NCBI GenBank assembly: GCA_012295275.1 | Contig: CM022675.1 | Span: 17,298,001 to 17,362,000 of the forward strand | Origin: Chrysomallon squamiferum | Lineage: Eukaryota > Animalia > Mollusca | Direction of reading: 5' to 3' | Length of the DNA: 64,000 bases | In this document: piece after piece, positions 1 through 64,000 of the stretch | How positions within the stretch are numbered: the stretch's first letter is position 1 | Layout: each line of letters opens with the position of its first letter | Program-made: the position numbers and the translations under genes | The notes under the pieces: generated by a model | The model's database searches: none | What the model saw: the letters and a program-made list of their open reading frames with translations, nothing else | What the model was told of the DNA's origin: nothing

Positions 1-153
1 AAAGAATGAATCAATGAATATAATTTATTATTTATAATTGATAAAAAAATAACAGACATACTCAGTACATTACAGATAAGATGTATAAAGGAAGCAGTAG
101 TAGTAGTAGTAGTGGTAGTAGTAATAATAAAAATAATAAAGAAAATACATTAC

Positions 154-662
154 CGCATTTGCTGATCTAATTGCGCTTTTTCAATTCTCTTATCTTTCGC
201 TCTCCTGTTCTGATACCAAATTTTAATTTGTGTTTCTGACAAGGTGAGCAGCTGAGCGAGCTCAACTCGCCGAGCTCTCGTCACGTACTCCGACTGGCTG
301 TACTCCATTTCGAGGCGAATCGTCTGTTCACTACTGAATGTAGTTCGTTGTCTCCTGGCGCGCTGTTCTCGTCTTTTTCTTCTAGGAACTGATATAAAGT
401 AATGAATTTGAATTCCATAGCTTTTCTTTTCCATCAAGGACAGATCAATAGATTTTTTACTGTTGTTTTCTTAATACAGTTCAACACAAAAATAGTTGAT
501 TCTCTCTTGTTATTCTTTTGAATCATAACTTATTTCGGATTTGATGCAAAGAAAAACAAAACAAAATGTTTATATGCACAAAATTTATATAGACTTAGCT
601 GACAGTTTCTTACAATTAATACTAAAATAACAATTTAAAAAGTCCAGAATAAATTATTTTGT

Positions 663-740
<78 letters not shown>

Positions 741-1363
741 TTTATAACAGTTGTTTACAGTTTCTATTTAATAGCATCTTTAGATCGCCTGTCAATTTCA
801 GACTTCACCCTTCTCATTAATGTTCATTTGATTGGATCATATTGATGTTTGTGATGTTGCTTCAAACCGGAAATACTGTCCTCGCGATCTTCGTGATACC
901 CGCAGTAGCAATCTACTTGGAAATTGATAGTCTGCATGAATTATCTATGAGCGTTTAATAAAACATACAAAGCGAGAAATGCTTTATTTTCCGTTTTATA
1001 GAGAGCCCGTGGTGATAAAAGAACCCTACAAATAAAATATATCACGCAACGAACTTAACGGTCGATAACATTCTGTTAATTCCGGCCTTTTTAATTCATC
1101 ACAAGTACATTTTAATCTTTTTTTTTTGTCGTAATTATTATTGTTATCATTATTACTACTACTACTACTACTATTAGTAACTGTAGTAGTAGGAGCAGTT
1201 ACAGTAGAGTAGTACTTATAGTAGTTGTTATTGTTGGTGCAGCAATAATAACAGTAGCAGTTATGTTTCAATTTTAGTATTAGTAGTAGCAGCTGTAGTT
1301 GTAGTAGCAGTAGCTGATGTTGTTGTTGTAGCAGTTGTTGTGTAGTATTAGTAGTAGTAGAAA

Positions 1364-1418
<55 letters not shown>

Positions 1419-1915
1419 TAGTAGTAGTAGTAGTATAATTGATTTTGCTATTACCTAGTTAATTAGTTACACATTTCATGTACCGGCCAGTCTGTGAATT
1501 TTTCTATTTCTTTGTTGCTAATCGAAAATGAAACTGACGTCCTATATATGTGCAAATTAAAAATGCGTTAAATAAAATATTTCTTGCTTTTTTCTTTTTT
1601 CTATCTTTTTACTATATTTTTAAAACTATATTTTGCAGATTAGAGATTCATTAATTATGTCCCATATTAATTTAAATATACATAAAATGACAGCTGCATA
1701 ATGATGATGATGATTTTAACCTAACAACAACAATAACAATAATAAATAAATAAAATTAAAGATCCCTTGCAATAAATGGAAAATAAAATTCGTCACATCT
1801 TGTCTAAATTGCGGAATTAAGAGAAAAAATAAATAAGCCTAGGTGCTGATAGCTTTATATAACAGATAAAATAGAAATTTACAACCAGTATGACACAGAG
1901 CCAAATGATTTCTTA

Positions 1916-1949
<34 letters not shown>

Positions 1950-2357
1950 CCTTAATCGCTCTCTCATGGCCATTTTTGGGGGTACGGTAACGCTGTTGAC
2001 TTAAACACATTAGTATAATCTTCTGAAAAGCAATGGCTTGTGCACAATACAAAAATTATTTAACATTCTCCACAAATCAATGGAAAACTACTTTTTTTTT
2101 AAATTTATCAAACTTTTAGAATTAGATTTACGTCACGTAAACAAACTACAGAGATAATTCTAACCTTCATATATTCTTATGTTCTTATTATATTACACTT
2201 TAATATCACCAAAGTTATGTTGAACAGAATGAAAATATCGTCTTTATTATCATCATTATCATTATAATCATATTTCATCTAGTAATAGATAGACAGAAAT
2301 AGACAAACAGATGGGCATATATTTTTATATATATGCCCGTCTATTTGTCTGTTTCTG

Positions 2358-2389
<32 letters not shown>

Positions 2390-2734
2390 GACAGACAGAC
2401 ACACAGATATATGAACAGTGTATATTGATACAGAAATAAATATATAAAGCTAATAACAAAAGGTTTACTTACAAAATGGCGACGTTCTATCTTGAGCTTC
2501 ATTGATGTTTAAGTTTGTTGACAAAAATGTGCTTTCACTTTGATCAATTTTTGTTTCATTGCGTTCCACAGATGGGTAGGGTCCTATTATAACACTGGAG
2601 GTGGGTAATCCACTAGACGCCATGGTAACTTGTCCGAATGGAGGGTGAATCCCGGGATGACTTAACCATGGGGATATAAGAAATGACCTCGTTTCAGGAA
2701 GAAAGCTCGATGATGTCATATTGAAAAGTTTCAT
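154..2734 (-). CDS. ro: Rough-class (Ro) homeobox gene, 5' part: exon 1 2473-2734, exon 2 154-388; continues off the window's left edge
   Basis: Exon 1 starts at an ATG (2734) and ends TTT T|gtaagt (phase 1). Exon 2 has acceptor tatcag|TT CCT (phase 1) and donor ATG CG|gtaatg. The homeodomain at 180-359, [20 protein letters not shown]...[19 protein letters not shown] followed by KAQ, matches the Rough signature ([16 protein letters not shown] ... [12 protein letters not shown]). Confidence 0.85.
667..736. repeat. (CT)n microsatellite, representative of many in the window: (AGT)n ~1345-1434, (GT)n ~3875-3912, (GA)n ~4105-4177, (AAT)n ~6755-6813, (TG)n ~9390-9449, (GA)n ~21145-21217, (AAT)n ~22161-22227, (CA)n ~24694-24741, (CT)n ~50944-51006
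   Basis: Read directly from the sequence. Confidence 0.95.
2289..2362. repeat. Near-perfect inverted repeat (34-bp arms, 6-nt loop) in homeobox intron 1
   Basis: Left arm atagacagaaatagacaaacagatgggcatatat; reverse complement of right arm atagacagaaacagacaaatagacgggcatatat; 3 differences. Confidence 0.85.
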
Positions 2735-2967
2735 AAATTCAGTGAGTGACAGAAAAACGATTTAGATTTCAGGATTCGTTTTAGTTAGATATAAAAAATT
2801 AGACAGAAGTATTTGTGATAAAAATATCCCCTTATTAATTTAGAAATGAAAAATAAGATTTGTGAAATTTTTATAATGGCTTAAAAATAAGATTTGACAG
2901 AAGTAATTCCAAGTGTATCTGTTTACGGGAACCAGCATGTGCAGTGTTTACCAGGCAAATTACCATC

Positions 2968-2977
2968 TTATATATAT
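2968..2977 (-). promoter_or_regulatory. Candidate TATA box of the homeobox gene
   Basis: The minus strand reads TATATATAAG about 235 nt upstream of the exon 1 ATG. Position is the only support. Confidence 0.3.
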
Positions 2978-3869
2978 CGTCAATTGCTTGGAATGGCTGC
3001 TAACCTAATCAATGATTAAGTTGTAACTAGGAACTGTCTCTTCGAACATGAAAGACTTGTTTTCTTGTAATTATTGTTAGCAAGCATTATCAATTTCCTT
3101 TCTCGCAATCTTCATTACAATAAAAATGCGGCGAACATCTTCTGGCAAGCGCTGTCAACTGTTAAACCGAGGCAACCCGGAAACTGCCGAATTGATACAT
3201 TTCCGATTAAATTCTTTAAACCAGGCATCAGGCGATTAGAACGGCTGATAACTGAGGATTAAATGATAGTGCGCTGATACCAGCTACACAAAGCCCTAAT
3301 GATGATGTTTAAATAATAAATTAGCAGTCTATTAATAACTGTTTATCAGGCACCGAGAAAATGTTTCGTGATTATGAGCATTTGAAATGTCTCCAGTTGT
3401 TATTATTATTATTGTTGTTGTTGTTGTTGTTGTTGTTTTGGCTGCTGCTTCTGTTGTTATTGTTGTTATTTTTGTTCTTGTTCATGTTTTCTTTTTCTAT
3501 TTCTTCTTAGTATTATTATTAATGTTACTAGTGGCGATATATTTTTGTTTAGGAGTTTAATATTTCTGCCCTAATAATTTACTTTTAACTTAAAATTTAA
3601 AAAGAGAAGAAGACATTACGATCCCTAGTAAAAGACAGCAGAAAAATTATATAAAAGTTCTTTTGAAATTATGTTGGGGAAAGAAAAATAAAGATAAGTT
3701 CAAGCCAGGTTTTTGCCTATGCAAGCCCTTTAGTAATAATCTGTTTTTATTTACAAATTACCTCATAATAATAATAGCAATGATGATGATGATGATGATG
3801 ATAATAATAATAACGAAGATGATAATAATAATAATAGGAAAAAAGCGAAACTAATGAATACAATGTGTA

Positions 3870-3918
<49 letters not shown>

Positions 3919-4101
3919 AACACTACATTTAGATTTTCAGGTCACGGATCAGTAATCTTTCAGCTCAGTGAAAATACTTTAAATTATTGCCATCTGAAAA
4001 GTGAATCCAGTTAAAAATCATAGATTTTAGCATTGCATATATTTCTTATTCTTTAATGTAATAATATGACTAGTAGTAATCATAGAGTAATTAATACATT
4101 T

Positions 4102-4182
<81 letters not shown>

Positions 4183-6754
4183 ATATTTAACTTTTAGAAA
4201 TATTTTTACATTCACTGCTATGCTAGTAATAAATATTTTATCTCTTATAATAATATGAAGTCGCAAGCGATGGTTTATTGTTGCTGTTGTTATTACTAGT
4301 CATCATAATGTTATATTAGTAGAAGTAATCTTATTATAAAAGCATATTTAGTGGTATTAATAGTAGCGGCATTAGCAACAGTAGTAATTTAGTAATAACA
4401 CTAGTTGTAGTAATAGTAGTTGTTCTTGTCGTTGTTGGTGCTATAGTTTTGTTGTTATTGTTGCTGTTGCACTTATACAATTTGTAGATATGATTAAGAC
4501 AAAAATTTCTGTATTTACATCTTTGTTCTTATTAATAGGCTGGCTGGCAAAATATATATATCTTTTCTAGCATTCATCGAAATTCAGCATATTTAAGTTT
4601 ATCGGCTACAAATATCTTTTTTATTAAAAAAAACTGACAAAAATTTAATGGAATGAATAATATGTAAACTGTAATATAATCTTAGTTTGTGTTGTACTAA
4701 TTATAGTCTCAGCTGGAAATAAATATGTTATGTGTAAAATAATTTTGTGATTCGAATAAAAACGTGAGAAATGTCTCTAAAATGAGCTAAAATGTGAAAA
4801 AAATTATTTGTATCATACAAGACAAATAAATGAGTATAACGAAGAAAACATTTTAAACTAAAACGAGAAATGATTGATAAAGTACCCTCTTTTGCTCCAT
4901 GTAAATAACAGAAAATTAACATGAATAAACATGTTATAAGATTTTGATTTTTCGTTTGAAACTCAGGTTTAAAGCCACAAAAATGGAATCTCGTTGTCCG
5001 TTTTACTGGTCCACGTGTAAGTATGTACAAATAAAAAATGTGTTTCTTAACGAGTTCTTCACAACCGTTAATTAAACAAGTGTCATATAATAGGGCTAAA
5101 TTACTCAATCATAATTAACATGTGTCAGAATTAAATCCATTAATTATATATCTGTAATTTAAATTTAAGAAAAGTAAGTCGTGAAAGTAACAAAGAAAAT
5201 AAATGTACCGTATATCTTTTTTGAATACAGCTGACATAAAGACAACAAATGAATATAATTTAATTCTCTTGTGGACAGACCGATATATTCTTTCGGGACC
5301 GATATATTCAGAGGGACAAAAATTACAAACAATTTTTGAACATATTTACCATCTTTATTGACATCCATCACACCAGTACCCACAACAAACCAAACACATC
5401 ACGGTTTTCTCCTAAAAAGCAACTGCAAACATATCTAAATAAAACATACTTTTGCACGTCATAAAAATCATAATGAACATAAGGTATACTTTTGTTATAT
5501 AAAATATAGCGTTTGAAACCCAAACAGAGTCCGAAATGTATTCTCCCATCTATCCAAAAACCTAACCAAGTCAATCTATTACAACAACATTGGGTTTTGG
5601 CTAGGTGGGAGTTGGGTGGTATGGGATTAACTTTGGTCAGTCTATTCTATTCGTGTTATAGTCTGAATCAAATATCTTGATTTCGACGCTAAAAATATAT
5701 TGCAATTATGATATAATTTGTATCTATTAGTAATACTAATCTTGGTTAATACACTGAAACGGCATAGTCCTGAACTGGCATGATGAAAACGGAGTTTCAG
5801 ATTCTGAAAAAAATTGTTTTCAATGTCACGATACTTCTGTTTCTTATATTTCCGTCGACCAGTGGCTGCAAGTTGTATAATTGCTGTTTCATTTTTAGCC
5901 TACATGTTCTTTATAGTGGTGAGCAGTTTGTAAATGTTTGGATATGGCGACTTCACTAAATTGTTCAGTTTATGAAGGCAGAATATCATTATGACATTGT
6001 ACCTTTTTGTTATCCACTAAAAACATCCTGCATTTACGATATTAATATGTGTGGGTAATTAGTACATGACTGTACATCTTTTAGAAATAATAACCTTTAT
6101 TAATTTTTAACACTGATTTTAAAAGTAATATTAGCCATACTATTACCTGATAGCTCTTCCTCATAAATGGTACAGGAGTGACTTCTTCTCTAATTCACAA
6201 GCATGGTTGTGTGGCAGACTTATCTTACATAGAACTCTACTGAACTATATTCACTTAATATAAAGTACGGATCATAGCCCTTAATACCAGTTTACTATCA
6301 AAACATTTGGCCCAGGTATCCCGACATCATTTTGGCTATGTGGGAGATAGATATTTTTAAGTTTTAGGCTAAGTGGGCGTGAACCTTTTTTCGACATAAA
6401 AAATCCTTTAGTTTATAAAAAAATAAATCTGCATGGAACGATCCTGAATGTTTGAATTATGAAAATTATGTACCAAATGGGTTCAGCTTGGACGGTTATG
6501 CTCTTGCAATTCGTGGACTCTTGTTTATATATATAAATATTTAAGAGAGAAAAAAATCCAGATCGGTATGACTGTCCGTTTTTGCAGTGGAAGAATAATA
6601 AAAAAATGTGGACCGCGTCCACGTTCAGTGAAATTCGTTGATCTAAGGAATACAAAAACAGTCCTGAAAAGTGTCCATACATTGTAGGTGGCCGTTCTTC
6701 ATGTGCACTTATATACAGGAAAGTGTATTTATACACAGTCGAGTTTACTAGTCA

Positions 6755-6813
<59 letters not shown>

Positions 6814-6966
6814 CCAAGAATAAAAGTAGAAGTTAGACAAGTGATTAAATTTAAATAGTTTGGTAGATCTATTCGTAGTTTGTAACAATACAGCCAAAAA
6901 TAATAGTAGAAATAAAATAGTAGAGAGTTATAAAAATCATTGAAATGGATATACAACATAATTATA

Positions 6967-7020
<54 letters not shown>

Positions 7021-7185
7021 CTGTGTGTGTGTATACACACACATACTCGCACACATATATTTATACAAATATAAGCTGGAAAGAGATAAATTTTAAAACA
7101 AATAGTTGTAATATACTGATATATTAAAATACACAGATAGATGACATCATGTGAAAAAAAAACACATAGTAAGTTGATCTCGTGC

Positions 7186-8390
7186 TTAGTACAGTTTTAT
7201 TGATACCAGTGCACTTAGCCACAGAAGTGGGTAGTACAGACTAGTTTGTGATTTTAAGCCGTTGCATCCATAAAACTTATGGCAGTCGGTTACTGTTGGA
7301 GGATTTTTCGCGTCCACGAATAAATCTCTGTTGCAGTATTCTCCCCTGCATGATGTCACACAATTTATATGCCAGACATCCGGCGTACATTTGTTGCCGA
7401 TGTTCGGAGAGCATCCTCGAAAAAATGAGTTAATCCTTCTATGTTCTGAAAATAAAAGAAACTGTAAAATAAGTAGTAGTAATAACAGAAGTATCGGTAG
7501 ATGTAACAGTGGTTTGAGTAGTGAGTGTTAATTTGATAATATTTCAGTCAAAATAATAGTTGTTGTTGTTATCACTATTGTTACTGTAATGCTAGATATA
7601 ATATTTAGAATAAACAATGTTAATAAAAAATAATATAATATAATATAATATAATATAATATAATATAATATAATATAATATAATGTAATGTAATGTAATG
7701 TAATGTAATGTAATGTAATATAATACAAAATAATAACAATAAAATAAATAAATAAATAAATTATGTCAGTCAGCCATATTAAATTCATTCAAGGTTTCTT
7801 GTGCCTTATTAATCTTAATAAAAGTGTAGCTAAGGGCTATATAGTGTCGCTTGCAAATCTTAAAGCACTTATTACCAAACATATGGCTGTGTATACAGCT
7901 AGGAAGGATGTATGCATCACAATACTTTAAACTGCACCCAGACAAACAGAGCTAAATTTTCCAAATAAAATTTCATACATGTGAATGTGTAAGTACATAT
8001 GCATTAACACACAATTTTAAAAATATTTATTGTGTTTACGTGATGTAAGAATTTCATTTTCAGGACTAGCATTTATTTCGGAGACATAACTGCCGATAAA
8101 GCTGTGTGTAGATGTGCCCTTGAATGTACACTCGTTTGTTTGTTCATTAGTTTATTAATGTACAGATTGCGTTTTAACATTAAAGAAATCTGTGATATTA
8201 TATACATACGTGTATCCCACTGTTCGGATGTAATACAATGATTTCCACATTTAACTCTCTCAAATTGTTTTAAAGCATCCGGATTATTCAGACATTCGAT
8301 ACCCTTATTACCATCAGTGTACGTGTATGAGCACGAATAGCACATGAAACCTGTAGCAAAATTTAAAATTTAATTAATTAAAACAACAGC

Positions 8391-8423
<33 letters not shown>

Positions 8424-8893
8424 AATAATAATAATAATAACAAAATTGTTATATATTAATATTTATATTACTTTATCATTGTTTGTGATTCTATCTTAAT
8501 AATGTAGATAGCAAGATATTACTTAAATATTTCTCCTGTTTATTTTTTTTTTAATTATTATTATTGTTGTTGTTATCTTTGTTTTGTTATTACCGTCATT
8601 TGTCAGTAACGTCACCAGTTCACTCAAGCTAATCTATGTAATTCCACTGTCATTTTTATTGACATAACTGTTACAAAACAATCTATCAACATTAAACATA
8701 AAACGTCATGTTTTCTGTGGCCTGTACCTTTTAACATAATCAGTGATTGTTTATTTGTTTATTCCAGAATAATAAATAAAACTATGACAGCACAAGCCAG
8801 AAGATATATTTATAAACAGATATATCATCCTGTTAGCAATTACTGTATATGTACGTATGTATGAATGTATGTTTGTATGTGAATGTATGTATG

Positions 8894-8924
<31 letters not shown>

Positions 8925-9386
8925 GTATTTCATGAACACACAAGTACTCATACAAACAAACACACAGACAAGGATCAAGATGTTGTCTTCGGCTTTCCAG
9001 ACAGTAACAAATTTAGTCTCTTTTAAACTGCCATACTGAGTTTGATATGTATCGGATGTTGACAGAATCTTATAACCTATGAGCCATTAACATTTATAGT
9101 CACTGTACTGACACGAGAACAAGTGGTAACAAAAAACATTACAATTAAATGTGCTTTGTCTCTATGTAACTGTGTATGTGTGATGTGTGTTTATATAGCA
9201 GAATCGGTTCCAGTTTCAGCCAAAACACATACACAGACAGTCACGCACAGATATATACAAACACATAGGCACTCATGCACACAAACACATACGCACATAA
9301 AGAAGGTGGTTTAAAAATAATTCTTTTTTTTCAAAACATTTAGAAGAAGAGGAAAAAAAAGAAAAATCTATGTATGTGTTTGTGTT

Positions 9387-9451
<65 letters not shown>

Positions 9452-10248
9452 GGCTCTCTTTAGGTATGTAAAGTAAACTATGTGAGATGACAGATAGATA
9501 AATGAGTAGATATGAATGTCTGCAGGTGTATATTTATATTTGCATTTTTGTTATTCGTATTTTCACTAATTGAGGATATCAGTGTGACAGTTAACAGCCA
9601 TATTGAAAACACTAAAAAAAAAATAAAGGAAAAAAAAGGGAAAATCCCAGTGTTGGTCAAAGATTCTGGGTAATGAATTCAACTGTCATATTTAACTGAT
9701 TTAAGAAGATAAATGAAGTCCAAGAGATCAGAGAGAGAGAGAACTGCCTAGATTAATAGTATCCAGGCCACAACTATTAATATAATCTAACGTCATTTCC
9801 GCTCATAATTATTACTGTAATTAAACTCATCATTATTATTCAGATTATATCTAGGCTAATTTGATTAATTAAAATTTATTAAAAATTATTAACAGAATGC
9901 TGTGAACATAAATTAATTCTTACCTTTTTTTAAGTTGTCTTTACCTAAGTTTTATTTGTAAACGTCATTTATTTTTTAATGAAAAGCACGTACGCCACAC
10001 CCACCAAAAAATCCAGTACATATATAGCCATACAAATATAGTCATCCGTTCTGACATACAAACGTATGGTTAAATACAAGGGCGATTATTCAACAAAAAA
10101 GAAATAATTTGAACATCTTTTCTTAATGCATACTTAAATGAATAATCTGAAGTTCAAACAGTATATATTTGGAAAATATCAACTTACCAACAGCTACACC
10201 GAAACATGTAGCAAAAATATAAGCTGTACATATGGACATAATGTACAT
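7186..10248 (-). CDS. Ly6/uPAR three-finger (quiver/sleepless-like) GPI-anchored protein, 153 aa; exons 10188-10248, 8210-8350, 7186-7445
   Basis: Signal-peptide exon MYIMSICTAYIFATCFGVAV. Then GFMCYSC...IEC...KCGNHC...RGC...KC...NCVTSCRGEYCN (10-Cys pattern ending in CN) and a hydrophobic tail YPLLWLSALVSIKLY*. Both introns are GT-AG, phase 1, and the total of 462 nt is divisible by 3. Confidence 0.85.
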
Positions 10249-11924
10249 AGTCAGTTACTTTGTATCTTTTATGAGAAAACGTAGCATGTTAAAGTTACTG
10301 TTTTCAGATAGTCGTATCATAGACTTTTGATGTCACATTGGAAGGTATTGGGTAAAAACAGAAGAAGAAAAAAGAACAACAACAACAGAGGAATTTGCTT
10401 AAAAACAACACGAACGATTTAGTGTCCACTGCCGTAATTGCTAATATTAGACGAAAAAAGAAGAACGAAAACTTTAAGAACCTGGTTGTTAAGCACTAGT
10501 TGGAACGGAAAACAATGCAAGTATGTAGTATTAATAAAACATATACTCTTCTTATCATCCAGACCCGACAAAAACAACACAACTGACACCTAACATCAGT
10601 TATTAATAAAATAGGTATAAGTAAATGATGTTTATTTTCGCTACTCGAAATAATCCTAAAATAAGACTGATGCAAATATTTACATTTTATCATCATCACC
10701 ATCACCATCATCCTCACCATCACCATTATCATCGCCATCATCATCTTGTTCATTCTTGTTGTTGTATTTTTGCATAATAGTAATTTTTAAATTTTGTATT
10801 TGTTTTAAATAAAGATATATTAAATATGAACGTTTTTAAAACTAAAAGTTCTAATGATGAAATTATTTTATTTAGGTAACAAAACACACAAACACATAAA
10901 AATTCAGCGAGAGAGTAATACATTTAGAAGAAAACAAAATGAAGAATCCAGGTTTTCACAATTTATAATAAGAAGGATAAAAAAGACTGTCAGCAAGTCT
11001 AATACAGATGCTATCGGGTATGGTTAAGAATTTGTTCAATGTACATATAGTTTTCCTGGTGATGTAGATATTCTCGTATTCAACCCATTAAATAATCTTG
11101 TTAACGACTGTGACAGGGCTCACTAACTTAGTTTTTATGTCATTCGTTTTAATACTCACATATACCAGGACTGAATCACATAATAATACACAACAAAAAT
11201 ATATATTACATAATGAATACTTCACAAGAATAACAAGATGAAAATATTTAATAATAAATATCTCACAATATCTCAGAAGAAAAACATAGTCACACACACT
11301 GTGTAATCAGCATGTGTGAATGTATTTAGATACATACATATTACAGACGCTGATATCCATTTACATCAAAGAAAGAATGACAAAGTAAATAGAAAGAAAA
11401 ACAAATATGTGTCATACACATAGCATTTTCTATATAACGTGTTTCGTTTTTGCTGCAGCATGATAGAGCGTGACGAAAGTATATTAAAGTTGACACTTAT
11501 TGACACAGAATCTTATCTAAATCGATGTCCCAGATAAAATCTACTTATTTTATTTTGTGATGAAAGATATCCCTACCTATAATAACTGACTAAGCAACTG
11601 ATCTCTGACGTGATCGTAAGAAAAAGTTCGTGCTTACGTAACTTTTTTATTTACGTTTATATATGGAATATTTAAAAGTATTGCATATAATAAGCAAGCG
11701 TTAACAGGAAGTATGAAATGGGCGTGCTTTTCAATCAATCATCGGAGATATCAAAGCGATCGGATGTCTTCGAGCTGTTACGTATTTTAAATTAATGACT
11801 GACACACCTAGGACATCCAGGTTAAATGCCTAAACGAACCTGACTCGGCTACATTCTGGTCGGAACATTATTCTGAGTATCACTGACACTCTTCTAAAGG
11901 AATACATCAAGCGGAAAATACAAC

Positions 11925-13091
11925 ATGACGCTAGTAGCTATACTCGTAGTCATCACAGCTCTTGCAGCTCGCCATACTTTGGCTCAGTTTACTGGTGGAA
12001 GTGGTGGTACCAATGCAATGATTCCCGGCACTGGAGGATTTCAGCCTAACGCTATGATGCAAACACCAGGAGGAAATGGTATGATTCCTAATGCATTTCA
12101 GCCAAATAATGGATTCCAGCCTTCTAACGGGTTTCAACCAAACCGATTCCAACCAAACTCAATGATGGGACAAAATCCAGTGATGGGACAAAATCCAATG
12201 ATGGGACAAAACCCAATGTTGGGACAAAACCCAATGATGGGACAAAACCCAATGATGGGACAAAACCCAATGATGGGACAAAACCCAATGATGGGACAAA
12301 ACCCAATGATTCAAATGAATGGAGGTTTTCCAGGAAACCAAATGATGCCAAATGCTGGACGTTTCCAGGCAAATAATGCTTTCCAGAGAGCTACAGCCAT
12401 GCTGGGTAATGTTAACAATAATGCCAATGCAGCCCGACGACGACCTGAATTCCTTACCTGCATCGGTCGCAACACTAATGGCGATGAGATTAGAACTACT
12501 TTCTACTACGAACAAAGAAACTCCCAACAGTTTAACCCATTCAATCCATTCGCCAACCGTCAGCAGCGCCAGACTCTTCGTATGTTCAGTCTCATCTCCA
12601 CCAACATCAATTCCCAGCTGCAAGGTGAATTCCAGCATGTGATAACGGAATTCTCTCGAGTTGAAGATGGTTGTCTCAGTCAAGCTTTGGGTAACATTCT
12701 CACCGATAGATCTTGGTGGGGACAGAATCGTGTGAGGGGAATCATTGGAACCAGAACCACCGTTTACCAAGGACAAAGTGCTCGTTCTTTGGAGGTCATC
12801 GATAATATTCAAATGAGTGACCTTATTGGCCGTGGTCTTGCTCTATGTCCTGTCACCCAACTCAGTGGCTCCACCTGTCGAGACCTCATTCCCCTCTGTT
12901 GCAAGATAGGAATTGACAGTCAGTCAGCCACCCCGGAAAATGGGCAACAACAGAACAGAAGTCAACAACTCGGACAATTCGGAATGCAAAATAGCGTAAA
13001 CACCGGACTGACAGGCTTGACAGGACAAACTGGAGGTCTAAACACCGGACTGAACACAAACACCGGAGGTCTCAACCTGAATGGGAAATAA
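11925..13091 (+). CDS. Secreted Gln/Met/Gly/Asn-rich protein with a 6-Cys core resembling a metal-site-less Cu/Zn SOD fold (paralog 1, 388 aa)
   Basis: Uninterrupted ORF with a hydrophobic signal peptide (MTLVAILVVITALAARHTLA-Q), FQPN and GQNPMM repeats, a core strongly similar to 19501-20328, and a TGL/TGGLN-rich tail. Confidence 0.9.
   Translation: MTLVAILVVITALAARHTLAQFTGGSGGTNAMIPGTGGFQPNAMMQTPGGNGMIPNAFQPNNGFQPSNGFQPNRFQPNSMMGQNPVMGQNPMMGQNPMLGQNPMMGQNPMMGQNPMMGQNPMMGQNPMIQMNGGFPGNQMMPNAGRFQANNAFQRATAMLGNVNNNANAARRRPEFLTCIGRNTNGDEIRTTFYYEQRNSQQFNPFNPFANRQQRQTLRMFSLISTNINSQLQGEFQHVITEFSRVEDGCLSQALGNILTDRSWWGQNRVRGIIGTRTTVYQGQSARSLEVIDNIQMSDLIGRGLALCPVTQLSGSTCRDLIPLCCKIGIDSQSATPENGQQQNRSQQLGQFGMQNSVNTGLTGLTGQTGGLNTGLNTNTGGLNLNGK
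12162..12311 (+). repeat. Coding 18-bp tandem repeat, 8 x GQNP(M/V)(M/L/I)
   Basis: atgggacaaaa(c/t)cca(a/g)tg units read directly. Confidence 0.95.
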
Positions 13092-14704
13092 AGTGTTTCT
13101 TCCACACTGAGAAAGACATCAAAAATACTGAACAGTCTGAACACTAACAAATCACTCTCTTCTCTGAAACAACATTTCCATTTTTAAATTAATATCTGTG
13201 TTTGTTTTTACAAATTATATCTGTACCTTTGGAAGTGTTTCACTTTATCTTTTTAATAATTCGTTTCAGAACTAAACAGAAATTTATTAATATATTCAAG
13301 ATGGACGATAATAAATCAAGTACGTCACAGCGGAAACTTGGAATACAGTATATTAAGTTTTAGGAAAAGGTGAGAGAAAATATTCAGTGATTTCATTACA
13401 ACTAATATTCTTTCTCTTTTCGTTTTCGTATAAAATTGTTTCAAGACGAGTCTCATGTTGTGTTCACAATCAGTGTTCAAATGTCGAAAACAAAAATAAA
13501 TATTTATAGGGTTTAAGTAGTTCTGCGTATTTCTTTTAACTATTGCATGTATTGCTTATTTCATCCAAGTATGTTGATTTTATTTAAATTTTTCTTTCTT
13601 GATAGTATTGCAGAAATAATTATATCTGAACTCCCATTTTAGAAAAATTTACAAATTATTCTATTGGGGATATTTTTTTCACATATGAAATAAATTATGA
13701 ATTGCTATGATTTATTTTTACATTAGTCTTAAAGAGTATGTATTCATGGACCTACATTTTTTGTTGTTGTCAGAATATCACTTAGAAAATGTTTTACATG
13801 GTTGCTGTGAAATCTTTTAATGATCGAACCTTGTGATAGTATTCATATTTCGTGATAAATGATGTAAATAAAGTTTTCAGTATAGATGAAATAGTTAAAT
13901 AACTCGGTATTTTAATTTATTTAATCAATTTAATTTAATTATTTGTAGGCGGTTATTTATTTATTTATTTATTTTATTTTATTTTTATTCTTTTTTTTTT
14001 TAAAATTTTTACTGACATTCTACTTAAGTTAAATAAAATAATATTATACTATTTTCATCTCTTTTAATTTTTGCATTACTTATTTACATGCAACTCACAC
14101 CTATTCACAGATACACTGAAAGATACACCTTATAAGTAGTTTATGCTTATTTATCTATTTATTATATTTATTGTTCTTAGTTTATCAACAGTATTAGTTT
14201 TACTACTTACTACAATCACTATATCACTGTCAACACCACTGCTACTACTTTCATTTCTAATTTTTCATATATTTTCAAACCCTTCATACACATACATATC
14301 TATACACATACCTAATTTAAACATACACACATCCATAAATAGAAACATCATCACATAGATACATACATATATACATACATACACCCATACACAAACGTGC
14401 ATACATATATTCGTACATACATGCATATATACGAGCGTACATATGATTAGAGACACACAAACAACAGACAAACTTACATATACAAATATGCACATACACT
14501 GAACTTTGTCCTTCTGTGTCGGTGAGTTCCTGAATATTGTCTATATGCAGGGTCTAATCAGATAAGAATATTCTAATTTTATAATACATACTTGCCAGTG
14601 CCACAAAAATAGATGAAAAAAATGAGAAAGACATAGAACGGCGTATTTCCTGGGAAGCGATGATTACCCTCGTTATTCAGTAACCTTTTTTTAAATGATT
14701 ATCT

Positions 14705-14850
14705 TATTGGTTGAACGGTAACGACGACTGCATTCGGAGTGTGGACGAATGGGTGCCACACGTTCGAGTCTCGTCGGCAGCACTGACGAGTTTTGTGAGG
14801 TCGTGATTGGACTTTGTCCCGCTGTCCCAGTGCGTTCCCGAACTTAGTCT
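14705..14850 (+). mobile_element. Probable tRNA-derived SINE head
   Basis: GC-richer island in AT-rich DNA, with A-box-like TGGTTGAACGGTA (~14708) and B-box-like GTTCGAGTC (14762-14770) at tRNA-like spacing. I could not fold a clean cloverleaf. Confidence 0.45.
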
Positions 14851-17800
14851 ATGTATATAGTTTATATACAAACATACATAAGACAGAGAATAGTAAAATA
14901 GTAAAATACATACATACATACATGTACACTTGTAGAAATGTGTTGGTATATGACAGCATAAATGCATACAGCAGCAGCACCCAGTTCAATTATCGAGAAC
15001 AAATCAAATTAAAATGTGAAATATTTGTTTACTTCCAAGTAGACACAGTGCATGATTATAAAAAAAGCGTGATTTTTTTTTCTTTTTCAAAACAGGAATT
15101 AGTGAAAAGATAATTATTATCAGTCAAAATATTATTAATATATTAATAATAATTTTCAAAAAAATCAATCGCTAGTGTTTTATTAATTTAACACAGCAGT
15201 ACCGTTAGTGACGAATTTCGATACTGGCAGTCACAAGACCCAGAGCTATGATAAAATCTCCGTTTGACATTTTCATTAGTCTAACACGATGCCTGGTTAT
15301 CGTCAAGTTTACCACAGTTCAGATTACATAATGATAGAACCCCACTCACCTCCAAAAAATGAAAATGTTAATCCAAAAACTAATGTAAAATAACGTTTAA
15401 AGTTCTATTAACACATATTGCTTTCCTTAACAAAAAGTTATCTGATGATAATATATATGCATATTTACACTGATACGAAACACACTTCCATGATTGTTTC
15501 GCTTTGTTGTTTACCCAAAGGTCTTTTTTTTATATATACATTTTTGCGGCAACAGAAAGACACTTAACATACTTTTTAATAAAACTTTCACAGAGCAGTA
15601 GCTTTATTCTGTAAAATTATAGTTGTATATGCTGAAATTAATAGATTACCAGAAACAAATTCAAAAACAAAACAAAACAAAAAAGAAGAAGAAAAACGGC
15701 TCTTGCTTTAGCGTCAGTGACAATATAATATTTAACTGACCAAACAGAATGTGCTCTGTTAGCTCTGATCATATTTTGATTTTTCCACCAATCCGAATAG
15801 CTTCCATTAGTTTCTCCGTGTTCTTCGCAAATAATTCACTGAACAGATATCCATCGGATTGGTTTTATTTTGAAATAAATACTAAAACGTAAAAATGAAT
15901 TTCAATTTTGTTTTCTGTAATTTTATTTGTTTGTTGATTTTGTTTAAAACATTCTAAAAATAAGAAATATCTTTGTAAAATATTAGTGTAGTATACGCAA
16001 AGTTCACTCTAATTTTCAGTAGCTGGTAGTTGTGCAAAATTGTTTCCCATTACAAAAGTACTTGTATATTCTCATTAAATGCTTGTGTAAATGCAAACTG
16101 AAATTGTTTCACAATAGTTTTGGCACATCTTCTCTCATTCTCTCTTGACTAGTAAAACTCTATTGATATGTTTAAAAAAAATCAAATTATACAATATGTA
16201 GAGTTATTTATTTAGCTTAGAATTTGTACTGCACTTAGAAAAACTTAAATTTCTTTGTTCAGTTTTTTGTTCTCTTTAAGTAAAAAAAAGTCAATGATTA
16301 TTTGTTATTTTTAATCTGATACAATGTCCAATTAAAACAACAGTAATAACCAAACTAAAGAGCCGTTTATACCTTCTTCTTTTTTTCCTTAACATTCTTC
16401 ATTATCAAAGTCAATTTGTTCAAATAATGGTTGTTAAACCAGATTTAACTTATTTCTGTGTATATGTTACATAACACCACAATTACGTGGACATAAGAAA
16501 ATAACAACTGTTTTATTTGTATCATTATATAATGACAAGTAGGCGACTTTAAAACTAATTACTTTGTAATCTCCATACAAGCGTGACAGTTTGCACAATT
16601 AACACACCACTGGATCCATGCGCCGTTTCTTTCTTCTGTTTTCAGTTCGGGTACTGAGTAAACAGAAGTATTTTGTTAAATACCTTAGCTGTCACTCACC
16701 AATAACTTACTGGTGTAACTCTGACATTATATTTTGTTCCTTTCATGGCAAAATATGTTTACCTTTCTCCGTTTGATAAGCTGTTGAAGATTTTCTGAGG
16801 TTTATTTCAAGTTAGCTATAGTATTTTTCTATAATCAGTTGCAAAATAACCTAAACCATGTTAATGTCATGCGATTAAATGGTAATATTAAAATAAACGT
16901 GAGATTACTTTTTATCTATAACTTTTATTAAGATAAATTATTGTCAAATATTATTTTGTGTGAGTTTGCGAAAATGAACACCACATATATATTTGCATCT
17001 TATTTTGTTATGTATTTTAAGAAATAGGTGTACTTAATGTATCTGCAAAGTTTATAATCATTGTACATTTTCTTTGATGCAGATATAGTATCCATCATAT
17101 CTCTGTTACATACAGCTGGGGTGTTATGCATTTACACATATTTTTATGTGTTAAATATTTATTATAGGAAACATGCATTTCACATAATTGAATATTATCT
17201 GTATGCATATATTATCCAAACACTAAAAACATTTAGAAGTAATATTATGTTTTGTTATTTTTGTTATATATGTATCATATATGTTGAGTATATTACGTTA
17301 TGTATGTTATATGTATTACGTTATATGTGTTTTGTTATTATTATAATATGCGTATTATGTATGTTTAGTTATTATTACTAAGTTATGTTATGTGTACGAG
17401 TATGTGTGTCTATGTATGTATATTATGCATATTATGCATGCAAAATAAACAAGATTAATCCCCCTAAAAAACCCACTAAAATAATAAAGTAATCTACAAT
17501 TGTATTGAATAATTAAAATTAAAATATATTATTAATATGGTGATATATAAAGTTTTTTTATTTATGATATAATGGAATATCGAAGACATATTTAGAAATC
17601 CTACCTCTCTTTTCGTGAAAATAAGAACCGGAGAGATTTCAACCTCTTTTCTGCAGTTTATTTTTTTCCAAAAATCTATTAACCTTTTGAAATAATTCAT
17701 TTGAATCAAAATCGAAATTTACGTTTGAATAATATATATATTTTTTTTTTTTTTTTTTTTTTTTTTACGGGTGTGTTACTTTCGGCAGCAGATATAAATT

Positions 17801-17831
<31 letters not shown>

Positions 17832-19500
17832 TTTTGCAAATAATCATTTATTCAGCTAGTGGCTTTTTCACACAGAGTGTTTCAGTTTCAAACACTGTCG
17901 CTTACGTACACTCTCATACATTTTGTCGCACACATTCTATCTCAGTAATGAAATAATTACTATGTTATCTGTGTCATTATTATCGTTAATGAAATTTCGA
18001 CAGTTTTAACTGAACATAAATTCTCAAAGTCAATAAACCTCTATCAAATCCGTCTTCCATGTCAAAATTTCAGTTTCGTGACATTTACTGCTCCTTATCA
18101 AAGTGAGTTCAGATCAATCAGTGGAGTCAACCAAATTAATGTGTTCATTTACATCACTGCATAATCAGTTTGTATGTGAACTTTCAAAATTTAATATCAC
18201 GTTTCATATCTGATCTATGAAAAATGCATCTACAATAATGTCGAACTGCATAATAGCAAAAACAATCAAACAAACAAACCAAAACATAGAACAGCAAACA
18301 AACAATAGAATAAATAAAGACATTAAAAATCTTGCACTGTTTTTTGTCTTGGTAAAGTTAAATGGTGTTGTTAAAGAAGCGAACTAATTTTTGTGAATAG
18401 AAACAAGTTTAATGTTTTACAATTTAAACTGAACAAAAAACCTGAGATGATCTGAATACAAGCAAAAGCAATATTACAAAAACAAAATACATTTTTTTTT
18501 TGTTCTCTTATTTTAATTTTATTTTTTTTCATTTTATTTTTGCTTATTTTGTTGTTGTTATTTGGTTTCTTTCGGCCTCTTTGGTTTGTTTAGACTTGTT
18601 GTTGTTGATGATTTGTTTTTTGGAGTTTATTATTATTATTATTTGTCTTTTAAAAGAAAAAATTATTTGTTCTTTATTCTTTATTTTATTTTATTATTAT
18701 TATTTTTAAATTAGGTTCATTATTTGTCTGTTAATTTTAATGTTATTATAAAGATTAATGACTAGTACTAAATTAAGAATCTCATGAAATGTTTTTCGTA
18801 GCATTTCTCTGTATTTCAAACAGTTTGTTTTTACAAATTTTCTATCGTGGTCTTCACCTAACTATTTTACCAAATATTCTTCTGCAGGTCTTTATGCTAT
18901 GCTCTACATATAATAAATAAAGATTAATTTTTGATTTCTGATTCAAGGAATATAACTGTAGGGGATATATAATTAAACAGTCTGAGAACATAGCAGGCGT
19001 TTTAATATGGTAGTAATAAACCAATTATTCTTGAAGAAATTTCGACTTACATTACAAGATAAATTGTTCATGGAGCATAGAAACGATTATTTTAAATGTA
19101 ATTATGTTAAGCATCGGTATTGAATATGCTATTTCCCATTAAACTTCAATACAACTGTCTAATCTGTTTTATATTAAACAGTTTTTAATTCAAACAGTCG
19201 GAAGCAATAACAACATGCAGTATGAATGACAGGATTAAATGTTAAAGTAAGCATGTAATTTGTATGCATATTTTGCTAATACAAACTCCTGTAATGTTAT
19301 TGATAAGGGTCAGCCGGAAACAGAAAGGACAACATGGTACTTCTGTGTGCGATCAATCAATCTGCTTTTCGTGGTCAGATGACTAGTGGCACACCTAGTG
19401 GATCCTAGCTTAATGACTACAGCTGCGTATGTCACTGACATTTACTCGCCAGGTTCGGTCTAAGAAACATCTATAACAAAATTCAGATTAAAATTTTACC

Positions 19501-20328
19501 ATGGCAAAATTTTCTGTTTTTCTCATCGTTTTGTCCATCACAGCCCACAACGCTACAGCACAGTGGAACTGGGGAAATAGAATTAGCAACGCTGCACTTC
19601 AAGCAAATGTTCCAGTTCGAACAACGAGCAATTTTCCAGCATCTAACATTTACCCTAATGCTGCTGCAGCAATGTTACTGAATAATCGTGGAAGACAACA
19701 GCGACCCACGTATCTCACTTGCATTGGTCGAAATACAAATGGCGACGAAATGAGGACTTCATTTTTCTATGAACAGAGAAATGCCAATCAGTGGAATAAT
19801 GTATGGAGCAGCAGATATGTGCCACAGACCCTAAGAATGTTCAGTCTTGTTTCTACAAATGTCAACTCTCAGCTTCATGGTGAATTCCAGCATGTCATAA
19901 CGGAATACTCGCGAGTTGAAGATGGTTGTCTCAGTCAAGCTTTGGGAGACATTCTCACCGATAGATCCTGGTGGGGACAGAACCGAGTCAGGGGAATCAT
20001 TGGAACTAGGATCACAGTTTATCAAGGACAAAGTGCACGTTCTAAAGAAGTCATAGACGGTCTTCAGCTGAATGAATTAATAGGCCGTGGTCTTGCACTC
20101 TGTCCCGTCAATCAGCTGATTGGATCCACATGCAGAGATCTCATTCCACTATGCTGCAAGATTGGAATAGATAGTCAAACTGCCAGTCCACAAAACGCAG
20201 GTCAGGTTAATCGTGGGCAGCAGCAATTTGGTCAGTTCGGAATGCAGAATGGTGTAAACAAAGGCGTTATGTCACAGTCTTCCGCACTGAATATGAATGG
20301 TGGAAATTTACTGCTGGGGCGGAAATAA
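19501..20328 (+). CDS. Secreted protein, paralog 2 of 11925-13091 (275 aa), lacking the GQNPMM repeats
   Basis: Signal peptide MAKFSVFLIVLSITAHNATA-Q. Shared core LTCIGRNTNGDE...GEFQHVITE.SRVEDGCLSQALG.ILTDRSWWGQNRVRGIIG...LIGRGLALCPV.QL.GSTCRDLIPLCCKIGIDSQ, with many synonymous differences from paralog 1. Confidence 0.9.
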   Translation: MAKFSVFLIVLSITAHNATAQWNWGNRISNAALQANVPVRTTSNFPASNIYPNAAAAMLLNNRGRQQRPTYLTCIGRNTNGDEMRTSFFYEQRNANQWNNVWSSRYVPQTLRMFSLVSTNVNSQLHGEFQHVITEYSRVEDGCLSQALGDILTDRSWWGQNRVRGIIGTRITVYQGQSARSKEVIDGLQLNELIGRGLALCPVNQLIGSTCRDLIPLCCKIGIDSQTASPQNAGQVNRGQQQFGQFGMQNGVNKGVMSQSSALNMNGGNLLLGRK

Positions 20329-21139
20329 GTTTTAATTAACATTAATCCAGATGGACATTTTTTAATACTGTTAAAGTATTATTTTTTCGCATCTAATTGT
20401 TCTTTATCAGTAATTTTATATAACTTCTAAACTTTCGAAAGGGCTGAACTTAACAATGACCGGTATTCACCAGAGCGCTAAAAATCAATTTTGTCTGAAA
20501 TTTCTAAATTTCGTAACGATTAACCTTTTTTTCAGCAACAATCAGAGAGTGGGGCATTTCATAGTAGTATTGTCATTCCTTTTTTTAAATTTTTTAACTG
20601 ATAAATTTACAACAAAAAGAAATTTACAAACAATAAAAAGTAATTTTAAGCAATTTTTTTTTGAATGTCTCTGTGAGCTTATTTTATATACTGTAGTATT
20701 AGTTTTTTCAATTGTTTAACAATTGTTTCTGGATCATTATAACATTTTTACTTGGGTAATATCGATATTTGGTGAATTTCTATGAAATATTATGCATATA
20801 AGAAAATACAAAGCTCTCAAATATTAAATTACGGTGTAGAAAAACGCCAACATTTTGTGACTGACACTTCATTTAATTTTACTTACCATAGTTACTAATT
20901 ATGTACTGGAAAGTTTAGCAACAGTGTTAAACTACATACAGACAAAATGCTTTTATTTTCAAACAACATTTACAAAATATATTGTGCATTCATCAAGAAA
21001 TAAAATACTATGAAAAACTGAGAAGTTTTGTTTTTATTTCCATAAAATTGATTACAAAATATTTAAATTAGGTATTTTATCTCATTTTAATTAATTTATT
21101 ATTATTACGCTGCTTCTGTTATTGTAATTGCTGGTGATA

Positions 21140-21221
<82 letters not shown>

Positions 21222-21522
21222 ATTGACAAAGAAGAAAGCAAAAAAGGTAACAAAAGAATGAATATAACAGTGTCCTGAACACAGATTATCGAAGTTGTGA
21301 AATTTAAATGCTCCTTACCCTAGTGTGAATACTCGATGTCAGTTATTTCCTGGTGTCAGTTGTTTTGATTTATATGACAGCCTCAGGTTTAAGAAAATAA
21401 TGAGATGAAGTGAAAAGTCTGGACACCTCCTAGAGGCAGTGACCACACACGGTCAACAGAGCGTACTTCATAAATTTATTTCCTTCATTATAACATACAC
21501 AAAATATAATTGTAAGCTTGAG

Positions 21523-21558
<36 letters not shown>

Positions 21559-21577
21559 TGACTATTTCTTTGTCAAT

Positions 21578-21625
<48 letters not shown>

Positions 21626-22159
21626 ATTATCACCAGCAAACACACGCAGTATATAAGAAATACAACAACCGTATTTCATCTTTATTAAAGGTGGTTTTGG
21701 GCTACACACGAATACTGACAGAATTTGCGATAAAGACAAGGTGTTTGTTTTAATTTTAAGAAGGTCTTCACGAAATATTAATTGAATTTTGATGGAGAAC
21801 TTATGTATTTTGAGGTTATTGTGAAATAAATATCTTAAAATTAATGAAACTTTAGCATTTTTTAAAATTAAGCTAGTCATTTCTGTTATCCGGATATGCG
21901 TGAATTGAATGTCCACAAAATGTGTTGAAATATTGAAACGTTATCTTTTCCATATATTTTTCAATTACTTTTTATTCCATTTGTTAGTTTTAAACATTTG
22001 TATAAGTATGTTGTAAATCACAAGCTACTATAGAATTTTGAAAGGATTTAATCCTGCAACTTATTCTTGCTTAGTCCTGCACTTTACCCACTCTTTTACC
22101 AGTATAATGAGTAAATGTAAGTAACAGTAATAAAAAGAGTAGTTTTACTAATGAAAAGT

Positions 22160-22229
<70 letters not shown>

Positions 22230-22378
22230 TAATAAAGAAGAAAAAGAAGAGCTACAACAAAGACAATACAACAACTCTGAATTTTAAATAGACATATGAT
22301 TTATTACCTGACTAGTATTAAGTCTGTTTTATGACTGTTTACAACAAGCAAAGAAACAAGTATTTATACTGTGGTGGT

Positions 22379-23192
22379 TTAACGTCTACGTCTCACACTG
22401 TATGCCTCAGCTGCTAGATTCTCTGCTACATCCGAGCAGTGACAGGAAGTTGGAACTCGAACCTGCAACACAAGAAAATAACTTAATATCAAGATGGTTT
22501 CTATAAACAGCTAAATTCAGTAGGATTATTTTTATGCAATACATAAGCAACATGAGATTGTATTGTGAACTGAAAAATTGAGATTTTATTATGCATTGGA
22601 AAAATAAGATTTTATTCTATTAAGAAACTGAGGAGAATAACATTATATTTAGATTATATATTTGGTGTGAAGAAATTGTATTATATTTTGTATTAGGAGA
22701 ACCAGATACCAAATGCTGTGTTAGGAAATCAGTAACAAAACAATGTTAGAAAACTCAGTTTACTGTGTGTAAATAATTAAAATTGTATTCTGTATTAAGA
22801 AATCTCTGTAATAAAAAAATTAAAACTATTACATATTCAGCATTATCTAAAAATACTGAAATCAGAAATTGAATTCACCTTGATCTTCTTAGTTTCAATT
22901 CCTCCTTTTCCATCTGGGCACCGGATTTCTACAGTTCTGTCAATGAACGTTTTTGTGTGGCAGCAGTCGTCAGAGTTGCTACCACATGTTCCTTTCTTAC
23001 ATGATATGAAACTGAAACCTGAAACAAACACATATATATGTAAAAGCATTTAAAAGTGTGAAGAAGCAGAGGAAAAACTACAGTAGTAACAAAACATACC
23101 GATATCGCAGTCACCGTGTTCAGTCTTCAGAATGAAGTGCTTGCCATCAGGTCTGAAAGGTCCCTTGTCACAGACACCACCCACAGGATATT
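22379..23192 (-). CDS. C-terminal cystine-knot-like domain and stop (last 3 exons of the giant gene)
   Basis: VC...DC...SCKKGTC...DCC...VEIRCPDG...VRVPTSCHC matches the CTCK pattern of mucins and VWF. TAA is at 22379-22381 and a minus-strand AATAAA lies at 22300-22305. Confidence 0.75.
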
Positions 23193-24690
23193 CTGAAAAT
23201 TAGAAAACTTCTTTACAAATAAATATGTTTAAACATGTTCACAAATAAATTTAAAATGTATTTACAGACATAAATTTAAATAGTTTTACACAAATAAACT
23301 GAAAACAACTTTATATTTATGTAAAATGTGTACATATTTATATGTGTATTCATGTGTATATTCATGTGTATAACTAGGCACAAACTGTTATTAAAAATGT
23401 ATCACAACTTGTATTCCAGTGGTTTTCATACACTGACACAGAAAAAGGATATTAGAAAACAGAAATCTCACCAGCTTCTGGTTCCTTCGGCTCTGGTTTG
23501 TCTTCTGGTGGCGTTGAGCTGGCTGGAGCTGTCTGACCAGTTTCATTCTTGGGTGGTTCTTTTAAAAGACAGATTAAGTTAGAATTAATATATTTTACAT
23601 TTTAATTAGTGATGCAAACTGTGCACCTCATATTTGTTAAAAAGAAATTATGTTCACCACTTTTTATTTTAATTTTAACTGTATCAAAAATTTCTTATAT
23701 TAAATTATTTTTTTATTCTGTCAAATATTTATTTTTAAGTGTTGTAATAAATTTAACTTTTCATTAAACTGTGATGCTTTGTGATAACAAAACCTTTTCT
23801 GACTAATTATTCCATATATTTAAGAATTTGAGTATTTTTATATCATTAAGCATTATGTAAATTAGTTTGTCCTAAAACTGGAAAAAGGTAAACAGACCAT
23901 ATTCACGAGTTATGCAGCTCTAAAAGTCTGTAGTCATTATGTATTGGTAAAGTTTTGTGTAAATTGCGTATTTCAAAGATTACCTGGAGGTTTGGTAGCA
24001 TCAGAGTCTTTACATGGGTTACATTGGATGTATTTAACAACATCGTCAAAAGCTGGTTTTGGAGCATCTTCTCTTAGCAGTGTGTATGTCCTTCCCAGTT
24101 CCTGTTGACCACTCTGCAGGGCACACCATGGTGAATCAGTAATACGTTTGCATTTAAATTTTGGTTTCCATGGTCCAAATTTAACACCAGCTGAATATAA
24201 AAATAAATAAAAATTGCACTAAGTAGAAAAAAGGTATTTTAGAAAAAAAATAATTTTATATCAGAAAATTATAAGGAATGGCATTATAATATAATGACAG
24301 ACACATGTTAGATAATGCATAGAATGGTATAAATACAGTAACAAAAAATTAGTGTTTTATTTGGAGTGGTATAAATATATTAATGGATGTATCTTGTATA
24401 TACATACATTTCCGTAACATCTTCTATACTTAGTGACACATATCTTGTAATAAATTCATAATTTATGTAATACATAGAGTGATATATATCTTGTATAATA
24501 TGTGGAGTGGTATAAAATATATTATGTATAACTGATGGTTTGGCATAACCAGTATATATCCAGTATAACAGATTGTGTGGTACAGCAAATATATCTTGTA
24601 TAATATATGGAATATCTTGGGTAATATTTATAGTGTTATAACATATATCTTTCATACATTTTGTATAATAATGGAATGATTGACATATAT

Positions 24691-24748
<58 letters not shown>

Positions 24749-27700
24749 TGTATATCATACATACATGGTGTTGTGGTTGGAGCATTGCAAGCTCCTTCCG
24801 ATGTCTCAGGATATGTGTCAGGTGGACTTGGAGGTGATCTGCCAAGACATTTGGAAGCTCTGAATTCACAGATACTAGGCCATGTTTTAGATGTTCCCAC
24901 TTCACATATCGGTGCTGGAAAAAATAACATAAGAAAATGATGTGATAAACACCTATGAAGTTAAAATCACGCTCAGACAGAGTAACCCAGAAAAGATTCC
25001 TTTCATGTAAACCAGTGATTCTCAACCGCCGAAACTTTGTGACGAACACCTGAAAACACGGACAATGTGCATAAATCTCCATTTCATGTTCTACTAATAT
25101 GCCTTGGAGGAAGGAACTTCCTTTTTCCAGTGAATATGCACACATTCAAAGTCCACCAATCAGTGGCCGCCACCAACCTTTGCACCTTTCGCTCAAGGTC
25201 GACCAGTTGCCCATGAGACGTCAGTGTGATAGGTTGTGTGTGTGGTGTTGTTCCGCACTGGTCGTGTGTGCGCGTGCATAATGCCGATTGCCGAATTAAC
25301 TTCGCTGTGTTTTAAATTATTGTCATTCTTAAACACTTATTAGTAAAGAGATGTAGCTAACTAGGTGTATTTAGTTAAGAAATTATGCTAGTTAGAACAG
25401 ACTTTGCAAATCTGTCGTCTCGGCAAATCTGTTCAGTTAACAGTGTTTACTATTTACTTACATCGAATTCAATCGTACTGCACACTCAATTTTGACGTCT
25501 AAATTACAGATGAATTTAAACTAAATTAGCTTGTAACTAATCATAACTAGAACTGAACGCTGTTTTCTGTGCTTGCATATTTTTCAATTTGTTTAGCTCA
25601 GAATCAGTGTTGTTCACGCACTTTCAAACTATTGTTTTTAGCTCGCAATACTTGAGTTAAATCATATGGTGAATTAATTAAATAAGGATATTCAGTTTTT
25701 GTTATTGCATTGGTAGAATAAAGGTTAGTTTTTACCATATATTTCAGAAGGTGATTGAGTGAAAAAAATTTGAACACTACTTAATGTTCCAGTTTGACAC
25801 AGGATGTTGACCGTTGACACGCGGATCAGTTTAACACTGCCTTTTGTTTACTATTATTGGTTAGAGTACGCGCGTGTTAACTGCTTATGAATACCCCTTC
25901 ACAATGGATAAATTTGTTAAAAGGAAGGATGTTAGTGACGGGTGTGAGGTTGAAACAGAACATACAATGAAGCCCACAAAATCCAGCACAAAAAAGGCAA
26001 AAGTTCACCATAATAGACGGTATTGTGATGATTATTTGAAGTTTGGATTTTCTTGGTCAGGAGATGTTGCTCAACCACGTCCATTATGTATAGTTTGTGG
26101 TGAAAAAATGGCCAATGAATCCATGATACCAAATAAATTACAAAGACATTTCACGACTAAACATTCCTACCTACAAGATAAAGATCTTAATTATTTTCAA
26201 AGACTGTTACAACAGCAATCAAAGCAATGCAATGTTTTTCAGAAAACAATGACCGTGTCTGAACGGGCTCAACTAGCTTCAATTGAGTCAGTTATCCTTC
26301 CTGCTTGTAAAAAGATGGTGAAATCCATGTTAGGCGAAACAGCTGAAAAAGAAATTAGTAAAATTCCGCTTTCAAATGATACAATACACAGGAGAATTGT
26401 AGATTTATCTGTAAACATTGAAACTAATGTTCAGAAAAAACTTGAAGGATCTAAATTTGCTTTAATAGTTGATGAATCGACCGATATCAGTAACAGTGCT
26501 CAATTGCTTGTATTTGTTCGTTTCATTAATGACAATGAAATAATCAATCAGTTTTTGTGTTGTAAAGAAAGGCCAACCACTACTAGAGGTCAAGATATTT
26601 TTGATATGATAACCGGCTATCATAAAAAAATGAATTTGACGTGGAAGTTTTGTGTTGGTATTTGTATTGATGGTGCACCATGTACGGTAGGCTGCATTAA
26701 AGATTTTGCAACACTAGCACAGAAAGAAAATCCAAATCTTGTTTGTACTCATTGCTTTTTACATAGAGAAGTTTTAGTTTCAAAAGTATCACAAGAAGAT
26801 TTGAAGCAAGTGTTACATCAAGTAGTTGAAATTGTCAATTCTCAACATGTTCGCTTACTCATGCATACCGACGTTCGATGGCTGTCAAAAGGTAAAGTGT
26901 TAACTCGCGTTCATGAATTACAGAAGGAATTAATAGTATTTTTTGATAAAGAAAAGCACGAAAGATTTTGTAAATATCTTCGATGTGAATTTTGGATTGC
27001 CAAAATGGAATATTTAACAGAAATATTTTGTCAACTTAATATTGTGAACAGTAGTATGCAAGGTCGAAATGAAAATATTCTAACTTCGACAGATAAATTG
27101 GTTGCCCTTAAAAAGAAAGTTGTTATTTGGAAAAACAGAGCAAAGTTGGGTGAGTTTGATATGTTTCCTACAATGCGTACTAACTGCACTAAAGAAATGA
27201 TCCCTATCGTGGTTGAGCATCTAACAGCGCTCGAAGAAAACATCGACCACTACTTTCCGTCGCTGAACACTGAGAAGTACGACTGGGTTCGTAATCCTTT
27301 TGTAGATGTTCCTTCTAATATTGGGTTTAAATTATGCGAAGAAGAAGACTTGGCTACCATTTCAAGTGACTGCAGTCTTAAAATAAAGCATTCTGAGGTA
27401 GATATCGACACATTTTGGATTTCAATACAAAAGGAATTTCCCGCATTAGCTGAAAAAGCCCTGTTAGTTCTTTTACAATTCTCTACTCCTTATTTGTGTG
27501 AATTGGGCTTTTCAACCTTAAATAATATAAAAAATAAGAAGAGAGAAAGACTATGTTCCACTGAAGAAGAAATGAGAGTTTGCTTATCGCACATACGATT
27601 AAATATTCAAGAAGTCATAAGACAACACCAGGCACAAGTTTCACACTAGGTAAGTGGCAATTCTGGGATACTAACATAATAAACTGTATCAGACAAGTCC

Positions 27701-30700
27701 ATATATTTATTTTTAAATTTATTTTACGATCTCATTATATAATATTTAAAATTATTACTGTGTTGCAACAGTTTCATGCGCTCGTAGGTATGTCGAGAGT
27801 AAAAAAAGGTTGAGAAACACTGATGTAAACAGAGAAAGATAAATTCAGTAACTAATACAAATTGGATGTTAAAATGTAAACTGACATAACCAGATATGTC
27901 ATTCTGATGATCTTTAATGTGATCTAATAATAATAAGCAAATATTAATTAGATAACTTATTTCCAAAGAATTAATTAATTTCATTTCTGTAAGACATAAT
28001 AGGGAATTTCACAGACATAAAAACTCATACACTATGTAATACACAGACATTTTAACAATTATCTAAAGTTATAATTCACAGATAAAATGTTCTGCTCCTT
28101 TATGATTGCTTGTTTTGATGACTCTCTCTCTTACACATTTACTGACTAATGAATGGATGACCTGTTCATTTGCCTGTCATTTGATTAATGCTGGGCTTAA
28201 TTTTTGACTCTAGATTATTGGACTTGATTTACTATCCTGTTTTGGCTGGCTGTATAAATGAGTGTTTGTACTTTGTTATTTACTTACTGTTAAAATTATT
28301 ACGTTTTCTGACAAACCATTTAATTTAAACTGTAGAGTATATGGCTCAGAAGTGTATTTGGTGACTGACTGTTTCTATACTGACCTGAATTTCGGGGATC
28401 ATTAGGTGGAATATCTCCACAAACATTGTCACGGTCACAGAGCCCAAGCTTGGGTGGCTCAGGTGTTGTAGCTATTAAAAACACAACAAAGAAATTAGCA
28501 AAGAAGAAATAAGTTTATATTTTGAAGTGAAATTATTGTTGATGTTGCTTTGTAATTTTGAAGTTTAAACATCTTTCAGTATTAGTTTACTTTGAAAACA
28601 TGTATCATCATAACTTATAAAGTATTAAGAGTAACTGAATAGAGTATTATTAAGATAATGCATAGTCATTCTGTGTACATGTGGTTATATTTCTCTGTAT
28701 TTGTACATATGTATGTAAAAATGTATTTATGCATGTTTATATATATCTTATGAATATATAATATGAATATATGATTGATTATACACATTTATGATTATAA
28801 GTATTTTAATGTATGTCAGAATTAATGAAAATTTACTATGTGTGTATATAGAGTAGTATATAATATATACACATAAAGCAAACAAGCTAAGACGAATGCA
28901 CATGTGTTTGTGTCTGTTTGTTTCTGTGCATGCGTTACTGTGTACATGTGAGATCTCACTAAAATAATTACTTGTTTGAGTTTCTGGAGCTGCAGTACTC
29001 TGTTCTGGAGTTTCAGTTGATGGACAGTCTCCGTATTGCCAGTCTCCAGGTTGCTGTTTTGTGAGACACCTTTCCTCTTCCATGGCACGATAATCTCTGT
29101 ACTGTTTGTATCCTGTCGCTGTTTTCTTGCAGACCTTTCCAGATATAGCACATTGGCCAAACAGACATGGTGGACAGCACGTGTCAGGTTCTGGTATCGA
29201 GCTTGAGGCACTCCCTGCATGATAAAATATTGTATGTGAAATAAAGCTAACAGAAGTTAATGACAAATATAAGTGCATACATCAGTGTATGTACGAAATT
29301 GTACGTAGATATGAATTATATACATAGTGTTTATTAATATAAATATCTATATACACTTGTGTGTGTTAGAATGGAGTTTTTAGAAATATTTTTATATTTT
29401 CACTTACTTTCAGTTAAAAAAATGATTCTGAATTTTAAATTATTTCTTTTTGTTCCTTTTGCATTCTCATAGAAAGTTCATTAATATCAAAAAAAAAATT
29501 AAAATTCTTATACGCAGTAATGAAATAAAATGAAAAAGTTAACTTACAAATACACTCAAATGAGTTGCTCAGAGTTTTAGTTCTGTAACCAGCACAACAG
29601 TAACACACATAACCACCATTTTTGTTTACACAGTGTTGATGTTTGCCACATGGAGACTTTTTACATTCATCAATATCTGAAGATAGAATATAATTATCAT
29701 TACTACTACTACTATTACTACTACTACTACTACTACTATTACAATGCTACCACTACTGCTACTACTACTAATACATTCATTAGTGCAGTATAACTGATGG
29801 CTTAACATAACATAGTTATAATATAGTGCATAAAAATCTATATTTTGCTTATCTTATTTCATTTTGTAAATTATTTCCATTTAAATGATTCACGTGCCCT
29901 TGATATGTCTGCAAATTATGCGGGAAAAATTACATAGCTTAAGAATATGTCCTTATGAAATAATATGTAAATTACTGCAAAATATATGTTTAATATATAA
30001 ATTTTTCATTTCAGAACATACCTTGACATATACCATTAACTTTTGTATAGCCCTTCTTGCAGTTGCACACATATGATCCTTTGGTGTTAGTACAAATCTC
30101 ATTTTCTCCACAGGTATGTAATTCAGCATGACATTCATCAACATCTGTTTAGTAGAAAGTAGCACAAATTTCTGTATTACTTGTAATTCACTGCTACATT
30201 GGTGACTGTCTTGAACAGACAGTCACCTATACTGAATTACTGTATTCAGGATGTCATGGTGTTCATCAATATAATATGTGTTCATGATATCATAAAATTC
30301 ATTAATTCATTATATTTTACAAACACAGACACACACAATAAATACTAACCTATGCAGTCCTCACAGATGGACACGAAGCCTGGTTTGCAGGTACATGTGT
30401 GTTTACTTCCGGACACAGGCTTTGTGCACACTTTAGTGTCATCTTCATTTTCAACTACATCAACCAAAGAACAATAATTAGTATTTCAGCAACATTATCT
30501 AACAGAAGATGTATTATGAGTCTAATGTTTATTAAATATTCATTTTCTTTTTATCACACAGTGATATGAATACCTCAGGCTTTTAATATTTTCTTAATCT
30601 GTAACAAATCTTATAAACAGTCAAAAGTAAAATTCCTAAGTAACAGTAAGTACTAAGAGACAATTTATGATATGCAATCTTTATTTGTACTCATAATGAA

Positions 30701-31371
30701 ATAACTGTACAGTTCTAAATTAAAATATATATCATGGTTTTTAAAGGCAAATTTGCTAGCTCAGTATTCTAAATTAGTTTATTCTTCTTTAGAAATTCTG
30801 AGGTTGTCACGTAAATGAGTAAACACAGCCTCACATCAATCCATACTGGTAGTTGAAAAGATACATATTGTCTCCTGTATGCCCATATTTCTACCTGACT
30901 GTCACTCACCTCTTTACAAAGAGCCACCACAGTTAATACAGAACTGTCACTGGTTTCCTCAACAACCTTACAGATTGAAATTACTTACGTGGCTGACATG
31001 ATCCAGATTTGTCCTTCATGAATCCCTTGTTGCAAACACAAGTTCCATCTTTACATGTAGAGTTGGCTGTACAAGCATAATCTGTTACTGTCAGTTTTCC
31101 ATCATCACATTCCTTCACTAACTTGCAGTCTTTAGATATTTGTACATAGCCATCCTGTGAATAATAGTTTATTGTATTCACAGTACTCTTATGTCTTTAA
31201 CTGTATTTGTTAAACTTTTGTGGGTCTGTCATAGATGATAATGTTAAAATTAATGATACATGAAGTAACAACTGCAATAGCAATGGAGATAGAAAGAAGA
31301 AAAAAGAATATATATTGCAGTTGTTACTTCATGTATCATTAGTATTAACATTATCATCTATCTATGTATAT

Positions 31372-31412
<41 letters not shown>

Positions 31413-34400
31413 ACAACTGTCTTCTTCAACTTTATTCTCTGTTCCTGCGATTTGTTTAGCAATATTTTGAAGCTTTTATGTTCAGTTACTTACATCCCTT
31501 GTCACTCCAGCAGCTTTATCAGCACATGATTTAGGTTTGCTACATTCAGCAACTTCATTCTTGGGCATGTTCGTATCCTTGCAGACACAAGCACCAAGAT
31601 TGATATCATCAATTATATTTTCTACTGAATTACCAGCTATCTTACTGGAGTCAAAGTTTGGGTCATATTCCATTCCTTTTTCACATTTGGGCACTGTAAT
31701 AAATAAATTAATGTGATTTATTTTGTTTTGTAATAGATCAGTGTTTATATTTTTATCAAAATAGGGAAACATTTTGCAGTTTAATGTCTAATGTTTTTAT
31801 TAACAACAAAATAAAAAAATAAAAATTACAAAAAATATTATGACTGTTTTAACAATAAACATACATATCACGTCAAAATGATAATGTGTATAAAAAACAA
31901 CATGAGAAAAACATTGCTTTTAATTATCATTAATGAATACATTGCTTTGTAATTTACACTTTAGTATATTTTATAATAATATTCATAGTTTACACTGTAG
32001 CATATCTGATTATAATAATAAAGCAATTTAGTTATTTTTTATTCTGACTTTTTATTTATTAATCTCTACCAACTTTGATTTAGTTAAAATGTTTAATTAG
32101 TATCTTCATTAAGAATAGTGTATTGGTTACTTACAACATGAGTACATGTATTTAGCATCAAGACTGCTTGTTGGTGTCTTCATCTCATTGACAGCTTTCT
32201 GGATTGCCTTAATATCAGATGTAACACAGGATGTTTTTGAGTGGAACTGTTTTCCTATTTGCTGTATCATTGACGTAATTAGAGTGCACACATCTGCTGA
32301 ATGGCAGATCTCAGAGACACATACTTCATATGATTCTTTTAGAGCATTTCCAGCAAAACATTTACCAAGTCCACCTTTCAAATATGTGCAGATTGCTTGT
32401 GCTCGTGGTCTGTTTTCACAGACTTCAGATTCAGTTGCTTGTGTGGTACTTTCTGTGGTACCTTCTGTGGTACCTTCTGGTGAAGTTTGTGTTGTAGGTA
32501 TTGGTGAAGTAATTATAATACCAGGAGTTGTAGTCATGATGGTAGAAGGAATTGGTGGAGCTGTTGTTTCTGGAGGTGGTGTAGTTGTATCCACAACTGG
32601 ACCACAGCTGAAATAAAATTGTATTTATTTTTTATTTTTCTTACTTCTAATGATTGTAGTCATAATGTTAGGAGCTTTTAATATTAAAAATAATATGATT
32701 TCTTTCTTTTGGAAACTCACCTGAACTCACTGTCCTTCGAGGTACCTGCTGTTAAAACAGCCTCAGGATCACTCTTAGGTCCCACTAACTGACACAGACC
32801 ACACATGCCTTTTCTGTATGTATCTGTAGCTCGCATTGTAACAATCTGTCCCATGTTTCCATCTCTGAAGTCAATCTTGACATACAGACCATTGTCAGTG
32901 GTTTTGATAATAGTGATTTCACCACACTGGAAAACTGTAAAGTCTCGTTTCATGATTGGAGGTTTGGCACCAGCATCCTCAACACCATTATACAGATACT
33001 GTAAGTAGCAATACTTTGTATTCAGTATTATAATTACAATTTTTTATTTTAGTATCATATAAAATTGATGCAAAAATCTTCAAAAATCATTAACCATATC
33101 TCAAATTATATGGGCAAATAATATAAACAGACAATTTTAAAGCTGAAAATAATTCAAAGTATTGATAAATATATATTCAATCGAAATTGTACAACAATTC
33201 AGTAATCATAGATTTAAAAAAAAAAAAGACTAATAATAGCATGAACAGTAATAGTAATTATAGCTGTAGCAATATTAGTAATAAGATTAGAAATAGTAAT
33301 AATGGTAACAATAATCAGTAGCATTAGCTGCTATGTAAGACTATGTAAATGTGATTAATAAAGAATGCAGTCTGTCAAATGAAATAGAAGTCATTCTTAC
33401 CGAGAATGCTGAATCATCTCCAACAATAATTTCATGTTTGTCAATATCCACTGTGACAAATTTGGCTCCATTAGAATCAGTTTCAACACTGAGGCCATGG
33501 AAAATGCTGCTTGGTTTCTTTGTGTTACATGGAACAATCATGTCAAATTTGCAGACTTTCTTGAATGAAAGAGTGGCATCGTTAAAGGAGAATAAAGAAA
33601 TTTCTCCTCGCTTGTCTTGATCCATTTTGCATGTTTCAGTTTCTAAAGAAAACAAATGGGAACAAACAGTAGTACTAATAGTTGTAATAGATTCAGTAAT
33701 AGCAGTAGTAATAGTAGTAGAAACAGTACTACTCATAGTTGTAATAGATTCAGTAATAGCAGTAGTAATAGTAGTAGTAGAAACAGTAGTACTAGCAGTT
33801 GTAATAGATTCAGTAATAACAGTAGTAATAGTAGTAGAAACAGCAGTACTAGTAGTTGTAATATTCAGTAATAGCAGTAGTAATAGTAGTAGAAACAGTA
33901 CTACTAGTAGTTGTAATAGATTCAGTAATAGCAGTAGTAATAGTAGTAGAAACAGTACTACTAGTAATTGTAATAGATTCAGTAATAGCAGAGCAGTAGT
34001 AGTAGTAGAAACAGTACTACTAGTAGTTGTAATAGATTCAGTAATAACAGTAGTAGTAGAAACAGTAGTACTAGTAGTTGTAATAGATTCAGTAATAGCA
34101 GTAGTAATAGTAGTAGAAACAGTACTACTAGTAATTGTAATAGATTCAGTAATAGCAACAGCAGCAGTAGTAGTAGAAATAGTAGTGGTTGTTGTAATTG
34201 TAATAGTTTCCTTAACAACAGTAGTAGTAGTAGTAGAAATAGTACTACTAGTAGTTTTAATTTAATAGTTTCCATAATTACATTAGTAGCAGTTCTTGAA
34301 ATAATACTTTTAGAAGTTGTAGTTGTAATAGTTTCAGTAATAATAATAGCAGTAAAAGCAGTAGTAGTAGTAGAAATACCCCAATAACATTGCTCTTAAT

Positions 34401-37400
34401 TATTTTTAATGAATACATTACTTTGTATTTTACACTTTAGTACATTTTATAATAATATTTACAGTTTGCATTGTAGCATATTTCATAATTATAATTTACT
34501 TTAGTTATTTTTTATTTTAATTTTAGATTTATAAATCTCAGTCAACTTAATGTAGTTAGAATGTTTTAATTATTGATGTCTTCATCAAAACAAGATTAAT
34601 TGTGTCATTAAACTAGTTACTTGCAAAGTGAGTTCCTGTTTTTAGCAATTTAGTAGTTACAGTTGTAGCAGTTGCAGAATAGTAATAGTAGTAGTACTAG
34701 CAGAAGAAGTAGTAGTAGAAACTGTAATTGCAATAGTTTCAGTAATATATGAATAATATTTACATATAAACACAATAAAAAAAAAAAAAACATATAAGCA
34801 CTTTATGATAAAATAATGAATTATTAATGACTTACTTTCACAATTTCCATTGATCATTATTGCATTTTTCTCACAGACGCACTTGTAGGCACCATACAGA
34901 TTTACACATTTTTGGTGTTTATCTGCTGAACATTCAGATAAACCTTCATCACATTCATTAACATCTGAAACAAATATTACAGTTTACTTCATATCTATGT
35001 CCAACACTTGAATAAGCAATGCTGCTACTACTGATTTGTTAATAAGATTTCTTTTGGAAGGGTGGAAGATCTGATGTATTTATAATCCAGTCACATTATT
35101 TCAAATGGGAAAATGGATTCGCAGCCATGCACCAACAGAGACAGGCTGTGAGATATATTTGTATATATATACAGAGAAAAATAAACTAAAGATTCATAGA
35201 CAGACAGAATATTGATTTACATATATCAGAATTAATCTAAATCATAAAGTGAAGAAGTTAAAGAATACATCTAGAATCAGAATGAAATAATATACCTTTA
35301 TAGCAATCAGCTCTAACTTCATACTTCTTACATACTTTAACTTTTGCTGGGTTAGTAGATCTGCATTTTAGGAGCACATTTCCATCAACAGAACAGTCTA
35401 CAATACCATCACGTGTTTTTCCTGTAAATACCTTCTTGGACCCTATCTTTCTGCATGACACACCCATTGGAACAGGGCAGAAATCACATTCCTCAAGCTG
35501 AAATTAAATATTATATTGTTAAATGGGTATTAAAATGCATATTCTATGGTACAAACATGTGTCGTGAATACATCTTTTTGTATTAACTACACAAAAGGTA
35601 TTAATGAACATACAAATTTACAAGGATCTATACAGTGCTATTTGAAACTATATGAAATTCTGGGAAGTATGCAACATAAGCCAATCAAATATCATGGATC
35701 CAGTATAAAGAAGATACAGAAGTTATACAAACCTCATATAGCCTTGTGGCCAGCTGATTACCAGATGATACTGATGCATGGCAGAATTTAGTTTTTTCTG
35801 TATTCTTTTTATTTGGTTTATCTTCTGCATAAGAAAATAAAATAACAAAAATTGTAAGTGACAGGCCATATAAAACAGTTGATGTCGCTGATAAGATCTA
35901 TTAGTGCCTGAATGGTCAAACTCATGTAAATTTGGCTGTATCTGAATAGGTTTATAAATATTTTGTCAAATTTTATTTATTTTATTTTAATAACTTCAAG
36001 ATCAATTACGTTTAAAACAAATTATCTTTAGGTTAATCTATGCTAGTTCTAAACTTAACATAAAATTTTTATTATCTTTCATTTCCTTCTCTACTTATAT
36101 AAACAACTTGATATAAATTGTGAAATAACATTAAAAAGAAAATCAATAAAATATTTTAATAATACAGTCTCTAGATCATACTTTCTTGACAGATGAATCC
36201 TCTGGGTTTACTGCAATCAGTGGCTTTCAGAGTGTACTTTTTGTCTGCTCCTTTGGAGAACACATAGCATGATCGTTGTGGTCCAGCTGCAATACCAGGT
36301 ACTCCAGGAACCACAAAATTTTCGTAGCCAATTGTTGTCTTGATGCCCTTGCTAGCCAACAAACTCACCAGCTTCCCTGCTTTGTCTCTGGTGCTCACTC
36401 CAGCCACATAGAATTCAGTTGCTGAAAAAAAGATAATTGGAATATTTTAATAAAAACATGGTATTTTACTTTCTTACACTTAATTAAGAAAAAAACAAAA
36501 ACAAACATTTTAATTGATAATTTAATGTATACTAAAGTGCCAAAAATTTTCACTTACTTCAACTGTTTATATAAATATTCTTCCATTTGCTGTGATATAT
36601 TATTACATGCACTTATTTTTACCAAAACAATAGCAACCACTTTTTCAGTTACATTTTAGTAGCTTTTATCAAACCATTCCTTCATAGTTATGCATTTGTA
36701 TCTGGGATGTTAGGTGTCCTCTGAAATCTTTTAGCTTCAAAATAGTAGTGAACATTTCTTTGGATTTATTTTCCCCACAGAATTATATAAATGTACATAA
36801 TAAGAAATTTGGAAAAAAATATGAATCTACTCACGTCCATTTTCATTGTCCACAGCAGTTTTCAAAATACTTGCAATAGCTGACATTTGAACTTTATTTG
36901 CCAGTGAAGTTAGAACTCCATTTTGCATATTACACACTTGAATAGCTCCAATCCAAGACATACGATCTAACTCAATCTTCACACATTTGTCCAAAACTTG
37001 CTGCCAGCCTTCTTGGCAATCCATTGGAATTCCTAAATTATTATATTCATGTTTTAAAAATAATTACATTTTGCAAGCAAACCTACTCATGAAACCACAC
37101 ACAACAAAATGTATGTAAGATTATGTATATTACATGTACACAGTTTTTTTTTATTAGTTACACATTTATTGTATCTCATGTACAGTTTTTGTATTGCATG
37201 TACACATTTTTGTGCATTACGTATACACAGATTTACACATTTTGTGTATTGTATGTATATGATTTTTGTATTAAATGTACATGTTTTTGTGTATTACATG
37301 GATACAGCTTTTGTATCACGTTTAAACATTTTGTGTATAGCATGTACATGTTTTTGTGTATTACGTATTCATGTTTTTGGTTTATTACATGATTTTCACC

Positions 37401-40400
37401 ATCATGACTTGTCACACCTTGGATTACAAATTGTACTTAAATGTACATTTAGTGTCCAGTTCTCCATCATGGTAATTTCTTTTCCATATTAGGTAAATCT
37501 TTGTCTTCCTTCTTTTTCTCTTGGTTTCAGTGATCTGAATTTTACATTATACAGACTTTTTTGCCCATATGAAATACTTCTTTAAAAAAAAAAAATTACA
37601 CACTAACATGTATGTATGTATTTATATATATATATACACAGAAACACATACACACTAACATGTATGTGAAGTGAAGGATTACATGTTTTTTAATAGTCTT
37701 TGACATAAAATATCCCATAAAACATTTCTTTTAACACTTACTTTCACATTTAAACCCATTGCCTCTGAATCCCTTCTTACATCCCAGTTCTGGTTCATGG
37801 TGTTTGTTCTCCTTGCACTCGAAGTTCACAGACAGGCCGGTCAGTTTTTTATACTGACTCCAGTCCATATTTCCTCGGCATGTCCTTACTTCAGTACAGT
37901 CCCCACTCAGTACCTTATCACCTTTCTGTCAAATACACAGAACATCACACATGTTACTTTTTGTCAAATAGACAGTACATTACTAGATACACTCACTAAA
38001 TTTCCTGCTCTCTGTAAATTTAGATAAATTACTACAAGTCATATGCAAAGATTAACACACAATATCAGATTCATGTCAACTATCAATGAATTAGAGATAC
38101 TACTCTCTCTCTCACTACTGAATGTAGTTCGTTGTCTTCTGGCGCGCTGTTCTCGTCTTTTTCTTCTAGGAACTGATATAAAGTAATGAATTTGAATTCC
38201 ATAGCTTTTCTTTTACATCAAGGACAGATCAATAGGTTTTTTACTGTTGTTTTCTTAATACAGTTCAACACAAAAATAGTTGATTCTCTCTTGTTATTCT
38301 TTTGAATCATAACTTATTTCGGATTTGATGCAAAGAAAAACAAAACAAAATGTTTATATGCACAAAATTTATATAGACTTAGCTGACAGTTTCTTACAAT
38401 TAATACTAAAATAACAATTTAAAAAGTCCAGAATAAATTATATTGTTATTCTCTCTCTCTCTCTAATAAACACACACATATATATTTCTCTTTTTTTCTC
38501 CCTCTCTCTGTCTCTATCCATCTGTCTTTCTTTCTCTTTTTCTCTCACCCTCATTACAGTGCTTTACATAAGTCAAACATTGTTATGTACCTTATGTATA
38601 GTTGGGGGTGAAATATCATTGTTGATGCAGCCACAGTCACTTGGTTTCACACATTTTTTGGTAATAGGATCACGCCGCATATTTTGTTTGCATGTGCACA
38701 TCTGTCCTGCACGAGAGGGGTCACTCTGGCATTCTGAAAGTTCATTGGGACTATCTCCACAGGTGAGTTCACATTCATGGTCAGACAGGATTTCATCTTT
38801 ATCACATTTCAAGCCTGTAATTAAATCACTGTATTGTAATATTCCACATCGTGGCTATTAACCATTAATGAAGGAGAAATGTTTAATTTATACTTACATA
38901 CTACTATACATAAATGAAAATCATAAAAGAAATATGTACCACCATGTAATGGAATATTCTTTTTGAAATAGCTTTAAAAATTACTTTCTCAACAAAAAGA
39001 CGGCATATATCAATGCCTATGTTTTAACTTTTTTTAAAAGTCTTACATTATTATTGTGATTGGGTACTGAGTAACTCATTTATTTGTTGTGTTCATTCAT
39101 GAAAAATACTTCCAAATCAAATGATCAACCCTTCATCCAGCAAATCAGTTTCAGATCCTGTAGTCATATCATCATAATGTAACATGTATAGTTTAACAGT
39201 TGTTTAACAGAAGATTATTATGATCAAAAGAAAAAGCAAATTATATTGTACATACCACACATTTTGTCTGTTCTCCAGTTGATATCAAAGTCACTAATGT
39301 TTTTGGTAAGAACAAATTCTTCACATTTGCTGAATATATTCTCCAGTGACTGACAAAGTGACTTCACCAAACCTTCATTGTTGGCACACAGTTCCAGGGC
39401 ACATTCATCCTGCCACGCCGCAATAGTCCGGGCATTAAGTACCGTAGTACACTTGGCATTCCACTCAGGTATGGTGCTAATATAGTTACAATATTTCTTA
39501 CTTGTTTTGAAGGTTTTCATCAGCTTGCAGGTTTCTGATTTTGGTGTTGCAATCTGGCATCTGTAAATATGAGAAGCGATAAAGATTTGACGAATCTAAT
39601 TTACATTTATTACTGAATGTCTCATTTATAGTATAATTAATAAAATTAAACTGAATAATGTCAACTTTATGAATATTGTTATTTTAAGTCTGCTTCTTAA
39701 TGATGGAATTAATATTTGATAAAAATAAATAGAGAAAATTCATAAAAGAAACTCCTAAAGTAATTTTTTTGCTCATTATTATGTTTATTATTGCTGATAT
39801 TATTACTATAGTACTTTTTATTGTTGCTCTAGTAATGATAACAGTAACTCTGTACAATGATATTGTGATAGTACTAAAAAGTTATTTTTACATATTTTTA
39901 ATCTATATTTTAATTAGTAAATATTCATTTCAACATATTAAACTATTAGTAATATGGTGAACTTCATAAAATAAATGGTAGACACCAGTTTGAAACAATG
40001 TGTCAGTTTTTAAACTTTATGAGTCAACATGTAAGTTTGTGAACATTATCAGTGTCTCTCACAATGGTGAATTGATTTAAGTGAACCAACTAAAATGGTT
40101 AAAATTATTATGATCATATGTCTCCATTTAAACTTACTTAGGATCACTTGGATCATTCACTTGCCATGTGTTTCCAAAATCTGCAGCAATGGCATTCTTA
40201 ATTCTGTTGTATTTAGGATTAATCTTTACTTTGGCTACTGTTTGGTTACCCATCATGAACTGTGAATTCAGGTCACCAACAGTATAAGCTCCACAAATAC
40301 CACACAGTTTGCCAATGTATTTACTGGGAACTTGCACACTGACACGATGTCTGCCATCAAAGCTGACCATCAACCCATATCGAGTTTTCAATGTCCACAT

Positions 40401-42281
40401 GTGCTTTGTGAGTTTTAGTGAATAAGGCTGATTGTCACAGTCAGGAGAAGATGTTCTTAGTCTAATTCCATTTACCTGTCACAAACAAAATTCAGCTATA
40501 ATTTTTAATTATTATTACATTTCTTAATTATTATTATTATTTTTTGGCATTTAAAATAATTATTCCTGAAAAACAAAAAAGGAGACTGACTAAAATTGAG
40601 AAAGATAGAGACAGTGGGAAAGAGAAACAGAGTAGGGGATGATATAAACAAGAATAAAAGGAAACAGAAATGAAAGACAAACAAAATAATATTAACTGGT
40701 AAACTGTAAATATGTTCTGATCCATTCAGTGTAGCCTTAGAGATGGCTGTTATTATTATTAGTATTATTATTATTATTTTAAACTAAAAAGAAACATAAA
40801 ATTCCACACTATCTGACAAAAATGAGTTTTAAATAAATATATTTAAAAGTGATTCTAATGAAATTTTGTTTTAAGTAAACAATAACACTGACTGTAAGAA
40901 GATCTCCTCTTCCAAAGAATATAACATCTGATTCTTGTCCATCATCATCAAACAGTGTGACATTGACAGTGTTTGTACAGGTAACCTTGCGATCCTTTCT
41001 ACCACATCGTTTGTTTTTCACCTCCACTCTGAATAGCTGAAGCCCAGCTTTTTGTTCCTTGGTAAGCCATGGGCAGGTACCTGACAGTAGGTATTTACAA
41101 GCTCCTTGGAAGTTGAATCTTGTTCCTAGACATGATGTTGGATGTGGATCTCCCCAAGCCGAACATTTGCAGATATCAGCTGGAAAGGATCAGTTATAAA
41201 GTATTTTATAGATTCAAATCAAATGGTTTTTTTAAAATGGAAACATGTATAGCAATAACTGAAGTACTGTTATCAACACGTAATAGCAATAGCAATCTAA
41301 TATGACTTGCAGTAATAACAAATCACTTTTCTATTGGTTATATAATATTAGTTACAACTGTTTCTTTTCAACATTGTTAACATTTTTATGAAGACTGTTC
41401 TCTAACTACATGTGTGTCAGTGTGTTATTCAGCTTTATCAATTTAACATTATAGTCTTCAGAAATAATAACTTGTTTCTGTTAGAATATAAACTGAATCA
41501 TAAGTTTACTTTAATAAATACCTCCACAGGATCTTTTGTCAGGGTCATAGATTTGTCCTGGTGGACACACACATCGGTAATGTCCAAACAGATTGTAACA
41601 TATCATGTTTCCTGGACAAGCATTATCTCCAAACAGTCTGCATTCATTTTCATCTGGAATAATATATTTCAACAAGAATAATAATAGCCGCAATAGAAAG
41701 AAGCAATAGCTGTTTTATTTGATCTAAACAAATTTGATGTATGCTATGGGAATATATGCATAATGAGTCAGTGAAGAAACTTCTGCCATCACATATATGC
41801 CTTTTCCCACAGACAGAAAAGCACATTCCATTGCCTTTGATAAACCAATCATGACAACTGTCAGTAATATGAATAGCATTAATAATAGTAATGGTAATAT
41901 CAATGTTTGTCATTGCAGCAAATGTAATAATTTGCAGTAGTGGTAATAACTGAAGATAATGGCATATATTTTCTTGTCTATGAAGACACTAGTAATGAGA
42001 AACTTTTACAAAATCATATGACCAATAGCAGTGGATCAGTAGCTACACTAATAATAACATTCTTCAAAAATGTATTCACCGACAGGGCACTGGAACTGAA
42101 TCCTGTATCTCACACATTTTCTTCCTTTGCATCGGAAGCCTCCTTTCCTTAGATTACAGATAACTCCCCCTTCTCCTGATTTGATTACTTTACCCTTGTT
42201 ATCATAGCAGCGAATTCCTGATGGTTTCTGACACTGTGGAAACTTAAATGTAAATAATAATAACACCATGTAAGTTAACTC

Positions 42282-42339
<58 letters not shown>

Positions 42340-45300
42340 CATAATAATAACAACAACAACATCAGCAACAACAACAATAATAACAATATCAATAAATCAA
42401 ATATAAAATTCATGGTAATAATATTTTCAGCAATTTAGCTGATTATCTATTTATTTCTGGAAAAAGTAGTAAGATGTATTTTATTTATAAGCTGTTGTTA
42501 ATCTGTTTCCATCAATACTGAAAAATAAATGACATAACATTTTCAAAGCACCTACCCTTGCCAAAGAAATCAAGTATCGAGGATTCAAGTAATATACTAC
42601 AGGTCTTCTTCGTTTTCCTGGAAGTCTTCTTGGACCAAATTTCCAAGACCATCGTTTTTTAATCTTTTCTTTCAATCGTGGATCTAATAATAATAATAAT
42701 AATAATAATAATACAGTAATATGACATGGACTAAATTAAAAAAGAAGTTATATCCACTCTTTTATGTGGATAATGATACACACAAAATGATACACACTTA
42801 ACAATAATAACATAGTATTTGTTTGAACTGACCATATTCACAAATATAACTCTTTGTCTTGAAACAATCAGCATATTCTCTTGTTGCTGTTGTCTCTCCT
42901 GCCTGTCTATAGCGTGTTTGCCTCTGGATTCGTCTTCTTGCTAGTTTCTTGTATGTTAGCAGCAATGTCCTGTAAATATTTCTTCGCACATACATATTCT
43001 TTGATCTTAATCCTCTGAAGTTAAATCTGATGCCTATTCCATACATTCTAATGAATCTTTGTATTTTCCTGGCCAAATATTTTCTATATTTGTAGCTGTT
43101 TCGGTTCACTTTTCCCTTCCATCTTCTTGTTCTTGTTCGGATAAAGAATCTCCTCCTTGATCGTCCTCGTGCATTCCTAACCATGACACAACCCATTGTT
43201 TTGTCTTCACCAATGTCTAGCTCAGCCTGAGGAAGATCAACTTGAGTAACATGAAGGAGATTGCTAACACGTCGTTGTGTCACCATTTTGTTTCCACCAA
43301 TCCAGAATTCTGAAAAATAAACAAATATATTATTTACAGATGATTTAAAACAGATTAGTATAAAATTAATGGAGAATGATGTAGTAACTTTAGTAAAGAT
43401 TCTAGATACACTGTATATATATAGATAGTGTTACTCTACACTGTTATTGTGAAATGCCATGAAATCTGATAAAAGAGGAAAATACATTAATCAATAGTTT
43501 TTTTGTCAGGACATAATTATTTCATTATCAGTACATTTTTGAAATGTTACTTTAATATTTTCTTTATTGTTCCCAAATATTAATTGTTTAATTATTATTG
43601 AATATTAAAATAGCTATTTAAAAAGATTAAATGAGAAAGAAACTAGCTGAAATATATTATAACTATTATTTATTAACCAGAGTTTTATATATCTAAATTC
43701 TAATATAAAATGTAGGCATGTAACTTGTACTTGGCAACAAGAATTTCAGAGCTTAATTATCAGTTAGACATATTCCAGTATCTATATTATCATTACTCAA
43801 CAAGAATATGATTATATAATATTTGAAAGTGATTAAAAATAAGTGTCCTAAGTTTTTCAATCCCTTTTCACTATAAAACTAATGTGTATTTTATGGATAT
43901 TTCCTTAATTTCATTCTGTATCAGTTTTCAGTAAAGTATTATATTGCTAGTTGTCAGTGTGGCTACTTTGTGGGATAAAAACCTGAGCGGCAGAGATGTC
44001 TTGACAACACTATCTTCAGATTGGACTCATCAGCATCATTGTCTATTCGTGCAAGACGAGCAAGATCAGCTTCCATGGCACAGGCCAAAGCAGCATCATG
44101 ATGCTTCTTCTCTTCATACAGAACTTTGTAACATTTGTTTGTGCCAAATGTTCGGAATCCTCTGGGACATTTGATTTTCCTGTTTGGTTTACCTGTAAGT
44201 TAAATAATTATATACTTTGCATTCATGATATGCCAAATACATAATGTTTTTAGTGGGTATTTTTAAATAATCTTTCTTGACTGTATTACATATATATAGA
44301 GCTGCCTTTATTCTGTGATGGCAGAGTTACTGTTTGTATTTATTTACAAGTTTGTAATGAATATCTGATACTTACAGTGTCTTCCATCACCCTTGAATCC
44401 TTTGTTACACACACATCGTCCATTCAGCAAACACCGTGCATTCCTGGAACATTTACCAAGTTTTTCTTTATGTTCAACTATGTCACCGTCTTTATTTCTT
44501 ACACATGTGTATTTTGTGTGACAGTGGTGAATGTAATAGGATTTGGGATTGTCAACCTGCATCAGAAAATAAAATATTTTATTAAAATACATACGTATAT
44601 ACAGAAACACACGCACTCACACACATGCACACAGATAGATAGATAGATTAAAAAGTTACTAGCATAAATAAAGGGGGATCATTATTTTACCTTTTTTTTC
44701 CTTTTTCAAAAATCATTTTATATTATTTATCAACATAATATACAACTACAAACACACATGTGGTTTACCTGACTACCCCCCCATATATATATATAAATAC
44801 ATAAATCAAGATTCCAGACCTTCAGATGAGTGGTGATTATAAATTGTAGTTATCTTTAATGATTAATATTGGCTAATAACATTAAACAGAAAAAAACCCA
44901 TCATCTATAAAACTGTTACTAAAATATTATTATTTCAATGAAGCAGATTTTTGCAAAACTTGAATGAAAACACAGGTGTATTATTCCCAGGTTCATATTT
45001 ATTTTCCATTAATTAGTTTTATTATGTCACCACAAACTGGAATGAGATAAGAAAGTACAATTATTATGCCCTTAAAATATTTTTTTTTTTTTGTTTGTTA
45101 ATAAAATATAACATTATTTTACAAACCTTCAAGTAATGGCCATTAACAACACATCCACATGCCTCAGTTGGCACACAGTCATCTCCTTGTTTAACAAAAC
45201 CTTCATTACAGGCACAGTCTAATTGCTTCTCATCAACATTACAGTTTTCTTCTGCATCCAGGTCAGCACAGGTGTTTTCACACACACTGTGGATTCGGAA

Positions 45301-48300
45301 CGAAGAATGGCGAGGACATTTCTTGGCTGAAAGAAAATGTAACGAATATTTAACAATAGTCAGGAACATTAAAATTAACACATAAAAATAATAATATTAT
45401 ATGTTTTATATGTGACAAACCAAGACAAACATTCCTTCATTTATTTGGGAAACAGAACATCACCCAGAAAAAAAAAGATGCATTGGCTAAAACATGTAAA
45501 AAAATGACAAGAACTTTATTAAACACTGTTTTCTCCCTATCATGAAATTTAATTATAGGATAATTTAATGACTTTTTAAATCAATTCTAATTATTCCAGA
45601 CTTGGAAATAAAATTAAATATGCAAATTACAAATTATTTGCATGTTTGTATGCACAGTTAAAAATACATATTACATATTTTGGATTCAGTATGAATAATT
45701 AGGTTTGATTAATTTTTAAAAATGGGACAAACTAATTTTAGATCAATGTAAACAAAACAAGGCTATAATATACTTACTGCATTGTCCTTTACTTGCAGGG
45801 TAGATGTTAATAAGAGCATCAGCAAACATATCTTTAGCTGCTCCAGCAGCAGTTTTCAGGTTGTCACAGAATTCACGTTTCTGTTCATTGTTGCAGTAAT
45901 CTTCTTCACACTGGTCCTGAAGTTTTTTCAGGAAGTCACTGATTAAAGAACCATCACACATTTTTTTACCTTTCAGAGCAGTCATGAATGGTCCATTAGG
46001 ATCAGTAATCATTCCACATCGTGATTTAGATCGGATGAATTGAAGTTCTTTCTTACTGCATTTTTTCAGGACCTTTGTTGTGGTGCATCTGAAAATAAAA
46101 AATAATAATAATAAAAAAAAAAATTAGGCAATTCTAATATAATTTAATTGAGAATAAAATCAAGCTTTGTAATTTTAAGTGGAAGTGTCAGTTTGTATTT
46201 TACTGACATCTGAGTATCTAATTTATGAATATATAAATAAAACATACTTTCCAAACTGTTCATCTGCAAGCCATGAATCACCAATTTGTCTGGCTTTGTC
46301 ATTCCGGTTTCTTCCTTTTGGTTTGGCTCCATTTCTCAGTCTAAATTCCACGTCTTGTTTGCCATTGAAGTTTCCACAAAGACCTTGAACCTGATTTATG
46401 AAAATATGCTCAAAACACTGCATACTAAAATATAATATGTTTTTCTCGTTTTGTGCTTCTCTCTGTGGGTGGATATATATTTATGATTTCTGTGCAAATA
46501 TAGCTGAGAAAACCACCATCATTGATTTTATTCCCACTCTTGGTAATTTTGAAATCACTGTCATCATTAACCTTACGAAACATTTAGGAACATTTTTTCC
46601 TATATTTCTTTTCTATGTGCAGCTTAAGTTTAAATCAACAAAGAACATTTTTATGAGAATGATATGATAAACTCACCTTTCCTTGGTATGACATAGGCAA
46701 ACGAATCTGCACATATGTTGATCCATCAAACATTACTTCTAAGCAGTTAGACAGCTTAATTTTCACAAAACGTCCAAAATGGTCAATTTGCATTGAATAA
46801 CCATCCATATCTTTGTTCCATGGCAAGTCAATTCTTTGCATGGCACCAGGCTCTCCAATCTAGAAATGAAGATGTAAAAAATAAATAACCAAGTCATAGT
46901 TATTAAAAATTATACGTTACAACATCATCTATAATTATTACTTTCAAAATTATTTTGTATGTTGTTTATTAAAATGACACATATATAACTGAAATTACTT
47001 TAAAAGTTTTTATAACATTGACAACAACTTAAGTCAGTAAATTTTCTTTGTCATTTATAACTGAGTCAAAAAGAGAATAACAAATTTCAAAAAATGAAAT
47101 TTAAAGTAATATAGTATCTGCATTGTCATATCACAACTTACTTCAACAACTCTTCTCTGGCCAAGTTTAATTGTGTATTTGTCAAAGGTGCATATTATGA
47201 AGTCAGTCCATGAAGGACGACCCCTAGGTCTTCTCCTTTTGTGATTCTGGACCTTGCAGCTGAATGGAATAACTCCACTACCTCCAATTACTGTTGTTTC
47301 AGACATCACATATGTGCATACTCCCATAAAATCTAACCGCTTATGGCAAGCATCAAAGGATCTGTAATGTGGATCACCACTGGCAGTGCAGATTCCAACA
47401 GCTGGAATTTGAATATCGTTCTTAAGCATTATATATAATAAACACAAAGTTATAACTGAAATACTTTCTTGTTAGCCATATAAATATTTTCAGTTAAACA
47501 TTTATATATGAAACATATATACTGATAAGCATGCACATGTACACATAAACATATACCATAAATATAAATATATAAATATGAATTACACATTCATACACTG
47601 ATGAACAGAGAATATTTAAGTGCCATCAAAGTGAAAATATGTGTATTCACACAAAATATTTCAAATAAAAACATTTTACTCACTCTGACATTTTCCTGCC
47701 TGATCACAACAACTACCAGAACACTGTCCTCGGCTTCTTCGTCTTCTTCCTACACATCGGAAACCTCCTCTCATGTTTCTACACTTTGCTCCTCTAGCTC
47801 GGCAGATATTGCGATTTTTTTTCAGTGCACAGAAATTGATGACTGTATAAACAAAAATAGGGCTCAGAACAGGCAAGCAATCTTTTCTTTTCAAATTTAT
47901 TCATAATATAAAATATCACAATAAAAGTTCTGGAATAAGCCATGACAATGAAAGTTTTGTTTTTAACCCCAAAAAAAAAAAAAAAAAAAATAAAAAAATA
48001 ATAATAATAATTAAAATAATATGTATATTAAAGTATTTGACCAAAAGTAATTATCCTTGGTTAATTTGCTTTACAGAAAGACTACTGATAAAATGGAAAA
48101 TTAGAGTATAAATGAAACTAAAAATTGCTTGCCAAAATGACTGCAGAAAAGTAAGTTAGTATTTAGGGCACCATTTACAAGCTGACAATCCCAGTTCCAT
48201 GTATGCATTCGCACATGCACACACTCACCCACACCAAAATAAATCATAAATACATAACACCTGTACACACAAACATATTTCATAAACAGAAGTGTCCTTA

Positions 48301-50940
48301 TATTTAATACACAAGTCCAATACATAAATAATTATAATAAGCTGTTTCATAAAAAATCCATTTTAAATAGCAAACATAATGAGAAAACAAAATTGTATAA
48401 AAACTTTTAAGATCATAGACCAAGATGTTATATCAGTATTTGAAATAATGCAAAAGAACATTGAAATTAAAGATTTTTAAATTAAATTACTGGAGCAGTT
48501 TTGTTAATAAATAACTGCTTTAAGGATTTTTGCTAATATTAATATTTATAAGTAATGTATTTTTGCTGAACAATACAAAATAAAAGGAAAAATTATTTAA
48601 AATTTGTATTTGAATCATAGCTATAAATCAATTACTATCATATTTACTGTATGCTGCACATACACTTAAATATTCTTATTATTACTAAAACAAACTTGAT
48701 CATAAATACCCTTTTCACAGAGAACCTTGATTTCAAAGTCAGGACAGTTCCTTCCCCTACACAGAATACCACCTCCGTTTCGCCACAGAGAGCATGGTCT
48801 GGCAAATCGTCTGCCCCTGTATCTACTTGTAACATAAGGACCTCCTCTAACACGGCATTTGATAGCCTTGGGGTATCTGCATAAGTTTCTGATTCGCCTT
48901 CGGATTTTCTGAATAGAGCAAAATATTTTAAGAATACAATTAATAAATTTTATATTTTACTATAATAAATAGTTATTAAAAAATTACACCTAATACATTC
49001 TTCCATCTATAACATTTTAGAATTCTTATAACATTTTGTGCACTGATGGAGTAAAAAATATTATTAATTCATAAATTCTTTTGTTCAGTATTCTTCATTC
49101 ATTCAATTTCCAATTAAATAGGAAATATGTGGATGTCTCGGGCAATGTTTTTGTTTTTGTAAACATATATTTCAGACTTCCTAATACTCTAGAGTACTGT
49201 ATGTTCACTTAATATACACTCTATAGTCTAATGGGCATGTTTGTACAGGAACGTCATTACACATACCCTTGATTTGCGACACCTGTTATAACTCTCATAC
49301 TCATAGCGTTTAGATGGTCTATGGTTGTTCATCCAAGGAGTCCATTCATATTCATTAGGATCAACATTATTGGCTGTGAAAAATAATTATTTATCAACTT
49401 CAGTATAATAATAATAATAGTTATAATAGTTATAATAAATATTGATATAAAAATAGAGAAATAAATACAGAGTTTCAATAACAGTATAAAAATAAAACTT
49501 TAGTAAGTTCACAATATGCCTATTAATAAAATAATAATAATGAAAAAGTGTGACATACTAAATTCACAGCAGAATCCTGATCGTCTGTTGCAGTTGGCCA
49601 GAACTGGTCGTCCATGTCGGTATCTTTCAAAGTCAACCATGACACATTTGTTCTTCGTGAAGTCAGCAGTATCAAGAGCTTCTTCTTCAGCCTGTTTCTT
49701 GATAGCATGATCAGTCATCAGACCTCGGAATCTCTTAGCTCTGAAAGATCCTCCACACCTCATAATGAAATCTTTGACAGCGTCTATTTCACCTCTGGCG
49801 AAAGCTCTCCTAAGAGAGCCTCTTGTTGTACTTCTGAAAAATACCTGGTGGGAAATAAAGAGAAAGTTTTTATCCTTGACAGGAATCTGTAAACAAGTTG
49901 TTATGACTAGTACATTTTATAATTTTTCTACTGAAGGCAGAATATAATTCAAATTAATCTTAAAAGTGCATCAAAATAATGAAATATGAAATAAACTAAA
50001 TATATTTCAGCTTGCGAGAAAAAAATTAAGATGTTTCTGGTAATTCTAATTTATTTATTAGAAAAATGCAGACAGTCAACAAATTTAGAATTTTGGTTAA
50101 TTTATCTGTTTTTGATAGTTACAAGACACATGAACAAATTATGTTTTCAGAAGACGTTTTGAGCCAGTTTAAAAATAACTAATAAAAAGATTTACTACTG
50201 CCCATAAATAATGTATATGAAATGTGTACATATTTACAGATAATTTTATATTTATTATAAGGCTTTGATATCAGTAAAATCTTATTAAAACTCCATGTAT
50301 TAACATTTTAGTTTTTATGAAAATAATTTTAAAAGTACCCTTCCATGTTTGACTCTTTCCACTTCTCCTGCTTCTCGCAACACTCGTCTGAAATCTATAT
50401 CCACACCAGCAGACCACCGATTCCTCCTCCTCCCTAATTAACAAACATTTAGAACTTTATTAGAAAATGTTCATGTATACTTTAATTATTGTTTTGATTA
50501 TTGTAAAGTGCATTATTACTGATATGATGGACATTTGTTTGTTTGTTTATTTATCTTTTATTTACACTTACTTCGATTGAATCGACCAAGTCGTCTCATG
50601 CCAGCAACGATATTTTTGACTCTGAAAAGTTCACCACCAATCCTTCGGCATCTAGCAAATGCTTCAGCATATGTTGCACGACAGTTAGAGCAGTACAGAC
50701 ATTTACCTTCCACATTTTTGAATGGACGCGGACAGAAGAACACATTGGACAGGGCTGTATGAAAATAACATTAAAGTGATTTAAAAATAGGGGACAAAAT
50801 GAATGAAAGAAAGAAATAAAAATAACAAAAGGAAAAGTGAATGAATCAAATAGAAGAAAAAAGAAAGAATTAGAGATTAAGAAGAGAATAAATGAACCTT
50901 AAATATAAAAACTCCTTTTCTTAATAAACAATAGGAAGAA

Positions 50941-51009
<69 letters not shown>

Positions 51010-54000
51010 CTCTCTCTCTTGCTCTCTCTCTTGCTCTCTCTGATAAACCCAGGGACAAATTTTTCACAAAGTCAGCTACATTTAATGCTACTTTACTAAA
51101 CTTTAAAGATATGTTTATCAAAAGAGAATAAAAAATAAACTGGATAGTTTATGTGACAAGCTAATGGCTAATAATGAATTTGTTATCTTTTTTTTTCCAT
51201 TTTAGATTTAGAAAAATACTTAACACTGAAACATAATTTAATTCTGAATAATAAGCCACAATTTTTTTAAATATTATTTTCTGATTTAAAATAGAAATTC
51301 TGATTAGAAAATTGCCGGTTAAATTATATCTTTCAAGTCTAGATTTAGAATAGGTAATAGATGTAGTTAAAATGAAAACTATAAATCAAGAGGGCAACCT
51401 TTTTCGAGAAGCGGGCCACATGAGACATGGCTCATCCTCAGGTACTAATTTAGGTGATTAATGTTATTTTCCTTGTGAAATTAGGCGGGCCACTGAGAAA
51501 ACCGCAGTTTGCCCATGACTGCTGTAAATCCTTCGGTTTTATAATAGCTATATAATATTATTTTTAAAAATTCATACCTATGCATTCTTTAACAAAATCT
51601 CGTCGTCCGTATCTTCCGTATTTAGATCGGCCTCTGTAACAACGACACTGAAGTCTGCTGGAACATCTAGCATTTCTGGGACATCGGTTTCTTTGGCCTC
51701 TCACATATTTCACCTTGCCATTTACACATCGTCGCGGACTTCTGCAGCCTTTCCTAAGGAAGAACCCTTCTCCGTGCTGTGTAATAAAACAGCATCAGTT
51801 CAAATTATTTGACGCTAGAATTCACGTTATTGTATATTCACTTAATAATCGAGTACTGTCGAAACGGTTCATCACCCTCCCCGGTATAAGGCATTCTCGT
51901 TTACTGCGTCCTCCCCCAAAAAAAAATTCTTGAGCTCCAAACATCTGAATTAAAAATATACATTATTTTTTCTCGTTTTGCAGTCCCCAGGCTATCTGCA
52001 AGCACAATAAAATTACCCAATAAACAGCCATCAGCCGATCATGTCTACCATATCAACTTGTAAGCTGATCGGACTTAAGTCAGACATCTAAGTTTACTGA
52101 ATCCATATTTTCTTTGTATAGTACTGTAAGTAATCACCTTGTTTGAACCTTAAGTCTGCACATTTCTATTCTTTCTTTAGTAAGCCTTTTAATTAGTTTA
52201 AATCAAACACAATTTGCTCTGCAGTATGTTTAATATTTGATACGTAAAAAGGAAGATCCATTTCCAATCATTCCGATATAAATTTTATTTATCTCTTTGT
52301 GCACTGTAAAAACAAGGATGTCGAACTTCTCATTAACGCAGTTTGTAAGCATCGAAACCTGTATGATACTAGTATACCAGAATATAGGGATCATGAACTT
52401 TCAGAAAAATCGAGGACTACAGTAAGCGTGGGTCCCTACAAAATATATAATATGAACTGCTATTGGTTTAAAAAAAAAAAAAAATGACGTGGATAATTCC
52501 TAAATGTACACTTTCCATTGAACGGCGAGTATTAACACAAACATGACTGTCGCTAAACTCAATTTTCTATACGAAAACATTTTTATTTTCTTGTAATTCC
52601 ACACTTCTTCCCAAAGTGTTTTTTAAGATTGTAATTAGGAAGCTTTGCTTTGTAAAAAATAATTCATATTCAAACATTTATTACACCAGTGAAAATATCA
52701 ATATTTGCATATGGCCGATACAGAAGTAATTAATTTGAACATATAAAATGCTAAAATATGGTTTTAATTCTTAATATATAAATTATAATTAATCATTAAA
52801 GTGAGACAAAACTTACTCTGTATGTTCTGTGGTTGACTCGGCATCGTTTACGGTACCTCCCTGTTTAAATATAAATCAGATTTGGTTTTAGTAAACTTTA
52901 ACATACATGCACACAGAGACAGTCATTTTCATATTTATTAGAGTAGAATATTATTTAGAAATTTAGAAGCCATAAAAGCAAAATTCAAATGTAATGCATA
53001 ACATACCAGAACATTAATAACGTAACAAATGCTTCCTTCTGAGTATTTCTCTATTAAGATATAAAAAACAAAAATTACTCACTGCGGCTGCCATCACGAT
53101 ACTCACCCAAATCAATTTGTTAGAGGAGTTTAAGAAACATCAGAAAGGTATATATTGAGAGAAAAAATATTGAAAATATTAAAACATGCAAAATAATGTA
53201 CACAAAGAAATCTAATAAAACATGCTACGAATAATATGCAAATGCGATTAAAACATGCTCTGAACATGCAAGTGCAAAAAAAAACACAAAAAAACACAAC
53301 AACAACAGCAAAATAAAAAAATAATTAAATAAAAAAATACAAATGAAACAGAAACTCCAAGGAAATTAAATTAATTCAGTTTTTTTTTTTTTTTTTTTTT
53401 TTGTTGTTGTTGTTGCTGCTGTTGTTGTTGTTTTGGAAAAATATTTTAATATCAATACCCATGATTTGTAATAATAATAATAATAACTGATCTCAGTTTT
53501 CATTATTCAAAATGAAAAAACATAGAATCTGAATTTATCTGTTATGCATAACCGCGTTCTTATGACTATTCATTTCGTAGGTTATATTTGGTTGTTTTTA
53601 TTATCGTCTGAATATGTTTGAATATTTAGATGGTTTATAAGGTATTGACTTTGTGAAAACGTTATTTTACTAGAAATATTTTTCGGGCTTCATACTCATA
53701 CAAACGTGCAGATTCATTTAAACTATGGAATTCAAAAAGGAATTAGAGATGTATTATGATTCAAAAGGAATTTTCATTTAAATTTAATATATTTGTTTAT
53801 CTTATATAAAAGATAAAGTGAAAAAAAAAAGGAGATTATTTCCGAATGCAGCATACACAATAATAATGAAACAATATTATAAAATGATAAAACTTTAGAG
53901 GAATTAGTTTGACGGATTTATTTTTTTGTTCCTTTTTAAACTATAAAATGTTTAACCTATTTGTAAGATTAGTACATTTGGTGGGGTATAATCTTACTGA

Positions 54001-56959
54001 ATAAATAAAAATATTTGCAATAAAATTGTTGTGTTCATGCTCTTATATTTAACTATATAAAATATATATAGGGTAGCTCAACGCCTAAATATCAGAGATC
54101 ATATAATATAGCCGCTAACTGGTGTCTATATTAGCTTCCATCTGAAAAATGTCCTTTGCGCCCAGAAACGAAGTCGATTAATAAAGACGATTGTATCTTA
54201 GATTCATTTTATTATTTTCGTCAAGTTTTTAGTAAAATTCATATATATTTTTTTAGTTTATTAGTTTTTTTATTTAGTGTCTACAAACCATATAAAACAA
54301 AATATGTCTGCCATTTCCTCTCAGATAATACTTTTTTTTTTCTGCCACGAAGATTTATTGAAATATTATTGTCAGATAGTTTATTATTATTATTATTATT
54401 ATTTCAATAAAGTTTATAAGCACGGGCTTATTTGCTATCTGATGAAAGATACCTATAAATATAATAATTTTCAAAACAAGTAATGCAGAAATATTGGATT
54501 GCAGATTAAAATAAGTGAACTCGTTTTCAATATTACGCACAGAATCACAGAAATATAATTCTTTAATTAATAACTGGAGTAAAACATTAAAAAAAAATGT
54601 ATATCACATAAAACAGGAAATTTAGAATGCTTCCTACCATTTATTATCAAAATGCGTGTAACAACGACATCGAAACAATGTTCTATGTAAATAATCGTAT
54701 ATGATTACATTTTATCGTAGTTATTTAAACACAAGTTGTAAAATTATTAATTGTTTAAGATACACATATAATTTTGATTAAAAGATTTCTTTGAGATAAT
54801 TCATCAATTTTAAGGATGTGTTTGTGGGTGGGTGGGTGTGTTCAGATAAATCAAAATTTCAAGTAAAAAGTATGGAGTAATAATGTAGATATATAAAAAT
54901 AGTCACTCCACAAAAAATAAAAGTAATAAAAATAATAAAACAATAAAAAATATAAAGAAAAGAGAAAGAAAAGGAAATTGTATGTATGTGTATATATATA
55001 AGAAAATATTTTATGATATGGTAAAAAATAGAAATGTCACCATTATAAACAAATTAAATGCACAACTAAATTTAAGGAATTTTTTCAAAGTTAAAAATTA
55101 AGTCAAAACAAAAGTGTATCTACGTACTACGATGTCTTCTTATATAACGTATCCACCATCTCTCTCGACCTGAAACAAGTTCATTAAATTTCTTTTAAAT
55201 TCTTCATAAAAAATATAGATATTCATTAAAATAATTAAAAAATTTATGACGCAACAATTTATAATTTCATATAAAGTCAACATCTTTTAATTAATTTATT
55301 TGTTTCTTTGTTTTATTGAGCTAACAATTTTAACGTATTTTTTCAAGACAAAATGATAACGCTAACAAGAAAGGTCAATAACATATTGAGATATAAACTA
55401 CTTTTTACTAACCTAGACCACGATGTCTTCTCAGCCATCGTCTCCAGTACTTGCCACCTCCTGAAATAATTGAATTACATTTCTGTTTATGTTCTTGTAA
55501 TGTTTATTTTATTATCTATTTCGATAATAAAGCATTCAAAACACTGTAAACTGATCAAGGACATACGGCCCCTCTTTCAGAATAAGAAATTATTTCGACC
55601 AGTCATACCTTTTACTTACAAATGATCCGTTCTCTCTAATCATATGATGCTAAAAATTACTGATAAAATCTATTAAAATAAAACAGAAAAGACCGAACCT
55701 GGTTTATTTAAAAAAGAAACTAAGTGTAATTATTATTATTATGATTATTATGATTATGATTATTATTGTTGTTGTTGTTGTTTTTTGTTTTTTTTTAAAG
55801 TATAATGTACTCACGTCTAAATGCTCTTATTCGACTTCGACTTGGTCCTGCGTGAAATAATAAAGAAATTCACATAAAGAAATTCACGTGAAAAAAAGAA
55901 AAACAAATGTACATAAATTACTTAAACGTATTTTCAAAACACGTAAAAACACGAAAAAACAATATTTTGATAAAATTGATATTCCACCTCTTCTTCTTCT
56001 TCATTTTCTTCTTCTAATCATTTACAGTTATAATGTTTGAAAAAGTAGAGCGAGAATGTCAGTTAACCTCAATCTTCTCATTCTGCGCTTCTATTATCAT
56101 TATTACTTTTCTTCTTCTTACTATTATTATTATTATTATTATTATTATTACTGTCATTATTATATTTACTTCTATGATGTCGATGTCTTCGTAGCCAACG
56201 TCTCCACCATCTCTCTCTTCCTATAAAGAAAAACAAAATAAAAACATTCACATGTAAGTGAATATCTTCAATATATTTTTCAATTTCTAAATATTTTATT
56301 TTATTATACTAAACAACATACTAACCTCGACCACGATGTTTTCTCAGCCATCTCCTCCAATATTTTCCACCACCTGAAATCAGTGAATATCAATATTCTT
56401 AACTTTCTTTATCCAACTAAATTTACTAGTTGTCGTGCAAAATGGCAATACAGTGGTCATAAAACATAAAGAAAAATTCAGTTCTTCATCTTCTTCTTCT
56501 TCTTCTTCTTCTCCTTATTATTATTATTATTATTATTATTATTGTCTTGATTTTTGCTGTTCTTGTTGATATTATTACTATTATTCTACACATCTGAAAA
56601 TTATAACTATATAAATATCCTAATGTTCATAATATCCAAAAATTAACTAACTGAAGTACCACAATTCTTTAATATGGAAAAACACACAAAATTATACTAA
56701 CGTCTGTAAGCTCGAATTCTGCTTCTGCTTGGCCCTAGAAGAGAATAAATCAATCGAATATTAGTAAATAAATATTTTAATACTAAAAATATACTTATCC
56801 TTTTGCTACAACAGATTTATCTAAAATGCAAAAATATTCTTTGTTATATTCATTTACTGCTATTATTTTCTCAAATGTTAAATCTGTATTTCCATTAGCC
56901 TCGCCATTTCAAAAATTATTTTCATATTATCATCACTGTCATCGTCATCATCATCGTTA

Positions 56960-57017
<58 letters not shown>

Positions 57018-57853
57018 AATTATTATTATTATCATCATTATAATTATTATATTTACTTCTGTGATGTCGATGTCTTCTCAGCCAACGTCTCCACCATCTC
57101 TCTCTTCCTATAAACAGTAAAAATAAAACAACTCGTGTGAGAGTGTATATCTCTAATTATGTTTTCAGTTATTCAGTATTTTCTTTCATTACAATTATAA
57201 TTACAAAAGTTTCACTAAACAACATACTAACCTCGACTACGATGTTTTCTCAGCCATCTCCTCCAATATTTTCCACCACCTGAAATCATTGAATATCAAT
57301 ATTCTTAACTTTCTTTATCCAACTAAATTTACTAGTTGTCGTGCAAAATGGCAATACAGTGGTCATAAAACATAAAGAAAAATTCAGTTCTTCTTCTTCT
57401 TCTTCTTCTTCTTCTTATTATTATTATTATTACTAATTTATTTTCTCGATGTTGGTGATCTTGTTCATATTGTTACTATTGTTATACACATGGGAAAATT
57501 ATAATTATATAAATATCCTAATTTTCATAATATCCAAAGATTTAAGCTAACTGAAGTACCATAATTCTTTGTTAGGGAAAAACACACAAAATTATACTAA
57601 CGTCTGTAAGCTCGAATTCTGCTTCTGCTTGGCCCTAGAAGAGAATAAATCAATCGAATATTAGTAAATAAATATTTTAATACTAAAAATATACTTATCC
57701 TTTTGCTACAACAGATTTATCTAAAATGTAAAAATATTCTTTGTTATATTCATTTACTGCTATTATTTTCTCAAATGTTAAATCTGTATTTCCATTAGCC
57801 TCGCCATTTAAAAAAATTATTTTCATTTATCATCATCATCATCATCATCATCA

Positions 57854-57893
<40 letters not shown>

Positions 57894-58274
57894 TATTATC
57901 AATTATTATTATCATCATTATAATTATTATATATTTACTTCTGTGATGTCGATGTCTTCTCAGCCAACGTCTCCACCATCTCTCTCTTCCTATGAACAGT
58001 AAAAATAAAACAACTCGTGTGAGAGTGTATATCTCTAATTATGTTTTCAGTTATTCAGTATTTTCTTTCATTACAATTATAATTACAAAAGTTTCACTAA
58101 ACAACATACTAACCTCGACTACGATGTTTTCTCAGCCATCTCCTCCAATATTTTCCACCACCTGAAATCATTGAATATCAATATTCTTAACTTTCTTTAT
58201 CCAACTAAATTTACTAGTTGTCGTGCAAAATGGCAATACAGTGGTCATAAAACATAAAGAAAAATTCAGTTCTT

Positions 58275-58305
<31 letters not shown>

Positions 58306-59161
58306 TTATTATTATTATTATTATTACTAATTTATTTTCTCGATGTTGGTGATCTTGTTCATATTGTTACTATTGTTATACACATGGGAAAATTATAATT
58401 ATATAAATATCCTAATTTTCATAATATCCAAAGATTTAAGCGAACTGAAGTACCATAATTCTTTATTAGGGAAAAACACACAAAATTATACTAACGTCTG
58501 TAAGCTCGAATTCTGCTTCTGCTTGGTCCTAGAAGAGAATAAATAAATCGAATATTAGTAAATAAATATTTTAATACTAAAAATATACTTATCCTTTTCC
58601 TACAACAGATTTATCTAAAATGTAAAAATATTCTTTGTTATATTCATTTTACTGCTATTATTTTCTCAAATGTTAAATCTGTATTTCCATTAGCCTCGCC
58701 ATTTTAAAAATTATTTTCATTTTATCATCATTGTCATCATCATCATCATTATTTTTATTATTATTATTATTATTATTTTTTATCATCATAATTATTATCA
58801 TTATAATTATTATATTTACTTCTGGGATGTCGATGTCTTCTCTTAGCCAACGTCTCCACCATCTCTCTCTTCCTATAAACAGTAAAAATAAAACAACTCG
58901 TGTGAGAGTGTATATCTCTAATTATGTTTTCAGTTATTCATTATTTTCTTTCATTACAATTATAATTACAAAAGTTTTCACTAAACAACATACTAACCTC
59001 GACCACGATGTTTTCTCAGCCATCTCCTCCAATATTTTCCACCACCTGAAATCATTGAATATCAATATTCTTAACTTTCTTTATCCAACTAAATTTACTA
59101 GTTGTCGTGCAAAATGGCAATACAGTGGTCATAAAACATAAAGAAAAATTCAGTTCTTCTT

Positions 59162-59192
<31 letters not shown>

Positions 59193-59631
59193 TTATTATT
59201 ATTACTAATTTATTTTCTCGATGTTGGTGATCTTGTTCATATTGTTAGTATTGTTATACACATGGGAAAATTATAATTATATAAATATCCTAATTTTCAT
59301 AATATCCAAAGATTTAAGCTAACTGAAGTACCATAATTCTTTATTAGGGAAAAACACACAAAATTATACTAACGTCTGTAAGCTCGAATTCTGCTTCTGC
59401 TTGGTCCTAGAAGAGAACAAATAAATCGAATATTAGTAAATAAATATTTTAATACTAAAAATATACTTATCCTTTTGCTACAACAGATTTATCTAAAATG
59501 TAAAAATATTCTTTGTTATATTCATTTACTGCTATTATTTTCTCAAATGTTAAATCTGTATTTCCATTAGCCTCGCCATTTTAAAAATTATTTTCATATT
59601 ATCATCACTGTCATCGTCATCATCATCATCA

Positions 59632-59675
<44 letters not shown>

Positions 59676-60507
59676 ATTATTATCATTATAATTATTATAT
59701 TTACTTCTGTGATGTCGATTACTTCTTAGCCAACGTCTCCACCATCTCTCTCTTCCTATAAACAATAAAAATAAAACAACTCGTGTGAGAGTGTATATCT
59801 CTAATTATGTTTTCAGTTATTCATTATTTTCTTTCATTACAATTATAATTACAAAAGTTTCACTAAGCAACATACTAACCTCGACCACGATGTTTTCTCA
59901 GCCATCTCCTCCAATATTTTCCACCACCTGAAATCATTGAATATCAATATTCTTAACTTTCTTTATCCAACTAAATTTACTAGTTGTCGTGCAAAATGGC
60001 AATACAGTGGTCATAAAACATAAAGAAAAATTCAGTTCTTCTTCTTCTTCTTCTTCTTCTTCTTATTATTATTATTACTAATTTATTTTCTCGATGTTGG
60101 TGATCGTGTTCATATTGTTAGTATTGTTATACACATGGGAAAATTATAATTATATAAATATCCTAATTTTCATAATATCCAAAGATTTAAGCTAACTGAA
60201 GTACCATAATTCTTTATTAGGGAAAAACACACAAAATTATACTAACGTCTGTAAGCTCGAATTCTGCTTCTGCTTGGTCCTAGAAGAGAATAAATAAATC
60301 GAATATTAGTAAATAAATATTTTAATACTAAAAATATACTTATCCTTTTGCTACAACAGATTTATCTAAAATGTAAAAATATTCTTTGTTATATTCATTT
60401 ACTGCTATTATTTTCTCAAATGTTAAATCTGTATTTCCATTAGCCTCGCCATTTTAAAAATTATTTTCATATTATCATCACTGTCATCGTCATCATCATC
60501 ATTGTTA

Positions 60508-60559
<52 letters not shown>

Positions 60560-63117
60560 AATTATTATTATTATCATCATTATAATTATTATATTTACTT
60601 CTGTGATGTCGATGTCTTCTTAGCCAACGTCTCCACCATCTCTCTCTTCCTATAAACAGTAAAAATAAAACAACTCGTGTGAGAGTGTATATCTCTAATT
60701 ATGTTTTCAGTTATTCAATATTTTCTTTCATTACAATTATAATTACAAAAGTTTCACTAAACAACATACTAACCTCGACCACGATGTTTTCTCAGCCATC
60801 TCCTCCAATATTTTCCACCACCTGAAATCATTGAATATCAATATTCTTAACTTTCTTTATCCAACTAAATTTGCTAGTTGTCGTGCAAAATGGCAATACA
60901 GTGGTCATAAAACATAAAGAAATATTCAGTTCCTCTTCTTCTCCTTCTTCTTCTTTTTATTATTATTATTATTATTACTAATTTATTTTCTCGATGTTGG
61001 TGATCTTGTTCATATTGTTAGTATTGTTACACACATGGGAAAATTATAATTATATAAATATCCTAATTTTCATAATATCCAAAGATTTAAGCTAACTGAA
61101 GTACCATAATTCTTTATTAGGGAAAAACACACAAAATTATACTAACGTCTGTAAGCTCGAATTCTGCTTCTGCTTGGTCCTAGAAGAGAATAAATAAATC
61201 GAATATTAGTAAATAAATATTTTAATACTAAAAATATACTTATCCTTTTCCTACAACAGATTTATCTAAAATGTAAAAATATTCTTTGTTATATTCATTT
61301 ACTGCTATTATTTTCTCAAATGTTAAATCTGTATTTCCATTAGCCTCGCCATTTTAAAAATTATTTTCATATTATCATCACTGTCATCGTCATCATCATC
61401 ATCATTGTTATTATAATTATTATTATCATCATTATAATTATTATATTTACTTCTGGGATGTCGATTACTTCTTAGCCAACGTCTCCACCATCTCTCTCTT
61501 CCTATAAACAATAAAAATAAAACAACTCGTGTGAGAGTGTATATCTCTAATTATGTTTTCAGTTATTCATTATTTTCTTTCATTACAATTATAATTACAA
61601 AAGTTTCACTAAACAACATACTAACCTCGACCACGATGTTTTCTCAGCCATCTCCTCCAATATTTTCCACCACCTGAAATCATTGAATATCAATATTCTT
61701 AACTTTCTTTATCCAACTAAATTTACTAGTTGTCGTGCAAAATGGCAATACAGTGGTCATAAAACATAAAGAAAAATTCAGTTCTTCTTCTTCTTCTTCT
61801 TCTTCTTCTTATTATTATTATTATTACTAATTTATTTTCTCGATGTTGGTGATCTTGTTCATATTGTTACTATTGTTATACACATGGGAAAATTATAATT
61901 ATATAAATATCCTAATTTTCATAATATCCAAAGATTTAAGCTAACTGAAGTACCATAATTCTTTATTAGGGAAAAACACACAAAATTATACTAACGTCTG
62001 TAAGCTCGAATTCTGCTTCTGCTTGGCCCTAGAAGAGAACAAATAAATCGAATATTAGTAAATAAATATTTTAATACTAAAAATATACTTATCCTTTTGC
62101 TACAACAGATTTATCTAAAATGTAAAAATATTCTTTGTTATATTCATTTACTGCTATTATTTTCTCAAATGTTAAATCTGTATTTCCATTAGCCTCGCCA
62201 TTTTAAAAATTATTTTCATTTTATCATCATTGTCATCATCATTATTATTATGATTACTATTATTATTATTTTTATCATCATAATTATTATCATTATAATC
62301 ATTATATTTACTTCTGTGACGTCGATGTCTTCTCAGCCAACGTCTCCACCATCTCTCTCTTCCTATAAACAGTAAAAATAAAACAACTCGTGTGAGAGTG
62401 TATATCTCTAATTATGTTTTCAGTTATTCATTATTTTCTTTCATTACAATTATAATTACAAAAGTTTTAGTAAACAACATACTAACCTCGACCACGATGT
62501 TTTCTCAGCCATCTCCTCCAATATTTTCCACCACCTGAAATCATTGAATATCAATATTCTTAACTTTCTTTATCCAACTAAATTTACTAGTTGTCGTGCA
62601 AAATGGCAATACAGTGGTCATAAAACATAAAGAAAAATTCAGTTCTTCTTCTTCTTCTTCTTCTTCTTCTTATTATTATTATTATTACTAATTTATTTTC
62701 TCGATGTTGGTGATCTTGTTCATATTGTTACTATTGTTATACACATGGGAAAATTATAATTATATAAATATCCTAATTTTCATAATATCCAAAGATTTAA
62801 GCTAACTGAAGTACCATAATTCTTTATTAGGGAAAAACACACAAAATTATACTAACGTCTGTAAGCTCGAATTCTGCTTCTGCTTGGTCCTAGAAGAGAA
62901 TAAATAAATCGAATATTAGTAAATAAATATTTTAATACTAAAAATATACTTATCCTTTTCCTACAACAGATTTATCTAAAATGTAAAAATATTCTTTGTT
63001 ATATTCATTTACTGCTATTATTTTCTCAAATGTTAAATCTGTATTTCCATTAGCCTCGCCATTTTAAAAATTATTTTCATATTATCATCACTGTCATCGT
63101 CATCATCATCATTGTTA

Positions 63118-63163
<46 letters not shown>

Positions 63164-63783
63164 TATTATTATTATCATCATTATAATTATTATATTTACT
63201 TCTGTGATGTCGATGTCTTCTTAGCCAACGTCTCCACCATCTCTCTCTTCCTATAAACAGTAAAAATAAAACAACTCGTGTGAGAGTGTATATCTCTAAT
63301 TATGTTTTCAGTTATTCAATATTTTCTTTCATTACAATTATAATTACAAAAGTTTCACTAAACAACATACTAACCTCGACCACGATGTTTTCTCAGCCAT
63401 CTCCTCCAATATTTTCCACCACCTGAAATCATTGAATATCAATATTCTTAACTTTCTTTATCCAACTAAATTTTCTAGTTGTCGTGCAAAATGGCAATAC
63501 AGTGGTCATAAAACATAAAGAAATATTCAGTTCCTCTTCTTCTCCTTCTTCTTCTTCTTTTTATTATTATTATTATTATTACTAATTTATTTTCTCGATG
63601 TTGGTGATCTTGTTCATATTGTTAGTATTGTTATACACATGGGAAAATTATAATTATATAAATATCCTAATTTTCATAATATCCAAAGATTTAAGCTAAC
63701 TGAAGTACTATAATTCTTTGTTAGGGAAAAACACATAAAATTATACTAACGTCTGTAAGCTCGAATTCTGCTTCTGCTTGGCC
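22379..63783 (-). CDS. Giant secreted mucin/FCGBP/zonadhesin-like multidomain protein (>3,300 aa in window, 5' end beyond 64000) with an N-terminal microexon-encoded Arg/Trp repeat
   Basis: Manually traced GT-AG exons, all phase-compatible, in transcript order after the microexon array: 52817-52860, 51578-51776, 50572-50754, 50339-50433, 49559-49844, 49267-49373, 48710-48908, 47684-47842, 47142-47401, 46677-46859, 46248-46390, 45778-46088, 45127-45326, 44376-44556, 43983-44192, 42833-43309, 42556-42683, 42080-42242, 41522-41653, 40893-41179, 40138-40475, 39256-39560, 38591-38814, 37742-37925, 36835-37032, 36182-36421, 35733-35824, 35296-35497, 34836-34964, 33401-33642, 32721-32998, 32135-32607, 31494-31693, 30989-31154, 30350-30454, 30022-30144, 29548-29676, 28972-29214, 28385-28471, 24765-24914, 23984-24190, 23472-23558, 23100-23192, 22879-23018, 22379-22462 (ends ...SCHC...YSVRRRR*). 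These 45 exons sum to 8666 nt, consistent with a phase-1 entry. Confidence 0.85.
23472..30454 (-). CDS. EGF, 2 x Ca-binding EGF, 2 x Kazal-like, TSP1-like and Pro/Glu-rich linker exons of the giant gene
   Basis: EGF_CA: [29 protein letters not shown] and DIDECKKSPC...CVNKNGGYVC. Kazal-like: APICEVGTSKTWPSICEFRASKC...EGAC and KVCKK...QY...RC...YGDC. TSP1-like (weak): FGPWKPKFKC...WC...GRT...QCNPC. Confidence 0.7.
25013..27822 (+). mobile_element. Full-length hAT DNA transposon (Buster/Charlie group), 2810 bp, intronic and antisense to the host gene
   Basis: TIRs CAGTGATTCTCAACC and (reverse complement) CAGTGTTTCTCAACC match at 14/15. A perfect 8-bp TSD, ATGTAAAC, lies at 25005-25012 and 27823-27830, with the central TA typical of Buster elements. 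Confidence 0.95.
25904..27649 (+). CDS. hAT (Buster/ZBED5-like) transposase, probably defective
   Basis: MDKFVKRK start, BED finger (CIVC...HFTTKH), VDESTD and CIDGA catalytic Asp motifs, HCFLH, VRWLS, LCELGFS catalytic Glu, and the family-typical QAQVSH* end. Confidence 0.9.
   Translation: MDKFVKRKDVSDGCEVETEHTMKPTKSSTKKAKVHHNRRYCDDYLKFGFSWSGDVAQPRPLCIVCGEKMANESMIPNKLQRHFTTKHSYLQDKDLNYFQRLLQQQSKQCNVFQKTMTVSERAQLASIESVILPACKKMVKSMLGETAEKEISKIPLSNDTIHRRIVDLSVNIETNVQKKLEGSKFALIVDESTDISNSAQLLVFVRFINDNEIINQFLCCKERPTTTRGQDIFDMITGYHKKMNLTWKFCVGICIDGAPCTVGCIKDFATLAQKENPNLVCTHCFLHREVLVSKVSQEDLKQVLHQVVEIVNSQHVRLLMHTDVRWLSKGKVLTRVHELQKELIVFFDKEKHERFCKYLRCEFWIAKMEYLTEIFCQLNIVNSSMQGRNENILTSTDKLVALKKKVVIWKNRAKLGEFDMFPTMRTNCTKEMIPIVVEHLTALEENIDHYFPSLNTEKYDWVRNPFVDVPSNIGFKLCEEEDLATISSDCSLKIKHSEVDIDTFWISIQKEFPALAEKALLVLLQFSTPYLCELGFSTLNNIKNKKRERLCSTEEEMRVCLSHIRLNIQEVIRQHQAQVSH
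31494..37925 (-). CDS. Super-module 3: TILa/EGF, C-type lectin-like, WxxW-like, EGF_CA, degenerate VWD, Pro/Thr-rich insert, C8, TIL-like
   Basis: CQEGWQQVLDKCVK...CNMQNGVLTSL...DC...FICQ (CTL); CPVPMGVSCR...CKKYEVRADC (WxxW-like); DVNEC...CVNLYGAYKC; YRKGMCGLC (VWD, no GDPH); TTTPPPETTAPP... Confidence 0.75.
33662..34260. repeat. Intronic minisatellite, ~54-57-bp unit built from AGT/AAT triplets
   Basis: The unit gtagaaacagtactactagtagttgtaatagattcagtaatagcagtagtaatagta is repeated about 9-10 times with variation. Confidence 0.85.
34387..34647. repeat. Diverged direct copy of 31911-32158 (intron plus the 3' end of exon 32135-32607)
   Basis: Collinear match acattgct.ttaattat...taatgaatacatt.ctttgta.tttacactttagta.attttataataatatt ... 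gttactt(a/g)caa...gagt.c.tgt.tttagca. The donor in the copy is GC instead of GT. Confidence 0.8.
38112..38464. repeat. Near-identical direct copy of 328-680 (homeobox exon 2 5' part plus upstream intron) inside an intron of the giant gene
   Basis: About 350 bp with only 4 substitutions seen by eye, bounded by (CT)n on both sides. Confidence 0.95.
38591..44556 (-). CDS. Super-module 2: TILa/EGF, C-type lectin-like with a cationic insertion, WxxW-like, EGF_CA, VWD, C8, TIL
   Basis: CPRGFRTFGTNKCYK...EFWIG...GCVMV...ADC...SYICE; DENEC...CYNLFGHYRC; CSAWGDPHP...NFQGACKYLL...YIGKLCGICG...FGNTWQV; CELTC...CTC...CVKPSDCGC. Confidence 0.85.
45127..52860 (-). CDS. Super-module 1 (Arg-rich): TILa/EGF, C-type lectin-like, WxxW, EGF, VWD, C8, TIL
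   Basis: CRVNHRTYRHGEGFF...C; CPRPFKNVEGKCLY...CRRIGGEL...NC...FCCE; EWTPWMNNHRP...CRYPKAIKCR...CPDFEIKVLC; CTASGDPHYRSFD...DFMGVCTYVM...VQGLCGNFNG...GDSW; CPRHSSF...CENTC...CACNEGFV...CVPTEACGC. Confidence 0.88.
51387..51521. mobile_element. Degenerate 135-bp hAT (Charlie-like) MITE remnant
   Basis: Ends CAAGAGGGCAACCT and (reverse complement) CAGTCATGGGCAAACT; flanking 8-mers CTATAAAT and CTGTAAAT match at 7/8; two internal GCGGGCCAC motifs. Confidence 0.6.
52317..52428 (+). pseudogene. MADF (Myb/SANT-like) domain fragment, likely a PIF/Harbinger relic
   Basis: DVELLINAVCKHRNLYDTSIPEYRDHELSEKSRTTV fits the MADF pattern LIxxVxxxxxL(W/Y)DxxxxxY(R/K)DxxxxxxxWxxV with the Trp lost. It is isolated and intronic. 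Confidence 0.5.
55128..63783 (-). CDS. 30 symmetric phase-1 microexons (10 C-B-A triplets) encoding a 44-aa Arg/Trp/His-rich repeat
   Basis: Lowest coordinates are given. C exons (33 nt, R-PSRSRIRAYR): 63751, 62857, 61996, 61147, 60247, 59374, 58496, 57602, 56702, 55815. B exons (48 nt, R-GGKYWRRWLRKHRGR): 63375, 62487, 61626, 60774, 59880, 58998, 58114, 57232, 56326, 55413. A exons (51 nt, G-RERWWRRWLRRHRHHR): 63200, 62312, 61451, 60599, 59705, 58820 (53 nt), 57939, 57057, 56170, 55128 (42 nt). Each has a pyrimidine-rich YAG acceptor and a GT donor (gttagt, gtaaat, gtgagt or gtacgt). Confidence 0.88.
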
Positions 63784-64000
63784 CTAGAAGAGAATAAATA
63801 AATCGAATATTAGTAAATAAATATTTTAATACTAAAAATATACTTATCCTTTTGCTACAACAGATTTATCTAAAATGTAAAAATATTCTTTGTTATATTC
63901 ATTTACTGCTATTATTTTCTCAAATGTTAAATCTGTATTTCCATTAGCCTCGCCATTTTAAAAATTATTTTCATTTTATCATCATTGTCATCATCATTGC
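56100..64000. repeat. Tandem array, ~850-900-bp period, 9 near-identical units, open at the window's right edge
   Basis: Landmarks such as cgtctgtaagctcgaattctgcttctgcttgg recur at 56701, 57601, 58495, 59373, 60246, 61146, 61995, 62856 and 63750. Length variation comes mainly from the (TTC)n and (TTA/TCA)n tracts. Confidence 0.97.

Follow-up and report, generated by a model that had tools for sequence, protein, structure and literature searches.

Does the 880-bp tandem repeat at this Chrysomallon squamiferum locus encode protein and, if it does, to which gene does it belong and what might it do? In the window (the whole 64,000-nt stretch that we analysed), the minus strand from 63783 to 55128 carries ten cassettes with a period of 849-900 bp, each containing three short islands, C (33 nt), B (48 nt) and A (51 nt), that together would encode a 44-aa Arg/Trp/His repeat. 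The original prediction of three-island units with minus-strand AG/GT borders was borne out when the border of every island was checked: 30/30 have AG before and GT after. All ten C islands are 33 nt and all ten B islands 48 nt; eight A islands are 51 nt, one is 53 nt and the last is 42 nt. The further claim that all are phase 1-1 stands for 29/30 symmetric exons and falls for the 53-nt one (58872-58820). Ranked against every minus-strand AG/GT site between 22000 and 64000, the splice sites of the array exons score in the 91st-99th percentile, and GC content is 48% in the exons vs 26% over the whole array. A degenerate B-exon pattern, derived from these very exons, had 10 matches in the window and 0 in 100 shuffles. 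Positions 63784-64000 are 97-99.5% identical to the A-to-C intron tail of eight other units, indicating that the array extends beyond the window edge.

The cassettes differ in age. Cassettes 1-8 (56735-63783) are young and homogenised, with 96.5-99% mutual identity, introns included, and AAT/AAG/ATG microsatellites that vary in length. The oldest, 3'-most cassette (55128-55847; C 55847-55815, B 55460-55413, A 55169-55128) has introns no closer, or barely closer, to those of unit 1 than shuffled sequence is, with its protein nearly unchanged. Between units 1 and 10 there are 21 base changes over 104 aligned nt. Read in the Arg frame, these give 15 synonymous, 4 replacement and 0 stop-touching codons, whereas the other five frames give 0-6 synonymous, 8-13 replacement and 1-2 stop-touching codons. 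The corresponding NG86 estimates are dN 0.053 and dS 1.74 (dN/dS ~0.03, in the Arg frame only), and none of 5000 random placements of the same changes produced four or fewer replacements (mean 12.6). Two other reading frames were considered and rejected: one has stops in 10/10 units; the second stays open in just four units (1, 2, 4 and 6) and did not pass the synonymous test. The introns of units 1 and 10 are 53% and 41% identical, vs 52% and 37% when shuffled, while the exons are 69-83% identical. This decay of introns beside retained exons supports the proposal that the array expanded by duplication of an exon-intron cassette. In X1, the DNA contigs of another sequencing run, B-type copies likewise retain the exon together with its two splice sites; their flanking introns vary, and no indel is listed within the exon.

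We conclude that the microexon array almost certainly codes for protein and that selection has preserved its Arg-rich frame. A non-coding satellite in which AG/GT islands arose by chance would suit the homogenisation of units 1-8 and the small exonic share of the array (15%). It would not be expected to show constraint confined to one frame, exons outlasting introns that approach shuffled identity, or island lengths that are multiples of three in 29 of 30 cases, and we regard it as highly improbable. Searches for the repeat elsewhere were negative: the B-exon pattern had 0 matches in metagenome contigs, and a scan with the first VWD domain returned 21 loci among 180 stretches, all distant or short, in none of which tblastn found the repeat. 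Three RNA runs gave 0 contigs over 58815-59140, and no RNA source was listed for 46200-56190; these blanks count neither for nor against expression.

The assembled array is not open throughout. Its 30 exons total 1313 nt, and the spliced frame shifts at the sixth A exon (58872-58820, minus strand), whose 53 nt include two extra bases in a dinucleotide run, and then meets nine stops; the stop-free domain of at least 437 aa that had been predicted is therefore not present as assembled. Without this exon, the other 29 encode 419 aa and no stop. No usable rescuing splice site was found near the 53-nt exon, the sole in-frame alternative acceptor scoring -7.9. Cassette 6 has three private +1/+2 insertions, and the X1 contigs contain only in-frame 51-nt spacing at this exon. 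Because the exons are symmetric, skipping could in principle remove a broken copy.

The frameshift bears on the idea that only the oldest cassette is a coding relic, the young copies having been amplified out of control or being partly dead, and now mostly skipped or located in a broken allele, or that copy number and frameshift are both assembly artefacts. Eight exon variants could be scored among cassettes 1-9, five replacement and three synonymous, so clear constraint on the young copies is not visible; copies this alike, introns included, are also hard to assemble. Against this, every splice-site pair is intact, private substitutions as well as microsatellite lengths distinguish individual units, and a 132-nt X1 contig agrees at every base with the B-A intron of the window and a portion of exon A; further frame-keeping variants are present in X1. 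We consider a relic or an artefact quite unlikely.

If the array is coding, the next question is whether it belongs to the VWD/lectin gene downstream. The final microexon (55169-55128) terminates in phase 1 and is followed by GTACGT. The 44-nt exon at 52860-52817 (43% Arg) runs from phase 1 to phase 0 and so requires a phase-1 exon upstream; a by-eye alignment to both internal TILa-EGF modules, which share its phase-0 intron, suggests that it is the 5' half of a TILa-like module, and exon 51776-51578 continues it in phase 0. The phases of the predicted in-frame chain, 55128 to 52860-52817 to 51776-51578, thus agree, as its putative splicing would demand. Zero of ten ATG-to-donor candidates for a first exon in the intervening 2.27-kb gap had a donor score above 1.4 (training minimum 5.2), and model residues 1-150 of the downstream gene are 25% Arg. 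Because the phase fits, the gap offers no usable first exon and the exons that follow remain rich in Arg, one transcript probably joins the array to the VWD gene.

Alternatively, the array could form the 3' end of its own gene, upstream of the VWD gene; the product would be a polycation alone, secreted alongside the VWD protein and unfused to it. There is a parallel in flatworms, where Gly/Arg/Lys repeats form a separate protein, ap3, in Minona and Theama (PMC9229212). Left unspliced, the last microexon reaches an in-frame stop three codons past its donor, and the gap holds five acceptors scoring at least 5, which leave room for a separate gene; AATAAA occurs nine times in the gap. A stop likewise lies straight past the donors of the B and C exons, so that of the last microexon carries little weight, and its donor is retained at the homologous position with a score of 6.2, within the training range. 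An independent VWD gene would also need a promoter and a signal-peptide exon within 2.27 kb, where no candidate has a usable donor. Two separate genes therefore seem unlikely.

The gene model downstream of the array comprises 45 exons and ~2,880 aa of VWD, C-type-lectin, WxxW and EGF domains on the minus strand; its signal-peptide exon and 5' end lie beyond 64000. Domain searches and the exon model place an N-terminal module of Arg-rich TILa/EGF, C-type-lectin-like, WxxW and EGF exons at 47684-51776, and model residues 1-433 have a net charge of +81. It is followed by VWD1 (GDPH at model residue 432), C8-like, TIL, TILa and EGF domains (44376-47401; Pfam VWD, TIL and EGF_3 matches). Next is a second C-type-lectin-like domain (42833-43309), whose basic insert spans 107 aa and holds 36 Arg+Lys against 2 acidic residues. 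Then come EGF, VWD2 (GDPH at model residue 1226), C8, TIL, TILa and EGF domains (37742-41653, by domain search). The C-terminal half (22379-37032; domain search, exon model) holds a third lectin-like/WxxW/EGF module, a degenerate VWD-like region, a short Pro/Thr stretch, EGF repeats and, by eye, Kazal-like and cystine-knot-like ends; it is near neutral (net -7 over 1,477 aa), with a stop near 22379.

The label "VWD-lectin mucin" fits this model in part. VWD-C8-TIL units of the gel-forming mucin type are present, VWD and TIL being matched by Pfam and C8 falling below the cut-off. The word mucin is loose: Pro/Thr/Ser reaches at most 36 of 60 residues in the exon model, and the protein is FCGBP/zonadhesin-like, as were most of the named HMMER matches that we looked up. 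One minisatellite (33664-34261) reads as Thr, but is out of frame for ~120 nt, with no acceptor that would open it. A single-exon ORF, P0016, is the closest relative (72% over VWD1), and the Arg-insert exon was found in 0/120 candidates among longer proteins.

The best full-length match, among 160 proteins, was Patella vulgata XP_055956933.1 (LOC126821996), at 311 bits vs 150 for the next full-length match. It aligns colinearly in three BLASTP blocks (model residues 252-914, 1066-2102 and 2216-2589) at 25-26% identity, is the reciprocal best match within the 193 proteins compared, and was returned alone by a profile search at E <= 1e-20. The two proteins share the order lectin-WxxW-EGF-VWD-C8-TIL-TILa-EGF, two GDPH sites and, in the second lectin-like domain, a basic insert at an equivalent loop, bounded by corresponding Cys anchors. 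In the limpet protein, this internal insert is the polycation, a 608-aa Arg/Lys/Asn/Ser/Gly repeat with 285 Arg+Lys and 0 Trp. In the gene described here, the insert has 107 aa; the large repeat lies at the N-terminus, is rich in Trp and His, and derives from microexons. The limpet record begins inside the first lectin-like domain and thus lacks the N-terminus. Repeated VWD-C8-TIL-EGF units with GDPH sites are also found in FCGBP, zonadhesin and sea-star Sfp1, the last of which is self-cleaved into four subunits (PMC9382459). At least 11 Arg in some 44-aa stretch occurred in only 5 of the 160 proteins, and the limpet protein (21) was the only one at the level of this repeat.

The repeat of XP_055956933.1 is the one that Kang et al. 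(2020) give for P-vulgata_4, a protein found in pedal-sole glands and in each of the three mucus types (PMC7333891). Primers from that study for P-vulgata_4 and P-vulgata_1 translate to exact matches in XP_055956933.1 (6/6 and 7/7 residues), which suggests that the two are probably halves of one protein, and of one gene, split at the Arg repeat. Their expression, 737 FPKM for P-vulgata_1 vs 17 FPKM for P-vulgata_4 (PMC7333891), is awkward for a single gene. Since identity to the limpet protein is only ~26%, the tissue may differ here (gill, mantle or egg-mass mucus). A cephalopod egg-cement reading was dropped: the named relatives of the neighbouring genes are all from Haliotis (13 named of 16 matches), and the best homolog is from a limpet.

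What would such a domain do? The 44 aa of spliced unit 1 include 19 Arg, 2 Lys, 5 Trp, 4 His and a single acidic residue, Glu, matching the counts originally predicted. The B and A exon peptides have a high helical hydrophobic moment (reached by 3% and 1% of shuffles, respectively), and the N-terminal arm carries 0.45 net charge per residue, with two predicted amphipathic Trp-Arg helices per repeat. The B and A cores may resemble indolicidin and tritrpticin.

Two roles had been put forward, a polyprotein of antimicrobial peptides and a glue. The glue alternative gained ground, the best full-length homolog found being a limpet protein of pedal mucus that itself carries an Arg repeat. For the antimicrobial alternative, the array would be spliced to the VWD gene while serving mainly in antimicrobial or antifouling defence, with tethered or proteolytically released Trp/Arg amphipathic peptides protecting the mucus. 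This would suit the B and A cores, which are cationic, rich in Trp and predicted to be amphipathic, as well as the 54 dibasic sites in the 419 aa; molluscidins of oyster and abalone gill are cationic dibasic-repeat peptides that also lack an anionic pro-region (PMC5577615). However, there is no anionic pro-piece or spacer of the kind found in myticalin precursors, where cleavage at a dedicated dibasic site frees the cationic peptide from its anionic pro-region; acidic residues number one per 44 aa. R-X-K/R-R sites number only two in the 419 aa, and cleavage by a trypsin-like enzyme would yield nothing longer than four residues. The limpet homolog, moreover, retains a polycation without Trp, suggesting that charge is the feature in common; by the same token, no homolog backs a role for Trp. 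A mainly antimicrobial function thus strikes us as rather unlikely.

By analogy with the flatworm protein Mlig-ap1, we modestly favour the view that the array encodes the polycationic cohesion domain of a gastropod adhesive-mucus protein. In Mlig-ap1, terminal Lys/Arg regions flank a lectin-VWD-C8-TIL-EGF core and have a proposed cohesive role, and heparin blocks attachment (PMC6410801). The Arg/Trp/His microexon repeat would be spliced onto the front of the large VWD/lectin/EGF protein, and the product would be secreted from foot glands. Its Cys-rich VWD core would cross-link and self-cleave at the two GDPH sites, the N-terminal arm would attach to anionic surfaces and to glycans bearing sulfate or carboxyl groups, and Arg-Trp cation-pi contacts may add cohesion in salt water. 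Unequal crossing-over of the 880-bp cassette would change repeat number.

Each part of this arrangement has a precedent: flatworms for the cationic cohesion, schistosomes for the microexon cassettes. Mlig-ap1 (PMC6410801) and flatworm ap3 (PMC9229212) resemble the gene described here, with its probable join, in placing very basic terminal repeats on a lectin/VWD/C8/TIL/EGF core, with polyanion-blocked cohesion proposed. Their repeats differ in being low-complexity Lys/Arg/Gly(/His/Ser) tracts of more than 3,600 aa, and the available text of those papers does not describe a Trp-Arg helix motif. The cassette layout is less novel than had been implied: SmPoMuc genes of Schistosoma mansoni (PMC2576457) already show ~1-kb cassettes of a 27-bp exon plus introns. 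Together with the micro-exon genes (PMC4015677), they present tandem exon-intron cassettes near the 5' end that are >93% identical, with microsatellites, concerted evolution and symmetric microexons, a description that the present array matches in period, in identity among units 1-8 and in exon symmetry. The likeness is one of layout only. SmPoMuc cassettes carry a single exon each and encode mucin repeats of a parasite, whereas each cassette here carries three distinct exons that encode a polycation ahead of a 2,880-aa VWD protein. The combination of microexon cassettes with a cationic arm on a VWD glue protein was not found in searches of open-access papers. As a tentative and rather doubtful extension, the full array may comprise dozens of microexons in several subfamilies, spliced in varying number and order to tune the length and chemistry of an Arg-Trp-His cation-pi arm, making a splicing-controlled, DOPA-free wet adhesive; limpet and abalone orthologs might then hide similar N-terminal arrays missed by current gene models.

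Gastropod glue proteins are known mainly from short-read transcripts broken at repeats, and the window supplies a near-complete gene model of the family. A coding domain of this sort would escape both repeat masking and trypsin proteomics (the longest predicted tryptic piece of the repeat region is four residues). Digestion with Glu-C is predicted to release 44-aa peptides. The 44-aa Arg/Trp/His repeat is a candidate cohesive motif, open to synthesis and to direct assays of polyanion binding and condensation.

Reading and scripted extraction of the minus strand of 52500-64000 gave 30 short exons in 10 cassettes, each in the order C-B-A. All 30 exons are preceded by AG and followed by GT, as the original prediction had claimed. 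The sizes it gave, 33, 48 and 51 nt, held for every C (10/10) and every B (10/10), but A is 51 nt in only 8 of 10 cassettes; it is 53 nt in cassette 6 (58872-58820, minus strand) and 42 nt in cassette 10, where it is the last microexon of the array (55169-55128, minus strand). The residue composition predicted for the 44-aa repeat of unit 1 (19 Arg, 2 Lys, 5 Trp, 4 His and 1 acidic residue) was reproduced. Cassettes recur every 849-900 bp, and the exons, which occupy 15% of the array, have a GC content of 48% compared with 26% for the array. Splice sites were scored with a matrix derived from 26 host exons, in which two boundaries were later corrected. Ranked against every AG and every GT on the minus strand between 22000 and 64000, microexon acceptors fall in the 91st-99th percentile and microexon donors in the 92nd-99th. 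The window ends in 217 bases from the tail of a further A-to-C intron; thus, the array extends past the window edge. A core of aromatic-Trp-Arg-Arg-Trp-Leu-Arg-basic-His-Arg is common to exon types B and A (for example, 63422-63375 and 63250-63200), so the cassette probably stems from a single microexon that had duplicated earlier.

Units 1-8 are 96.5-99% identical, introns included, and unit 9 is ~85% identical, so these copies carry little information on coding; unit 10, the oldest and 3'-most, provided the test. A total of 104 nt was compared between units 1 and 10: all of C, all of B and the initial 23 nt of A, whose remainder was omitted for its length difference. Over these, the two units differ by 21 base changes. 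In the Arg-rich frame, 15 codons were changed silently and 4 by replacement; the remaining five frames had 0-6 silent and 8-13 replacement codons, with 1-2 touching a stop. The NG86 estimates were dN 0.053 and dS 1.74, the latter rough because it is near saturation, and random placement of the same changes matched the observed result in none of 5000 trials. The exons of unit 10 retain 69-83% identity to unit 1, whereas its introns, at 53% and 41%, are close to shuffled sequence (52% and 37%; maxima 55% and 40%). In X1, another sequencing run with DNA contigs covering part of the array, two contigs match the B exon, retain its splice sites, and then enter unlike introns; by our reading, the B-exon changes listed comprise two silent and three replacement codons and no indels. 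A loose end in X1 reads as an A-type exon of 45 nt that ends in phase 1 before GT, provided that its 5' part is the same as in the window. Such variants with unlike introns likely represent additional subfamilies of cassettes, lying beyond the window or belonging to another individual. Among units 1-9, the eight scorable exon variants were five replacement and three silent; the young copies therefore show no visible constraint of their own. We conclude that the array is almost certainly coding.

The claim that the array is free of stops did not survive assembly of the full chain: the 30 exons total 1313 nt, and the 53-nt exon shifts the frame, with nine stops beyond it. Minus that exon, the other 29 encode 419 aa with no stops (177 Arg, 46 Trp, 31 His, 9 Glu). 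No frame-restoring splice site was found near the 53-nt exon. Cassette 6 carries three private +1/+2 insertions, all in short runs, while elsewhere in units 1-8 only one comparable insertion lies outside microsatellites, in unit 7; judged from the sequence, this pattern looks like local read error. X1 contains 0.83 of sampled words from 46200-56190 and has 10 contigs over 58815-59140. One of these, 65 nt long, lacks the two extra bases, a second has the same 51-nt spacing when read by eye, and the 53-nt form is absent from the contig pieces listed over this interval (all but three pieces). X1 may be another individual, as each of its three contigs spanning the B exon departs from the window sequence at two positions. 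Read error and a private allele are both possible.

Downstream of the array, a gene model built from sequence, not transcripts, has 45 exons from 52860 to ~22379, with AG/GT at internal borders and an in-frame chain of ~2,880 aa (7% Cys). Pfam searches of 36 exon-bearing ORFs identified VWD, TIL, C8, EGF and Mucin2_WxxW domains, several below cut-off; matches to lectin domains were weak (Lectin_C E 0.07), and these domains were assigned mainly by alignment. The 44-nt exon at 52860-52817 and the next exon align with two internal TILa-EGF modules sharing the same phase-0 intron, which argues that the 44-nt exon is real and requires a phase-1 partner upstream. The last microexon has a donor scoring 6.2. 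In the 2.27-kb gap, we found no usable first exon: none of 10 ATG-to-donor candidates scored >1.4, whereas real donors score at least 5.2. The array could possibly be a separate gene, as the unspliced last microexon reaches a stop three codons past its donor and the gap holds five fair acceptors. Residues 1-150 of the VWD gene model are 25% Arg, and charge drops to neutral in the C-terminal half. We consider it probable, from exon phase and splice-site scores, that the array is joined to the VWD gene by splicing.

Within this gene, a 57-bp minisatellite (33664-34261), read in the frame of exon 33642, is rich in Thr and Ser apart from a shifted segment of ~120 nt. No acceptor opening it was found and it is likely intronic; it could possibly be a mucin-like extension that carries read errors. 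A 594-aa ORF on the plus strand (25865-27649), with weak DUF4371 and hAT dimerisation matches, is by these matches a hAT-type transposase in a VWD gene intron, on the opposite strand. At the window start lies a homeodomain exon (153-389, minus strand; Pfam E 1e-20), which we take to resemble rough. The start of this homeobox exon and its intron recur 38 kb away within a VWD gene intron, as a 353-bp direct duplicate (328-680 and 38112-38464; 98.9% identity) that is either a recent duplication or an assembly artefact. Two intronless paralogs on the plus strand (11898-13091 and 19492-20328) share a domain of ~170 aa; their N-termini are hydrophobic and their flanks rich in Asn, Gln, Gly and Met. 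A neighbouring intronless gene had 16 matches, of which the 13 named were all from Haliotis (43-55% identity); the named relatives of the paralogs are multi-copy uncharacterised Haliotis proteins. A marine gastropod is the likely host. An Atlas lead pointed to a Cu/Zn superoxide-dismutase-like family (score 0.91). By eye, the shared domain has a single His, and thus is probably not an active enzyme. The paralogs are possibly co-secreted mucus proteins.

HMMER with the exon of VWD1, the gene's first VWD domain, gave 350 matches, the best 150 of which were listed. Among 160 proteins compared, the best full-length match of the gene model was P0135 (Patella vulgata XP_055956933.1) at 311 bits, the next full-length match scoring 150; the match comprises three colinear blocks of 25-26% identity and is reciprocal within a set of 193 proteins. 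Blocks one and two are separated by a basic insert within the second lectin-like domain; it measures 107 aa in this gene and 608 aa in the limpet, where it has 285 Arg+Lys and no Trp. Kang et al. (2020) describe a pedal-mucus protein, P-vulgata_4 (830 aa), that ends in the same repeat as P0135, is present in all three mucus types and, like P-vulgata_1, localises to pedal-sole glands (PMC7333891). When 12 frames of the published primers for these two proteins were tested, one frame of each primer matched P0135 exactly, at residues 110 (P-vulgata_4) and 1599 (P-vulgata_1); a different frame of the P-vulgata_4 primer agrees at 6 of 7 residues elsewhere. The two sites flank the Arg repeat, which starts at 782, so that P-vulgata_4 and P-vulgata_1 are likely halves of one gene, as judged from primer matches rather than published protein sequences. 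Their FPKM values differ, at 17 and 737, respectively (PMC7333891), which sits less easily with one gene. P0129 (Lottia gigantea, partial) shares 42% identity with the VWD1 region of P0135 and is likely a further limpet member. The VWD gene and the neighbouring intronless gene have their closest relatives, P0016 and P0162, respectively, on a single 98,837-bp contig, which suggests that gene order is kept in a relative. P0147, from Macrostomum lignano, has an Arg-rich stretch.

In layout, the array resembles SmPoMuc, described as having ~1-kb cassettes, a 27-bp exon, >93% identity, microsatellites and concerted evolution (PMC2576457), and symmetric microexons with skipping are known from schistosome micro-exon genes (PMC4015677). 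Our searches found no report in the open-access literature of an array of three-exon cassettes that encodes a Trp/Arg/His polycation on a protein of this VWD family; as far as they reach, this arrangement is new. The repeat peptides look antimicrobial, but no anionic pro-region such as that described for myticalins (PMC5577615) is present in the precursor, and convertase sites are few in the repeat; an antimicrobial role is thus unlikely, although it can coexist with cohesion. Identity as a mucin or antimicrobial precursor is not shown.

The protein would be a secreted disulfide-linked scaffold, and its long cationic arm, with a net charge of 0.45 per residue, would bind anionic glycans and surfaces. 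Arg-aromatic pairs drive condensation, and two predicted amphipathic Trp-Arg helices per repeat may add cation-pi cohesion; their helical moments were reached by 3% and 1% of 2000 shuffles, and the C exon was not amphipathic by the same analysis. The flatworm protein Mlig-ap1 is described as a lectin-VWD-C8-TIL-EGF core with Lys/Arg regions at either end; heparin stops attachment, and the authors assign cohesion to this protein (PMC6410801). Two further flatworms carry the basic repeat on a protein of its own (PMC9229212). Sea-star Sfp1 self-cleaves into subunits (PMC9382459), and both GDPH sites are retained in the VWD gene. The limpet protein P0135 is similar in construction, by test, and Mlig-ap1 in mode of action, by inference. 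By this analogy, we lean slightly toward a role for the array in polycationic cohesion within a secreted scaffold.

Follow-up and report, generated by a model that had tools for sequence, protein, structure and literature searches.

A tandem array of very short exons encoding an Arg- and Trp-rich peptide raises the question of whether such a low-complexity repeat is kept for its peptide or for its DNA, and of which protein it is a part. At least ten tandem triplets of phase-1 microexons lie on the minus strand of the DNA analyzed here (the window, 64,000 nucleotides of Chrysomallon squamiferum), in an array that runs past the window end. An earlier note on this DNA had proposed that the 3'-most triplet (exons C', B' and A') escaped homogenization of the internal units, that its peptides are conserved within introns unlike those of the array, and that the exons belong to a VWD gene.

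Organization of the microexon array

Each array-type unit contains exon C (33 nt, peptide PSRSRIRAYR), exon B (48 nt, GGKYWRRWLRKHRGR) and exon A (51 nt, RERWWRRWLRRHRHHR), spaced by introns with TAA and GAA microsatellites, and measures 849–906 bp (~880 bp) in a window of ~30% G+C that is rich in microsatellites (Table 1). One unit encodes 44 amino acids, 43% Arg and 11% Trp, with 21 R+K versus 1 D+E. Splice signals are present for 30 of the 30 microexons, and an RNA joint is seen for A' only. Microexons are delimited either at 51 nt or, more strictly, at 27–30 nt; the exons of the array, being short (33–51 nt), frame-preserving and spliced, fit the former definition and not the latter. Exons B and A are mutually related (family D10), with 4 silent differences and 1 K/R exchange, counted by hand, over the nine codons of WRRWLR(K/R)HR. 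All copies of A and B contain the W-x-x-W motif, as does B'; A', which is 9 nt shorter than array exon A, has W-x-x-Y. The single 53-nt A copy shifts the frame into a stop if it is included, and is possibly an error, a skipped exon or a null copy.

Table 1 Features of the microexon array and its host gene, with positions in the window
Feature	Position	Strand	Remarks
Nine array-type triplets, microexons C/B/A	56170..63783	minus	AG..GT bounds, phase 1-1
A copy of 53 nt, 2-nt insertion in AG run	58820..58872	minus	
Last array-type unit	56170..56734	minus	partly homogenized
Last array-type exon A	56220-56170	minus	silent changes only
Edge exon C' (PSRSRIRAFR)	55847-55815	minus	8 synonymous / 1 non-synonymous
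Edge exon B' (GGKYWRRWLRRHRGL)	55460-55413	minus	6 synonymous / 2 non-synonymous
Edge exon A' (RERWWIRYIRRHR), 42 nt	55169-55128	minus	3 synonymous / 4 non-synonymous; donor set by X8 contig
Arg-rich exon, 44 nt, phase 1 in	52817..52860	minus	upstream: A' in X8, C-like exon in X9
Arg/Cys-rich exon, 199 nt	51578..51776	minus	joint to 52817 in X8 and X9
18 further modelled exons, open frame	40893..50754	minus	RNA touches only the joint into 50754
Likely rest of gene: VWD end, C8, lectin-like, EGF_CA exons, Thr-rich stretch	28825..40478	minus	

Two junctions at the edge of the array

Eleven sequencing runs are listed, none of them on record as RNA, and four were mapped to 51100–54900. Two of these, X8 and X9, are samples of one study labelled 'DNA?'; the sole ground for treating them as RNA is that their contigs (4701 and 5515 nt, respectively) skip a GT..AG intron, and contig depth gives no ranking of expression. 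Both contigs cover exons 52860–52817 and 51776–51578 with zero mismatches in 243 nt, and both run downstream into exon 50754. The joint 52817/51776, which skips a 1040-nt intron with GT..AG on the minus strand, is present in X8 and X9 and not in X1, which covers the intron as DNA, or in X10, which gives only short scattered matches.

Upstream of exon 52860 the two contigs differ. X8 continues into position 55128, and since A' is thereby spliced in frame to the downstream gene, the array is part of a VWD/EGF/CysD/lectin-like protein, as the earlier note had guessed. The loose letters of X8 number 145, a length that fits A', B', C' and 22 nt of A (the first 30 letters were seen). In X9, 155 other letters are joined to the same acceptor in place of A', which makes the last triplet dispensable in this sample. 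The last 30 of these letters have no match in the window at three mismatches, and the C-like exon to which they belong has none in metagenome contigs; read by hand, its end gives FISRIEAFR in frame, and 17 of its last 22 bases align with array exon C. AFR is common to the X9 exon and C', against AYR in the array, so that Phe may be ancestral, with Tyr having later spread through the interior. Each run shows a single junction. The X9 junction is most simply read either as the splicing of a 5' edge exon past the entire array or as an array-less haplotype; a recent paralogue is less likely than either, given the absence of mismatches in 243 nt.

Two alternative gene models were rejected. A' as a terminal exon with an in-frame TAG at 55122–55120, which would make the array a separate gene, is ruled out because X8 splices at 55128, and a separate first exon of the VWD gene near 53100 has no X8 or X9 cover, both contigs joining 52860 elsewhere. 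Read-through at the A' donor (55119–55127, minus strand) meets the in-frame TAG after two codons, and intron retention there would yield an array-only protein; further on, only low-depth intronic contigs were seen. Exon 52817–52860 ends in R-T-Y-R (compare R-A-Y-R in exon C) and stands after A' in the position that C takes after A; it is possibly a far older paralogue of C.

The host protein

A model that starts from exon B at 58161 and proceeds via A' through 20 more exons is open over 1485 codons, with 12 microexons and no stop; one acceptor is placed 3 nt off, and the frame is unaffected. The modelled exons from 50754 to 40893 encode, in this order, CysD/WxxW-like, EGF-like, VWD, TIL, EGF-like, Arg-rich lectin-like and CysD-like modules and a second VWD. 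VWD (three exons), TIL and EGF_CA score above the Pfam cut-off; C8 (E 0.0046), Lectin_C (E 0.073), further EGF modules and, on three single exons, Mucin2_WxxW (CysD; E 0.003–0.042) score below it, and the Atlas leads to lectins are weak (0.80–0.83). The core is itself basic: 12 of its first 13 blocks contain 15–32 R+K per 100 residues, and the first 1250 residues downstream of the array are likewise basic.

Between its lectin-like motifs (FWIG ... CxxxxxxICE, by eye), the Arg-rich lectin-like exon has a long Arg/Tyr-rich insertion (42833–43309, minus strand). Gel-forming mucins are defined by VWD-C8-TIL modules, CysD (WxxW) domains, a long PTS domain and a C-terminal cystine knot; of these, VWD and TIL pass the cut-off in the modelled part of the snail gene, the CysD scores stay below it, and the only stretch reminiscent of a PTS domain is a short Thr/Pro-rich exon near 32600. 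A 57-nt tandem repeat at 33664–34261, partly Thr/Ser-rich and with a frame change, probably lies in an intron, immediately before an exon. No annotation transfers to the host protein, because searches for homologues found none: none of 67 and none of 26 candidates was homologous to the VWD exons in searches that covered proteins up to 2000 aa, the Arg-rich lectin-like exon had no match among 1.84 billion representatives, Atlas leads were under 0.9 or absent, and a scan for related loci returned one off-frame chance match, on a bacterial contig (L001).

Proposed function of the repeat

With modest confidence, we lean towards a reading of the sequence in which the array, spliced onto a large VWD/EGF/TIL protein, homogenized and under selection, would serve to cross-link mucus or glue through its cationic and aromatic residues. 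The protein is likely to be secreted, its 5' end, where a signal peptide would be expected, lying beyond the window. The B and A peptides are predicted to form amphipathic helices with an aromatic/Leu face (Y/W-W-x-x-W-L) opposite an Arg face; the helical hydrophobic moment exceeds that of shuffled sequences for A (10 of 2000), B (42 of 2000) and B' (51 of 2000) and is borderline for A' (103 of 2000). The helical moment of exon C is not above that of its shuffles; a β-strand was tried for it and rejected, the moment at 170 degrees not being significant (124 of 2000 shuffles), and a thrombospondin-like Trp-Arg ladder is a guess. The repeat would bind polyanions such as sulfated mucus glycans, Arg-Trp cation-π contacts would give cohesion, and the disulfide-rich core would polymerize. 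Since the exons are phase 1 and multiples of three in length, copy number or exon skipping alters the length of the cationic block and leaves the frame intact.

A tentative extension, which we regard as possible and rather doubtful, is that one gene makes two materials, the choice of splice site either inserting at least ten triplets or joining a 5' edge C-type exon directly to exon 52860. The former product would be a cationic, cation-π cross-linked glue or antimicrobial form and the latter a plainer form of the polymer-forming protein, and the WRRW helices would represent a novel motif of natural underwater cohesion.

It is unlikely, on the sequence features considered here, that the same gene with the same evolution serves instead as a store of membrane-active Trp/Arg peptides for the defence of mucus or of an egg coat, where they would be freed at dibasic sites or stay tethered in the gel and kill or clump microbes. 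B and A are predicted to be amphipathic and are strongly cationic, and Arg-Arg sites occur at the exon joints; however, each WRRW core itself contains Arg-Arg, and convertases would thus cut within the peptide. Multipeptide antimicrobial precursors have acidic spacers between their active peptides, whereas the snail repeat has neither acidic spacer nor pro-piece, with 1 acidic residue in 44. Similar basic stretches within the folded core fit a role for charge in the whole protein, and the cores are invariant, without diversifying selection. Antimicrobial peptides rich in Trp and Arg are well known as a class (PMC6017362, PMC3818835), and cross-linking and antimicrobial roles can coexist, as in cuttlefish egg-case proteins, which are described as both structural and bacteriostatic (PMC4500399).

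Probable homogenization of the array and escape of its edge

The eight copies of each internal intron class differ by only 1.4–2.6% in mean substitutions, and the introns have thus been homogenized along with the exons. Identity to the array drops stepwise towards the 3' edge, from 98% to 91% and 79%, then to shared microsatellite only, and then to none. The last array-type unit stands at the 91% (C-B intron) and 79% (B-A intron) steps, and is a patchwork in which 158 of 160 positions over 56494–56335, covering exon B, are identical to the array between stretches at 65–85%. Further out, the B'-A' intron has a local score against the array of 28, with shuffles reaching 33, and the A-C' and C'-B' introns score 90 and 43, above shuffle maxima of 38 and 34, by virtue of a shared TAA/CAA microsatellite. 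The description of the edge introns as unlike the array therefore holds for B'-A' and, apart from the microsatellite, for A-C' and C'-B', but not for the intron before exon 56220, which is array-like in 81 of 102 columns (79%; shuffled 65%).

Among the eight internal units, 84 of 210 pairs of 21 informative sites are incompatible in the four-gamete test. This mosaic sharing, to which the assembly of mixed haplotypes could contribute, together with the conversion-like tract of 158 identities in 160, indicates exchange among units, and the proposal that internal units are homogenized while the edge escaped is supported; concerted evolution in the strict sense, with units closer within a species than to orthologous units of another, is a candidate description. 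From these sequence patterns, the array is likely to be homogenized by unequal crossing-over and gene conversion, both losing effect towards its edge. An improbable alternative is that the array arose by recent tandem duplications of one triplet in an old two- or three-triplet gene, with little continuing homogenization, an edge that never 'escaped' and a mosaic partly due to mixed-haplotype assembly. The small difference among internal units, the one frameshifted copy and the origin of the evidence in one species' assembly suit such a history, and haplotype mixing could account for part of the mosaic and frameshift picture; the four-gamete incompatibilities, the stepwise drop in identity and a near-identical 160-nt tract between diverged stretches, as conversion would leave, speak against it. 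The evolutionary pattern of homogenization with escape at the edge is already known and of textbook standing.

Signal of purifying selection on the edge triplet

Substitutions in the edge exons were counted over every codon, including junction codons, with the unit 60279–59880/60649 as reference. In C' the excess of synonymous nucleotide steps over its 11 codons has P=2.4e-4; the seven synonymous codon changes and single Y>F that had been described for this exon are correct in both coordinates and codons. B' had been called wholly synonymous, which is right for the six codons quoted (synonymous or identical), whereas the whole exon adds K>R and R>L (P=0.0065). A', inside the range given by the earlier note but passed over in its text, has R>I, which is not conservative, and W>Y and L>I, which are, and retains an aromatic and an aliphatic residue at the two positions of the face; constraint on A' alone is not significant (pN/pS 0.41, P=0.21). 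Pooled over C', B' and A', 17 synonymous changes stand against 7 non-synonymous ones (pS 0.53, pN 0.077, pN/pS 0.14, binomial P=5.5e-6).

When the same 24 substitutions were placed at random, in a run that took A' to 2 nt beyond its true donor, the mean was 14.8 residue changes versus the 7 observed, and none of 20,000 placements was as low. The other two frames of C' and B' give pN/pS of 1.39 and 0.86. One reverse-strand frame also leans towards synonymous changes, more weakly (5/3 in C' and 5/3 in B'), and the minus-strand reading is adopted because splice signals and the RNA joint favor it. The feature is real, and its selection signal is sound in C', B' and the pooled triplet, since the synonymous excess is frame-specific and is not approached by random placement. 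A dN/dS near 1, or equal conservation in another frame or strand, had been named as grounds for doubt: the pooled ratio and the two other frames speak against both, A' by itself being without significant constraint and one reverse frame leaning more weakly the same way. Our comparison thus supports purifying selection on the peptide for C', B' and the pooled triplet, and selection probably maintains the Arg/Trp peptide as such. That purine-rich splicing enhancers, or charge alone, are conserved instead, or that small numbers mislead, is very improbable and largely refuted: the exons are short and purine-rich, the triplet has just 41 codons and the best-looking ones had been chosen at first, but the 24 substitutions in 123 sites fall 17 to 7 on silent sites, first-position AGA/CGA swaps included, the uncharged residues P, S, I, A, G, W and L are kept, and the P value above comes from a test on all codons.

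Inside the array the signal is weaker. Exon 56220–56170 differs from the copy at 60649 by 2 synonymous and 0 non-synonymous changes (P=0.051), and its CTA CGA, versus CTG AGA, had been quoted correctly as an edge difference, although CTA occurs in five of the eight in-frame A copies. The array copies contain five replacement versus two silent variants (Fisher P=0.078 against the edge), with all five replacements in the tails and the W-x-x-W-L-R core free of replacement in every copy. Given this ratio and the one frameshifted copy, the explanation is either weak constraint on single internal copies or imperfect assembly. The claim that the repeat is old stands in a relative sense only, pooled dS being about 0.9 from 32 sites and C' near saturation.

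Other features of the window

On the plus strand, two single-exon genes (11898–13091 and 19492–20328) are paralogues that have one domain in common and begin with signal-peptide-like sequences; one of them carries a GQNPMM hexapeptide repeat. The domain recalls Cu/Zn superoxide dismutase by eye, with no such Pfam match. The gene at 19501–20325 has 16 relatives, two at 68–72% identity, one at 51% and 13 uncharacterized Haliotis proteins at 43–55%. The window also contains a homeodomain exon (150–470, minus strand; Pfam E 2e-20), which we take to be Rough-like, a 594-aa ORF resembling a hAT-type transposase (25865–27649, plus strand; weak Pfam matches), a Cys-rich exon with a hydrophobic end (7186–7527, minus strand), Ly6/uPAR-like by eye and without Pfam match, and a short dispersed repeat (51392–51530) whose depth reaches thousands in DNA run X1.

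Comparison with known systems

The gene architecture has a close counterpart in SmPoMuc of Schistosoma mansoni, a mucin gene whose 5' end holds up to ~20 repeats of a ~1-kb unit formed by a 27-nt exon with its introns, the units being >93% identical, with microsatellites between them and alternative splicing (PMC2576457). Both are mucin-like genes with tiny exons and introns in tandem ~1-kb units; however, SmPoMuc has one exon per unit and is a multigene family, and no centre-to-edge gradient was found for it in PMC2576457, whereas the snail gene has units of three exons that change clearly towards the edge, an Arg/Trp peptide and a VWD core. Homogenization of exon-intron units within a gene is shared with spider silk genes, i.e., Argiope MaSp2, whose iterated introns are on average 97.6% identical when the first and last are excluded (PMC9779670), and Flag (as cited in PMC2576457); there, too, alternating intron types form a larger unit and the peptide is kept while introns turn over, but the exons are large, Gly/Ala-rich fibroin exons unrelated in sequence to the snail array. 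Crossing-over and conversion fading at the edge is the model given for SOWgp and silk genes (PMC2576457). Diverged edge repeats around a homogenized interior are likewise described for abalone VERL (PMC2704960) and Coccidioides SOWgp (as cited in PMC2576457), although the VERL edge repeats, of ~153 aa, are positively selected (PMC2704960), whereas C' and B' are under purifying selection.

For the protein itself, flatworm ap1 (Macrostomum) appears to be the closest working model, judged by analogy. Mlig-ap1 is reported to be cohesive and heparin-inhibited, with Lys/Arg-rich ends and a lectin-VWD-C8-TIL-EGF core (PMC6410801); a very basic, repetitive terminal region is common to both (PMC6410801, PMC8621496), as are VWD, TIL and EGF modules, while the C8 and lectin likenesses of the snail core lie below the Pfam cut-off. 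In ap1 the repeats are GRK repeats without Trp, and there is one VWD module and many EGF modules (PMC6410801, PMC8621496). The snail protein, compared with it by description only, has in contrast WxxW helices encoded by microexons, CysD-like modules, at least two VWD modules and a different domain order. Its terminal repeat region is highly basic, as in ap1-type proteins, but Arg/Trp/His-rich with WxxW instead of GRK-type, and the snail protein is for this reason not classed as an ap1 member. The ap1-type adhesives are further defined by adhesive-gland expression and by a loss of adhesion when knocked down.

The mussel protein pvfp-1 of Perna viridis reportedly contains a WxxW decapeptide and has no VWD core. 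Its modified Trp and Lys give cation-π cohesion (PMC12721214), a pairing of Trp with basic residues in a mollusc repeat that resembles the snail array, except that the basic residue is Lys in pvfp-1 and Arg in the snail. WxxW is a C-mannosylation motif in which small residues are favored at +1 (PMC8433626), and pvfp-1 is listed as C-mannosylated (PMC12721214, PMC8433626); the snail WxxW has Arg at that position, and would carry a hexose on Trp if it were C-mannosylated. Large secreted proteins with VWD, C-type lectin-like, EGF, C8 and TIL domains are also known from limpet pedal mucus (P-vulgata_1 to 3, PMC7333891) and resemble the snail protein as far as its VWD, TIL and EGF modules and its weaker C8 and lectin likenesses go; the word 'arginine' is absent from the main text of that paper, whose relevant passages describe no cationic Trp repeat.

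Implications

Literature searches covering mostly open-access main texts returned neither 'WRRWLR' nor a paper on an Arg/Trp microexon gene like that of the snail or on its two junctions, and within that scope neither a gastropod VWD gene with triplets of Arg/Trp microexons nor the two junctions have a precedent in print. The presence of the two junctions in two samples makes skipping of the array directly testable. The edge triplet serves as a built-in outgroup, by which a single genome shows that an Arg/Trp low-complexity repeat is selected as a peptide, and it also indicates which residues matter. It suggests that a mollusc VWD protein carries a cationic-aromatic module not described before, one that would be relevant to wet adhesion and to mucus defence.
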